Origin: an uncultured Nitrososphaerota archaeon | GTDB taxonomy: Archaea > Korarchaeota > Korarchaeia > Korarchaeales > Korarchaeaceae | Assembly (NCBI GenBank): GCA_964618805.1 | Contig: CAZUBM010000002.1 | Location: 1-55,312, forward strand | DNA length: 55,312 bases | Reading direction: 5' to 3' | In this document: one piece after another, positions 1 to 55,312 of the stretch | Position numbering within the stretch: the stretch's first letter is position 1 | How the letters are laid out: every line of letters begins with the position of its first letter | Made by a program: the position numbers and the translations under genes | Notes under the pieces: generated by a model | Told to the model about the DNA's origin: nothing | Seen by the model: the letters and a program-made list of their open reading frames with translations, nothing else | Database searches by the model: none

Positions 1-54
1 TCCTTCAGGTAGCTCTTCAATCGCTGTGAAATCTAGGTCCAGACTAAACCTGTT
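1..54 (-). pseudogene. 5'-truncated AbiEii-like (type IV TA) nucleotidyltransferase fragment, runs off the left edge
   Basis: Minus strand reads NRFSLDLDFTAIEELPEG, matching the AbiEii RFSxDLDF motif. The upstream GGTAL part is missing and in-frame stops lie just beyond the (GC)5 run at 55-64. Confidence 0.5.
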
Positions 55-64
55 GCGCGCGCGC
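55..64. repeat. (GC)n junction motif; other copies at 3844-3852, 7175-7182, 9372-9378, 20501-20508, 52917-52923, and a partial one at 3362-3366
   Basis: Alternating GC runs of 7-10 nt read directly, in AT-rich surroundings and at gene ends or breakpoints. Confidence 0.7.
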
Positions 65-463
65 TCTCAGCGTCAATTTTTTAGGTTTTTCAAGAGATAT
101 CCCCAAGCATGCCTACCAACTGATCATCAATGGACCATGGCATGAGCGAAACAATGAGCCAACAATTAGCATTTTTACACTTCGTTAGCACTTCGTGTGA
201 CTGATTAGTAATGGGTGTTTCAAATTCCTGATAAAAGAGGTCTTTGCTTTTATGATCAGCGAGGTGCTCACGAAGCAGAAATAATACAGCAGAATATTTA
301 CGGAAGTAGAGTAACAGGCATATAAACAAAAATTGCTTCTCAGATGCGTTCAGAATGATTTTTATAAAGGATTGCAGATTATTAAGAGTCTAAGCATTCT
401 TTCGCAAGTTTTGAGGAATTTACATAAGCAGCTAACTATTTAGATGGTCTCTATGAACCCTGA

Positions 464-886
464 CTAAATTCTGGATACGTGAATCGCTATTTCAGCGTAT
501 TCTTCACCGAACTTCTTTATTAGATCTTTGTCAGCTGTGTAGAAGACAGCTTTCAACTTTCGCGCTAGGGCTAAGTATGCTGCATCGTAGATCGTTACGT
601 CCTTGCTGAGAGCTATCTCTACAGTCTCCTCAGCAAACTCCATGTCCAATGGGTAAAGCTCTATGCCATAGCTTAAGAGAGAGTTAGCTGCCAATTTGAT
701 TTCCTCAACCGTGAAAAGGCCGCTATACCTTAGGGCGTTTAAAACCTCGAATGGCATCAATTCGGGAGCTACGATATGAACTTCTCCGTTCACGTGCATG
801 TCTCTAAGCTTTAGAGCCCTGTCAGAGTACTCCTCATCAATGAACCACTTGACTATGATGCTGGCATCACTTACCACCTTTTCCAT
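464..886 (-). CDS. vapC: VapC PIN-domain toxin
   Basis: VVSDAS...E.LNAL...TIYDAAY...TAD acidic PIN pattern; overlaps the upstream antitoxin. Confidence 0.9.
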   Translation of the reverse strand: MEKVVSDASIIVKWFIDEEYSDRALKLRDMHVNGEVHIVAPELMPFEVLNALRYSGLFTVEEIKLAANSLLSYGIELYPLDMEFAEETVEIALSKDVTIYDAAYLALARKLKAVFYTADKDLIKKFGEEYAEIAIHVSRI

Positions 887-1112
887 ATCGATGTTCCCTC
901 CAATACCTTATGACCTCCACGCTGCTCCAACCCTCGGGGGCTTTCTTCCTTATTTTCTCGTTGAACAGAACGGCTCTAGCTAGATTTCTCCCTTCCTCTT
1001 CCTCCAATGTATTTATTATGGCTCTTCTTATCACCTCGCTCCAATTAATATGCTTAAGCCTGTCCATTCGCCTTTTCAGCTCATCATCAACTCTAACGCT
1101 TACAATAGTCAT
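867..1112 (-). CDS. vapB: VapB-type RHH antitoxin
   Basis: MTIVSVRVDDELKRRM...INWSEVIRRAI. Start placed at ATG 1112 (ORF track 1124) because a TATA-like element lies about 25-30 nt upstream. Confidence 0.85.
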   Translation of the reverse strand: MTIVSVRVDDELKRRMDRLKHINWSEVIRRAIINTLEEEEGRNLARAVLFNEKIRKKAPEGWSSVEVIRYWREHRYGKGGK

Positions 1113-1114
1113 AC

Positions 1115-1142
1115 TGTAATACATATATTACACAAATATAAG
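1115..1142 (-). promoter_or_regulatory. Putative TA operator and TATA box
   Basis: Inverted repeat TGTAATA-N4-TATTACA at 1115-1132 next to the start; CTTATA on the minus strand at 1137-1142. Confidence 0.5.
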
Positions 1143-1144
1143 TT

Positions 1145-1621
1145 TTACAAATAACTAGATCTCATCGGGCTCAGTGATTTTATCAGGATCTTCTGACAAG
1201 TTTCTTTGTCTATTTCCCCAGTCAATCTAAACCCAAGCGAGCACCAAAATGGTATGGCCTCTGTTGCAAGCAACCAAACGTCCTTAACCCCTTTAGACCG
1301 TAGCAAATCTTCAATAAGGCTGAAGAATTTACGACCTAGTCCCATTCTACGTTTTGACGGTATGATGTAGAATTCTAGGATAAAACCCCAGCCAGGTCGC
1401 TCATCCTTATCTATCTTCACATGGGCAAGACCCACATACTCATTTTTATACTTAAGAAGAAACAACCAGCGGTCAGGCTCTCCTAGCCTAGATAGAATGC
1501 TCTGAAGAAACCTTTCTCGCTCTTCAAAATCCAAGTCTTTAAAGTAGTCCCTTCCAAGTCTTATGAATGTTGAGACCTTTTCTGCCTCACCTTTGGCGAC
1601 GGATACTAATTCCAGTTCCAT
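1145..1621 (-). CDS. GNAT family N-acetyltransferase
   Basis: ILEFYIIPSKRRMGLG acetyl-CoA motif and AIPFW.SLGF; probable start MELELVS at 1621. Confidence 0.85.
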   Translation of the reverse strand: MELELVSVAKGEAEKVSTFIRLGRDYFKDLDFEERERFLQSILSRLGEPDRWLFLLKYKNEYVGLAHVKIDKDERPGWGFILEFYIIPSKRRMGLGRKFFSLIEDLLRSKGVKDVWLLATEAIPFWCSLGFRLTGEIDKETCQKILIKSLSPMRSSYL

Positions 1622-1680
1622 ACCTATGGACCATTCAACTCCCCTCAAAATTTTTATGCAAGATGTCGCTGAATATTCTG

Positions 1681-1914
1681 ATGAATCTGATAAGTCAGAC
1701 TATACAGGTAGGAAAGAAATATGCTCTTTACCTTCCAAAGAAGGTGATGGATTCTCTAAACATAAAAGAGGGAGATCTCCTTATTCTTGAAGTGAAAAAG
1801 AATCAGATCATATTAAGACCATTAAAAAAACTTGAAATCAAGGAATTTTGGAGCGAGATCTCCCCAGAAGAGGTAGAGGAAGTTGGCGAGGAGATCTCAG
1901 AAGCAATCACGTGA
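1681..1914 (+). CDS. AbrB/MazE-family antitoxin
   Basis: QVGKKYALYLPKKVMDSLNIKEGD...IILRP swapped-hairpin pattern with an acidic tail; overlaps the PIN gene. Confidence 0.85.
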   Translation: MNLISQTIQVGKKYALYLPKKVMDSLNIKEGDLLILEVKKNQIILRPLKKLEIKEFWSEISPEEVEEVGEEISEAIT

Positions 1915-2344
1915 GTTTGTGGTGGACACAACGTTCCTGCTTCCCTACCTAGGAATAAGGGTGAGGGGCCTAGATGAAGACGTGTTGAGCTCCCTTTTGC
2001 CCTGCTATCCCATTATTATGCTAGTGGAACTTCTAGGTGTATTATACAAAGAAGCCAAGAAGAAAGGACTGCAAGAGTTGCCAGAACAGGCATTGGAGGG
2101 ATTTAACTCTATTGTTTATGGAAAGGACATAAAGCTCATCTTCCCGACAGAGGAGGACTTATGTCTTGGCTATGAGGTTATGAGGAGAGGTTGGAAGGAT
2201 ATTTTTGATGTCATGCTTTATGCAACTGCAAAGAGATTGGGAATCAAGGCTCTGACGATGGATTCCTCTCTCAAGAGTTTCTTGAGAGAGGCTAAGCTGG
2301 ATCATGAGGTTTTAGAGATCTTTAAGTCCAAGGCCCGATTTTAG
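1883..2344 (+). CDS. vapC: PIN-domain toxin
   Basis: VVDTTFLLP...E...DIFDVMLYATA...LTMD. Confidence 0.8.
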   Translation: MARRSQKQSREFVVDTTFLLPYLGIRVRGLDEDVLSSLLPCYPIIMLVELLGVLYKEAKKKGLQELPEQALEGFNSIVYGKDIKLIFPTEEDLCLGYEVMRRGWKDIFDVMLYATAKRLGIKALTMDSSLKSFLREAKLDHEVLEIFKSKARF

Positions 2345-2670
2345 CAAGAATGCAAGGATAGAATTGAAGATTAAGGCTAAAGCCAGTAAAAACCAAGGCA
2401 CCTTTGGATTCAATTGGTACACGTAACCCCCTAGTACCGATCCTATTACGGCTGGCAGGGTTAGGAGAAAGCCCATTCCGGGCCCTGATCCTATGCCCCT
2501 CTGAAGATTATGAGGAGCAATCCCCTTCCCAATATAGCCATTGTCATCCCTCTTCTTTCCCTAGGAACCATGTCTGCCATTAATGCATTCCCTGCAGGGA
2601 TAAGAAAGGCATTGGCTAGGGCAAGGGAAGTTAGTACAAAGAGAACTTCCAACAATCCCTTTGAAAACGG
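2342..2670 (-). pseudogene. C-terminal relic of an MFS transporter, frameshifted
   Basis: ALMADMVPRERRGMTMAILG [frameshift] GPGMGFLLTLPAVIGSVLGGYVYQLNPKVPW; the 5' part is absent. Confidence 0.65.
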
Positions 2671-2764
2671 AAAAATACGGCAGGAATTGCCGAAAGAGCG
2701 AGTACAACAGCAGCAATAGCCCTCCTATCATATCTATCCAGGATGCTTCCTAAGTTAGACCTTT

Positions 2765-2980
2765 TTAGGTGGATTGAATTGACTTTACCTTCTCCGCGAT
2801 GACTCTAGCAAGCTCCTCTATTATGTTTCTCGATACGTTCCAGATTTCTATCCCCAGGATATCTCCGTTTTCATCCACGTCCACATACACGTCCTCTGCC
2901 AAGAGCCTAGTTTCTACGATTTTTCCCTCTCTCAACTTGAGATACAATATGTTGGACTCATCGTCGTACTCCACTTTCAT
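2765..2980 (-). CDS. DUF2283-family putative antitoxin
   Basis: MKVEYDDESNILYL...VDVDENGDILGIEI; the ATG at 2980 overlaps (ATGA) the stop of the upstream gene. Confidence 0.8.
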   Translation of the reverse strand: MKVEYDDESNILYLKLREGKIVETRLLAEDVYVDVDENGDILGIEIWNVSRNIIEELARVIAEKVKSIQST

Positions 2981-3257
2981 TTTATACGCACCCACTTTCC
3001 CTTTCTAACTTTCCTACTGATAATCTTCTGTGCCTCTGACGTTATAAAAGTCGTAACGACTTTTATCTTTTCCCCTTCCTTGACATAAGAAACCAATAAA
3101 TGCTTCTTATTTAGCTTCTTGAAAGCAATATTTGTTCTCGAGCTGATATCATGATAGAGAAAAACGGGTTCTCTATGGCATCCAAGACCTCACTTATGTC
3201 TATTCTTCTCTCCAGGATCCTTTTCTTTCCGTGTTTGGTGAACTCTAGCTTAACCAA
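2977..3257 (-). pseudogene. DUF4258-family (RelE-like) putative toxin, frameshifted
   Basis: LEFTKHGKKRILERRIDISEVLDAIENP [frameshift at a T5 run near 3160] LYHDISSRTNIAFKK...IKVVTTF...KWVRIK. Not in the ORF track. Confidence 0.75.
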
Positions 3258-3544
3258 TCGCGTTCACATCCTCGATTTCGAGTTTATCATGCCATCGCTT
3301 CCTTTTTAACTATGTTCATGTAGGCCTAGCATAGCTTGTTAGTAACAAACATGCCTGAAAACGCGCACTAGCACGATCAAGAACTTTTTCATTCATCTCC
3401 TCGAAGCCCTTCTTTCGCAAGGGTGGCCTTCACCATTACTCTGGTTTAACTTCTATCTTGTTCTGAAGTTCTTGGCACCTTTAGAAAGAACCCATTAATT
3501 TACTTAGACCTCTCATTTGCTGTGGAAACAGCATTTCTAATTCA

Positions 3545-3777
3545 TCTTTAGGCATATTAACTATGTGTCTGTACACATCGATGTATTTCTGATGCAACCT
3601 TTTTCCAGGCGTCCTTTGGATTGCTACTTCCTCGAGTCAGCCTTTCTACCTCATTATGGCCTAACAGCTTTTTCTGCCTTTTACAAGTTTGGTGTAAAGG
3701 TTTTTCTTAAGGAAATAAGGGAATATGCAGTTCCAAAGAGAACCCTGAAAGCTCTTTAGGCATATTAGCTATGTGTC
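3545..3777. repeat. 25-bp direct repeat pair, 1 mismatch
   Basis: TCTTTAGGCATATTA(A/G)CTATGTGTC at 3545-3569 and 3753-3777. Confidence 0.8.
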
Positions 3778-3896
3778 AATTCCGTACAAGTCCTCCTTGA
3801 ACCTCCTCTTCAAAAAGGGAGAAGAATCCCTCGCCGAAAATCACGCGCGCGCTTCATTCAAAGCACGAGAATATTCACGACATTGGTAGGTAACTA

Positions 3897-3919
3897 TTTA
3901 TACTACATCAAATGTAGTA
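3897..3919 (+). promoter_or_regulatory. TATA box and putative TA operator
   Basis: TTTATA at 3897-3902 overlapping the perfect inverted repeat TACTACAT-CAA-ATGTAGTA (3901-3919) upstream of the antitoxin. Confidence 0.55.
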
Positions 3920-3942
3920 AAATTTAGTAGGAGGGGAAGGGT

Positions 3943-4164
3943 TTGAGCTACGTAACGGTCTCGGCAAAAGTGAGGCGCGATCTCTGGGAGAAGTTGAAGA
4001 AATACGGAATTAACACAAGCAAGGTCATAAGGGATGCAATTGAGCAAAAAATTAGGGAGGAGGAGATTAAGTGGAGCTTGAGGATCATGGATGAGATAGC
4101 TTCAAAGGCCATGCCTGAGAGACCCATTTCTAAGGTAATCAGGGAACACAGGGACAGGAGATAA
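3943..4164 (+). CDS. vapB: VapB-type RHH antitoxin
   Basis: VTVSAKVRRDLWEKLKKYGINTSKVIRDAI...IREHRDRR; GGAGG upstream; 1 nt from the PIN gene. Confidence 0.85.
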   Translation: MSYVTVSAKVRRDLWEKLKKYGINTSKVIRDAIEQKIREEEIKWSLRIMDEIASKAMPERPISKVIREHRDRR

Positions 4165-4165
4165 G

Positions 4166-4600
4166 ATGAAACCAAGACTTGTTTTTGATGCTAGCGCGGT
4201 TGCAAAGTGGTTCTTGCGAGAAGAAGAATCTGAAGAAGCCAAGGAACTTAGAGACCTTTATTTGAAGGGAAAGCTTGAGATTTTCGTGCCGCGACAAATA
4301 TTTATGGAACTCGCAAACGCACTTAGGTACACTCGTGGATTGAGTCCGAAGGACGTCATAGATGCCGTAGAGGCGCTAATGGCTCTAAGGCTAAATGTGG
4401 TAGAGGATGAAGATTTATTGAAGGAGGCCATCAAAACTGCCTTTGAAGGAGATATTACAGTGTACGATGCTCTTTATATCGCATTAGCGAGGAAGCTCGA
4501 TTCGAAGCTCATTACCTACGATGAAGAACTCCTAAGCCGTTTCAAGGATATGGCAGCGAGGGCAAAAGAGACCCTAGCAGAAATAAGGGAGGGTAAATAA
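4166..4600 (+). CDS. vapC: VapC PIN-domain toxin
   Basis: VFDASAVAKWF...ELANAL...TVYDALY...ITYD. Confidence 0.9.
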   Translation: MKPRLVFDASAVAKWFLREEESEEAKELRDLYLKGKLEIFVPRQIFMELANALRYTRGLSPKDVIDAVEALMALRLNVVEDEDLLKEAIKTAFEGDITVYDALYIALARKLDSKLITYDEELLSRFKDMAARAKETLAEIREGK

Positions 4601-4896
4601 ATGCAAATACAGAAATCAAGTCCCTTTACCTAGAACCTTTTTTCTTCAAAACGTTTCTCTCGTTTAAAATACATGGCAAGCGCTCAAATCGATAGAAGAC
4701 GCTTCACGTTTTGTGGGCTAATGGAGTGCTAGATTAGCTCAAACCCTCTTCACTAAGTCTTCGTCTCAGAACATCATATGCTATAATGAAGTCTTCCTCG
4801 TTCCTCAGTTCTCCGACTTTATTCTCCATACTCTGACATCCTTACTTCTATTCAATAACAAATCTAAATCACTCTTATGCAGATTGAATGTAACAT

Positions 4897-5080
4897 CCAG
4901 ATGATTACAAGCTTGCGATAGTTATAGCCAAAAACCTATTGAAGGGGGAAACCAGCGCTAGCTATTGACATCTTAATGGCAGCAATCATGGTTAACAGAG
5001 GGTTAAGACCATCGACGAAAAACAGATACTTTCAACTGATAAAAGAAGTTGAAGGAAAACTGCTATTGGAGGTTAAATAG
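4897..5080 (+). pseudogene. C-terminal relic of a PIN toxin
   Basis: PDDYKLAIVIAKNLLK [frameshift] KPALAIDILMAAIMVNRGLRPSTKNRYFQLIKEV resembles the VapC C-terminal pattern. Confidence 0.6.
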
Positions 5081-5158
5081 CTTATGATGCTGAATAATCT
5101 CGCCCCGTTCATACAATAAAACCCTAAAAAGATCTGAGGGGAAGAAATCTAGAGTGTT

Positions 5159-5627
5159 ATGATTTGTAAATGTAATCGGATCTTTACTAGGTTTCGATGG
5201 GCAGATCTTGCGTCTCTAAATCCAAAACAAATCCCCAAAACAAAGGGGTATATGTTATTCGTGTTAGAAAGAGAGGCAAGGCCATAGAAGAAGCCATCTC
5301 AAGGTTAGAAGCCTTTCTAAATGAATCAAATTGGTTCCCTTTGATGGAACACGTCTCAGATCGAATTAATAGGCTTAAAAATATTGGAAACTGTCCTCTG
5401 ATCTATATAGGGGCTGCCCCTAGTGCAAAGCGGGCCTGAGAGGAAGATACGTGGATCTTTGCGGTCGTCGTCACACCGTTTTCTTCCCGATATTGACCCT
5501 TCTTTCGGCCGGATGGGAGCTGGATTTCGGATGGTTTGAAACAGAACAACCAAAAAGATTTGAGGAAGAGCTTAAGAGACTTTATCTCGAGATTTATGGG
5601 TCTCTTCCAGCACTTGTGAAGAGATGA
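5159..5627 (+). pseudogene. GIY-YIG-like nuclease, two frameshifts
   Basis: Joined reading: MICKCNRIFTRFRW...IPKTKG/VYVIR...PLIYIGAA.../GLRGRY...WFETEQPKRFEEEL...YGSLP. GxY, YIG, Arg and Glu occur in the expected order, with an unusually long spacer. Confidence 0.5.
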
Positions 5628-5700
5628 AACATCTCCCTTTTCCCGATCGATCCCTAATGATATCGAAAGAGAGTACTGTCCGTTCTAATAACTAAATTTT

Positions 5701-6368
5701 CTAAGAATACAGAGTTTGGATTTCTAATTTCTTCTGCCAAATCTCAGAGAGCTTTATCTCTAACCTTCTTTTGTCATATTTAAGGGAATCTGGACCCCTA
5801 TACTCTTCAATATACCATCTCACCATCCTCTCTGGATCCAGAAGTACTCTCTCAGCGAAGGATCCGCTTCCCCCTGCACTACTGGAGGCCTGATTATTGT
5901 GAACGGAAACTCACCCTTGCCAGCAATCCTGAAAAGTACCTCCTCCGCCTCTCTCTTCCCCAAGCTGTATTGATGAAGCTCCTTGGTTTCCCTCTCCACC
6001 TCTGGAAGAGAGCCAATTCTCGCATCCTCCTCTCTGACGGGATTCGTGTACCTCATCACCCTGTAGACCGTCGTAGAACTAGTCAGCACGTACCTCGAGA
6101 TCTTTCCCCTAAATGCTTGGATTGCACTCTCAACATCTCTACCGTTGTATGCGATGTTGTCCATCACAACATCAAAATCATATCTTCCTGCCTTGCTTAT
6201 GAACGAGGGATAATCCCGCCTATCTCCCTTAACATGTCTCACAGGCCTCGAGAACTGCGGTTTTATATTTCCTCTTGTGAAAATCGAGACATCAAAGCCC
6301 TCGCTGAGTAGGTTTTCCACAATCAGCTTTTCGAAGAACCTCGTCCCTCCTATGACAAAGACCTTCAT
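5701..6368 (-). pseudogene. NAD-dependent epimerase/dehydratase (extended SDR) with an internal deletion
   Basis: VIGGTRFFEK (Gly to Glu in the glycine-rich motif), YSLGK, IIRPP. The ORF stops at WIQRGW; a likely C-terminal piece (MVRWYIEEYRGPDS...YS) follows in another frame at 5701-5826. Confidence 0.75.
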
Positions 6369-6439
6369 CTCAACCCTATATTATCGGGTAAATCAAAAAC
6401 CTAAGCTAGTTCTACCTTTGCAAGATGAATAGGATTTAA

Positions 6440-7174
6440 ATGTTTAATGGGTCAAACTGCGATGTGAAGGTCTTAGTCATCCAGAATTGTGAAATAGAGG
6501 GAATTGGCCTTTATGAACGATATCTAATAGACAGCAGGATTGACTACGATATCTTAGATGCGTACAAATCCAAACCCTTTCCGCCTTTAGAGGAATATGA
6601 TGCTTTTTTCATCGGAGGCACCCCTATTTCGGTAAACGAGATTTACAAGCACGATTTTCTGATAAAGGAAAGCAAATACATCGAAGAAGTCATCGAATCC
6701 AACAAGCCGTGTCTTGGCATTTGCTTTGGAGCCCAATTGTTGGCACATCTTCTAGGAGCAGCGGTCAGAAAAAATCCTGTAGCCGAAATCGGGGGCTACG
6801 AGGTAAAACTTACCCCTCAAGGGGAAAAGGATCCATTCTTCGCGAGCTTCCCAACAGTTTTTCCCGTATTTCATTGGCATGCAGACACCTTTGACGTACC
6901 TGGGCAGGCGAGGCTTTTGGTTGAGGGGGAAGATTGCAAGAACCAAGCCTTTAGATTCCAAAACATCTTAGGTCTTCAGTTTCATTTGGAAATTACCTTA
7001 GAACAACTTGAGAGGTAGCTTGAAGAGTATTCAGATGAATTGAAGTTGGTGAATAAAACTAGAGACCAAGTTTTACATGAATATAGAACTAAGGAAAAGG
7101 TAATGGCTTCTTTAGCGTACAAGCTGCTGGATAATTTCTTCAAGGCCACTAGAGTTGAAAGCCTTCAGTGCTAG
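6440..7174 (+). pseudogene. Class I glutamine amidotransferase-like protein with an in-frame TAG
   Basis: LGICFGAQ, FHWHADTF, QFHLE triad. TAG at 7016-7018 where Trp is expected; the same frame stays open for 51 more codons to a TAG at 7172-7174. Confidence 0.8.
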
Positions 7175-7199
7175 GCGCGCGCATTTTTGGGCCAAACCC

Positions 7200-7643
7200 T
7201 CACTCCTCGGATAAAGCCTGATAGTCTCTCAGGTGCAAGGTTAGAACCTCTGCTCGAGCTTTATCGTACAAAACTTCATCAGCGGTCAATAAAGTTGCTC
7301 CCAACAATTTTGAACACATGACATATGCGCTGTCGTAGTAAGTTGCCTCGTTCTTCACACCTCACTCAAGGATCTTCCTGAGACTCTCCTCATCCAACTT
7401 AATGGATCCTATTCTAAGTTCAAGAAAGTATGAAAACTTCTCAATAGCCTCTTCCACACTTATGAACCCTTGTCTAACCGCTTTCCACAAAGTATTCCCT
7501 ACTTCATAACCCACTAATTCAGGGGCTTTTAGGTCAACGACCCCTGAAAGGAAATCCTCTAAGACCAACCCAGCTTTATCAGAAAGCTCCTCAACTAGCA
7601 AAAACCTTGATGCAACGGAAGCATCTACCACGTAAACCTTCAA
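7200..7643 (-). pseudogene. vapC: VapC PIN toxin with an in-frame TGA
   Basis: VVDASVA...EVGN...ILE* then GVKNEATYYDSAY...LLTAD in the same frame; the stop at 7362-7364 removes two catalytic acidic residues. Confidence 0.85.
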
Positions 7644-7870
7644 TGAGCTTCCCTCATCTCCCTTATAGCCTTGTTTATGAAACCTTTAGGAACAGCATGT
7701 TTCTTTTTCTTTAAGCTCTCTAGCAACTTTTCGGCCGCACTCTTCCTCTCTTCCAACTCAATTCTTTTCCTAATAGCCTCTCTGATGTACTCAGACCAGT
7801 TTATCTTAACCATCTTCATCTTCCTCTTCAGCTCCTCATCGACCTTAATTGTAACAGTACCCAAAATCAT
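7640..7870 (-). CDS. vapB: VapB-type RHH antitoxin
   Basis: TIKVDEELKRKM...INWSEYIREAI; 4-nt overlap with the toxin; inverted repeat TCATTA-N6-TAATGA at 7867-7884. Confidence 0.8.
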   Translation of the reverse strand: MILGTVTIKVDEELKRKMKMVKINWSEYIREAIRKRIELEERKSAAEKLLESLKKKKHAVPKGFINKAIREMREAH

Positions 7871-8016
7871 TACCTAGATAATGACATTTAATCTATCTTT
7901 AAAGTATTACTTCAGCTGTCGTTTCAGAAGAGATTTTCACGGTAGAAGTTTGTTTAACAGCTTTCTCCTTCAACTGTAGCTGCATAGTATGAGGCTACCA
8001 AGAGAAACCAAGAGAG

Positions 8017-8430
8017 TTACACCAACTTAACGAAATCTAGCCCTTTCAACTTCTCAACCAGTTTGCTATCTGAAGTAATGAAGTCAGCACCTTCTTTTTC
8101 TGCGGCAGCAAGGAATAGCGCATCATACACTGTAATCTCCATCCTAATTGCTATTTCGAAAGCTCTCTCGTATATTTCGCATGAGCTAATTACATCACAT
8201 GCCCTTAGTATGAACTCAATTCCCTTCCTGAGGTTAACCTCTATTGTTTCCTTGGGCTCTTTAAAGAATTGAACTCTCTTCCATGCTACATTAGCTAGCT
8301 CTGGAACCGCTAGATCTACAGTTATTAAATCTTCGTACGTCTCAACTATTTTCTCGGCCCGCTCTGATATCTCCTCCTTGAAGAATAGCGCTGATATGAT
8401 GCCAGTATCAAGTACGGCTTTATCTCGCAT
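8017..8430 (-). CDS. vapC: VapC PIN-domain toxin
   Basis: VLDTG...ELANVAWK...TVYDALF...ITSD. Confidence 0.9.
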   Translation of the reverse strand: MRDKAVLDTGIISALFFKEEISERAEKIVETYEDLITVDLAVPELANVAWKRVQFFKEPKETIEVNLRKGIEFILRACDVISSCEIYERAFEIAIRMEITVYDALFLAAAEKEGADFITSDSKLVEKLKGLDFVKLV

Positions 8431-8644
8431 CTCTGTCCTCCCTTATCAGTTCTGCTGAGCTTATTTTCTTGGTCCTCTTCCTTAGTTCTCTCGCTTCCTT
8501 CAACATTTTCTTTCTAATCTCTTTCCTCAGACGCCGTTCTATGGTCTTCCTTATTTCTTCTTGCCAATTTACGTCAACGCTATCCATGAGCTTCCTTAGC
8601 TCCACTGGAATCCTTATGCTGTAAACAGTTGTCTTAGACTTCAT
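8420..8644 (-). CDS. vapB: VapB-type RHH antitoxin
   Basis: YSIRIPVELRKLM...VNWQEEIR...SAELIREDRDAR; TTTATATA upstream on the minus strand. Confidence 0.85.
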   Translation of the reverse strand: MKSKTTVYSIRIPVELRKLMDSVDVNWQEEIRKTIERRLRKEIRKKMLKEARELRKRTKKISSAELIREDRDAR

Positions 8645-9073
8645 ATATTTGTAAACATATAAAATGTATATAAATTTGTAGTCAACTATCTCCGCGTTTG
8701 TTGGATTATAGGATCATATCACATATCAACTCAACAAAAAGAAAAGATCGTATACTTAATAGACATCAGACATAGGACTTATAGCTGGAATAACTAGAAT
8801 GTACAAGAGAGAAGAACTAGTCAAAGTGTCTAAACGTGTTTAAGAGGGATTATCGAGGAGAAATTGGGGGAATTTACCTGAAATCGTCAACAAAGGAGCG
8901 CTTTTTTCCGGACATTTATTTTCCTAAGCAAGCTCGATCCAAGAACTCAAAAAAGCCAGAGAGCTCCAGTCTAACACCTTTTATTATCGAAAGGACCTCC
9001 CTTCTCGTTCTCCATCCTACTGAAATGGGAAGTTAAATAGGAGAGTAGCCCTGATAACAGGAAGAGGGTAAGA

Positions 9074-9361
9074 ATGGCAAGGATAAGAACTGCAGTTAAA
9101 CTCATGAACGAACTTGGGCTAAGCGGTAGGCCAGCATCCTTATTCGTGCAAACTGCAAGGAAGTTCAAGTCGCACATAATCGTCCAGAAGAATGGGGAAA
9201 AAGCAGACGCCAAAAACCTTCATAAAGTCCTGTCTCTACATGCAAAACGCGGTCACACAATCGTTATTACTGCTGAAGGGCCAGATGCCGAGGAAGCGGT
9301 TAGTGAGCTAGTCTCTCTGGTTAAAAACAGGTTTGGAGAGATGAAAAAATTTAGAATGTGA
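9074..9361 (+). CDS. HPr-fold protein lacking both canonical phospho-acceptors
   Basis: NELGLSGRPASLFVQTA.KFKS.I...ADAKN...I.ITAEGPDAEEA aligns with HPr; GLHARP has become GLSGRP and AKS has become AKN. Confidence 0.8.
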   Translation: MARIRTAVKLMNELGLSGRPASLFVQTARKFKSHIIVQKNGEKADAKNLHKVLSLHAKRGHTIVITAEGPDAEEAVSELVSLVKNRFGEMKKFRM

Positions 9362-9362
9362 T

Positions 9363-9430
9363 TTTGGCGTAGCGCGCGGATATTAATTCCAGTTCCATAC
9401 TCATGGGACCATTCAACTTCCCCTTAAAAT
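9363..9430 (-). repeat. Partial copy of the GNAT gene leader and first codons (1592-1651)
   Basis: TAATTCCAGTTCCATAC...GGACCATTCAACT(T)CCCCT.AAAAT is shared with 1607-1651; encodes MELELIS and then diverges. Confidence 0.8.
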
Positions 9431-9475
9431 ATAACACATATTACCAAACGCTTTTCACTGATTTCAAATGCCTCA

Positions 9476-9970
9476 TTATTTAGGGTAAGCAGCTTTCAAC
9501 TCCTCAAGGAATTCGCTGATCCTTAAGATTTTGACCCCTATTTTCTCTTCGATCTCTCTTCTCTTGGAGATCAGGGATCTTTCGTCAGTAGAAACTATCT
9601 TTGACCCGGTTTTAAAGGAAATCACTAGGTAAGGAACATCCTTCGGCTCCAGCTCTAGAAGTTTAGAAATTAAGAGGATCTCAGGAGTTCTTCTCAATTC
9701 CTTAAGTAATCCCTCACTTACAGGCCTGTCAAATTCCTGAACCACGAAGTCAGAGTTAAGGATGATCCAGAGGTCCCTTTCTATGGGCTTGGAGTCTAAA
9801 CTTAACCTATACGATATCCTCTTCAACGCTCTGGTTACTTCCGCTACACAATATGAATTGACCACAACCCGAACCTTCTTCCTTAGAATAAGTCTGAGAC
9901 CTTCCAAACACTCTTTATCGGAACCAAGCAATCCTCTTATCCAAACTCCTGCATCGAGCACATAGCTCAA
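9476..9970 (-). CDS. PIN-domain putative toxin
   Basis: YVLDAGV...AEV...KDVPYL...VSTD; ATGA overlap with the RHH gene. Confidence 0.75.
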   Translation of the reverse strand: MSYVLDAGVWIRGLLGSDKECLEGLRLILRKKVRVVVNSYCVAEVTRALKRISYRLSLDSKPIERDLWIILNSDFVVQEFDRPVSEGLLKELRRTPEILLISKLLELEPKDVPYLVISFKTGSKIVSTDERSLISKRREIEEKIGVKILRISEFLEELKAAYPK

Positions 9971-10275
9971 GACGTTGATATCCTCCTTATAAGCTCCTCA
10001 ACTTCATCCCTGGCTGCAGCCAGTTCTTCCTCAACTAACTTCTTAGGAACTTTTTTGGAGAGCATTCTTTCCAGAGCTGATAAAGCGTCCCCTCTCTCGT
10101 TTGATAGCTCGTCCATCGCTTGGAGACCAAGAATCCAGATCTCCTTTCTCAATATGGAGTCCCTGACGGCTTCTCTTACGAATTCAGCCTTGCTTGTATA
10201 TCCAAGAAGCTTTATCATTTTGGAAACCAATTCATCAAGCTCCTTGGGAACTTTCACCGTCCATATTGTTGACAT
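9967..10275 (-). CDS. CopG/RHH putative antitoxin
   Basis: WTVKVPKELDELV...GYTSKAEFVREAVR. Confidence 0.8.
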   Translation of the reverse strand: MSTIWTVKVPKELDELVSKMIKLLGYTSKAEFVREAVRDSILRKEIWILGLQAMDELSNERGDALSALERMLSKKVPKKLVEEELAAARDEVEELIRRISTS

Positions 10276-10281
10276 ACAGAA

Positions 10282-10306
10282 GTATTTGTAAATACCAAGG
10301 TATTTA
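10282..10306 (-). promoter_or_regulatory. Putative TA operator with three GTATTT half-sites
   Basis: GTATTT-GT-AAATAC overlapping TAAATACC-AA-GGTATTTA just upstream of the RHH start. Confidence 0.55.
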
Positions 10307-10631
10307 TTCTTTTCTAGACGATTCCAAGAGTAATAGCTAGATAGAAATTCCCATAACTATGCGATGAGCATCCTCGAATGGAATTATCAGCCCTCTTGAG
10401 GCCAAAACACGAAATATGTCTCAGCAAACTGATGGTTAGACATGCATCCTACTTCTAGAAGGTACGACGAGATAGCAGATCCCGACTCAAGGGATAACTT
10501 CTGTTTACGTCGTGTTTCAAGTTTATGAAAGAAGAACTCAGATGAGGCAGGGAAGCTTACTGATTTTCCAGGGAAAAGAAATGACAAGACTTCTTTACAT
10601 TTATTAAAGTGTTCTGTAGAATAATTGGAGA

Positions 10632-11006
10632 ATGGAGAAGATCGTCAAGGTTTTATCATCGAAGGAAGAAGTGCTCTTTGCCTACCTCTTTGGATCAGCT
10701 GCAAAGAAAAAGACATCGAAGTTAAGTGATGTCGATATAGGCGTGTACCTAGATAAGTCCTTGTTAAGAGATGAGATGATTGAAAAAATAATCGAGCTTG
10801 CAAGCGAGCTTGAGCCCGGAATTAAGGTCGATATGGTACTCTTAAATGAAGCCTCTCCAAGCTTGGCTTTCGAGGTGATAAGGGGAAAGCCCCTGTTTAT
10901 TAGAGACGAAAATGCATTAAAGGAGTTCGTTTACATGACCCTTAAGCGCTACCATGATAGAAGATTTTACGATCTAAGGTGGGCAAAAGCCATTTTGTCT
11001 AGGTGA
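10632..11006 (+). CDS. mntA: Minimal nucleotidyltransferase antitoxin (type VII TA)
   Basis: YLFGS-x10-DVD and VDMVLLN motifs. Confidence 0.88.
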   Translation: MEKIVKVLSSKEEVLFAYLFGSAAKKKTSKLSDVDIGVYLDKSLLRDEMIEKIIELASELEPGIKVDMVLLNEASPSLAFEVIRGKPLFIRDENALKEFVYMTLKRYHDRRFYDLRWAKAILSR

Positions 11007-11010
11007 TAGC

Positions 11011-11433
11011 ATGTATTTCTCTGAGAAGATAGCTAGGAAGATAGCTCTGTTAGAGAGGGCCCTTGCTTATCTTAGATCCAGAGCCGACGTCAAACCCATA
11101 GATGTGGAAAATAACTATGAGCTAAGGAGCGCCTTAGAAAGGAATCTACATGTTGCTATTGAGGCTGCTTTAGACATTGGAGAAATGATAATTGCCGAAG
11201 AGAACTTGCCTAGACCAGAGGAGTATAGAGGTGTTTTTCTTGCTTTGGGAAAGGCGGGCATAATCCCAGAAGATTTCGCAAAAAGGATAGCGCCCATGGC
11301 GGGGTTCAGGAACATCCTAGTTCATCAATATAACGAAATAGATGTTGATCTGATGTGTAAGTTCATTAAGGAGAGATTGGACGATCTTGAAGAATTCGTA
11401 TCATACATAAGAAAATATGTTAAGACCCATTGA
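11011..11433 (+). CDS. hepT: HEPN/DUF86 RNase toxin (type VII TA)
   Basis: ER.L...IEA.LDIG and GFRNILVHQY (Rx4HxY); 4 nt downstream of the MNT gene. Confidence 0.88.
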   Translation: MYFSEKIARKIALLERALAYLRSRADVKPIDVENNYELRSALERNLHVAIEAALDIGEMIIAEENLPRPEEYRGVFLALGKAGIIPEDFAKRIAPMAGFRNILVHQYNEIDVDLMCKFIKERLDDLEEFVSYIRKYVKTH

Positions 11434-11642
11434 ATTCAATTTTTCAAACTTTACTCTTAGAATTTGGCATCATCTTAACGGACAGCCCCTCAACAAATTC
11501 TTGAAAGGCTGTGGTTATACTTTAATATCCTCCAGGAGTTAAATTGGACTTCGAAAACGTTAATGTAGTTGTCCATATGAAGGATTATAAGCGGTGCGAG
11601 ATAGAGGTTAAGGAGAGGCTAAACTATATTGCTTTAGACATC

Positions 11643-12545
11643 TTATTTCCCCTTCCTTGCCAGCTTAAAGTAGGATAAGGGCGCTCTTCTGGTCTCCACG
11701 TATTCTACTTTACCTACTATTTCCTTCCAATCATTATTATTCGAAACGATATCAAGCCTTATCCAAAGGTCTTTTATACCATACCAATAGGTTTTCCATG
11801 CATCCTCTAGAATCTCGTTTCTTATCTCTCCGATCAAGGGTCCCTTGAATAGATACTCATCGTTAAACTCTCCTTTTTCATCTGAGACAAAATACTTTAT
11901 GCCATCTGGCTTCCATTCTAAGCCTAGAACGATCCAACCCCTTTTTTCTTTAAGATTGAAGTCTTTAAAGTGTGTTCTTGCGCGCTCTTTGATATATTCT
12001 TCATTTTTGTCATCCATACAATGAGCGAAAATATCACCAGAAGCTCTGTCAATTCCTATCAAATACCTGTACTTTTCTTTGTTGCCAAGCGCCCAAACTG
12101 CTATATTTCCCTTCCTTGCAGTACTTTGAACAAAATTCAGTTTTACTTTAACCCTTATCAAGTTAAATCCAGCTTTCTTTGCACGTATTTGTCCTCCTTC
12201 CCACTCATAGATTGTTCTTGCAGCCCCTTTTCTTTTCCTCGAAGTTAATTTTATACCGTCCTCTTCCCTTGTTACCACAAATTCTATATTTTCCTTAGAA
12301 GTTCCTCTGATATGATCAAGCGTAGAGCTCCATTTCGCTTCTAGTCCTTCTTTTGTAAAATCGCTATATTTTCGAATAAGCAGCTTCTCGTTTAACCAAG
12401 GAGTAAGCTCAGAAATGAGAAACATTGCTATAGACCCAAACATTCCTGCAATTAGATCTATCAATATCTCTATCGCTTTTCTGGCATAGTCCAAGATTCT
12501 CTTCTTATTAAGATCCATTTCCCTCTCACGGATTGTAATGATCAA
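11643..12545 (-). CDS. Hypothetical protein with an N-terminal hydrophobic segment and a possible ConA/LamG-like beta-sandwich
   Basis: 300-codon ORF; WIVLGLEWKPDGIKYFV resembles a GH16/LamG strand pattern. Start may be 12518. Confidence 0.6.
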   Translation of the reverse strand: MIITIREREMDLNKKRILDYARKAIEILIDLIAGMFGSIAMFLISELTPWLNEKLLIRKYSDFTKEGLEAKWSSTLDHIRGTSKENIEFVVTREEDGIKLTSRKRKGAARTIYEWEGGQIRAKKAGFNLIRVKVKLNFVQSTARKGNIAVWALGNKEKYRYLIGIDRASGDIFAHCMDDKNEEYIKERARTHFKDFNLKEKRGWIVLGLEWKPDGIKYFVSDEKGEFNDEYLFKGPLIGEIRNEILEDAWKTYWYGIKDLWIRLDIVSNNNDWKEIVGKVEYVETRRAPLSYFKLARKGK

Positions 12546-12807
12546 TCAGAGGGCTCATTTCACAACTTTTAAGCCTTCCTTCATGCAGGAGATTTGTTGC
12601 ATTACTCATCCACTCCCTAATATTGAGAAAGCCTCTAGTCCTATCAAATCGTCTTAAGAGCAGAACTAGTGGGAGAATTGAATCCAAATCCAACTTTGAA
12701 TTTTTCTCTTTAAGATCAAAAATGCCTTTCGTTTTATCTCGCATAATAACACTAATTGAGCCCAGTTTAATCCAGATAAGAAAGCCAAGACGTAAAATCT
12801 AGGAATT

Positions 12808-13665
12808 TTAGAGCCCTAAGCCACTCCATTCTGCGAACTCCCTGAGGAAATTTGAAAATTCCTGCTTTACATCCTGCCTGTCCTCAGGGATTTCTTCCTC
12901 AGTCCCTATTCTTCCAAAAGATACTTTAAGGGGTATAAAGGAGGAGAAAACCTTCAGATTCGGGGATACCCTGTCCTTAAAGAATTCCAGATAAGTCCAA
13001 ATGTACCTTTCCTGCTTGCTCCCCCTTCTAACCATGTTAAACACGAGGCCTACCTTAGAGAGCAGCTCCTCCTTCCTCATATTCGTAATCTTAGGAAGCT
13101 CATTAAGCATCATCTCAGTCCTGTAAACATCGATTATCGAAGGCCTAAGGGGGACAATACACTTATCCACTCCATAGAGGACCATGATAGCGTACTTCCT
13201 ATCATAGAAAGGAATGGTATCGATTATCGTGCAATCATACTTCTTTCTTACATCTAGCGCTTCTAACAAATCCTTCAGGATCAACTTCTTCCTTTCCATC
13301 GAGCCATACCAGAAAGAATCCACAACCCTAGTTAGGCTTAGGTCAGACGTGATAATGTCTAACTCTAAATCTTTGTCTGATGGAAAGGCCCAGGAAACCA
13401 GATAATCTTTCAGACATACCCTTTCGCCCTCAATTATCTTCGTGAAGATGTTAGGAAGGGTCATCCCCCTCTTTTCATATACGATCAGGTTTACCCTCTC
13501 CTTGATTAGAGTTAAAGAAAGGGAGATGCTAGGATCCATATCTATCAGAAGAACTTTCTTGCTGGCTTCTCTAAGGAACCATCCTAAAAGCAGGGCAAAA
13601 GTTGTTTTTCCAACTCCTCCAGGAGCAGAGAAAAAACCAAAAACCTTTCCATCTCCTTTGGACAT
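12808..13665 (-). CDS. ParA/MinD-family ATPase
   Basis: SAPGGVGKTT, VLLIDMDP, YD.TIIDT.P, LVFNMV. Confidence 0.85.
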   Translation of the reverse strand: MSKGDGKVFGFFSAPGGVGKTTFALLLGWFLREASKKVLLIDMDPSISLSLTLIKERVNLIVYEKRGMTLPNIFTKIIEGERVCLKDYLVSWAFPSDKDLELDIITSDLSLTRVVDSFWYGSMERKKLILKDLLEALDVRKKYDCTIIDTIPFYDRKYAIMVLYGVDKCIVPLRPSIIDVYRTEMMLNELPKITNMRKEELLSKVGLVFNMVRRGSKQERYIWTYLEFFKDRVSPNLKVFSSFIPLKVSFGRIGTEEEIPEDRQDVKQEFSNFLREFAEWSGLGL

Positions 13666-14570
13666 AGCAATCCTACCTTTCTCTACTTACTTCAATAAGA
13701 GAGAATGCATAAATAATCTTACAGCCCTCCGTATCTTTGGCAGCTGGCGATGTTTCCATGAAGACGACCATGGTACCAAAGATCTCTTGTAGAACTTTCG
13801 AAGGCATCACATTAATTTCCTATACCCTTATTTCTTTTAGTTTCGCCTCAGACTTGGCTCTCATATCTCTATACACGTCTTCAGGAATTTTTCCCCATTC
13901 ATATATCACATCCAATGTTCTCAAGAGATCCAATAATTCTTTAGCCTTAACTAGTTTCTGAAAGGATTTTCGCAGTAGAAGCTTGTATAGCTACCTTTCT
14001 TCTTTCAATCGTATCTGATAATAGGAGGCTACTAAAAGCATCGCACCAAGTAAGCATACGAAAATCCCTGAATCAGAAGAGATCCTGCTCGCTAAATCTC
14101 CTCACTGAAAAATTCCAATAAAAGGCAATCCCAGAACGAAGTTCGTATCCTTGCCTATGTATAATGAAATGCCCGTTTGGTATTTGAGGCCACAGCTATG
14201 TACTACCATCCGAGGATATGGCTAATGCCGTATATCCCTATCTACCCTTTTCTCCAGAGTAGGGAGATAAATGGTTTTCCACCAACTAGCAAGACTTGAG
14301 AGGAAACGAGATTTAAAAGAGGAAAGTAAATGTTTTAGCGCTGATTCCTTTTATTTTATCATCATTGATGTCTGCTAACGTTAATAATTCTTTCTTTTAA
14401 AAGACGTTAGTATCGTAAACCTGCGGGATTAGAAAAATACATATGATGGAGAAAGATTGCTGCCCGAATGCTTTCAGGAAAAGGGTAGAAGCGACATATT
14501 CTTATCTCATATGCTTTGATGGCAAAGAAAAGGGTAAAAAATTTCAGTGTGATAGGTAAACGGGGTTGTT

Positions 14571-15644
14571 GTGAGCAAAAAACGTTGGGCCCTTGTATTT
14601 CTTTGGACGTTGTGGGTGCTACTGGTAGGGTACTCGTCTGTTCAAAGTCATAACATCGTGTTTCTTGCCTACACATGGGCTTTCTTCATACCATTGTTCC
14701 TCTTCTTTATTTATGGCATTCGACGCATGCGTACCCCGGAAGGTTGGAACAAGGTTGAGCTAGCCAAGGTTTCATTTGCCATAGCATCCTTGATCTTGCT
14801 AGGTGCATCCAGCGTGCAGATTCTGGTGTATCGGTCTAAGATAGGACCGTATGCCCATCTCGTTAACGCAAACCTAAGATTTACATATCTGATTGAGGTA
14901 GATCTTCACGGAGCTGATCTTTCAGGAGCAGATCTCTTTAAAGCCAACCTTACAGGAGCAAATCTGAGCGGAGCTAAACTCAAAAATGCAAACCTGAGGA
15001 AAACAATTCTTGCAAGAGCCGATCTAACAGGAGCTGACTTAGAAGGGGCTATACTCAATCAGACAGATCTTACAGATGCTATTGGAATAACAGATGAGAC
15101 TCTGGCTCAGACCCTAGGAGTCTCGATCGAGCAGTTGGCATCTGCCCTGATCCAGAAGAAAATAAGGCTTGAGCAAAGGGAGCATATCATGAGCTCCTTA
15201 AAAAACATCTGTTTAGGACAAGGAAACGAAGAAGCTTGTGCCTACTCTCCAGATGAAAGTTTTCATCCCGTAATATTGCTAGATAGCCGGGGAGAAAGAC
15301 ACACTTGGAGCCTTAAGATCAAGAAGTTGAATTGGGAGCCGATGGCCCTTCGCTTCTGCCAATTGGTAGCTGTTGTTGGAGAGGAGGAGGCAGTGGCTAT
15401 CCAGACATGCAAGTACACTGTGGGAGGTATGCCAGCTCCTCCTATAACTAGGTACCAATACAAGCTTGAGGTTCGCCTTTTCTGCGCGAAAACAGGGCAG
15501 CTAATAGCGAGTCAAGAGTTTTTTGGAGGATATCCAAGGCCGTGTCCGAAGAAAGCACCCGTCGAGCAAACTTCGATATATGGTGGGCATGTAGGCTTTG
15601 AAGATCTTGAGGAGTGGCTGAGGAATTTTGTGAATCCACCTTAG
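14571..15644 (+). CDS. Membrane-anchored pentapeptide-repeat protein with a Cys-rich C-terminal domain
   Basis: Three N-terminal hydrophobic helices, then A(D/N)LxG repeats (ADLSGADLFKANLTGANLSGAKL...), then a domain with several Cys. Confidence 0.85.
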   Translation: MSKKRWALVFLWTLWVLLVGYSSVQSHNIVFLAYTWAFFIPLFLFFIYGIRRMRTPEGWNKVELAKVSFAIASLILLGASSVQILVYRSKIGPYAHLVNANLRFTYLIEVDLHGADLSGADLFKANLTGANLSGAKLKNANLRKTILARADLTGADLEGAILNQTDLTDAIGITDETLAQTLGVSIEQLASALIQKKIRLEQREHIMSSLKNICLGQGNEEACAYSPDESFHPVILLDSRGERHTWSLKIKKLNWEPMALRFCQLVAVVGEEEAVAIQTCKYTVGGMPAPPITRYQYKLEVRLFCAKTGQLIASQEFFGGYPRPCPKKAPVEQTSIYGGHVGFEDLEEWLRNFVNPP

Positions 15645-15664
15645 ATGCGGTTGAATGTTATAGG

Positions 15665-15810
15665 AAAGAAATGCCTCAAGACCAATTAATTCCTGTCAGA
15701 AACTTCCTTGATCAACAGGAGCTTGGATGCATCTTTTACATAGAGCTTCAATGAGCTTCCCCTATCTTACTTAGTGTCTTGTTTATGAAGCCCTTCAGGG
15801 CAACTGCTTA
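15665..15810 (-). pseudogene. Degenerate vapBC relic paralogous to 7200-7870
   Basis: KGFINKTLSKIGEAH* / LKLYVKDAS..KLLLIKEVSD versus KGFINKAIREMREAH* / MKVYVVDAS...LVEELSD; the CTTCAATGAGCTTCCC junction is shared. Confidence 0.75.
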
Positions 15811-15821
15811 CTAGAACTTGA

Positions 15822-17090
15822 TTAAACCACTCTTTTGACCAAATCCTTCATCTTAAGCCCTTCGATCACTGTTCCAAGGATCCTTGGTGGATAGTCTCCG
15901 AGGCCAACTACGACAGCCTTGCTCCTAGGCCATACTACATCTGATTCCAGGGCTATCTCATAATGTATGGAGAACTCTGCTGGAAGATCCCTCTCTATCC
16001 TAATGCTCTCCTTCGGGCATAGAACCTTGCCTATACTCATTTCTCCATCCTTAAAGACTAGCTTTTCAACCTTCAAAGGCCTCACCCATTTGTTCCTTAT
16101 CTCGATGACTTCACCCCTTTGCTCCAATGCTAAGTGCTGCCCAAGTCTGAACTTCTCGCCAAAGAATCTGACAACAGGCTCTGCCGATGTGATTTGCCCT
16201 TTATTAACCTTAGCTATCATCTGAAGCCTGTAGTCCACATCGAGCACGTAGAGGTACTTATCCGAGTACTCCCCCAAAATCCCTTGGTAGAGCTTTTGTT
16301 CCCCGTCTAGGTCATCAACTCTAACAGCAACAAGCCTTCCGATGCTGTTCTCTAGGAGAGGATCATAGGACTGAGCTACTGTTGCACCAATTGCCTTTGC
16401 CTCAGCCTCCTCAACAGCCTTCCTCAAATCAGCGGGCAATCCGGTCATAAATGCTCCAGTTGAAGAGGATATGGCAGATGTCAGCTTGTCCTTGACGTAG
16501 CTTAAGGCATTATAGGTTCTTCTCCTAGCTCTCTTGACGAAAGGCTTTACGTAAAGATCAGAGAGTTCCTTCCACCTCCTTCTCCTCTCATCCTCACTCA
16601 TCGCGTCGACAAAGCTTACTATCATCCAAAGGTTGCCGAGCTCATTTGAATAAACTTTCTTGGATACCATGCTCGGAGGAGCCCATGAGTCAACCTTTAT
16701 GTCATCTAGCGAAGCATCCTTCTCTATAAGTCCGTGCTCCTTTAGGTGCTCCATGAGAATCTTTGCCTTTTCAAGAAACCTTTCATTCCCGGTTTCATGA
16801 TAGTTTTCAAGGAGGAACCCTATCATTGACTTGGGATTCTCTATGCCAGAGCATGTGTAGAATACTTCAAATCCTCCTTTTGCCCTTGGAGGGGTCTCTA
16901 ACCTGCCGTAGTATGCCTCTTTCCCCAAGAAGAGGAAGACATTCTTGCCTCTAACTAGCTTAAGCACCCTATCAACGGAGAACATGTCCACAATAGAGAA
17001 GATTATGGAAAACGAGATGCCTAAGCCCATGAGGTAGAGAATCGGCTTAAGTGATTCCAATACATGCCCGATTGTCTCATTCCCTCCCAT
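15822..17090 (-). CDS. Hypothetical membrane-anchored protein
   Basis: 422-codon ORF with one N-terminal TM helix; no motif recognised. Confidence 0.7.
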   Translation of the reverse strand: MGGNETIGHVLESLKPILYLMGLGISFSIIFSIVDMFSVDRVLKLVRGKNVFLFLGKEAYYGRLETPPRAKGGFEVFYTCSGIENPKSMIGFLLENYHETGNERFLEKAKILMEHLKEHGLIEKDASLDDIKVDSWAPPSMVSKKVYSNELGNLWMIVSFVDAMSEDERRRRWKELSDLYVKPFVKRARRRTYNALSYVKDKLTSAISSSTGAFMTGLPADLRKAVEEAEAKAIGATVAQSYDPLLENSIGRLVAVRVDDLDGEQKLYQGILGEYSDKYLYVLDVDYRLQMIAKVNKGQITSAEPVVRFFGEKFRLGQHLALEQRGEVIEIRNKWVRPLKVEKLVFKDGEMSIGKVLCPKESIRIERDLPAEFSIHYEIALESDVVWPRSKAVVVGLGDYPPRILGTVIEGLKMKDLVKRVV

Positions 17091-17591
17091 ATAGCTTCAA
17101 AATGACTAGAAAATTGTAAACAGCTTATAACTCTTAACATGCTAAGAAGCCTGCTAAGAATGAAGTACAATAATTTATCATAAGAATTATCCAAAATTGA
17201 TCTTAGAAGCCGAAGGGATAGGTAAATATGGATAATATGAATAGAGAGACGGAGATGAAAAGGATCAGTATATTTCTATTAGCAATCTTATCGTTGGGTT
17301 ATTACTACGTTTTGAATCGGGACCCAAATTGGTTTGGAGAGAAGAATATGGATCCTTTGCCTGTTACAGATATCATCGACCTAGGCGACAAAATGTGAAG
17401 TTACAAGCTAAAATTGTTTGATATTTATTCGGAGCATTACCCTGAGTTAAAAAGCCAGAAGTTTCGTTCAAGTCTGCAGCATAAGGAATGGTTTAGAAGA
17501 GTAATTAGCAGTCAGCAAAACCTTCAAGTAATTAGCGGAATAATGCAACTACCCCAACCTTGTACAAAGCCCTGCTTTTCCACTTGATTTA

Positions 17592-18419
17592 TCATGTCTG
17601 TCCATCCCTTCTAACGTCCTCTAGCAGGAAGACTAACTTAAGGAAATTGGGAGCATGCTCGAGATGTGGGAACAATGCTCCCGTTTTTTCTATATATTTC
17701 CTATGTCTCTCACCAGACCTCCTTGTTAGTTCATCATCCTCAAGCCTTATCTCAATAAGGGCTGGGATTAGGAAAATTAAGGCGGTTAAAACAGCCATCA
17801 AATTGTTTATCAAGAGAGCAAAGCCTAGGGTCAAGCAGAGGTTACCTGCATAAATGGGATGTCGTACGTACGTGTATATACCCGATCTTATTACCTTTCC
17901 TTCCTCTGGAAAGAGCGTGTAAACCCCCAACAGATGCGCGAGGCTTATCTCACCAGTTACCGCTGGTATGGATAGAAGAAAGCAATAGATTACGAGGAAA
18001 ATGCCAAGCGGAACTGCAATCCAGCTAGGGAGGAGCTGGGTTCCTCTAACTAAAAGGGGATGAAATATAAGAGCGGACCAGCACACAAAGATCGGGATTA
18101 TTCGAGAGAAGAAGTAGATCCTAAAGGCCTGCTCTCTGTACTTCGCTCGAAATAACGGGGCCTCTACCATAGCCATGTACTCTAAGTTTGCGGTTATTAA
18201 TGCGACAAGAAGCTGGCTAACCAATGGTCCATACCAAATGAGCCTGTCAAGCCACCAGAAGAAGATCATCCATGCTAAAACAACCAAGATAACAAAAGCA
18301 ATTATCAAACCTGTCTTCCAGGAGCTTCTTAGCTCTGGAATTTTCTCCTTAATTAGATCAAAGCCCAAATCCTTCTCCTTAAACAGCTCTATCACCTTTT
18401 CAAAATAAATAGATCTCAT
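17592..18419 (-). CDS. Isoprenylcysteine carboxyl methyltransferase/PEMT-family membrane protein
   Basis: SGIYTYVRHPIYAG...EDDEL...KY...GALFP with multiple TM helices. Confidence 0.85.
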   Translation of the reverse strand: MRSIYFEKVIELFKEKDLGFDLIKEKIPELRSSWKTGLIIAFVILVVLAWMIFFWWLDRLIWYGPLVSQLLVALITANLEYMAMVEAPLFRAKYREQAFRIYFFSRIIPIFVCWSALIFHPLLVRGTQLLPSWIAVPLGIFLVIYCFLLSIPAVTGEISLAHLLGVYTLFPEEGKVIRSGIYTYVRHPIYAGNLCLTLGFALLINNLMAVLTALIFLIPALIEIRLEDDELTRRSGERHRKYIEKTGALFPHLEHAPNFLKLVFLLEDVRRDGQT

Positions 18420-18601
18420 CTCAATGTGGTATGGAATGTTCGATTTAGTGATGATCCATGAAGCATGAGTAAATGCAGACTACAAACCTCTCCGTTGAAA
18501 ATCCATTCAGATTTTTGTCCATTATCCTCTCCATATCTCGGTGATGTTTATTCTCTTTTTCTTTAGCTTTGAAATTAATGCCTTTTTAATAAAGCTAGCT
18601 T

Positions 18602-19288
18602 TTGGAAACAGTAATATATGGGCTCAAGCTCTTTTCTCTGATGATTGAGGGATTTTATGCAGATAGGGGAGGGCTTACTAGGTTATGGTCAGCGGTTATC
18701 GTAGCAGCGATCCTTTTTATCGTTGCCATAAGCGCTTCTTTTCTATGGATAAAGAAAACTAGGCCTTTCATGCCCTCACCTGAGGAAGAAGTAGTGGAAT
18801 TTGGCAACCTAACGAGAAAAAGGACAGTTATAGAAGTTGAAGCAGAAGGAATTATCCTTCACTTTCGGAATGAGTCTTTTTGGGGAGAAGATCAATTCTC
18901 AAAAATTCTAGAAAGAAAGGAAGAGTTCAAGAAAGAACTTATTGAGCAATTCAACCAAAGCCTATTGGAGTATGGGGAGAGAAATGAGCATGCAATTAAA
19001 GCAGAGATAAAGTTTGACGAAGCTAAAAGATCAACAATTTTTGAATGTGATGTTGTTGGTGCGGTATCAAAGAGCGGAAACAGTTATCATGCAACTTTTA
19101 GATGGCTTTTAGGACCTCTTAACCTTGACTTCATCGATGGCAATTTTCAGCACACTAAAAATGGCCTTCTATGGGAAGGTTCCATATCTGGAGTTCCAAC
19201 AAAGGTGATCCTAATATTTCCAGTCGCAGTTCCGGCTTGGGGGCAGCCAAACGGTCATTGCCATGCACACGTTTGGTGGCAGGCATAA
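18602..19288 (+). CDS. Hypothetical exported or membrane-anchored protein with a C-terminal HCHAH motif
   Basis: RGG followed by a hydrophobic helix; ends NGHCHAHVWWQA. True start is probably downstream of 18602. Confidence 0.65.
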   Translation: METVIYGLKLFSLMIEGFYADRGGLTRLWSAVIVAAILFIVAISASFLWIKKTRPFMPSPEEEVVEFGNLTRKRTVIEVEAEGIILHFRNESFWGEDQFSKILERKEEFKKELIEQFNQSLLEYGERNEHAIKAEIKFDEAKRSTIFECDVVGAVSKSGNSYHATFRWLLGPLNLDFIDGNFQHTKNGLLWEGSISGVPTKVILIFPVAVPAWGQPNGHCHAHVWWQA

Positions 19289-19418
19289 GAAGGCACACAA
19301 GCTAGCGCTATTCGTTACTAATTGCTTTTGGTGCTGATAGAGGACTATAGAAGCTCACAAGCCGGGGAAGGAAGAAGACTAAGCTATGATGCAAAAAATA
19401 GAAGGAAGGAGCGTTAAG

Positions 19419-20366
19419 CTATTTCCTCTTCAAGAGGATAAGAACGCCGATTATTACAATTACTAGGACTGCTATCCCTACAATTAGGGTTAATGGTACT
19501 TTCGCCCTTTCACCTGGAGCTGTTAGTGCAGGCGTCTCAGCAGCTCCTACCATCCCGTAAAACGTTGCTTTGTTACCAGCAGCATCCTCAGCAACAACTT
19601 TGTAGTAGACCGGAGCTTCTCCCTCCTTTATTATGTAGAACGGATAGCCTGTCTCGTAGGTAGGCCCGAAACGACTCCACGTTTGGTTATCCTTGGACCT
19701 GTAGAACTCGTACTTAAGAACCCCTAATCCCTCATCGCTCAGCACGTATTGTAGAACTGTCTCTCCATGCTGGACTTTAGGAGTTATTTTAGTTCTTGGA
19801 GGGGATGTGTCAGGCTCAACGTAGATTTTTATCAGCCTTTCCTCTCCAGCCTTCACAGTAGCTCTTAGCACGTAAATCCCCTTTCCATTGTGCGAGTAAG
19901 ATGAAATCAAATCTGCCCCTTCAACCGTCGGGCTTTCCGAGAATGATGAGAGTACTACAGGTATCTCTATGACCCTGTCCTCCTTGTAGTTGTTCCATGT
20001 GCGTATTGCCACTGCTGGTGAAGTTCCATCTGGCCACTGAAGGTAGCTAACCCCAAATGTGGCCAAAGCTTCAGATGATTCATTGCATTCAAGAGATCCA
20101 TCCGATCGCACGATTAGGGGCCAATAATGTCCCCTGTCACACCTCGGGTCCAGATAAAACCACTCACCGGAATCATACTGCAGAGCGTTTGTGATGAAGT
20201 TCAGTATTGGAGGCTCTCCTATGGTCTCTAAGTGGTCGGTATGAAGGTCCCTGCCAAGTATCAGAGTTACGTTTATGAGGTGGAAGAAATCCAATAATTT
20301 CTTAACCGTTATTTGGTGGGCCTTTTCTGGATTTGGATCTATCGGACCCTTATCCACACGCTCCAA
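19419..20366 (-). pseudogene. C-terminal part of a cell-surface protein
   Basis: DTSPP...YYKVVAEDAAGN Ig/Fn3-like module and a C-terminal TM with basic tail. No signal peptide or convincing start; the upstream region ends at the (GC)4 run at 20501. Confidence 0.55.
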
Positions 20367-20522
20367 CAGAGCTATCGAAGCCTTGTTCTACGACATCTAG
20401 CTGATATCTGCCCTTTTCGCTTGACATGTCCTCTGTTTTAGCTACCCAAACATCAAATTCTCCCCCATATATGGTGAAGCGGAACTGAACTATTCTAGGG
20501 GCGCGCGCTAATATTCTCTGGG

Positions 20523-21181
20523 GTGCCTGAGGGGAGGGTTATACCGAAAAGCCTGATAGGAGTGGCAAGGTCTTACCTTCATCCATCGGAGGAACCTGGA
20601 ATAGAAGAAGTGATGCAGGAAGTAAGAGATGTATTAAAAATCCTAACGGAAGGCCTGCAGCAAGCTGAAGAACCCGACTATCTGAAAATCCCAAGGGACT
20701 TCAGGATTATAGGAACCATAAACACGTTCGACAGGACCCTCCTTCGTTCGATGGTATTTGCCTTGCTCAGGTGCTTCTCTCACATCTTCATAGAGCCCCA
20801 ACAGACAAAGAAAACCTCGAGAGGGAGAGGGAGAAGGCCCTAAGTTTTGCCATAAAGACAGCCATAGTTGAGGATGAGGTGCTAAGAGATGCTGTTCAGG
20901 AGCTTAATGAGCTTGTTAGAGATATAAGGGGCATCGTCAGAAGGCCAATTGGAACCGGAACTGTATTGCAGGCGGCTTCCACAATAGGCTCGCTTAGATC
21001 CCAGGGAGTCGACGATAAGCTTCTTCTAGTATCAGGAGCATTCAGAATGGAGCTATTGCCTCAGCTTGAGGACATCTCTAAGACTCAATTTGACAACTTG
21101 AGGCGTATCTTGGACAGCAGGGGTTTGATGAATGAAAAGTTAGATTTGGTGCTTCGTGATCTATTTAAGGAATATTTCTAA
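20523..21181 (+). pseudogene. C-terminal relic of a McrB-like AAA+ protein, frameshifted
   Basis: IPRDFRIIGTINTFDR...FALLRCF matches the McrB-type GTMNxxD/ALRRRF region; Walker A and B are absent; continues in the overlapping ORF 20771-21181. Confidence 0.7.
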
Positions 21182-21325
21182 GAAATCTAAACAAAAGGAG
21201 GTACGATGGGCCCTTATTGAAATTACTTTGCCTTTGTCATTTTGCAATTTCGCAAGATTTATTTAATTTTAACGTAGACTTTAAATATCAAGAGGTCAAG
21301 GTATAGTGGGATACTTTTCTGGGAG

Positions 21326-22351
21326 TTGTACTTTTTGTCTAAGTCTAATACGTCCGTAAATGAGACCAAAGCCGCCACCAAAGGCAAGAAAAGTGGTAAG
21401 AAACCTCCATACTATGAGGAGAAGAAGAAGGTTTGCCCCAAGTGTGGCAGCACGAAAATAATCGTGGATCAAGAAAGAGGAGAGCTAGTTTGCACAGAAT
21501 GCGGATTGGTCATATCCAAAAGTCTTTTCTTAGAAGGGAAGGATTGGAGGGCTTTTAGTACCGAAGAATTCATGGATAGGGCGAGAGCAGGAGCTCCGGT
21601 TTCCCCTACCAGAACCGCTTATGGACTGGACACCAAGATTGCCTATTCGAAGGGCCTTAGCGGAAAGGCCATTAGGGCATTAAGAAGGACCAAGAAACAC
21701 GTCAGAAGTAGGAAAGAGAAGAGAGTCATGCCAGCACTGTTTAAGATAAGGGCAATAGCAGAACGCTTAGACCTTCCATCTCATACCGTCGAAGATGCTG
21801 CAAAGCTGTACAGGCTTGCCTCTTCCGCTGGCCTCGTCAAAGGAAGAAGCATGAACGCCATGGTTGCAGCTGTAATCTATGCATCATGCCGCAGGACTGA
21901 GGTTCCAAGGTTCCTACAAGAGATAGCATCTTTCTTCGACCTCACCGAGAAGGAAGTCGGAAGAAGCTTCAGATTCCTTTTCAGGAAGCTAGATGTTAGG
22001 ATACCACCGCCTAGACCAGAGATATATGTCACTAGAATAGTTTCAAAGCTAAAGCTTCCTCAAACCATTGTAACGAAATCTATAAGAATTCTAAGGCTAG
22101 CTAGAGAAGTAGGAGCTACTTTGGGAAGGGAGCCGGCAGGAGCAGCTGCAGGAGCAGTCTATCTTGCAACTCAGTTGGAGGGAATACAGAGGACCCAAAG
22201 GGAACTGGCTCAGGCCGTTTCAGTTACCGAAGTTACCGTTAGAAACAGGTATCGCGAATTTGTTGAAAAGGTAAAGCCCTTGCTTGAGAAGGAGGAAAAA
22301 GAGGCTGAAGAAGCAGAGGCAGTTTCAATCATGCCAGAACAGACAAATTGA
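21326..22351 (+). CDS. tfb: Transcription initiation factor IIB
   Basis: CPKCG...GELVCTECG zinc ribbon, WRAF B-reader, two cyclin folds, TQRELA...TEVTVRNRY; TTTAAATA upstream. Confidence 0.95.
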   Translation: MYFLSKSNTSVNETKAATKGKKSGKKPPYYEEKKKVCPKCGSTKIIVDQERGELVCTECGLVISKSLFLEGKDWRAFSTEEFMDRARAGAPVSPTRTAYGLDTKIAYSKGLSGKAIRALRRTKKHVRSRKEKRVMPALFKIRAIAERLDLPSHTVEDAAKLYRLASSAGLVKGRSMNAMVAAVIYASCRRTEVPRFLQEIASFFDLTEKEVGRSFRFLFRKLDVRIPPPRPEIYVTRIVSKLKLPQTIVTKSIRILRLAREVGATLGREPAGAAAGAVYLATQLEGIQRTQRELAQAVSVTEVTVRNRYREFVEKVKPLLEKEEKEAEEAEAVSIMPEQTN

Positions 22352-22558
22352 GCTTATTCTTTTAGCAAGAAGATTCTTCCATCCATGAGCCATAAAATAG
22401 ATTCTTTTGTCTCAAATTAATACTTCTCTTAGCACTATGAGGCCAAGAAGATATAAATCAGTATTTACTGACTTTTTCGAGGGAAGAGCTAAATAATTCG
22501 GCTAACAAAGATGAGCACGTATTTCATTTAAATTCCATCTCTAGAAAGCTTATATCCC

Positions 22559-23983
22559 TTAGCCTTCCAATTTAGCCTTCGATATATTATCAATTATGGC
22601 TATGAAGGACTTTTCCATAGTAGCAAGTCCTCCTGTCGGCCCTCCTTCACTAATGACTAAGTACTCGTTGGGAGCATGAGCTCTAGCTCCATGCCCGAGG
22701 CCTCCGCAAACAAACGGCAATTTGAGCTTATCTACGAAGACAGAAAACGGAGCACTCCCAGCTATTGTTGGCCAGATCTCAGGCTCCTTTCCAAACTCCC
22801 TAATCGACTTGATGAGTGCTTGTGAATACGGGTGTTTGTAGCTCATCCTCGCCCAGCCATATCCTTTCTCAAGCAGCCTTATCTTTAGCTCCTTGAATCC
22901 GTGCTTGTCCAAGTGCTTCCTGATCATGGGAATTATCTCATCTATCCTCATGTTTGGGACCAGCCTAACGTCAACCTTTGCAGTTATCTTATGGGGCAGC
23001 AAGGTTTTCGTCCCAGGTCCAGTGTATCCTCCCCAGATCCCATCTATGTTCAGTGTTGGGGAGAAAAGATAGAGTTTCAGGGCCTCAACTCCCTTTTTGT
23101 TTCCAATGAACCTCTCAACTTTGTTCACCTGCTTGAAAGTCTCCTCATTAAAAGTCTCTTTCAACTTTTCAAGGAGTTCGAGATCCTCCTCAGTTGGCAC
23201 AGCTACCTTATCGTAAAATCCCTCAACTAGCACTTTATTTCCGTCTTCAGATGTCATAGTCGCTAAAGCCTGTATGAACCTCCAGACTGGGCTGTCAACC
23301 CATGCCTTATTGCTTCCGTGTATTCCAAACTCTGTTGGACCTCTCCCCCAATCCTTCCCGTTCAGCTCAAGCTCGAAGTAAATTATCCCCTTAACTCCAA
23401 GGTAAATTATGGGCTTTCCATCAACATCCTCGCTTGGCCAAGGGAAGTAAAGGACATCTGCCCTCCTAAGCTCGTTTGAGTATAAATCAACGAAATCTGG
23501 CAGGTTCCTACTACCTAGCTCCTCTTCTCCCTCGATGACAAACAATAGGTTAACTGGAAGCTCTTCACCTGCCTCCTGAACGGATTTAACCGCATTTATG
23601 AATCCTGCTAGGGCTCCTTTAGTGTTATAGACTCCTCTAGCTATCATGACCTTGCCAAAAGGATCCATTTCAACTATTTCTCCTTTAAATGGATCCACTT
23701 TCCAGTTCGGCTCATCAGCTGGCATCGTATCGTACATCATGTAAACTAGCACGGTTCTTTCTGCTCCAGCATCGTACTCCCCGTAAACTACCGGATTTCC
23801 TTTTGTTTCAACTATCCTTGCTTTACAGCCGATCTCCTCCAAGTATCTTTTAACTAAGCTTGCGCAGCTCAATATTCCTCTGTTCTCTGGGGAAACTGAT
23901 ATTTGCCTAACTAGCTCTCTAACCCTCTCTATATGACCACCTATATCTTGATCTATCCGACTAAAGACCTTTGATCTGTCCAT
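22559..23983 (-). CDS. M20/M25/M40-family metallohydrolase (dipeptidase-like)
   Basis: YMMYDTMP, ARGVYNTKG, EGEEELGS, HAPNEY; the first metal ligands deviate from the usual H and DD. Confidence 0.88.
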   Translation of the reverse strand: MDRSKVFSRIDQDIGGHIERVRELVRQISVSPENRGILSCASLVKRYLEEIGCKARIVETKGNPVVYGEYDAGAERTVLVYMMYDTMPADEPNWKVDPFKGEIVEMDPFGKVMIARGVYNTKGALAGFINAVKSVQEAGEELPVNLLFVIEGEEELGSRNLPDFVDLYSNELRRADVLYFPWPSEDVDGKPIIYLGVKGIIYFELELNGKDWGRGPTEFGIHGSNKAWVDSPVWRFIQALATMTSEDGNKVLVEGFYDKVAVPTEEDLELLEKLKETFNEETFKQVNKVERFIGNKKGVEALKLYLFSPTLNIDGIWGGYTGPGTKTLLPHKITAKVDVRLVPNMRIDEIIPMIRKHLDKHGFKELKIRLLEKGYGWARMSYKHPYSQALIKSIREFGKEPEIWPTIAGSAPFSVFVDKLKLPFVCGGLGHGARAHAPNEYLVISEGGPTGGLATMEKSFIAIIDNISKAKLEG

Positions 23984-24080
23984 GCTGAGTTATGGAGCGC
24001 CTTAAATTCTTAAAGAAGATATCAAAGCCGTTTAAAACTCATCATTGCCTTAAATTGCTCATTTTTTGAGGTATAACTAA

Positions 24081-24106
24081 GGATGAAGGGTTAAGGGCCT
24101 TCATCC
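24081..24106. other. Perfect 9-bp hairpin (possible terminator or operator)
   Basis: GGATGAAGG-N8-CCTTCATCC between two minus-strand genes. Confidence 0.45.
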
Positions 24107-24160
24107 ATCCTCAGTCATAATTTTAGAGCCAAATGCAAACCTGTCCAACTTAGACTTTAA

Positions 24161-24901
24161 CTACCCACCCTTACAAAGCTCTCTTACCGGACATGAATTG
24201 CATCTATCCTTCCTACAATAGCCTTTGCCAAGTCTGACAAGGGATGATTCGAGTTCGACAAATTCCCTTATGGATCTTCCCATCTCGCTCCATGCTTCCA
24301 TGATCTCATCCCTTGCACCCTTTCTGTCCTCCTCCGAACTTGGGAGCTTCTCCAAGAGACCTAATTTGAAGGCAGACAGGCATGCAAGAGAAGAAAGCGG
24401 AGGATTTGCCTTTTTCCATATTCCTCTCATTTCTCTTAGGAAGATCTCAGCTGTGCCAGCGCCTATTCCCTTTGCTAGATCCATTATCCTGCTCTTGAGG
24501 TCCTCCGAATCTGCAGAAGACTCATGAAGGGCACTCAATGAACCTCCATACCTTCTTATCAGGTTTTTTGACATCTCGATAAGCTTCGTTGCTGTCTTGA
24601 AGTCGTATCTGGTGTAGCCTCCTTCATCCAAGAGGGAGACAAGTCCATCCCAACCCTTCTTGAGGATAAGCCTAGGCGTGATAAGGCCTTCCCTCATGAA
24701 AACGTGGAAGGTCTTCGTGGCCGAGCTCTCCCTTATTGGAGCTCCGTAAAGAATTGAGGCTAGGAACCACTTGAAAATCTCTTCTTCACTTAAGGATTCC
24801 AGCTCTATCCCGAGGGCTCTAGAAAAGGACCCTCCCAATCTTGTTGTCAGAACATCATATATCTTCTCAATCTTCTTCTCTCCTTCATACTGCTCTCTCA
24901 T
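24161..24901 (-). CDS. HhH-GPD/endonuclease III-related protein with a C-terminal Fe-S motif
   Basis: LAKGIGAGTAEIFLRE helix-hairpin-helix; C-terminal YCRKDRCNSCPVRELC. Confidence 0.75.
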   Translation of the reverse strand: MREQYEGEKKIEKIYDVLTTRLGGSFSRALGIELESLSEEEIFKWFLASILYGAPIRESSATKTFHVFMREGLITPRLILKKGWDGLVSLLDEGGYTRYDFKTATKLIEMSKNLIRRYGGSLSALHESSADSEDLKSRIMDLAKGIGAGTAEIFLREMRGIWKKANPPLSSLACLSAFKLGLLEKLPSSEEDRKGARDEIMEAWSEMGRSIREFVELESSLVRLGKGYCRKDRCNSCPVRELCKGG

Positions 24902-25063
24902 TCAAGCGCTTATTGAAGCCGGAAAATAATAAGACTTCCCGGCCAGAGATTCGAAAATTTGTGATTATAGCAGAAACTTGATCTTTCTGTAAGTTATGTG
25001 GCTAATGTTCGATTGAATTGATCCAATTCTCTGATAATCTATTACTTTGCAAAAAAGAGCGAG

Positions 25064-25456
25064 ATGGATTGTTTATTGGTTTTCGTCTCTCTTATCCTTT
25101 ACTCCTCACTCCTTGATAATCCAACTATCATCCTTGATGTGGATCTAAGCCTGAAAATGGCTCATCAAAGGCTTACAATTATGGTCAAGTACGGTCTTGG
25201 CATTCACGTAAAATCAAGCAAGCTAAAGATTGGAGGAGATATAGATCGCGTAGGCTTATTGACAATGAGAAGCTTAGATGCCAGGATTTACTTGAATCGA
25301 ACTAAGGAGGGATTTTGGTTCATCAATCTAACAGAAATAGGAGTATCGGGAGTTAATCATTTCTTACAAGACTATTTTATCCAATATAGTAGTGAAAGCG
25401 GGAAGCTAGAGCTCAGCGTATTGCTCGAGGTAGAAGTTGGGAGAACGATACGATAA
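25064..25456 (+). CDS. Hypothetical protein, possibly a fragment
   Basis: 130-codon ORF filling the gap; no motif recognised. Confidence 0.35.
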   Translation: MDCLLVFVSLILYSSLLDNPTIILDVDLSLKMAHQRLTIMVKYGLGIHVKSSKLKIGGDIDRVGLLTMRSLDARIYLNRTKEGFWFINLTEIGVSGVNHFLQDYFIQYSSESGKLELSVLLEVEVGRTIR

Positions 25457-25568
25457 GGGAATTAGAATACAGCTATATTTTCAAGGAATTACCATTATGA
25501 CAGAATTTTAGCTTTAATCGAATCCTTTTTAGCTAATGGAAGGGGAAAGAATCCCGGCTTTTATTTCG

Positions 25569-25814
25569 TCAAAGTGATCGAGTTGAAACTCTGATCAGAT
25601 AATAGATCAATGATATTATCGAGACTATTATTAGGATAGGTGAAGTTGCAAAGATGAAGTTTCCCTTTCTGTAAACGTACAATATGATTGAAGGAAGCTT
25701 TTCAATTTCAGGGATATACTTGAGTATAAGAGGTAGTAGAAGCAAGATTGCTCCTAATAGCATCAGAATCAACCCAAGTATGGTGAAAGGTCGGTAGAAC
25801 TCGGTCTCTAGCAT
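25569..25814 (-). CDS. Small two-TM membrane protein (DUF2905-like)
   Basis: TM - KLP.I....KGNF.F..SPI - TM pattern. Confidence 0.65.
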   Translation of the reverse strand: MLETEFYRPFTILGLILMLLGAILLLLPLILKYIPEIEKLPSIILYVYRKGNFIFATSPILIIVSIISLIYYLIRVSTRSL

Positions 25815-25970
25815 ACAAAATTCTTAGAGGGTTGATGATTTAAAAAGGCATGTGAAGCGAGTGAAACTTAGGATGACCTGATCCATAAAAAATTACTTAG
25901 TCTAAACTTGATATCAAATCCCTTTATGGTTAAAAATGAATGATTAGCTGAAGTCAAGCCAGCTGTTTTG

Positions 25971-28178
25971 CTACGGAGTAACTCCATGAGCCTTGAACAC
26001 GCTTTCTAACTTTTCTCTATCATAGGCTACTCCTGCTTCCTCAAGGCAATTTATCAGGTTCTTGTAGAACTCCTTTATGTTCTTTGGCGGGCTTCTCACT
26101 ACCCTTCCATTTGGATCTTTCTTCTCATTTATAGCGCACCATATGTGCTTGAAATCTATCGATACTCCGTCACTGTCTTGGTCATCTACACTGTTTGCTG
26201 GCCCATCAAACAGATCCCAAAGGATTCCCGCTATAGAAAGCTCCACGTCCTCGCCCTTGTTGGTGGCACTAATCCAGCTGTTGGAACTTTCATTCCAATA
26301 CTTCCCATTTTCAATGTCAAACCTGATGTCATCATCATTTCCAGGCTCCTTATCCCAATATTCTGGATCCTTCTGCTTTACAGCCATGGAGAAATGAGCC
26401 CATCCCTCAGATAAAGCAAGTTCCCTTCCTTTCTCCTCAGCAAGGGATTTTAACTTGTTCTTAATTGGTTCTGGAACGTTTGGTGGGAGTCCTTTTGATT
26501 TAAGTTTATCCTCTGCTGCCTTAAGATATTCTTTGTACTTTCTCTCTATCAGATGCTCATCTATCCAATGTCCTCCTCCCGAGAGCTCCTTTTTAGCCTT
26601 CTCGTGCCAGATATAATGATCAAACTCGTGGAGTATTACGTCAGTATCCCAAACATCCGATTTCAAAAGCGTTATCGTGTTAGTGCACCAGGAGTAATAG
26701 GAGCCGCTCCCAAATCTTATCCCAGGAATCTCTATTTCTGCACCATGACCTTGAGTTCCTATCATCTGGATTAGCTTGAGCTTTCCGTATACGAACTGCA
26801 GTTGGATCCAGATCTCTTGCAACTTATCTATGTGGCCTTGAATTTTATTCTTGAGGTCTTGGGTCGAAGCAGCATCTTTTGCCTTGCCAAGTGTTTCTAC
26901 AATCTTCTCGATCTCTGCTTTTACCTTCTCGATCCCCTCTATTGCCTTATCTATGTCCTTAAAAGCAACTAGATCAGTAAGAGGGTAAGCGAGGTCGGAT
27001 CCAGCATAAAGCACTCTTGTACTTGCATTAGCAAGTAGATCCTTTAGCTTCCCGGTCTGTCCCTCGGATAAGCTCTTCAGATCCTCATATATCTTAAGCA
27101 GCCAGTCTATCTTCTCCTTTATCGCCTTTACCTCGGGGACAAATTCCTCTTTAATGGATCCATTTGAGAAGACAAAACCCTTCTTTTCACTAACTCCTTT
27201 TTCATCAACAAGCGTTAGGGAAATAACTAGGGGCATTGAGAGGATCTCTGGTTCATATTGATGTTCCACAACCGGTCCTCTGGCTGCTTTCCCATCCCCG
27301 AATTCCCAGTACCATTCAGCGATCATTCCGTCAGGATCATAGGATTCTGACGCATCAAACATGACATATCCCGTCTCAGGATCGAACGAAATGACCTGAA
27401 CATGGGGGACTGGAGGTTGATCAACGTAAATCCTAACCGCTAACTCGCTAGTCTGTCCGATAAGGTCTGTAAGGGTTATCTTAATGGTGTACCATCCGCT
27501 TGGTAGCCCGTATGTGTCCCAAATTATTGCTCTCGTGGACCTTTCTATATCATAATCCGGATCAAACCCATCGTCCTCTCCAATAATTACCCATGAAGTT
27601 CCGTTCAAGTACTCGATCTTTGCTATCGGCAACAACGAACCCTTAACGTCTGAGACCTCAAAGGTGACTATACCCCCAACGACAGTACTCTCGGGCCTGA
27701 AGAGGTTGACTTCTGGCGATGGATAGGGTGTAGGTCCAACGAGCTTTCCATATGTTAAGTGCGCAAGTCTTGTAAGGTTCCTGTCACTTCCAGCTAGAAT
27801 CCAAACGACTTGGCCCTGACCATATGGGTTGAACACTAAGAATAACCCATAGTTCCCCTCTTTCTCCAAGTATTGCTTTACATCACCAGTTAGGAGCCGA
27901 TCTACTATAGATCCAATGCCTTCTGGGGCCTTATGGCCTCCAAGAATGACTATTATTGGGAACTCCTGAAAATTTTGGAATTCGTCTGCGGTAGCATGAA
28001 TTATCCTATATCCTCTGGCTTCTAAGCTGGATATGAAATCCTCTGCTAGAGAAAAATCTATCGAATTTGCTAGGATAACTATTATGTCCTCCTGTGCTTG
28101 ATTTATGAAGAAGTTGGATGGAAAGAGAGCTAGTACAATGATGAGGAGGAAAATCCACTTCCTGTTTAACTCTAACAT
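25971..28178 (-). CDS. Secreted multidomain protein: S-layer-like N-domain, PKD domain, gluzincin-like metallopeptidase
   Basis: Signal peptide; LANSID...ILGG.KAPEGIG; FDASESYDPDG.I.EW.WEFGDG (PKD); ILHEFDH followed by LSEGWA. Confidence 0.8.
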   Translation of the reverse strand: MLELNRKWIFLLIIVLALFPSNFFINQAQEDIIVILANSIDFSLAEDFISSLEARGYRIIHATADEFQNFQEFPIIVILGGHKAPEGIGSIVDRLLTGDVKQYLEKEGNYGLFLVFNPYGQGQVVWILAGSDRNLTRLAHLTYGKLVGPTPYPSPEVNLFRPESTVVGGIVTFEVSDVKGSLLPIAKIEYLNGTSWVIIGEDDGFDPDYDIERSTRAIIWDTYGLPSGWYTIKITLTDLIGQTSELAVRIYVDQPPVPHVQVISFDPETGYVMFDASESYDPDGMIAEWYWEFGDGKAARGPVVEHQYEPEILSMPLVISLTLVDEKGVSEKKGFVFSNGSIKEEFVPEVKAIKEKIDWLLKIYEDLKSLSEGQTGKLKDLLANASTRVLYAGSDLAYPLTDLVAFKDIDKAIEGIEKVKAEIEKIVETLGKAKDAASTQDLKNKIQGHIDKLQEIWIQLQFVYGKLKLIQMIGTQGHGAEIEIPGIRFGSGSYYSWCTNTITLLKSDVWDTDVILHEFDHYIWHEKAKKELSGGGHWIDEHLIERKYKEYLKAAEDKLKSKGLPPNVPEPIKNKLKSLAEEKGRELALSEGWAHFSMAVKQKDPEYWDKEPGNDDDIRFDIENGKYWNESSNSWISATNKGEDVELSIAGILWDLFDGPANSVDDQDSDGVSIDFKHIWCAINEKKDPNGRVVRSPPKNIKEFYKNLINCLEEAGVAYDREKLESVFKAHGVTP

Positions 28179-28344
28179 CTAGGCTCTAATGATCGACATC
28201 CTCAATATAAATAAGGAGTATAAGAAAGATTTGAAGATTTTTAATGATTTCAGGGCGACTTTCATCTTCTATCGAAGTTAGGACCCAAATAAATGCACAA
28301 GCTGGGCGATTTTTTATAGTAAGAATTTCAAGATATTCGGTGGA

Positions 28345-29775
28345 ATGTCTGAAAAGGCAAAAGAGGTTGCTTTTAGCTGGATATCTGAGAATGAGTCTCG
28401 TTTGATAGAGATAAGCGACAAAATATGGGAATACGCTGAGCTAGGCCTCATAGAATTCAAGTCATCAGCGTTGTTGGCAGATACGCTGGAAAAAGCAGGA
28501 TTTAAGGTAGAAAGAGGAGTAGCTGGTATGCCAACAGCTTTCGTAGCGACATATGGATCAGGAAAGCCAGTAATAGGGATAATGGGAGAATATGACGCGC
28601 TTCCAGGGCTATCGCAGAAGGCCGTTCCCTGGAGGGAGCCAATAAAGGAAGGAGCCCCTGGCCATGGATGCGGCCACAACATTCATGGAACATCTGGAAT
28701 GGCTGCTGCAATAGCGATAAAGGTTGCAATTGAGGAAGCGGGACTTAAAGGAACGATAAAGTTCTTTGGAACACCCGCTGAGGAGAACTTCAGCGGAAAG
28801 GTGTTCATGGTAAGGGAGGGTCTGTTCAAAGGAGTAGATGCCGTATTAAGCCATCATCCTGGCACTATGAATGCTGCAACTTTGAAGAGCTGTCTGGCCA
28901 TCGATTCATATAAGTTCCACTTCTATGGCATATCATCTCATGCAGCTGCCTCTCCAGAGAGAGGAAGAAGTGCCTTGGACGCCGTTGAGTTGATGAATAT
29001 AGGGGTGAACTATCTTAGAGAACACATGATCCAAGAGGCTAGGATTCACTACGTGATCGAGAAGGGAGGAGGTCAGCCAAATGTTGTCCCAGCGTATGCT
29101 CGCTCTTGGTACTACATAAGAGCTCCAGAGAGGGAGCAGGTTGAATCGATAACTAAGAGAGTTCTTGATATAGCAAAGGGAGCTGCTTTAATGACCGGAA
29201 CAAGGCTGGAAGTCGAGATGATAGACGGCCTTTACAACGTCATCCCAAACAGAGTTCTAAGCGAGCTAATTGTAAAAAACATGAGGGAAATAGGGCCTCC
29301 TGATTATACAGATGAGGAACTAGAGTTTGCAAAAGAGATAGCCAAGACCATTCCTCCAGAGCAAAAGAAAGAAGCTTTAAGGAAGTCAAAGAGACCTGAT
29401 TGGGAGAAGCTGATAGATGTTCTGATAGATCAAAGCGTCCCTGATCCATGGGGAGAAGGAGAAGTTAGCCCTGGATCAACTGATGTAGCAGATGTAAGCT
29501 GGCAGGCTCCTACTAAGGAATTCTCAACCACAGCGTGGGTATTAGGAACTCCCGGCCATTCATGGCAGGTCGTTGCTCAAAGCGGAATGGGCTTAGGCCA
29601 CAAATCCTTGATATTTGCTGCAAAAGTTATGGCAGCATCTGCAATCGATCTAATGACGAATGAAGAGCTACTTAAAAGAGCATGGGATGAATTTAAGGGC
29701 AGATTGAAGGGTAGAACATACAAATGCGCGATACCTCCTGAGATAAAACCGCCTGTAGACATTTGGTCCAAGTAG
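28345..29775 (+). CDS. M20 amidohydrolase (AbgB-like), copy A
   Basis: GEYDALPG, GHGCGHN, GTPAEE, PNVVP, GSTDVADVSW, PGHSW. Confidence 0.92.
   Translation: MSEKAKEVAFSWISENESRLIEISDKIWEYAELGLIEFKSSALLADTLEKAGFKVERGVAGMPTAFVATYGSGKPVIGIMGEYDALPGLSQKAVPWREPIKEGAPGHGCGHNIHGTSGMAAAIAIKVAIEEAGLKGTIKFFGTPAEENFSGKVFMVREGLFKGVDAVLSHHPGTMNAATLKSCLAIDSYKFHFYGISSHAAASPERGRSALDAVELMNIGVNYLREHMIQEARIHYVIEKGGGQPNVVPAYARSWYYIRAPEREQVESITKRVLDIAKGAALMTGTRLEVEMIDGLYNVIPNRVLSELIVKNMREIGPPDYTDEELEFAKEIAKTIPPEQKKEALRKSKRPDWEKLIDVLIDQSVPDPWGEGEVSPGSTDVADVSWQAPTKEFSTTAWVLGTPGHSWQVVAQSGMGLGHKSLIFAAKVMAASAIDLMTNEELLKRAWDEFKGRLKGRTYKCAIPPEIKPPVDIWSK
28486..29693 (+). repeat. Identical tracts shared by the two M20 genes
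   Basis: 28486-28712 = 31422-31648 and 29287-29693 = 32223-32629 (offset 2936; no mismatch seen by eye). Confidence 0.85.
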
Positions 29776-29810
29776 CCCTAAGGCAGGGGAAGCATCATGG
29801 AGCTTTAAGG

Positions 29811-30917
29811 TTAGAAGGGAGGCTCTACTCCTACTTCTTCAGAGATTTGCCTCAACGAATTTACAACCTTCACATAAAGGGGAACTCCGTGTTTCATTCT
29901 ATATTTCATTGTCAGCCAAGATTTCTCTCCATGAATCCAGATCCTTTTGAATTTAGGATGAAGCTTTGCCTTCTTTAGATACTTCTTGTACTCCTCCATT
30001 CTTTCTTTAAATTCATCAAGGGGCATGAAGGCTTCTACATTTATTGCCATGAAGAAGTGGCCAACATTGCTGGGCTTAGATCCCTGAGTTGGTCCAACAA
30101 ATGGGCCCCAATTAGCTCCTGTTAGAATGCCGGATAATATATCTACCATGACAGAGAGGCCATATCCCTTGTGTCCGCCGGTAAGCTCTCCTAGACCTCC
30201 CAGGGGAAGCAAAGTACCGGCTTTGAGGGCATGAGTTGAGTCCGTTATTATGTTTCCGTCTTCATCTATAGCCCAACCCTCAGGTATAGGCTTACTCCTT
30301 CTCGAGTATACCTCTATCTTCCCTATAGGAACTACAGAGGTAGCCATATCGAGGACAAAATGAGGCTCTTCCTTTGAGGGAGCTGCAAATGAGATGGGGT
30401 TCGTCCCTATGGTTCTTCCTAGAGCTCCTGTATGGGCCACCAGAGGACGAGAATTTGTCATTGAAATCCCTATAAGATCCTCTTTCAGCGCCATGAGAGA
30501 GTAATAGCCTGCAATACCGTAATGATTGCTATTCTTCACCCCTACAATGCCGAAAAAGTTCTTCTTGGCCTTTTCTATGGCTATATTCATTGCCCTGTAA
30601 GCGACGGGCTGTCCTAGACCAAAGTCTCCGTCTACTAAGGCGTGTACTGGACTCTCTCTTATTATCCTTATTTGCGGATGCGTTTTTACCACGCCATTTC
30701 TAAGCCCATCCACGTATCTCCTTAACCTTGCTACTCCGTGAGAGCTTATACCCCTTAAATCGGCCGTAACAAGGTTATCTGCAGTTATTTCTGCATCCTC
30801 AGCTGGAATGCCTAGCCTTAGAAATACCTTCTTGACGAACTCCTTTAGATCTTCATGATTTACCCTAATGTAATCTTGAGGAGGGAGTAGAACCTCCTTT
30901 TCATATACTTCCTCCAA
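29811..30917 (-). CDS. Ldh_2-family (malate/L-sulfolactate/ureidoglycolate/DpkA-type) oxidoreductase
   Basis: ADLRGISSHGV, SNHYG, GTNPI, LDMATS, GGHKGYGL. Confidence 0.92.
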   Translation of the reverse strand: MEEVYEKEVLLPPQDYIRVNHEDLKEFVKKVFLRLGIPAEDAEITADNLVTADLRGISSHGVARLRRYVDGLRNGVVKTHPQIRIIRESPVHALVDGDFGLGQPVAYRAMNIAIEKAKKNFFGIVGVKNSNHYGIAGYYSLMALKEDLIGISMTNSRPLVAHTGALGRTIGTNPISFAAPSKEEPHFVLDMATSVVPIGKIEVYSRRSKPIPEGWAIDEDGNIITDSTHALKAGTLLPLGGLGELTGGHKGYGLSVMVDILSGILTGANWGPFVGPTQGSKPSNVGHFFMAINVEAFMPLDEFKERMEEYKKYLKKAKLHPKFKRIWIHGEKSWLTMKYRMKHGVPLYVKVVNSLRQISEEVGVEPPF

Positions 30918-30974
30918 TGTCTCACCAATTTTCGCCTTTAGTGTTTATTTTTTAACTTTGAATTCCATTTTCTA

Positions 30975-31229
30975 AGTATCGAAGCCTATCAGACCTATAT
31001 CTCACGCTATCAGGTCTCTTCTCTCTATTATGCTTCTCAGTTAGAAAATCACCTGCTAAAGGGCTCCAAGAAATTATTGCGATCCTCTCTCTTGTATAGA
31101 GGGATCATCTCCCTCTCCTTCTCACGATAGCAAAGGTTATAATGATTTTACATGCTAACAAACGCACTGATCCCAATAAGCCGCTTGTCCACAGAGCTTT
31201 CAAGAACTGTCAGATCCACAAGCTTTATG
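30975..31229 (-). pseudogene. Aldo/keto reductase relic
   Basis: SLWI*QFLKALW...FVSM*NHYNLCYREKEREMIPL...ISWSPLAGDFLT matches the AKR WQF/FVSMQNHYNL/WSPLA region, with stops and frameshifts. Confidence 0.75.
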
Positions 31230-31280
31230 CTTTATGAACACACAACGTTTATAGGGAAAACTTTACCGGGCAAACTTGGA

Positions 31281-32717
31281 ATGTCTGAAAAAGCTAGGGA
31301 AGTTGCTTTTGGTTGGATATCTGAGAATGAGTCCCATCTTATAGAAATCTGTAATAAGATATGGGAATACGCTGAGCTAGGCCTCATAGAATATAAATCT
31401 TCTAAATTGCTTGCTGATGAACTGGAAAAAGCAGGATTTAAGGTAGAAAGAGGAGTAGCTGGTATGCCAACAGCTTTCGTAGCGACATATGGATCAGGAA
31501 AGCCAGTAATAGGGATAATGGGAGAATATGACGCGCTTCCAGGGCTATCGCAGAAGGCCGTTCCCTGGAGGGAGCCAATAAAGGAAGGAGCCCCTGGCCA
31601 TGGATGCGGCCACAACATTCATGGAACATCTGGAATGGCTGCTGCAATTGCTGTTAAAGTAGCTATGGAGGAAACAGGACTTAAAGGAACGATAAAGTTC
31701 TTTGGAACTCCCGCAGAGGAAAACGCTAGCGGCAAGGTGTTTATGGTCCGGGATGGGGTGTTTAAAGGAGTAGATGCCGTATTAAGCCATCATCCTGGCA
31801 CGATGAATGCTGCAACTTTGAAGAGCAGCCTTGCCAACAATTCAGTAAAGTTCCACTTCCATGGAGTTGCGTCTCATGCCGCAGGCTCTCCAGAGAGAGG
31901 GAGAAGTGCCTTGGACGCCGTTGAGTTGATGAATGTTGGAGTAAATTACCTTAGAGAGCACGTAATTCAGGAAGCAAGAATTCACTACATAATAGAGGAG
32001 GGAGGGGGTCAGCCAAATGTTGTTCCAGCGTATGCCCGTTCTTGGTACCTAGTTAGGGCTCCAGAGAGGGAACAGGTTGATGAGATCTATCAACGCATTC
32101 TTGATATAGCAAAAGGAGCTGCTCTAATGACCGGAACAAGGCTAGAAGTTGAATTCATCAAAGGGATATCAAATGTCATCCCAAACAGAGTGCTAAGCGA
32201 GCTAATTGTAAAGAATATGAGAGAAATAGGGCCTCCTGATTATACAGATGAGGAACTAGAGTTTGCAAAAGAGATAGCCAAGACCATTCCTCCAGAGCAA
32301 AAGAAAGAAGCTTTAAGGAAGTCAAAGAGACCTGATTGGGAGAAGCTGATAGATGTTCTGATAGATCAAAGCGTCCCTGATCCATGGGGAGAAGGAGAAG
32401 TTAGCCCTGGATCAACTGATGTAGCAGATGTAAGCTGGCAGGCTCCTACTAAGGAATTCTCAACCACAGCGTGGGTATTAGGAACTCCCGGCCATTCATG
32501 GCAGGTCGTTGCTCAAAGCGGAATGGGCTTAGGCCACAAATCCTTGATATTTGCTGCAAAAGTTATGGCAGCATCTGCAATCGATCTAATGACGAATGAA
32601 GAGCTACTTAAAAGAGCATGGGATGAATTCGAAAAGAGATTAGGAGGTCGCAGGTATAAATCCCCGCTACCACCAGATCTAAAGCCTCCTCTAGATTTAT
32701 GGGCTAAGAAGAAATAG
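31281..32717 (+). CDS. M20 amidohydrolase (AbgB-like), copy B
   Basis: Same motifs as copy A; start set at MSEKA (31281) by alignment to copy A. Confidence 0.92.
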   Translation: MSEKAREVAFGWISENESHLIEICNKIWEYAELGLIEYKSSKLLADELEKAGFKVERGVAGMPTAFVATYGSGKPVIGIMGEYDALPGLSQKAVPWREPIKEGAPGHGCGHNIHGTSGMAAAIAVKVAMEETGLKGTIKFFGTPAEENASGKVFMVRDGVFKGVDAVLSHHPGTMNAATLKSSLANNSVKFHFHGVASHAAGSPERGRSALDAVELMNVGVNYLREHVIQEARIHYIIEEGGGQPNVVPAYARSWYLVRAPEREQVDEIYQRILDIAKGAALMTGTRLEVEFIKGISNVIPNRVLSELIVKNMREIGPPDYTDEELEFAKEIAKTIPPEQKKEALRKSKRPDWEKLIDVLIDQSVPDPWGEGEVSPGSTDVADVSWQAPTKEFSTTAWVLGTPGHSWQVVAQSGMGLGHKSLIFAAKVMAASAIDLMTNEELLKRAWDEFEKRLGGRRYKSPLPPDLKPPLDLWAKKK

Positions 32718-32737
32718 ATTAAAACAAATACCTTTAG

Positions 32738-33562
32738 CTATCCTGAACTTGTATTATGGGATCGTTTCTGCCCTAATGCATGATAAAGGTCGCTTAGTCT
32801 ATGAACTAGCAGGAAATCTTTGGCTGTCCTACCTAACTCGATTGCCTCCTCCTCACTCAAATGAACCTCTCGATACCTCTCCTTTCTCTCCTTCCATGTA
32901 GCCTCTAATATAGCAAGATCTGCTCCATCTACCTCTCGAACAAGGGACTCGCATAAGCCTGTGTCGCCGCTATAGACTATCCTCATATCATTGTACATGA
33001 TCGAGTACCCAACCGCTGGGATATAGGGTCCTACAGGCTCTGTCTTTGTGCTTCCTCTATGGACCACTTGAAAGGCCCTCACTTTGATGGGTCCGTATAG
33101 GAACTCATCGCCATCACAAACCTCCAGAAGCCTAATGTTATACGTCAAAGAGGATTTCCTGAACTTCCTTAGGGTACTGACGAAGTCAGTAACAACAATT
33201 GAAGGCTTTGGGACGAAAACTTCCAATGGCTCCCTCCTTCCTATCATGTGCATGAAGTCCATTAATGGATAAAGATCCCCAACATGATCAAAGTGCTCAT
33301 GGGAAATTAGTACGGCTTTGATCCTCTTAAAGCCTTCCTCACTGAGGTAATGATTCAGCAACAGATCTCTAAGAGTCCCGCTCCCGCAGTCCAAAAGAAA
33401 ATCAATTCTTTCTTCCTTTTTACCTACTGAAACCAAGATCTGAGTTGCAACTCCTGGAAGGGAGAGCATCACCTTTACCATGAGGTCCTTCCTTTCCCAA
33501 GTGTAGGCCATCGCTACCCTTGAATTAGAAAGCCCAATAAGATATAAGACAAACTTAATCAA
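32738..33562 (-). CDS. Metallo-beta-lactamase-fold hydrolase (RNase Z-like)
   Basis: LLDCG, SHEHFDH, YSGDT, EAT, LVH; start may be 33511 or later. Confidence 0.85.
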   Translation of the reverse strand: MIKFVLYLIGLSNSRVAMAYTWERKDLMVKVMLSLPGVATQILVSVGKKEERIDFLLDCGSGTLRDLLLNHYLSEEGFKRIKAVLISHEHFDHVGDLYPLMDFMHMIGRREPLEVFVPKPSIVVTDFVSTLRKFRKSSLTYNIRLLEVCDGDEFLYGPIKVRAFQVVHRGSTKTEPVGPYIPAVGYSIMYNDMRIVYSGDTGLCESLVREVDGADLAILEATWKERKERYREVHLSEEEAIELGRTAKDFLLVHRLSDLYHALGQKRSHNTSSG

Positions 33563-33609
33563 CGTCCATTAGAGGAAAGGATTTATAGATAGGGTCCCAG
33601 AAATTTCCG

Positions 33610-34740
33610 ATGAAACCGGTCAAAAAGCTCTTAGTAGTCCAGACCTCAAATGCCTTGCTAGGAGGAGGCCTCGGAGCAATAGTCCCACTGCTCATGAAAG
33701 CTAAGGGAATAAGAATGGAACAAATAGGTCTAATAGCCTCCCTTAGCCCAGCCATATTTCAATCAGGCAGAATTTTGATAGCATCGCTCTCAGACATTGT
33801 AGGAAGGGTTCCATTCTTAGGGTTAACTGGAATCCTCTCAGCTCTCACACTAGGAGTTTACTACACGGCAACCACAAAAGCTGAGTTCGCGCTCGGTACT
33901 CTGCTAGATTCACTGAGAAACTCCTCTCTTTGGGCTGTTAATAGACCATTTGTTTTAGAACATGCAGAGGAAGCAAGAGGCTCACTTATTGGCATGATAG
34001 GGATGACGCTGATATTCTCTTCTTTAGGAAGCCTAATTGCAGGTATAGTCTCCTCTCATTTCTCCTTAGAAGTTACCTTGCTTTTCTTCCTTCCTCTGTC
34101 AGCTGCCATTATAGTAATTACTCTTACTATGAAAGTCGAGGCAAAGAGAGGGAAAGTGTCATTTAGAGCTGTTTTATCAGGCCTTAATCCTCTAAAAAAG
34201 AGCAAGAGATTCCAAAAATTGATAGCAAGCTATATTCTTGCTGGTTTTGCTGCAGGAACATTGCTTTCATATGTAATGCCCCTCTACTATTCCTCAAAGG
34301 GACTATCTCCCAGCCAGGTAGGAATAGCCTTGAGCATCCAATCCATGATCTCTGGGGTGCTTGCTTACTTTATTACAACTAAGTTCAGCTCAATAAAGTT
34401 TCTTTCTTTGGCTGGAGCGATTTATTTCTCATCTCTTTTGGCTCTAGCTACTTCTCCCTTGCCCCCCCTAATACTTCCTATCTTTGCGGGCATAGCTGCC
34501 TCGATTTTCCACGGAACTAACGAAACCTTAATGAGCATATTTCCAGAAGAGGGTTCGTACGGTGCTGATGTAGCTCTCTTAATGCTAGGACTTCATTCCG
34601 GAAATACCATAGCTCAGGCATCTGCTGGGTTTGTCATTGCAAGCAGGGGATTTCTTCCAGTATTTCTAATCTCAGCTTCTACCTTCTTGATATTTTCTAT
34701 AATTGCTTATGCTTTGGCTAAGCGCCGTAGCAAGGCCTAA
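33610..34740 (+). CDS. MFS transporter
   Basis: About 12 hydrophobic helices; SLSDIVGR motif A. Confidence 0.8.
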   Translation: MKPVKKLLVVQTSNALLGGGLGAIVPLLMKAKGIRMEQIGLIASLSPAIFQSGRILIASLSDIVGRVPFLGLTGILSALTLGVYYTATTKAEFALGTLLDSLRNSSLWAVNRPFVLEHAEEARGSLIGMIGMTLIFSSLGSLIAGIVSSHFSLEVTLLFFLPLSAAIIVITLTMKVEAKRGKVSFRAVLSGLNPLKKSKRFQKLIASYILAGFAAGTLLSYVMPLYYSSKGLSPSQVGIALSIQSMISGVLAYFITTKFSSIKFLSLAGAIYFSSLLALATSPLPPLILPIFAGIAASIFHGTNETLMSIFPEEGSYGADVALLMLGLHSGNTIAQASAGFVIASRGFLPVFLISASTFLIFSIIAYALAKRRSKA

Positions 34741-34823
34741 ACCTTGAAAAAAGAGTTGGTCTTGGGTTCAAATCATTTCTTTTCAATCATGATTAAATAT
34801 GATATATCTAATATAGACACAAG

Positions 34824-35285
34824 ATGGGCCCATCTACCTTCAAACCCAGAGGGCTGGTAAGAACCCTCATACTCTTAGTTCTACATAAAGGTCCAACGCA
34901 CGGCTATCAGATAATGGATGAAATTGAAAGGCTAACTGGTCATAGACCTAGTGCTGGTGAAATCTATCCGTTTCTAAAGAGGCTTGTGGATGAGGGCTAC
35001 TTACAAGTTATGGAGGAGTGCAAGAGGAGGAAAGTTTACGAACTAACTGAAAAGGGAAAGGAGTTAGTTGAGGATACCGTTGAGAGGATGGCCTCTATAG
35101 TTGAAGCAATCGTTAGTTCAAAGCTGGATGTTTGCGCTAACTGTGGTGTAAAGATCTATGAAGGCGGAGTTGAGATGACAATTAATGGAAAAAAGCTCAT
35201 GTTTTGCTGCAAGCACTGTGCTGCTAACTTTTTAGCTGAAAAAGGGTTAAAAAAGCCGATTTTAAGCCAAAAACATGAGAAGTAA
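34824..35285 (+). CDS. PadR-family regulator with a C-terminal TRASH/YHS-like Cys domain
   Basis: HGYQIM...IYP.L..L...G...RKVYELTEKG followed by CANC...FCCKHC. Confidence 0.88.
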   Translation: MGPSTFKPRGLVRTLILLVLHKGPTHGYQIMDEIERLTGHRPSAGEIYPFLKRLVDEGYLQVMEECKRRKVYELTEKGKELVEDTVERMASIVEAIVSSKLDVCANCGVKIYEGGVEMTINGKKLMFCCKHCAANFLAEKGLKKPILSQKHEK

Positions 35286-35365
35286 TTCTTTCACTTTATT
35301 TAGTAGCCGGTGGAGAAATTGGTGGAGCCAGGTTCCAGCCAAGCTAGAAGCTAAGGGGATACGTT

Positions 35366-36112
35366 ATGGAAAAGGTCTTTACTAAAGAGGCACTCTCGGT
35401 TATCTTGATCCTAGCAGCCATAATTGTAAAATCCTTCTCCAGGGCTTATCCAAGGCAGGAATTTGGTATTTTGCTGATCTACTTTACATTGTACCTATCA
35501 GCAATAATTACAGCATCTTTAACCTTCTGGAATAATGCATGGATCCTTTTGCTGTCAGGAGCTTTAATAGGCTCTATTTCAGAGTTCATCGGGACTAGAA
35601 CAGGGGTGCCATTTGGCCTTTATTATTATCAAGAGTTGAAGCCTCAAGTTTTTGGAGTTCCTGTGCTCGTGCCTATTGCATGGGGGACCTTCTTGTTCCT
35701 ATCTTATTTAACTGCAAGCTCCATGTTTAGAGGATTTAAAGCAGTTCTAATGGCTTCAACTCTCATGGTAATAATTGATTTGGCATTAGATCCAGTAATG
35801 ACCAGCTGGAAAGCTTGGGTTTGGGTGACTAAGACTGATGTTAACTGGTATGGAATACCTTGGACCAACTACCTAGGATGGTTTGTGGTTTCACTCATAT
35901 CCCTCATGTCATATGGATTTGCGGCTAGGAAGTTGGAGTTTAAAGAAACTAGAGCGTTAAAAGCCATGCCTGGTCTCTATTTACTTGAGATGTTCATCTT
36001 TTATGCCTTGGCAGCACAGGAAACTGCTGAACCAACTCTCTATGCCCTGCTGGTAGCCATAATAGCTATTGTGGCCGGCTTAGCACTCCGCTCTTACGAA
36101 AAGAAAAGATAG
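35366..36112 (+). CDS. DUF422/CruF-like membrane protein (carotenoid hydratase family)
   Basis: E.IG.RTG.PFG.Y.Y...GVP..VP.AW...D...DP...W.W...GIP..NYLGW. Confidence 0.8.
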   Translation: MEKVFTKEALSVILILAAIIVKSFSRAYPRQEFGILLIYFTLYLSAIITASLTFWNNAWILLLSGALIGSISEFIGTRTGVPFGLYYYQELKPQVFGVPVLVPIAWGTFLFLSYLTASSMFRGFKAVLMASTLMVIIDLALDPVMTSWKAWVWVTKTDVNWYGIPWTNYLGWFVVSLISLMSYGFAARKLEFKETRALKAMPGLYLLEMFIFYALAAQETAEPTLYALLVAIIAIVAGLALRSYEKKR

Positions 36113-36328
36113 AAAGTCATTCTTGTAAATCATGTTGGAACATATTTAAACGCCTCTTCTACCTCTTCTCGGCTTTTCCTCATAGAGACCTTAAACAAAA
36201 GAGACTTCATATAAAGATAAGAAATTTTCTGGGCTGAATGTTAGAAAAGAGTCATGCTATGGCGCTTAGCTAGGTCTTAAGAAAGTAACTTTTTACCCTT
36301 TCTAACGCTCTTGCTGAGTGATTGTCAC

Positions 36329-38182
36329 ATGACTGAAGGAGTTATCGGTATCTTGGGAGGAATGGGTCCAGAGGCCACAGCTGAATTATTTTACAGGATA
36401 ATAAAGGCGACTCCAGCAAGAAAGGACCAAGATCACCTCAGGATCATAATAGATAATAACCCTAAAATACCCGATAGGACGGCAGCGATACTCCATCAAG
36501 GGCCCAGTCCTCTTCCGATGATGATCGAGACAGCTAGAAATCTTGAAAGGGCTGGAGCTAGCTTTTTGATAATTCCATGCAACACTTCACACTATTACAT
36601 CAACGAGTTACGGAAGGAAATTGAAATTCCAATAGTAAACATGATAGAGTTAACCGCGTTAAAGCTCAAAAACATGAATTTCAGAAGAATAGGACTTCTT
36701 GCAACCACTGGGACGATAAAAACAAGACTTTATCAGGATGCGTTGATGAAAGAGGGAATGAAGGCAATAATACCCCCCGAAGACCTTCAAAATGAGGTGA
36801 TGAGTGCAATATATGATTACATTAAGGCAGGGAACCTTAAGACCGGAAGAAAAATTGTACTCAGAGTAGCAAAAGAGCTAATTAAAAATGGAGCGGAAGC
36901 AATCCTCTGTGGATGTACGGAGATTTCTCTCGTCCTTAAGGAAGGAGATCTTTCTGTTCCTGTAATAGATCCTCTTGAACTCTTAGCAAAAGAGGCAGTT
37001 AAACTGGCCTTTGAATTTGGCGAAACAAGTAGGAAAGTACTTTCTTCCAGAGTTAGGAGAATAAAGGAATCAGCTACTATGAAGACTTTAGAGAAAGCAA
37101 GGGAAGTGGAAAAGAGAGGCGTCAAGGTTATTTACCTGAGCATAGGTGAACCTGATTTTAATACCCCAGAAAACGTGATTAAGGCTGCATTTGATGCTAT
37201 GAAGAGAGGCTTCACCCACTATACAACCAGTCAAGGAATTTTAGAGCTTAGAGAAGCAATCTCAGAGAAGTTTAAAGAGGAAAACGGTTTGGATTTTAGC
37301 CTCGATAGCATAATCGTGACTCCTGGGTCAAAATATGCGATATTTGAAGCCGTCATGGCTTTAGTAGATGATGGAGATGAGGTAATCGTCCCATCTCCGT
37401 ACTGGGTGAGTTACGAGGAGATAGTTAAGGCTGCTGGAGGAATATTGAGAGTCGTTCCAACCAGAAAGAACTTCACCCTAGAAGTTGATAGGATTAGGGA
37501 TGCTATAAGTCCGAGAACTAAGGCGTTAATCATAAATTCACCAAACAACCCAACTGGGGCAGTATATGACGAGAAGTCCCTAAAAGAGTTGGCTGAAATC
37601 CTAAGCGAGAGAAAAATATACGTTATATCAGATGAAATCTACGAGAAGCTGATCTATGAGGGTAAGCATGTAAGCATTGCTTCGATGGATGGGATGGAGG
37701 AACTAGCAATCGTTGTAAACGGCTTTTCAAAGGCTTATGCGATGACGGGGTGGCGTCTAGGGTATGCGGCAGGGCCAAAGGAGGTGATATCTGCCATGAA
37801 CAAGATCCAGCAACATTCAGTCTCATGTGCCCCAGCCTTTATTCAAAAAGCCGGTGTGGTTGCATTGAGATCGTCTCAAGAGTTTGTCAAAGAAATGGTT
37901 GAGGAATTTAGAAGGAGAAGAGACTATATAGTGAACAGGCTTTCTAGAAATTCATCGTTCGATGTTGTAAAGCCGAGAGGAGCATTTTATGTTTTCCCAA
38001 ACATATCCGGAACTGGGATGAGCTCATCTCAAATGGCTGACGTTATGCTGCAAAAAGCTGGCGTTCTGGTAACTCCAGGAAAGGCATTTGGTGGCTATGA
38101 TGATCACATAAGGATCTCATATGCTAACTCCCTTGAAAACATAAAAGAAGCGATGGATAGAATAGAGCAGCTCTTTGGATAG
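36329..38182 (+). CDS. Fusion of an Asp/Glu racemase and a class I/II PLP aminotransferase
   Basis: N-terminal GILGGMGP, PCNTSH, GCTE; C-terminal IGEPDF, INSPNNPTG, SDEIY, NGFSKAYAMTGWRLG; one continuous frame. Confidence 0.9.
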   Translation: MTEGVIGILGGMGPEATAELFYRIIKATPARKDQDHLRIIIDNNPKIPDRTAAILHQGPSPLPMMIETARNLERAGASFLIIPCNTSHYYINELRKEIEIPIVNMIELTALKLKNMNFRRIGLLATTGTIKTRLYQDALMKEGMKAIIPPEDLQNEVMSAIYDYIKAGNLKTGRKIVLRVAKELIKNGAEAILCGCTEISLVLKEGDLSVPVIDPLELLAKEAVKLAFEFGETSRKVLSSRVRRIKESATMKTLEKAREVEKRGVKVIYLSIGEPDFNTPENVIKAAFDAMKRGFTHYTTSQGILELREAISEKFKEENGLDFSLDSIIVTPGSKYAIFEAVMALVDDGDEVIVPSPYWVSYEEIVKAAGGILRVVPTRKNFTLEVDRIRDAISPRTKALIINSPNNPTGAVYDEKSLKELAEILSERKIYVISDEIYEKLIYEGKHVSIASMDGMEELAIVVNGFSKAYAMTGWRLGYAAGPKEVISAMNKIQQHSVSCAPAFIQKAGVVALRSSQEFVKEMVEEFRRRRDYIVNRLSRNSSFDVVKPRGAFYVFPNISGTGMSSSQMADVMLQKAGVLVTPGKAFGGYDDHIRISYANSLENIKEAMDRIEQLFG

Positions 38183-38334
38183 GAAGTTCATTTAAACTTA
38201 TTTCAAGCGTTTTCAATGGACGGTTGAAGTAAAGAGACTAGAGAGATGTTACATTAGTCCTTACAAACACTTACATCACTAAGCGAGTTATGAATCAATG
38301 AACTTATTTCTTACCCTTTTGGTAGATAATTGAG

Positions 38335-39513
38335 ATGTATGAGATAAGTCAAAAGGAATATGAATCCAGAAGGGAGAGGGTCAGAAGTGAGCTTTACAGG
38401 AGAGGATTAGATGTTCTAATCCTCTTCAGTCCATTGAGGATATTTTACCTGACTGGCTACCACTTGCTTTCCACAGAAAGGCCTCTAGCTATGATATTTC
38501 CGAAAGACGAAGATCCTATATTTTACGTCCCTAAGCTCGAGGAAGATCACGTGAAGTACAGAGTTCCATGGGTAAGAAGGGTTTTCACCTACTTTGAGTA
38601 TCCAGGAACCGAGCATCCGCTTAAGCGCTTTGTAGAAGTCTTGAAAGAAGAAAAGATAGCGGAAAAGAGGATAGGAGTTGATTCAGATGGCTATTTGGGC
38701 AAATATGGGTACAAGGGTCCAGCCTTAAGCGAATTGCTAGGCAAGGAGGTCAAAAGGGTCCCTGAAATAGTGGATGACATGAGACTTGTGAAGTCCCAGG
38801 AGGAGATCTCCTTGCTTAGGGAGAGCGCTAAGTGGTGCACCCTAGCCTTAAGATACTTGCAAGAATACTCAGTTCCAGGCACATCCGAGGTTGAGGCATC
38901 CATGCTTGCTTCTATAGATGCTTCTAGTGCCATGATAAGGGCATTAGGCCAAGCAACTTTTGCATGGATCCCTCCTGCAAAGGCTTACTTCAGGGGCCAG
39001 GTGGGTAAACTATCATACTACCCTCACATGATGTACAACAATGTCTTGATCAAGGAAGGAGATGTGGTAATTGGAGAGGCATCTGCATACGTTGGAGGAT
39101 ACAGTGCTGAACTCGAGAGGACTATGATAGTTGGTTCTCCAAGCGAAGAACAAAAGAAGTACTTTAAAGCAATGATTAGAGCAAGGGAGGAAGCTCTTAA
39201 GGAATACAAACCCGGAAACCCTTGTTATGCACCCAATAGAGCTGCATTTAAGGTTTTCAGGGAAGAAGGTTTGCTTGAAATGGCTTTACATAGGACCGGA
39301 CACGGAATAGGGCTTGAGGGTCATGAGCCTCCCTGGATCGAGGAGGGAGATTCGACGGAGATGAAACCTGGCATGGTGTTCAGCTGCGAGCCAGGGATAT
39401 ATGTGCCTGGTTTAGGAGGTTTCAGACACTCAGACACTGTTGTAATTACCGAAGATGGGGCTGAAATGTTGACTAGCTATCCCACAGAGCTTGAAGAACT
39501 GATAATAAGGTGA
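38335..39513 (+). CDS. M24 (Xaa-Pro peptidase/creatinase) family hydrolase
   Basis: Creatinase-like N-domain, RLVKS.EEI, HRTGHGIGLEGHE, SCEPG, FRHSD. Confidence 0.88.
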   Translation: MYEISQKEYESRRERVRSELYRRGLDVLILFSPLRIFYLTGYHLLSTERPLAMIFPKDEDPIFYVPKLEEDHVKYRVPWVRRVFTYFEYPGTEHPLKRFVEVLKEEKIAEKRIGVDSDGYLGKYGYKGPALSELLGKEVKRVPEIVDDMRLVKSQEEISLLRESAKWCTLALRYLQEYSVPGTSEVEASMLASIDASSAMIRALGQATFAWIPPAKAYFRGQVGKLSYYPHMMYNNVLIKEGDVVIGEASAYVGGYSAELERTMIVGSPSEEQKKYFKAMIRAREEALKEYKPGNPCYAPNRAAFKVFREEGLLEMALHRTGHGIGLEGHEPPWIEEGDSTEMKPGMVFSCEPGIYVPGLGGFRHSDTVVITEDGAEMLTSYPTELEELIIR

Positions 39514-39578
39514 CCTATCCTAAAACATTCCTTAGCTCATGTTTAAACGGTTTCCTACCTCGATTAATTTGAATTGAT

Positions 39579-40778
39579 ATGTTCTCCTCACAAGAAATTG
39601 AGAAGATAAGGGCTGATTTCCCCGTACTTAAAGAAGTCGTTCATCTGGCTGCAGCAGCCACTTCTCCAATGCCATTATCTACAATAAAAGCGATTCAAGA
39701 GGGATTTAACAGAATCTATTTAAAATGGGACTGGTCTTGGGCAAAGGAAGTTGAGAAAGAATGTAAAAAAGCCATCAGCAGGCTAATAAACTCTGAATTA
39801 GATGAGATAGCGCTTATAAGAAGTACTACTGAGGGGATAAACGCCGTAGCTTCAGGAATATCTTGGAAGAAAGGCGATAACGTGGTTATAGATGACCTAG
39901 AATATCCTGCAAATGTAATTCCATGGTACCACCAAGCCAAGAGGCACGGGATAGAGGTAAGGATAGTGAGAAATGTAGGGGGATTTCTGAATACAGAGGC
40001 CTTTAGCGAGTCCATCGACAAGAACACAAGAGTTGTGGCTGTTAGCCATGTCCAGTTCGTTAACGGCTTCAGAGTAGATCTAAAGGAGCTTTCAAAGATG
40101 GCTCATGAGGTAGGCGCCCTCCTCTTTGTCGATGCCATACAGTCGTTAGGAGCAGTTAAGGTTGATGTTAGGGAATTAGGGATAGATGCTATGTCAGCAG
40201 GAGGCTATAAGTGGCTTTGCGGTCCTGCTGATACCGGCCTTCTATTTGTTAGAAGGGAAATAATGGAGGAGATAAGTCCTTCCTATATAGGATTTGAGAG
40301 TATAGACGATGAAGAGGAGAAGAAGCTCTGGGCAGATGTTGTCACAGGTCTAAGCTATGTTAAAGGGTACAAAAGTCTTTCAAAGACTGCAAAAAAGTTT
40401 GAGTATGGGTCCAGAAGTCATGCTTTGATTGCTGGCTTAAAGTCCTCCGTTGAGTATCTGTTAACCATAGGGATCGAGAGGATAGAGGATAGGATAGCTG
40501 AGCTAGTAGGCTATCTTCTCAAGAGATTAAATGAGGAAGGATATCGCACAATAACGCCAATAGAGAGGAAGTACAGGGCAGGGATCGTGAACTTCAACCC
40601 AGGGATAGATCTGAAGAAGGAGGAAGAAGCTGAAAAGCTTGTCTCCAAGCTTAGAGAGAAAAGAATCGTAGTAAGTGTGAGAGGAGGGGGGATAAGAGCA
40701 TGTTGTCACTTCTTCAACAAAGCTGAGGACGTAGATAAGCTTCTTGAAGCTATTAAAGCAATTATTAAGAGATCTTGA
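39579..40778 (+). CDS. Class V PLP-dependent enzyme
   Basis: STTEG, EYPAN, VDAIQSLG, GGYKWLCGP, HFFN..EDVD. Confidence 0.88.
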   Translation: MFSSQEIEKIRADFPVLKEVVHLAAAATSPMPLSTIKAIQEGFNRIYLKWDWSWAKEVEKECKKAISRLINSELDEIALIRSTTEGINAVASGISWKKGDNVVIDDLEYPANVIPWYHQAKRHGIEVRIVRNVGGFLNTEAFSESIDKNTRVVAVSHVQFVNGFRVDLKELSKMAHEVGALLFVDAIQSLGAVKVDVRELGIDAMSAGGYKWLCGPADTGLLFVRREIMEEISPSYIGFESIDDEEEKKLWADVVTGLSYVKGYKSLSKTAKKFEYGSRSHALIAGLKSSVEYLLTIGIERIEDRIAELVGYLLKRLNEEGYRTITPIERKYRAGIVNFNPGIDLKKEEEAEKLVSKLREKRIVVSVRGGGIRACCHFFNKAEDVDKLLEAIKAIIKRS

Positions 40779-40831
40779 GCTGAGAATTGAGGATCTTCAT
40801 ATACTCAAAGCTCAAGACACAGCTCCTATCC

Positions 40832-42406
40832 CTAATGCTTTAGAACTCTTCCTGGCAACTTTCCCGTATGTTCTCCTTTCTCAACAACCAATTCTCCATT
40901 AACAATTACGTACTCAATGCCCTTAGGATACTGATGTGGTTTCATGTAAGTTGCCCTGTCTATTATGGATCTTGGATCAAATATCACTATGTCTGCAGCC
41001 ATTCCTTCCCTTATTATGCCTCTGTCCTTTAGGCCAAGCTTGTTTGCAGGAAGTGATGTCATCTTCCTAACTGCTTCCTCTAAGATCAGCAATTTCTCCT
41101 CCCTGACATACCTTCCTAATATTCTTGGGAAGGTTCCATAGCTTCTTGGATGCGCAACTCCCTTAGCAAGGATGCCTTCAGGTTTCAAAGCATATCCATC
41201 GGTTCCAACCATCACCCATGGTTTAGTCATTATCTTCCTCACGTTTTCCTCAGATTGGTTGAAGTTAACTATACCTACTCCTTTTTTCTCCATAGCAGCA
41301 ATCTCTACAAGCTTTATTGCAGCATCTATAACGGACATTCCCATTTCTTTAGCGACTTCTGCGAGGGTTTTTCCTTCAAAACTCGGATTTGGTTCAAATC
41401 TGGAGATCAGAGCATTTTCTCCCCCTCCTCTTACCTCTATTACCTCTGCTAGCTCTTCTTTTATCTTTTCTCTTATCTCTGGATCCTTTAACCTCTCAAC
41501 AAGCTTCTCATATCCGCCTTCCTTTGCCCATTTCGGTATCCAAGCCATTAATGAAGTCCCACTTGCCCTATATGGATACTGATCTGCATTTACATTTACC
41601 CCCTCCCTTCTTGCGTTTTCGATTATTCCCAACATCTCGTCGCAAAGGTTCCAAAGGGGCCTTGCTAAGATCTTTAAGTGAGAGATCTCAACCGAGACTC
41701 CGGATTCTCTCCCTATCCTTATGGCCTCTTCGATCGCCTCGATTAACCTTCCACCATCTCCTTCGTCCCTTATGTGTGATGTATAGATTCCTCCTCTTCC
41801 TGCTACAACCTTTGCAAGCTCTATGATCTCTTCCGTCTTTGCATATGATTGTGGAACGTATCTCAAGCCTGTTGACATGCCAACAGCCCCTTCATCCAAC
41901 GATCTTGCGATAAGAGATTTCATTTCATTCATTTCTTCTTTTTTTGGCTCCCTAGCTTCATATCCCATTACGCTAAGTCTAACTGTTCCAAATCCGACAA
42001 GAGCAGCGACATTTATTGATATCCCATTTCTCTTAAGCCTTTCTAAATATTCGCCCATATAAGTCCAATCAACCCTTAGCTCATACCTCTCAGCAATCCT
42101 TTCAGCCTCCTCCCTAGCTTCTCCAAGAATTGGAGCCGCTGATTGTCCACAATTCCCTATAACTTCTGTTGTAACTCCTTGCCTTACCTTGCTATCTGCA
42201 AATGGGTTTACTAAGAGCGTGTAGTCAGAATGTCCATGCATGTCAATAAAACCAGGTGAAACGACGAGATTCGAGGCATCGATTTTAATCTCAGCACTTT
42301 TCTCTTTTATTTCTCCAACAAGTGCAATTTTTCCGTTCTCTATGTAGAGATCTCCAACGAAACCTGGTCTTCCTGTTCCATCAACTATAACTCCATTTTT
42401 TATCAA
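40832..42406 (-). CDS. N-acyl-D-amino-acid deacylase (D-aminoacylase family)
   Basis: PGFIDMHGHSD, GNCG, SHIRDE, ISHLK, DQYPY, HPRSYGTFPR. Confidence 0.92.
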   Translation of the reverse strand: MIKNGVIVDGTGRPGFVGDLYIENGKIALVGEIKEKSAEIKIDASNLVVSPGFIDMHGHSDYTLLVNPFADSKVRQGVTTEVIGNCGQSAAPILGEAREEAERIAERYELRVDWTYMGEYLERLKRNGISINVAALVGFGTVRLSVMGYEAREPKKEEMNEMKSLIARSLDEGAVGMSTGLRYVPQSYAKTEEIIELAKVVAGRGGIYTSHIRDEGDGGRLIEAIEEAIRIGRESGVSVEISHLKILARPLWNLCDEMLGIIENARREGVNVNADQYPYRASGTSLMAWIPKWAKEGGYEKLVERLKDPEIREKIKEELAEVIEVRGGGENALISRFEPNPSFEGKTLAEVAKEMGMSVIDAAIKLVEIAAMEKKGVGIVNFNQSEENVRKIMTKPWVMVGTDGYALKPEGILAKGVAHPRSYGTFPRILGRYVREEKLLILEEAVRKMTSLPANKLGLKDRGIIREGMAADIVIFDPRSIIDRATYMKPHQYPKGIEYVIVNGELVVEKGEHTGKLPGRVLKH

Positions 42407-42555
42407 TATCGTCCTATCTTTCAGCTTAACCCCTAATCCAAACGGAATTGTAAAATATAAACATAAAGAGTGTGAGGAAACTTTACAATCCTTAGAGGAG
42501 ACTACAAACTAGGAATTCGAAAATTTGGAAAATCTGATAATTCTACGACCCTGAA

Positions 42556-42783
42556 TCAGAACTTTATGATGATCTTCTTGTCAGGGTAGGTTTTGTTCCA
42601 CTGGATTATCTTGCTTTTTCCTAGCTCGCATCCACCATATTTCTTGAAACACCTCTCACAGTCTTTTGGTGTGATTAGCCATTGATATAAAGGATTTTGT
42701 TTTCTCTTACCTTGAGGGTTTTTTTTGTTTACGAAATATTCGACGGGGCAAATATATCTGAAAGGCTGTTTATCTTCGCTCAT
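42556..42783 (-). CDS. Small basic hypothetical protein with four Cys
   Basis: 75 aa; YICP...DCERC...GGC; CTTATAAG about 25 nt upstream. Confidence 0.55.
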   Translation of the reverse strand: MSEDKQPFRYICPVEYFVNKKNPQGKRKQNPLYQWLITPKDCERCFKKYGGCELGKSKIIQWNKTYPDKKIIIKF

Positions 42784-42947
42784 CTCTCAAGCCACTTAGT
42801 TTACATGAAGGCCAATCTTATAAGAATTTTTCTGGTTGGAAAGTTAATTTTTTTAACATAAATTCGGTTGAAAAATTTTACAAAAATATTTTCCCATTTT
42901 CTCATAAATTTGAAATCAATATTGGAGGAAAACAGCAACTGCTTTTC

Positions 42948-43370
42948 TCATTTATTCTTTTTTGGTCCTGCAAAAATTATATTGTACAATTTTTTCAGTT
43001 GGGGAACTAAAGTTCCTATGATGCTCCCAACGAAGACGCATAACATGATAGCGAGGGTTACTCCTAAGGATCTTTTTGCTGAGGAAGGAAATATTACGAG
43101 CATTAGGATCAAGATTGCACCAGTTCCGACCTTTATTCCCTCAAAGAGAGGTCTTCCAGATGACCTCTTAACTATCATGTACGAGGCTATTGCTCCTCCA
43201 AGAGCATAGACAAAAAAGGAAAGGAGCACGATTATACTCATAGTTTTTTCAGAAAATTGCGGAAGTTTCCGTAATAATATTCCCCAAATCCAAACAAAAA
43301 CTCCTGCAAGTGTAGACGCTGCCATATAATCGTAAAAAGTTGGACGCCTTTCTTCACTCAATTCGAACAA
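42948..43370 (-). CDS. Small four-TM membrane protein
   Basis: Four hydrophobic helices with GG motifs; divergent from the GlmL-like gene. Confidence 0.7.
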   Translation of the reverse strand: MFELSEERRPTFYDYMAASTLAGVFVWIWGILLRKLPQFSEKTMSIIVLLSFFVYALGGAIASYMIVKRSSGRPLFEGIKVGTGAILILMLVIFPSSAKRSLGVTLAIMLCVFVGSIIGTLVPQLKKLYNIIFAGPKKNK

Positions 43371-43435
43371 GCTAGCTTGTTTTCATTCAATAAAAATTTT
43401 TATAGGTAATATCATAGGTTAAATGGGAATTTCTA

Positions 43436-45301
43436 ATGCCCAAAACTCCTCTAGATGAGATGAAATTTATTCTTGCAACAGATGTGGGGAGTACGACTAC
43501 GAAGGCCAGATTCTTTAAGAGGACTGAAAATGGATGGAGGTACGTGATCAGCGGAGAGGCTCCAACAACAGTTGAGAAGCCATATGAGGATGTTACTCTT
43601 GGCGTAAGAAATGCTGTCAGGGAAGTAGAGGAACTAACTGGCCATAAATTGCTTTCTCCAGATGGTAGAGGAATTTTGATGCCATCAAGGAGTAATGAAG
43701 GAGTAGATCTCTACGTTACTACTAGTAGCGCTGGAGGAGGACTCCAGATGATGGTAGCAGGCCTTATAAGAAGCATGACTGCAGAAAGCGCTGAGAGAGC
43801 TGCGCTTGGTGCTGGAGCGATCGTAATGGATGTCATAGCAATAGATGACGGGAGGGAGATTTATCAGAAAATCGAGAGGATAAGACACCTAAGGCCAGAT
43901 ATGGTGCTCCTTGCGGGAGGGACCGATGGCGGGAACATAAAGGATGTCATCGAGATGTCCGAGATCCTAAAGGCAGCAAGGCCAAAACCGAGATTTGGAG
44001 TAACCTATAAGCTCCCAATTGTATATGCAGGAAATAAATTCGCTAGAGATCAAATTAAAGAACTTTTTGAGGAAGTCTTTGCGTTAACCATAGTCGATAA
44101 CATTAGACCTACGTTAGAGGAGGAGAATACGGAGCCTGCAAGGAGAGCAATACACGAGCTTTTCATGGAGCACGTTATGGCTCATGCTCCTGGATACGAT
44201 AAATTGATGAGGTGGACAGATGTTCCAATAATGCCAACTCCAGCAGGAGAAGGCATGATGATGCAACTTATCGCCAAAGTGTTCAACTGCAACACCCTGG
44301 GTGTTGGATTAGGAGGAGCAACGACTAACATTTACTCCATATACGATGGAAAGTTTGTCAGAAGCGTGAGCGCTAACCTTGGAATGAGCTACAGCATATG
44401 TAATGTCATGAAGGAAGCTGGAATAGAAAACATAATGAGATGGCTTCCATTTGAGAAGAGCGAAGATGACATAAGGAACAGGCTAAGGAACAAGATGATA
44501 AGGCCTACAACGATCCCTCAAACCCTCGAAGAACTCATGATAGAGCATGCGGTGGCTAGAGAAGCGATAAGATTAGGATTCAAGCACCATAAGACATTAG
44601 CTAGACCTCTAAGGGGAGCAAAAAGGAGAAGAGGTGCTCTATGGGAAGGAGCTGAGATCTCAGATATTTTTGCCGTTGAAGAGGTCTATGGAACCTACAT
44701 AAAGATGATGAATGTCAAGATAATAGCAGGAACGGGAGGTCTCCTGTCTCATGCTCCCAGGAGAGTTCAATCGATGCTCGTCTTAACCGATGGTTTCAGA
44801 CCAGAAGGCGTTACTAGGATGTTTCAAGATAGCGTTTTCATGATGCCTCACCTTGGCGTGCTATCAACAGTGTATCAGCAAGCTGCTTGGGAGATATTTG
44901 ACAAGGACTGTCTTGTAAGGCTTGGAACGCTAATTGCTCCGAAGGGGATAGCAAAACCTGGTGATAAAGTTTTGGACATCAAAATTGAGAAGCCGGATGG
45001 TATAGTGATTAAGGAAAGCGTTAACTTCGGCGAGATGAAGAGAATAGAACTTCCAGAGAGGGTTGAGGCGGATGCCTTCTTGGATCCAACGGGACATTTC
45101 GACCTTGGAGAGGGCCCTGGAAAGCCCGTTGAAACGAAGGTGTACGGAGGAGTGGTTGGGATAGTAATAGACGCCAGAGGAAGGCCTCTAAATCTTCCAG
45201 AGGATGGCAAGGAAAGGAGGAGAAAGTTGTTGGAGTGGTTCTATGCATTAGATGCATATCCGAAAGAGTTCCTTGATAGAATTAGGGAGGAATGGGCATG
45301 A
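43436..45301 (+). CDS. GlmL/MutL-like (glutamate mutase L family) ASKHA ATPase
   Basis: ATDVGSTTTK, APTTVE, TSSAGGGL, AALGAGA, LLAGGTDGGN, MPTP, GGATT, NLGMSYS. Confidence 0.88.
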   Translation: MPKTPLDEMKFILATDVGSTTTKARFFKRTENGWRYVISGEAPTTVEKPYEDVTLGVRNAVREVEELTGHKLLSPDGRGILMPSRSNEGVDLYVTTSSAGGGLQMMVAGLIRSMTAESAERAALGAGAIVMDVIAIDDGREIYQKIERIRHLRPDMVLLAGGTDGGNIKDVIEMSEILKAARPKPRFGVTYKLPIVYAGNKFARDQIKELFEEVFALTIVDNIRPTLEEENTEPARRAIHELFMEHVMAHAPGYDKLMRWTDVPIMPTPAGEGMMMQLIAKVFNCNTLGVGLGGATTNIYSIYDGKFVRSVSANLGMSYSICNVMKEAGIENIMRWLPFEKSEDDIRNRLRNKMIRPTTIPQTLEELMIEHAVAREAIRLGFKHHKTLARPLRGAKRRRGALWEGAEISDIFAVEEVYGTYIKMMNVKIIAGTGGLLSHAPRRVQSMLVLTDGFRPEGVTRMFQDSVFMMPHLGVLSTVYQQAAWEIFDKDCLVRLGTLIAPKGIAKPGDKVLDIKIEKPDGIVIKESVNFGEMKRIELPERVEADAFLDPTGHFDLGEGPGKPVETKVYGGVVGIVIDARGRPLNLPEDGKERRRKLLEWFYALDAYPKEFLDRIREEWA

Positions 45302-46434
45302 AAGTGTCACAATCTTCATATGCTTACACTCCAGGTCTAAAGATAAAGAGAGTCACGGTTGTTAGAAAAGAGAGGAAGCTACCAATTCCAGGAGACGTTC
45401 TTGTTAATGAAGGTGATCAAGTTTCATTTGACACAATCGTTGCAAGGACTTTCGTTCCAGGAGATCCCTACCTAATTAAGGTCGCAAGAGAGCTTGGTCT
45501 ACCCCCCGAGGACATAAAGTTCTATCTACTGAAGAAAAAAGGGGATAGAGTAAAGGAAGGAGAAGTTATTGCAAGATACAGAACGCTTTTCGGTCTAATA
45601 AATAAAGAAGTTGTCTCTCCAACGAACGGAGTGGTAGAAGATGTATCAATGACCACTGGCAGGATTATAATAAGAGGAGATCCAAAGCCTGTGGAGCTGA
45701 CTGCATACGTAGCAGGAAAGGTAGCTAAAGTCTTGCCAGGAGAAGGTGTAATTGTAGAAACGAGAGGAGCATTCGTTCAGGGGATATTTGGAGTCGGAGG
45801 AGAGACTAATGGTGAGATTAGGGTTCTCGTCCATTCACCTAGCGATGTACTTGATGTCAACATGCTTGACGATGACTGTAGAGGAAAGATCGTGATAGGT
45901 GGATCGTTAATAACGAAGGAAGCTTTAGAAAGGGCAATAAGTCTGGGAGTTGGAGGAATTGTTGTTGGAGGAATTAAGGACACAGATCTAATGGATGTAG
46001 TTGGGTATGAGATAGGAGTTGCAATTACCGGTCATGAGGAAATAGGGCTCACCCTGATCATAACTGAAGGATTCGGAAAGATGGCGATGTCAAGAAAGGC
46101 TTTTGACATATTCAAGGAGTTTGAGGGGTACAGGGCAGCAATGAACGGAGCAACTCAGATAAGAGCTGGTGTAATCAGGCCCGAGGTAGTCATACCTCAT
46201 GAAAAGAAGATATCGGAGTCTGAGCTTCTTGAACTTGATAAGGGAATAAAGCCAGGAACCATCGTTAGGATAATAAGGGAGCCATTCTTCGGAGAGATAG
46301 GAAAAGTCGTTAGCCTTCCGGTGGAACTTCAACTCATAGAAACCGAGTCAAAGGTAAGGGTTGCAGAAATAGAACTGGAAGATGGAAGGAGGGTTGTGGT
46401 CCCAAGGGCTAATTTAGAAATAATCGAGGAATGA
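45292..46434 (+). CDS. Uncharacterised partner of the GlmL-like protein (hybrid-barrel-like repeats, C-terminal KOW-like motif)
   Basis: Overlaps the GlmL stop; V.EGD.V and VKEGEVIA...SPTNGVV; QGIFGVGG; GVAITG.E; TEGFG; TQIRAGVIRP; GTIVRIIREPFFGEIGKV. Confidence 0.8.
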   Translation: MGMKVSQSSYAYTPGLKIKRVTVVRKERKLPIPGDVLVNEGDQVSFDTIVARTFVPGDPYLIKVARELGLPPEDIKFYLLKKKGDRVKEGEVIARYRTLFGLINKEVVSPTNGVVEDVSMTTGRIIIRGDPKPVELTAYVAGKVAKVLPGEGVIVETRGAFVQGIFGVGGETNGEIRVLVHSPSDVLDVNMLDDDCRGKIVIGGSLITKEALERAISLGVGGIVVGGIKDTDLMDVVGYEIGVAITGHEEIGLTLIITEGFGKMAMSRKAFDIFKEFEGYRAAMNGATQIRAGVIRPEVVIPHEKKISESELLELDKGIKPGTIVRIIREPFFGEIGKVVSLPVELQLIETESKVRVAEIELEDGRRVVVPRANLEIIEE

Positions 46435-46438
46435 GTCC

Positions 46439-46759
46439 TTACTTCTTTTTCCTTTCTTTTTCATTTTCCTTCTCTTCTTTCATTAATTCTTCAATTTTTT
46501 TAATTATTTTTTCTACATTTTCTCTTTTTGACACCAGCATCAAGAGGTCAGTTCCTAACTGTCCCCATTTACCTAAGAGCGGTAGGATGGGAGAAAGGAA
46601 GAAGAGGCCAAGTTGACCCCCAATAAAGGAGAGGGGCTTATAGCTCTCTAGATAAAGTAGAGCTACTGTTCCAAATCCAGATCTTACAATTTCAGATGCT
46701 ATCTTATTAATCAAATCCTCCTCTTCTTCAGGAGTTAATTCTCTTGGGATCATGGACAA
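46439..46759 (-). CDS. Small hypothetical protein with an amphipathic/hydrophobic core
   Basis: LESYKPLSFIGGQL...RENVEK; charged termini. Confidence 0.75.
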   Translation of the reverse strand: MSMIPRELTPEEEEDLINKIASEIVRSGFGTVALLYLESYKPLSFIGGQLGLFFLSPILPLLGKWGQLGTDLLMLVSKRENVEKIIKKIEELMKEEKENEKERKKK

Positions 46760-46921
46760 CTTGTTAACCCTCTAAAAAGCTCTACGATTTATTCTAAAAT
46801 CTATTCGTGTGCATTGTTTTTTATGTGCTTAAAAATCTAACTCAAACATGATTTAAAGGGATAGTTCAAAATTTTAGTCACAAAGAGGACAAAACAAGGA
46901 TCCTACTATTGCTTCTCTCCT

Positions 46922-46953
46922 GAAAAGAAAAAAGAGGAAAAAGAAAGGGAAGG
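46922..46953 (-). terminator. Oligo-T/pyrimidine-rich archaeal terminator of the membrane operon
   Basis: Minus strand CCTTCCCTTTCTTTTTCCTCTTTTTTCTTTTC about 20 nt after the stop at 46971. Confidence 0.6.
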
Positions 46954-46970
46954 TTAGTGTGTTCTCTATT

Positions 46971-47591
46971 TCAGGCTATCCCAAGCCAGTCTCTTAGAAG
47001 GAACAACATCCTGCCTTGGTACTGTGAGAACCTTGTCATAACGGTATTTCCGAATGCAGCTCCGAATGCTAGAAGCATGCCCCACCTTCCTATCTTTGGC
47101 AGCCATGACATAGTGCCTACATGTACTTGTCTAACTGTGAAGATGAAGTGTGTAAGGCAGGTCAAGCAAAGGATGAATATTATTATGGAGTTTAATGTAC
47201 CAAGCGCGGTCTCTGCAACCAAGGGACCAGCAGTAGCAGCTATCTGTTTGATGAAGTCGGTATGAACCATCCCTCTCATGCTCAATCCTATACCTTGACC
47301 TACTAGAAATGCTATTCCGTACCTGTAAAGCCAATAGTACTTCGGATGATACCTGAAGTACAAGAGAACCCCTAGGATAAATGGAACTATGTAAATGGCC
47401 TCTCCTCCAACCAAGTGAGACCATCCATATTTCTTGACGTTTTCAAATCCCATTACTACAGCATGCCCAGCTGCAACCCCAATGAAGGTGTACTCAGCGA
47501 ACTTGAATATTATGTTGTCCTTGAAAACATAACTAGTAGCAGCAATCGTATAGAAAGCAGCAATCCAAACCGAAATATCAGTTGACACCAT
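46971..47591 (-). CDS. Uncharacterised polytopic membrane protein (operon gene 4)
   Basis: About 6 TM; KDN..F..AE...IG...GH; AFGAAFGNTVMTR; GGAGGT RBS. Confidence 0.85.
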   Translation of the reverse strand: MVSTDISVWIAAFYTIAATSYVFKDNIIFKFAEYTFIGVAAGHAVVMGFENVKKYGWSHLVGGEAIYIVPFILGVLLYFRYHPKYYWLYRYGIAFLVGQGIGLSMRGMVHTDFIKQIAATAGPLVAETALGTLNSIIIFILCLTCLTHFIFTVRQVHVGTMSWLPKIGRWGMLLAFGAAFGNTVMTRFSQYQGRMLFLLRDWLGIA

Positions 47592-47593
47592 TC

Positions 47594-48430
47594 TTATTTA
47601 CCTCCCTCCTTACCTCTAGTTGCAAAATATGCTATGTTTCCAAGAATAACCAGTATTAGAACCCATGTCTGGGTCAAATTCAATATGTCCGTCGTCTTCA
47701 TGGCATCTCCAGGCTGACCTATCAAGTACTCATACTCTGCTGCCCCTCTTATACCATCCAACATTCCTGCAAGCGCTCCTGCATCGTAATACGGCTTCAT
47801 AGATGGAGTCATCATGCTAAGCCATCCACCACATGTTACCTTCTTGTACCTGCTGTACGCCTGATAAACCCAGCCCTCAGAAGTCTCTCCAGCGGTAGTT
47901 AGGTATGCGACCACGTCTATGTCATCTGCACCTCTTATGTTTGCCATCATTGGAAGGGTGCCAATTGGGTTCCCAAAGTGATCCACTGGAGCTGCAGCAT
48001 GAAGATCTCCAAGCACAGCAGCCATAGCTGTTTGAACACCAGCTATATATCCCAAGAAAACGTAATCTTCCCCATACTTCGCGCCATAAACCTCTTCTGG
48101 CTTAACTTCATCCATTATCAGCGGGTAAATTACGCATCCCTCTTGTGAAGTTGCCATGAGCACTACTTTGAGGTCTTTTGAGAAGCAATGCCTTAGAATT
48201 GCGATTGTTGCGGGACCCAACGTCGGGTACCCGCCCGATCCAAACCCTATGTCGAATAGAACAACATCTCCTGGCTTTAGCTGATCTATAGCATTGTAGT
48301 AGTCCTTTGTAGACTCAGATACAACTATTGGCAGCCCAAGCGGATGAAGCAACGGAATTGCCATGAATATAACCACTAGCGTCATTACGAACCATCTAGG
48401 AAGGGCCCCAACCTTTGCTACTGCAGACAT
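47594..48430 (-). CDS. Uncharacterised membrane protein with a central soluble domain (operon gene 3)
   Basis: N-terminal TM; YGEDYVFLGY, PYY.AG...G.L.G.RGAAEYE; C-terminal TM; GGAGGTGA RBS. Confidence 0.85.
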   Translation of the reverse strand: MSAVAKVGALPRWFVMTLVVIFMAIPLLHPLGLPIVVSESTKDYYNAIDQLKPGDVVLFDIGFGSGGYPTLGPATIAILRHCFSKDLKVVLMATSQEGCVIYPLIMDEVKPEEVYGAKYGEDYVFLGYIAGVQTAMAAVLGDLHAAAPVDHFGNPIGTLPMMANIRGADDIDVVAYLTTAGETSEGWVYQAYSRYKKVTCGGWLSMMTPSMKPYYDAGALAGMLDGIRGAAEYEYLIGQPGDAMKTTDILNLTQTWVLILVILGNIAYFATRGKEGGK

Positions 48431-48438
48431 CTTTTATT

Positions 48439-49065
48439 TCACCTCCTCCCGAGATATCCGGTCTCCATGCCCAGCAAAGTTCTGATTCCTAGGACTATTG
48501 AACCTATTCCTACTCCTATCCTTATTCCTCTGTAGGATCCGCTAACTATGACATCAAAGATCCATTTTCTCCATGAGAAGAAGCCTTTCCATATGGCTGG
48601 GAACAGAGGAGTGTTTCCAAGAATCACTAAGAATGCAGTAATTAGTAGAAGAGTTGAATCCAATGTCCTTGCTTTAAGAACCTTGTAAGCGCCCGCTGTC
48701 ATGTAGAAGCACAGAGATGCATACATTGTGGCTCCTAGAGGCAGATAAACTGAGTTGTAAATCCATAGGTATTGATCGCTTGCTGAAGAAAGCGAAACTC
48801 CTACAACAGCTGTAACTATAAGTAGAAAGAGGAGCCAAGCGCTAAATGCCCTGTCAACCATGCTAGGAGCCCTTTTTATACGTCTTCCATAAACTATAAA
48901 GAGGTTAACAGCCCCGAAACCTAGAGCGAAGGCGGATATAACTATTCCCCAGTTCTTTAGGACGGTGAAGGCGTTCTCTGTCGTAGGAACTGGGATGTAG
49001 TACTCTAAAACTGCAATCAAACCGCTCAGGAACGTTATCAAAAGGGGAATTTCTCTCTTATACAT
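48439..49065 (-). CDS. Uncharacterised polytopic membrane protein (operon gene 2)
   Basis: About 6 TM; RGIRIGVGIG...RTLLG.E; GAGGTGA RBS. Confidence 0.85.
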   Translation of the reverse strand: MYKREIPLLITFLSGLIAVLEYYIPVPTTENAFTVLKNWGIVISAFALGFGAVNLFIVYGRRIKRAPSMVDRAFSAWLLFLLIVTAVVGVSLSSASDQYLWIYNSVYLPLGATMYASLCFYMTAGAYKVLKARTLDSTLLLITAFLVILGNTPLFPAIWKGFFSWRKWIFDVIVSGSYRGIRIGVGIGSIVLGIRTLLGMETGYLGRR

Positions 49066-49077
49066 TTACATCTCACC

Positions 49078-49863
49078 TCACTTACTTAGAAGTTCAACTA
49101 CAGTTTTGATGCCAGCAGTTGAAAGTATCGCTCCAATTACGGATATGACGATGGCAGCTAGCTTGTAGACATCCTGAGAGAAGAGGCTTCCGATCTTCAC
49201 TGGATCCTTGCTTAGATATGCGTCTGCGGCAAACATTTCCTCTCCAATCAATACATAATCAGCTACTGCTGCGAAGAAAGGCAATTGATAGAGTCTTGCG
49301 GTTCCAGCAACCTGGTAGGCACCTACCCTTGCAAATGATTCAGCAAACATCATGCTCTCAGCCCAGAATGGGCCTACCATTATGTTTGCTGCTGGCTTTA
49401 GCCTTGCGCACATACCTATTATACCGCTTGCCCAAGCAAATTGGGTTCCTGAAAGGTATGGTAGCTGCTCATCAACATCTAGTTCCTCTAACTTGCCAGC
49501 CTCAGCATATGCTTGTCTTACAGTTTCGATGGCAACGGGCATGACATCCACAGAAGCCTGTGGAGCAATAAGTCTAGCACCTTTTTCAGCACAGTGCCTT
49601 GCTACATAACTTAGAACTGATAGCCCTGCGATCGTTTGGGGTGCATAAACATCTGTGAATGTACCCATACCTATTATGTCAAAAACGGGCCTTCCCATCT
49701 CTACTGCTCTTCCAACGGCCTCTTCGATTTTGTCAAGCCCAGGAATTCTTCTTACGCTAAATTTTCCTTTTTTCCCATAGGATATTGATATTAGTGTGAT
49801 GATCCATATTAGTATAAGGGTGATCAGGGCTGTGAGTCTTCCTTCCGCTATCAACCACACCAT
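49078..49863 (-). CDS. DUF6754-like membrane protein (operon gene 1)
   Basis: VRRIPGLDKIEEAVGRAVEMGRP, FWAES, QVAGT, QLPFF...DY.LIGEE; family name recalled from motif, not searched; GGAGG RBS. Confidence 0.8.
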   Translation of the reverse strand: MVWLIAEGRLTALITLILIWIITLISISYGKKGKFSVRRIPGLDKIEEAVGRAVEMGRPVFDIIGMGTFTDVYAPQTIAGLSVLSYVARHCAEKGARLIAPQASVDVMPVAIETVRQAYAEAGKLEELDVDEQLPYLSGTQFAWASGIIGMCARLKPAANIMVGPFWAESMMFAESFARVGAYQVAGTARLYQLPFFAAVADYVLIGEEMFAADAYLSKDPVKIGSLFSQDVYKLAAIVISVIGAILSTAGIKTVVELLSK

Positions 49864-49962
49864 TATTCTTGTCCCTCCTTATTCGCTATTTGTATGGCAA
49901 AAACTGCGATTTATTTAATATAAGTTTTATCAAATGTTATCAAAGTTTATAAGGGTTCGATC

Positions 49963-50385
49963 ATGACATCCGACGATTTCATGAGAGATCCTACATTAGA
50001 GGAGTATGTGGGTGGAGCTTCCGTTAGTTTTGGTTTAGTTACTCTTGTTCTTCAGATCTTAGGAGGAATAATCTCGTACAAGGGACTTGAGGAAAAATTG
50101 TACTTGTACGATCCTTTAATTGCCCTGATACTTTACTTAGCACTTCATATAGTTAGTGGATGGCTAGGTGCATATCTCGTAACGAGAAGGATACAAAATA
50201 CCCGTATTAGGCTAGTTAGAGCAGGACTACTTACTGGATTGGGGGCATACATAATTGAAGCCATAGTAACCCTAATATTCGTTCGCAGCTTTCCGCAGTC
50301 TGCTTGGGCCTTAATAGGTTTCGTATTTGGTGGATCTCTTGGAGGGATGACCTCGAGCATATTCCCTTCTAAAGCACGATTGTGA
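49963..50385 (+). CDS. Small four-TM membrane protein
   Basis: Four hydrophobic helices; divergent from the membrane operon; resembles 42948-43370. Confidence 0.75.
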   Translation: MTSDDFMRDPTLEEYVGGASVSFGLVTLVLQILGGIISYKGLEEKLYLYDPLIALILYLALHIVSGWLGAYLVTRRIQNTRIRLVRAGLLTGLGAYIIEAIVTLIFVRSFPQSAWALIGFVFGGSLGGMTSSIFPSKARL

Positions 50386-50684
50386 AGAGCTTTTCTTTTT
50401 TCGACAAAAATGAACCTATTATTAGTATATAGTTAAGTAAACTTTGAAAAATTCTTCAATATTAAGGATTTGCTGTCACTTCTTCTGATTTTCTAATAAA
50501 AAGATTACCTGCCTGTCAAAAGTCTAATTTTCCAAGACAATTACAAAATCCCTTATCTCTTATAAGAAAAGCTCATGTATATCGAACGTTATCATTAAAT
50601 CAACCAAAGTATTTGGTCTGTGAACTCATTGGGAATTTCCTGTTTCATCCTGAGCTCCCTTCAAACTCAGATATGGGCTCTTTT

Positions 50685-51369
50685 TTAAGGACTAATTACC
50701 ACAAGCACGACTTTAGCGTTGGAAAGGTATAGAGGTCTAACTTCCTCCACAAAGGGCAATTTTGATATCTCAGCTATCGATTTAAGGGACGCCTTTCCCA
50801 TCAACGTTCCAGCTTTGAATAGAAGGGCTTCGAATCCAGCTTCCCTGAGAGCATTCATCTCCTCTTTACATATCTCTCTATTCAGAAGTATTGCGGTTTG
50901 AAGCCTAGTTTCCTCTATTCCTTTCTCCTCGTAAGCCTCTTCAGCAATTTTCGTCTCCTTTCTCGTATTTCCAGCTATTACTACGCACAAAACCATCTCA
51001 TCCAATATATCCCTAATCCAATAGCCGTAGAACCCCCTTCTCTCTCACAAGCCTCTTTTTAACCTCTTCTTCCAAGTAAAGGCTAGATATCGATCCAATA
51101 CCCTCATATGCTTGTGGTCCTCCAATTATTATGAAGACATCGACTTTACCAAGCCCTACAACTATGTCAAAGCTTCTTGCCCCATATATAGAGACGTCAT
51201 ATCCCATGTTTAGCAAGAAGTCCATCAACTTTTCTGCGGTTTCTAAATCAACACTATTTGAGAAAATCGCTATCTTGACCTTGATCTTGCTATTTGCATT
51301 TGCTTTCATAACCGAGAACGGAATTAATAGCAGGAGTATCAAAAGGAAGGAAAGAAAATACCTAGTCAA
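50685..51369 (-). pseudogene. Secreted S-layer-like-domain protein split by a frameshift
   Basis: Signal peptide and SNSVD...IIGGPQAYEGIG. Removing one base from the C5 run at 51033-51037 joins EKG to FYGYW...VIAGNTRKET, matching the N-domain of 25971-28178. Confidence 0.75.
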
Positions 51370-51662
51370 TTTTCCTCAAAATATCTAAGATGGGATATAA
51401 AATGCTATTTAGCATTCTGAAGAAATATCCTACTGGAACCGAGGGAGAGAGTCGAAGTGAGCTTGAAGAACTAAGTTATTGCCGCGATTGTTTGAATGCG
51501 TACTAGCGATAAGAACCGCCTTTTAGCTTTCTTCTCTCATGACTACATCTCAATAATAACAATTCTGAGATGCTACATGAGATCTTAGATTAAAATCTAA
51601 AGCTATCGAGCTCAATTACACAATAAAATATATTAAAAAGAAGCCTATGCCTCGAACATCAT

Positions 51663-52859
51663 GTGTTACGAATCCTAAGAGATGCAAGTAATCGCTTGAA
51701 GGTAAAGTATGATCATATCTTGCTGTATTTACTTGCGTTTCTTTTCAACATTAGTTGGGTGCTAACAACATCGCTTATGCCCCTCTATCTCGATTACTTG
51801 GGATATAAGGGTGCAGGAATAGGTGCGTTAAGCTCTGGACGAACTATCTTTGCAGCAATAGCTGCCATCATAGCTGGAAGGATCTCAGATCTTTACGGAT
51901 ATAAAAGGCCAATGTCTCTCTCTTTAATGCTATTTGCCCTACTGGGAGGCCTTTTATATCTTAGGGAGTCTTCAAAAATTGTTGCATTATTCTATCCTCT
52001 TATGGGCCTTTGTTTTGGCTTGTTTAACACTCCTATAACAAGTCTTCTTTCGGAAATATCTCCAAGCGAATCTATGGCCTCCTCGTTCGCTTTCTTCTAC
52101 TCCGTCACAAATCTAGCAGGGATTATTTCCTCTAACCTCTCTGGATGGATGGCTGGCAATTTTGGATATAGGTACCTTTTCCTAACAGCATCTTTGATAG
52201 CAATAATTTCATCGCTTATTGTAGGCAAAATTCCGAGCAAAACCAGGGCAGCAAGGGAGAGAATAAAACTTCTAGATATTCTGAAGGGATCAAGGTCGCT
52301 TGACAGAATGTTTTACATCTTTTTAGCTGGAATGCTTTTTCATGGCTTTAGCCTTATGACAATATGGCCCTTCTTCTCCCTTTATGCAAAGAAAGGTATA
52401 GGATTGAGCGAACCAGAGGTAGGTTTAATTCTTTCCATGAGAAGCCTAGGGCTCCTCCTGACCCTTGTTCTGTGGGGAAAGATTTCCGACAGAATTGGAT
52501 CTTCCTCAATGATATTTCTTCACGTTTTCTTTTCCTCCTTTGCATGGATAGCTTACCCCTTCTCTCCAGATCTCCTCACTGCAGGAATAGCTCTTGGGAT
52601 AAATGGAATTGTCGGAGCGATGGACATGCCAGCCAGGAGGTCTGTAGCAGCAGAGTTCTCGGATAGCAGGATAAGGGCTACGGCCATGGGTCTCTTGGAC
52701 TTTACTTCTGGAATTGCTTCAAGCATAGGTTTCATCTTCGGGGGCTTCTTATGGGATACAGCTGGAATGAGAATACCCTTTGTGGTGGCATCGCTTACAA
52801 ATGGAATTGGAGCAGTCCTCCTGTATGTAGTAAAAAGGAGTGGTGCCACGAAAATCTGA
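51663..52859 (+). CDS. MFS transporter
   Basis: GRISDLYGYK and GKISDRIG motif A copies; about 12 TM. Confidence 0.9.
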   Translation: MLRILRDASNRLKVKYDHILLYLLAFLFNISWVLTTSLMPLYLDYLGYKGAGIGALSSGRTIFAAIAAIIAGRISDLYGYKRPMSLSLMLFALLGGLLYLRESSKIVALFYPLMGLCFGLFNTPITSLLSEISPSESMASSFAFFYSVTNLAGIISSNLSGWMAGNFGYRYLFLTASLIAIISSLIVGKIPSKTRAARERIKLLDILKGSRSLDRMFYIFLAGMLFHGFSLMTIWPFFSLYAKKGIGLSEPEVGLILSMRSLGLLLTLVLWGKISDRIGSSSMIFLHVFFSSFAWIAYPFSPDLLTAGIALGINGIVGAMDMPARRSVAAEFSDSRIRATAMGLLDFTSGIASSIGFIFGGFLWDTAGMRIPFVVASLTNGIGAVLLYVVKRSGATKI

Positions 52860-52899
52860 GATTTCCTTCTAGGATTGTTGAAAGTATCTCTTTATTGGT

Positions 52900-53120
52900 A
52901 AAAGAAGCCATTTTTACGCGCGCTACTTCAAATGTGACCTTTACTCTTGTCCTGTAAAGGTCTATCTTCCCACTTCACTGTAGCAGACATGCTGAGCACC
53001 TTAATTCTCCTGACGTTTCTAATAGTCTTCTTCGCCTGTTCTAACGCCTCAATAAGGGCTTTCTCAAACCCTTCCTTAGATTCGCCCATCAATTCTATTT
53101 TTTCAAAGCACCTTCATCAT
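52900..53120 (-). pseudogene. Dodecin-family protein, two frameshifts
   Basis: MMKV/FEKIELMGESKEGFEKAL..A...AKKTIRNVR.../GKIDLYRTRVKVTFEV. Confidence 0.75.
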
Positions 53121-53150
53121 GTTCTTTTAGCTAAAACAAAACTATTTGGA

Positions 53151-54299
53151 TCAAAGTAAGTACTTTAAGCCGGAGCCCGTATTCATCAGAAGAATCCTGT
53201 CGTCCATGGAGAGGATTCCATCATTAACGAGTTTCTTTAGTCCTGCATACGTAGCAGCCCCTTCTGGACAAGCATATATGCCTTCATACCTTGCGAGATC
53301 CTTGATAGCGTTCAAAATCTCCTCATCTGTTACGCTAATAGCAAATCCATTGCTATCCCTCAGTACCTTTAGTATCAACTTGCCTGCGAATGGCCTGGGA
53401 ACTTTTAGGCCAGCAGCAATTGTCTTCGGATTTTTCCATTCTTCAACTTCTTCTTTGCCTTCTTTAAAGGCCCTGACAACCGGAGCACAGCCAGAAGCCT
53501 GCACTGATATCATCTTTGGGATCTCACCGCTTATCCAACCAAGCTCCTTAAGCTCTTGGAAGGCCTTCCATATACCAATTAGACCAGTTCCGCCACCCGT
53601 TGGGTATATCACTACGTCAGGCAGTTCCCAGTTGAAGTACTCAGCTATCTCCAGTCCCATCGTCTTCTTTCCCTCAAGCCTGTAGGGTTCCTTGAGCGTA
53701 GACATGTCAAACCAGCCTTGCTCTTTCGCCTTCGCCTTAGCTACCTTTCCAGCATCAGCTATCGTACCCTTTATAAGGTGGACATCAGCACCAGATACAA
53801 TGCATTCCCTCTTTGTAACATTAGGAGAATCCTCTGGCATGAAAACATGGGCTTTTATCCCTGCCTTGGCGCAATAAAAGGATAGAGCAGCAGCAGCGTT
53901 CCCAGCAGATGGCAAAACTATGTCTTTTATGCCAAAAGTTTTTGCCTTTGAGACGGCTACGGCCATTCCTCTTGCCTTGAACGTGCCTGTTGGGTTCAGC
54001 GACTCGTCTTTTATCCAGAGGCTCCTGAAACCCAGGTTGCTTGCTCTCAAGATTGGAGTAAACCCCTCGCCAAGGGTAATAATATCTCTTCTATCTTCTA
54101 TCGGAAGGAACTCAAAGTACCTCCATAAAGTTCCTTCTCTCCCTAAGAGATCTCCTTTTTTCAGCTTATCCTTCATCTCTTCCAGATTATACTTCACTAG
54201 AAGAGTGCTACCACAATTCTTACACACTGTCTGTATCTCCTTGTGGGAGTGTTGAGCTCCACAGTTACTGCACTCAAGCCTCTCAACAAACATGATCAA
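53151..54299 (-). CDS. thrC: Threonine synthase-like fold-type II PLP enzyme
   Basis: N-terminal CxxC...CxxC, LWRY, TLGEG.TP, NPTGTFKARG, SAGNA, PTGGGTG, NTGSGLKY. Confidence 0.8.
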   Translation of the reverse strand: MIMFVERLECSNCGAQHSHKEIQTVCKNCGSTLLVKYNLEEMKDKLKKGDLLGREGTLWRYFEFLPIEDRRDIITLGEGFTPILRASNLGFRSLWIKDESLNPTGTFKARGMAVAVSKAKTFGIKDIVLPSAGNAAAALSFYCAKAGIKAHVFMPEDSPNVTKRECIVSGADVHLIKGTIADAGKVAKAKAKEQGWFDMSTLKEPYRLEGKKTMGLEIAEYFNWELPDVVIYPTGGGTGLIGIWKAFQELKELGWISGEIPKMISVQASGCAPVVRAFKEGKEEVEEWKNPKTIAAGLKVPRPFAGKLILKVLRDSNGFAISVTDEEILNAIKDLARYEGIYACPEGAATYAGLKKLVNDGILSMDDRILLMNTGSGLKYLL

Positions 54300-54310
54300 T
54301 CCTCTCTATT

Positions 54311-55312
54311 TCACCTCATTACCTTTGAGAAAACCGTCAAATGATTTTCTCCAAGGATTTTCTTGATCTCTTCTTTGCTGTATCCCCTAGAAACGAGTTC
54401 TATAGTTATGTTGGGCATCTTGCTTACGTCTTCTAAGCCAATTGGAGTTGAGGATATTCCATCAAAGTCAGAACCTAAGCCAACGTGATCAATTCCCACC
54501 AAATTAATTATGTGCTCCATATGATCTACAACATCGCTTACTGAGGCCCTACCTTCCCTTTTCAAGAACTTAGGGTAGAAGTTCATCCCGATAACCCCTC
54601 CTTTATCTGCTATTGCCTGTATTTGTTTGTCAGTTAAGTTCCTAGGATGATCGCAGAGGGCTCTGCAGTTGGAGTGGGAAGCTATTATTGGAGAATCGGT
54701 TATTTCAACCAAATCCCAGAAGCACGATTCGCTTAGATGAGAGACGTCTATCACAATCCCCAGCTTTTCCATTTCCTCAACAACTCTTACACCCAGGTTA
54801 GTCAGCCCGCTTCTAGTTCTCTCCTCCTTGACCCCATCAGCCAAGTGGTTCCTGTAGTTCCAAGTTAGGCTCATCATTCTGATACCGAGCCTATGTAGGA
54901 TCCTTAACATCGAAACATCTGCTTCTAGGGCTTCTCCTCCCTCTAAAGAGAGCATAGCAGCTATCTTACCTGATTCAATTGTTCTAAGGATCTCATCATA
55001 CGATAATGCCGGCGAAATCTCATCCTTGTTCTTTTCGCATTCTTCATAGAACGTATCTACCATGTTTAATGCTCTATGAAGAGGCTTTGGTGGATCAGGA
55101 ACTTTGGAAACGAAGATAGCAAATACTTGGCAGTCAACCCCTCCTTCTCTCAACCTAGGGATGTCAACATGTCCCTTCTCTGACCTCTTTCCAAGACCTT
55201 CCTCCACTCTGAGAGGAGTAATTGGTGGAAATATATCTGCAAACAAGGCCTGGAGGGTATCACAGTGAGTATCTACCACGTGACACCTTTTATGCAGGAT
55301 TATAGCTTCATC
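54311..55312 (-). CDS. M19 membrane/renal dipeptidase family, partial at the right edge
   Basis: VDTHCD, SLEG, SLTWN, IDVSHLS, ASHSN, RN.TD, GLGSDFDG; the frame is open to base 55312. Confidence 0.92.
   Translation of the reverse strand, partial: DEAIILHKRCHVVDTHCDTLQALFADIFPPITPLRVEEGLGKRSEKGHVDIPRLREGGVDCQVFAIFVSKVPDPPKPLHRALNMVDTFYEECEKNKDEISPALSYDEILRTIESGKIAAMLSLEGGEALEADVSMLRILHRLGIRMMSLTWNYRNHLADGVKEERTRSGLTNLGVRVVEEMEKLGIVIDVSHLSESCFWDLVEITDSPIIASHSNCRALCDHPRNLTDKQIQAIADKGGVIGMNFYPKFLKREGRASVSDVVDHMEHIINLVGIDHVGLGSDFDGISSTPIGLEDVSKMPNITIELVSRGYSKEEIKKILGENHLTVFSKVMR

Follow-up and report, generated by a model that had tools for sequence, protein, structure and literature searches.

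What does an ATPase of the MutL/GlmL family do beside four membrane genes, with no mutase gene in sight? The question is raised by nine ORFs at positions 42948–50385 of a 55,312 nt stretch of archaeal DNA (the window), all of which are open over their full extent. We asked it of the genes themselves, of their relatives in bacteria and archaea, and of the genomes that carry them.

The ATPase pair and its small companion

The ATPase G (621 aa; 43436–45301, plus strand) is followed by the gene for its 380 aa partner P (45292–46434, plus strand), whose likely start is the ATG at 45298, preceded by GGGAGG and overlapping the TGA stop of G as ATGA. On the minus strand lie the 106 aa protein s (46439–46759) and an operon of four membrane genes, here called the cassette, which comprises in order the DUF6754 protein (subunit 1, 261 aa; 49078–49863), m208 (subunit 2, 208 aa; 48439–49065), m278 (subunit 3, 278 aa; 47594–48430) and m206 (subunit 4, 206 aa; 46971–47591). 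Gaps within the operon are 12, 8 and 2 nt, and GGAGG or GAGGTG stands 6–10 nt ahead of every ATG. As read from the sequence, the minus-strand spacer at 46760–46970 contains a T-rich, terminator-like run (∼46900–46960) after the last membrane gene, together with the upstream region of s, which lies past the run, while the AT-rich region at 49864–49962 appears to be a divergent promoter region for the cassette operon and a second gene of 140 codons. The first-pass annotation had described intact genes, a coupled 621/380 aa pair and a tight membrane operon with these ribosome-binding sites and a terminal T-rich run, all of which we found, with s beyond the run. The end of the G–P unit and the stop of s are separated by 4 nt, so the two units converge. 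This convergent arrangement of ATPase pair and cassette is particular to the host archaeal genus, a restriction that the annotation had not remarked on.

Two 140 aa DUF3792-like membrane proteins flank the locus. The first (42948–43370, minus strand), a four-helix membrane protein, scores under the cut-offs of both PF12670 (E=1.2e-5, 25.9 bits against 31.3) and TIGR04086 (E=3.5e-6, 27.1 bits against 30), as does the second (49963–50385, plus strand) for PF12670 (E=3.2e-4). A homologue of the first occupies the equivalent position in the close relatives L006 and L007 and is also found, close to the cassette, in L009 and L010, and the second has homologues in L006, L007 and L010; no homologue of the first was found among the bacterial loci fetched. 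Whether either protein belongs to the system is uncertain.

G is a member of the Pfam MutL family (PF13941; E=3.5e-120, 402.3 bits against a gathering score of 27), with residues 12–492 matching profile positions 1–450; the accepted role of MutL/GlmL proteins is that of B12-enzyme helper. Residues D16, G18, G161, G162, D164, G166, G293–T297, G432, G434 and G435, which we take to be the phosphate and adenosine motifs of the ASKHA fold, are invariant in 21 sequences, and the nucleotide-binding motifs of G are intact. G shares with GlmL and Or-4 the whole PF13941 domain and the ASKHA motifs, but it differs from them in its greater length (∼150 aa more, with a C-terminal extension of ∼130 aa that is conserved), in always accompanying P, in being tied to a membrane cassette rather than a mutase, and in scoring far below the NCBIfam cut-offs for GlmL (methylaspartate mutase accessory protein, NF040745, 220.2 bits against 475) and the ornithine degradation protein Or-4 (NF040744, 218.4 against 600). 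TIGR01319 is likewise missed (155.9 bits against 204.05). A short, 469 aa MutL from a sister genus is only 31% identical to G and is encoded one gene away from a B12-binding-domain protein. The statement in the first-pass annotation that no B12-binding or mutase gene lies nearby can be widened: Met_asp_mut_E (PF06368) has no match in the whole genome, which is 93.7% complete, and the three genome matches to B12-binding PF02310 sit on contigs C17 and C1, with none on the window's contig, C2. With sub-cut-off NCBIfam scores and no glutamate mutase detected in the genome, G is not a true GlmL. Members of the system are routinely mislabelled ‘glutamate mutase L’ or ‘hypothetical’.

P is built of three domains, a barrel-sandwich-hybrid (BSH) at the N terminus, a glycine-rich one in the centre and a KOW-like one at the C terminus, and its family alignment contains 52 invariant columns. 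Residues 80–131 match Biotin_lipoyl and RnfC_N weakly in Pfam. Among 30 family members, Biotin_lipoyl is matched by 25, RnfC_N (PF13375) by 23 (best E 4.9e-8), NQRA_N (PF05896) by 9 (best E 1.5e-5) and KOW by 9, and the sole match of the P profile in the PDB is the KOW domain of Spt5 (E=0.013). P itself scores 21.4 bits against PF00364, just under the cut-off of 22.1, and the hairpin-turn lysine to which carrier domains attach lipoyl or biotin is not conserved, the aligned position being N, K, S, R or H in 30 sequences. RnfC and NqrA, which the first domain of P resembles, are also peripheral subunits of membrane complexes; unlike them, P shows neither a flavin nor an Fe-S family in its remaining parts, and none of the cassette proteins matches an Rnf or Nqr family in Pfam or NCBIfam. 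Single ORFs of G–P type occur in L100, L101 and L102 (1148, 940 and 855 aa, respectively), each with a leading MutL domain, and P-like parts are recognisable in two of these fusions (BSH matches in L100, a P match within the L101 ORF).

In bacterial loci the gene immediately upstream of G is a homologue of s, and s belongs with the ATPase pair and not with the membrane operon, a grouping that the first-pass annotation had not made. Its hydrophobic core is conserved and its tail rich in Lys and Glu, with E38, P42 and P57 invariant in an alignment of 15 sequences; its one weakly hydrophobic stretch, residues 45–63, contains conserved charged residues and may span no membrane. In PilM-PilN, FtsA and MreB-RodZ, a small partner anchors the ASKHA protein at the membrane. 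With its hydrophobic core and as a constant companion of G, s could similarly tether the ATPase, although there is no sequence relation, the stretch may fall short of a membrane span, and no filament role is implied.

The membrane cassette

The DUF6754 subunit is a member of PF20539 (E=6.8e-76, 255.2 bits against a gathering score of 27), with a Rossmann-like domain of ∼210 aa flanked by two membrane helices. K+R counts of 0.8 before and 4.6 after helix 1 (15 sequences) accompany a predicted cytoplasmic location for this domain. Its model has a pLDDT of 70.2, falling below 50 in the stretch 169–207, which is the most conserved, and fold searches with it found nothing specific (VIA Z at most 8.1, Foldseek E=0.032 at best). 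In 16 sequences 38 columns are invariant, many of them acidic. DUF6754 is also the best-conserved cassette subunit, within-genome paralogs being 54% and 45% identical compared to 35–42% for the other subunits. In diderm bacteria the protein has an N-terminal signal peptide and an additional domain, and certain DUF6754 proteins bear N-terminal β-propeller or Fn3-like domains on the outside.

The m278 subunit has a similar build: two membrane helices enclose a Rossmann-like α/β domain of ∼210 aa (model pLDDT 93.8), which positive-inside counts over 39 sequences predict to face outside. Fold searches returned generic matches only, the best being 1kjn (VIA Z 11.2, rmsd 3.2, 140 residues aligned), with RCK/KTN domains at Z 9.3–9.9 and a best Foldseek hit of E=4.1e-4 at TM 0.34. 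Of the two polytopic subunits, m208 has ∼5–6 helices by hydropathy and lacks any Pfam, NCBIfam or PDB match, all 30 of its 30 ESM Atlas neighbours being annotated ‘hypothetical protein’, and m206 has no Pfam or NCBIfam match and no PDB sequence relative.

The cassette proteins match neither characterised families nor any specific solved fold, and none resembles a known transporter in Pfam, NCBIfam and PDB profile searches or in fold searches of the two modelled domains. ABC_tran and permease families, the signature of an ABC or ECF transporter, had no match in the nine proteins at E≤0.1. In the seven proteins comprising s, G, P and the cassette, Pfam and NCBIfam detected no P-loop ATPase, ExbB/ExbD or PTS family, and the PADLOC anti-phage models matched none at E≤0.01.

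Linkage and co-occurrence across phyla

Retrieval with the DUF6754 profile gave 80 loci from bacteria and archaea. The complete colinear cassette DUF6754-m208-m278-m206, with m206 fourth in the gene order, is present in 75 of these, the other five ending at a contig edge, and 18 loci have two or three cassettes in tandem. G and/or P lies within the fetched flank of the cassette in 25 loci (15 have it upstream and 8 downstream, in both cases on the same strand, and 2 carry it on the opposite strand), six of which display the unbroken string s-G-P-1-2-3-4. For the remaining 50 genomes, a search at E≤1e-10 recovered P from another position in 48, bringing the total to 73 of 75. The arrangement is far beyond chance, since identical gene sets recur across phyla.

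Genome profiling extends this linkage. In the window's phylum (43 genomes) DUF6754 occurs in four and strong P matches in five, all of one genus, the fifth genome being 78% complete. Among 201 Thermoproteota genomes, DUF6754 occurs in five (one merely a contig-edge fragment) and P in four of those five and no others. Of the 195 genomes of a Bacillota class, 70 have both, five DUF6754 only, five P only and 115 neither, each of the ten one-part genomes being at least 80% complete; as related genomes are not independent, these tables overstate the number of independent events. The control peptidase M19 is found in 181 of the same 195 genomes, at 72/75 with DUF6754 and 109/120 without. The linkage of a GlmL-like pair to the membrane genes, initially a suggestion, is thus upheld by gene order and co-occurrence alike: the pair is co-inherited with the cassette and does not follow B12 mutases. 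The remark that similar clusters of unassigned function recur in diverse anaerobes also proved sound, given these 80 loci and a literature in which we found no paper describing a G–P and DUF6754 cassette system. At least 583 relatives were confirmed among the matches listed for species-representative genomes.

Copy number sets the two parts apart. The s–G–P module is present once per genome, occasionally with a second paralogous pair, whereas cassettes number from one to at least 12 and are diverged. Three archaeal genomes have 8, 7 and 6 DUF6754 genes against one P, many Bacillota genomes at least 12 against one or two P, and in genome G054 P is ∼81 kb from the nearest cassette. This contrast was absent from the first-pass annotation.

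A proposed shared module for many membrane complexes

The G/P/s module and the DUF6754 cassette very probably constitute one functional system. In our model, the first part would be a four-subunit integral membrane complex, in the order DUF6754, m208, m278 and m206, with the DUF6754 domain in the cytoplasm, the m278 domain outside, and two polytopic subunits. The second part would be a cytoplasmic module of s, the ASKHA-fold ATPase G and its three-domain partner P. That there is one module for many diverged cassettes leads us to read s–G–P as shared, and DUF6754, as the most conserved cassette subunit, is the candidate docking site for it. ATP binding and hydrolysis by G would drive or gate every cassette, the cassettes being translocators for differing small solutes, in the host organism probably nutrients derived from peptides or amino acids. 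The four-protein complex, the docking of the module, and transport with its direction and substrate are what we infer here. We regard solute translocation by the cassette as only a little short of an even bet; the reading as a whole, a shared s–G–P ATPase module serving many paralogous membrane translocators, function included, we advance tentatively, and a role for G as the source of energy or the gate is somewhat doubtful.

Such a division of labour has functional counterparts in group II ECF transporters, TonB-ExbBD with its many receptors and the general PTS proteins, each of which has a shared energising module. The likeness lies in one module per genome with many diverged membrane units at scattered loci, while the ATPase fold here is ASKHA, making the analogy functional only. 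It is possible, though on balance unlikely, that the system is a new class of primary active transporter, in which one actin/Hsp70-fold ATPase module, in place of a P-loop, P-type or rotary ATPase, energises a large family of interchangeable four-subunit translocators. No ASKHA ATPase is known to energise a transporter, and the nearest relatives of G are regarded as helpers of B12 enzymes that act much like chaperones.

Those helpers suggest an alternative to which we give a modest chance, namely that s–G–P is a maintenance or assembly factor, using ATP to open, repair, cofactor-load or assemble complexes which then act alone, in the manner proposed for GlmL, EutA and the diol dehydratase reactivase. 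DdrA/DdrB and EutA are ASKHA-fold ATPases working on other protein complexes and share with G–P a dedicated non-ATPase partner; their clients are soluble B12 enzymes, whereas the sole conserved candidate client here is a four-subunit membrane complex with no cofactor-binding family detected by Pfam or NCBIfam. One module for many cassettes would suit general maintenance, as would the family membership of G, the proximity of the sister-genus short MutL to a B12-binding-domain protein, and a top-conserved stretch of DUF6754 that, modelled alone, is low in confidence and may need a partner or ligand. However, the genome's B12-binding matches sit on other contigs, and a tight operon in stoichiometric order, as in the six unbroken loci, is commoner for subunits than for repair factors.

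The generic Rossmann-like folds modelled for DUF6754 and m278 suit an enzyme or regulator equally with a transporter, being frequent in nucleotide-binding enzymes and in RCK/KTN and USP regulators. The cassette might then be an enzyme of the membrane, an energy converter that translocates ions, or a sensor at the surface, with G–P as its cytoplasmic catalytic or regulatory part, an explanation we consider rather unlikely. Eight to at least 12 old paralogs in a small genome would be unusual for a respiratory or biosynthetic complex, and Pfam and NCBIfam revealed neither an Fe-S, flavin or haem family nor any domain for signalling output among the seven proteins. On the other side stand the many acidic residues among the invariant columns of DUF6754 and the outside β-propeller or Fn3-like domains, which suit a sensor also. 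On that side, too, is the likeness of the first domain of P to the RnfC and NqrA barrels, the one such sequence resemblance among the subunits, Rnf/Nqr membrane-subunit families having no Pfam match at E≤0.1.

It is quite improbable that G–P is a soluble enzyme pair, such as a kinase or ligase, acting on a compound imported by the cassette and sharing a pathway with it without contact. The ASKHA fold does include many small-molecule kinases, the strongly conserved glycine-rich motifs of P could make an active site, G–P is distant from all cassettes in certain genomes, and paralogous pairs or fusions occur in other contexts, for instance by ornithine cyclodeaminase in L100. Nevertheless, one pair would need to handle the products of many diverged cassettes, and both the near one-to-one presence and absence across distant phyla and the superior conservation of DUF6754 among paralog subunits are more easily explained by direct contact. 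Finally, despite the strong PF13941 match and the separate promoters and opposite strands of the two units in the window, the idea that these are chance neighbours, with G an ordinary GlmL for a B12-dependent mutase encoded elsewhere, is contradicted by the missing Met_asp_mut_E, the sub-cut-off equivalog scores, and linkage and co-occurrence that hold in bacteria and archaea, and has almost no probability left.

For the translocator reading, a peptide or amino-acid substrate is weakly indicated. The peptide and hydrolase context noted earlier is strong inside the window, which encodes three M20, one M24 and one M19 peptidase, an Amidohydro_3 protein, a racemase-aminotransferase fusion, and Aminotran_5 and PALP enzymes, but it is only weakly enriched at other loci. 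The 128 neighbours of the 80 loci include no family with more than five members, a number reached by Amidohydro_3, and the 119 neighbours of 13 cassettes include five M20 against ∼2 expected by our own estimate, which allows for the abundance of M20 in those genomes (22 and 17 copies). In bacterial loci a TonB-dependent receptor family is recurrent (10 loci).

The locus is one copy of a widespread, unstudied gene system, which may be a new kind of nutrient transporter. If this reading holds, an entire class of membrane machine has been overlooked, one that is ancient, common to archaea and to monoderm and diderm bacteria, and abundant, some small genomes holding at least 12 cassette copies. 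Membrane transport would gain a new principle of energy coupling, or ASKHA chaperone-like ATPases at least a new type of client, and a large gap would be filled in metabolic models for Bathyarchaeia, Korarchaeia, Methanomethylicia, Zixibacteria, WOR-3 and thermophilic Bacillota. Substrate uptake in these groups has so far been largely inferred. Were the cassettes indeed a new transporter class, they would provide a major nutrient-uptake route for archaea that ferment peptides and for many bacterial phyla without cultured members. The hypothesis can be put to a direct test, as the fetched loci include one labelled Symbiobacterium thermophilum, a species that has been cultured.

The membrane cassette and its linkage to the ATPase module

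Nine ORFs at 42948-50385, the stretch singled out by the first-pass annotation, are intact and have the coordinates given there. The 621-aa GlmL/MutL-like ASKHA ATPase, G (43436-45301, + strand), is followed on the same strand by its 380-aa partner, P, whose ATG at 45298 overlaps the stop of G as ATGA and is preceded by GGGAGG, bearing out the translational coupling proposed for the pair. The four membrane genes of the cassette, DUF6754, m208, m278 and m206 (genes 1-4; numbers in the m-names are lengths in aa), run from 49863 to 46971 on the - strand with gaps of 12, 8 and 2 nt, GGAGG or GAGGTG before every one of the four and a terminator-like T-rich run 3′ of the fourth, and so form the tight operon originally described. 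A separate 106-aa ORF, s (46439-46759, - strand), lies beyond the T-rich run, its stop 4 nt from that of P. The system is bracketed by two paralogous 140-aa membrane proteins with below-cut-off matches to DUF3792/TIGR04086 (42948-43370, - strand; 49963-50385, + strand), which keep their positions in the close relatives L006 and L007; one such protein is found near the cassette in the Bathyarchaeia loci L009 and L010, and none in the bacterial loci. Scans of the whole window for tRNA and Rfam families gave no matches. The host genome comprises 2.18 Mb in 62 contigs (93.7% complete), and the nearest homologues are labelled Korarchaeota or Thermoproteota archaea.

A DUF6754 profile search of species-representative genomes gave at least 583 confirmed relatives, from which 80 loci were retained and compared by tblastn with the nine window proteins. 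The order DUF6754-m208-m278-m206 is complete and colinear in 75 of the 80, and the remaining five (L013, L022, L023, L034 and L073) stop at a contig edge. Archaeal loci are labelled Bathyarchaeota, Methanomethylicia and Culexarchaeum, and bacterial loci Bacillota, Symbiobacterium, Zixibacteria, WOR-3, Eisenbacteria, Ignavibacteria, Cloacimonadota and others, one of them carrying the species label Symbiobacterium thermophilum; two or three cassettes stand in tandem in 18/80. G and/or P fall within the fetched flank of 25/80 loci, upstream of the cassette on the same strand in 15, six of which carry an uninterrupted s-G-P-1-2-3-4 (L029, L043, L055, L056, L066 and L071), downstream on the same strand in eight, and on the opposite strand only in L006 and L007. 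Wherever G-P is found in bacteria s lies directly upstream of G, and s is therefore a component of the ATPase module. The remaining 55 loci come from 50 genomes, 48 of which encode P at E≤1e-10 (it was not found at this threshold in G080 and G099), so that P is present in 73/75 cassette genomes overall.

Lack of co-occurrence between the pair and the membrane genes had been named as one observation that would count against a single system; the two do co-occur, in three genome samples. Among 43 genomes of the window's phylum, four have DUF6754 and five have P (E≤1e-200); every one of these belongs to the window's genus, and the fifth P genome is 78% complete. The 201 Thermoproteota genomes include five with DUF6754 (one a contig-edge fragment), and P occurs in four of these five and in none of the others. 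In a Bacillota class of 195 genomes each is found in 75 (P at E≤1e-80), with 70 genomes having both, five DUF6754 only, five P only and 115 neither. Peptidase M19, also encoded in the window, served as a control and occurs in 181/195 of these genomes (72/75 with DUF6754 and 109/120 without); agreement as close as that between P and DUF6754 is thus not to be expected of any gene in this class. Since related genomes are not independent, the tallies in all three samples exaggerate how many separate events they reflect, but the pattern is repeated in three distant groups. The evidence as a whole establishes s-G-P and the four-subunit membrane cassette as a conserved two-part system. In five Bacillota and Symbiobacterium loci (L020, L035, L058, L059 and L072) s-G-P is separated from the cassette by a second, diverged ATPase-partner pair, in which the partner carries a second, inserted barrel-like segment of ∼90 aa.

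G, P and the mutase question

G matches the whole of the Pfam MutL model (PF13941, E=3.5e-120) and falls far below the cut-offs of NCBIfam GlmL (220 bits, cut-off 475) and Or-4 (218 bits, cut-off 600), and below that of the TIGR01319 subfamily (156 bits, cut-off 204). Its ASKHA glycine/aspartate motifs are invariant in 21 sequences, and after residue 490 there is a conserved extension, without which a short MutL form also exists. Met_asp_mut_E was not found in the host genome (93.7% complete), and the genome's B12-binding matches lie on other contigs, in agreement with the earlier statement that the window contains no B12-binding gene; a role for G as mutase helper was rejected. The short MutL of a sister genus (469 aa, 31% identity to G) has no P; it is one gene away from a protein with a B12-binding domain, and adjoins glutamate mutase E in none of five genomes. 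In locus L086 of this genus (7268-11482, - strand) the short MutL shares a string with two other proteins, one octopine-dehydrogenase-like and one of 561 aa with the B12-binding domain, the string adjoining an NrpR-like regulator; since Met_asp_mut_E was not found in the L086 genome, the B12 client of the short MutL is not glutamate mutase.

P gives only near-threshold barrel-sandwich-hybrid (BSH) matches in the window. Across 30 sequences it has 52 invariant columns, including glycine-rich central motifs and some in a KOW-like C-terminal part, whereas the carrier lysine that marks lipoyl/biotinyl domains varies. A Pfam scan of 30 family members gave no match to a PEP-utiliser family. Three single ORFs, 1148, 940 and 855 aa long, begin with a MutL domain, and P-like parts are recognised in the first two, by BSH matches in the 1148-aa ORF (L100) and by a match to P within the 940-aa ORF (L101). 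Such MutL-P fusions support a physical association of G with P. In the Bacillota genome of L100, the gene for the 1148-aa fusion (1312-5931) and one for ornithine cyclodeaminase form a head-to-head pair.

Predicted topology and folds of the cassette proteins

The first membrane gene is assigned to DUF6754 (PF20539, E=6.8e-76); m208, m278, m206 and s have no match in Pfam or NCBIfam. DUF6754 has a domain of ∼210 aa between two membrane helices, and lysine plus arginine counts around helix 1 (0.8 before and 4.6 after, 15 sequences) predict that this domain lies in the cytoplasm. The pattern in m278 is the reverse (2.85, 1.13, 1.26 and 2.87, 39 sequences), and its domain is therefore predicted to face outside. 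In diderms (L043, L055, L056, L066, L032, L039 and L048) DUF6754 has a signal peptide and, before helix 1, an additional ∼100-aa N-terminal domain in which a P-N-D-x-G ... W motif is conserved, while in other bacteria PQQ-type β-propeller repeats are fused at the N-terminus; both kinds of add-on agree with an N-terminus on the outside.

Model confidence is high for m278 (pLDDT 93.8; best VIA Z 11.2) and moderate for DUF6754 (pLDDT 70.2, with the most conserved stretch <50), the latter having no Foldseek match at E≤0.001 and a best VIA Z of 8.1 (rmsd 2.9, 121 aligned). As modelled, both domains have a generic Rossmann-like fold, and neither gave a specific match. PDB sequence profiles gave nothing significant for the four cassette proteins, P or G, hhalign no relation for DUF6754-m278, m208-m206, P-DUF6754 or P-m278, the ESM Atlas unnamed clusters only, and PADLOC no model matched by the system's proteins. 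Literature searches on DUF6754/PF20539, PF13941, GlmL or glutamate mutase with ASKHA found no papers, subscription journals being outside their coverage.

A putative translocator family and its surroundings

In archaeal genomes P is single-copy and DUF6754 is present in 8 (G054), 7 (G180) or 6 (G298) copies, with P ∼81 kb from the nearest cassette in G054. Many Bacillota genomes have at least 12 DUF6754 matches, with first-look candidates numbering as many as 34, and one or two copies of P. Within-genome DUF6754 paralogs share a mean identity of 54% (G327) or 45% (G054), and those of the other three subunits 35-42%; these paralogs are old. One module set against many old, diverged cassettes, domains on the outside and inside, and variable outside add-ons together fit a family of solute translocators, in which the cassettes would be served by one common ATP-using module. 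Alternatively, G-P may have a chaperone-like maintenance role, or the cassette, with its generic Rossmann-like domains, may be a membrane enzyme or sensor. A third possibility is that G-P is a soluble pathway enzyme without contact to the cassette. Docking of P with DUF6754 scored 0.00 (mark 0.32), which counts neither for nor against contact. No DUF6754-G or DUF6754-P fusion was found among longer proteins, the 10 matches having N-terminal β-propeller or unassigned extensions only.

For the translocator reading, the first-pass annotation had favoured amino acids or peptides as substrates. Window positions 22559-42406 and 53151-55279 form a dense island of peptide and amino-acid catabolism, and the system's surroundings include three M20-like peptidases (22559-23983, 28345-29775 and 31152-32717), a prolidase-like M24, an M19 dipeptidase, an Amidohydro_3 protein, Aminotran_5 and PALP enzymes and two MFS transporters. 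Elsewhere neighbours are heterogeneous, the commonest, Amidohydro_3, having 5 members among 128 neighbours of 80 loci, and in G327 and G054, where 119 genes neighbouring 13 cassettes were compared, M20 ranks first with 5 (∼2 expected, an estimate), these genomes having 22 and 17 M20 copies, respectively. Given this heterogeneity and the abundance of M20, the peptide theme is suggestive only. A 623-aa fusion in the island (36311-38182, + strand) joins an Asp/Glu/hydantoin racemase (residues 15-229) to a class I/II aminotransferase (272-618), and might take D-amino acids through to keto acids within one protein. Recurrent cassette neighbours include glycine-cleavage genes, an M20-like family and, in ten loci, a TonB-dependent receptor family (920 aa with an N-terminal CarboxypepD_reg domain; 13843-16605 in L043), which lies downstream of the cassette in L043 and L045.
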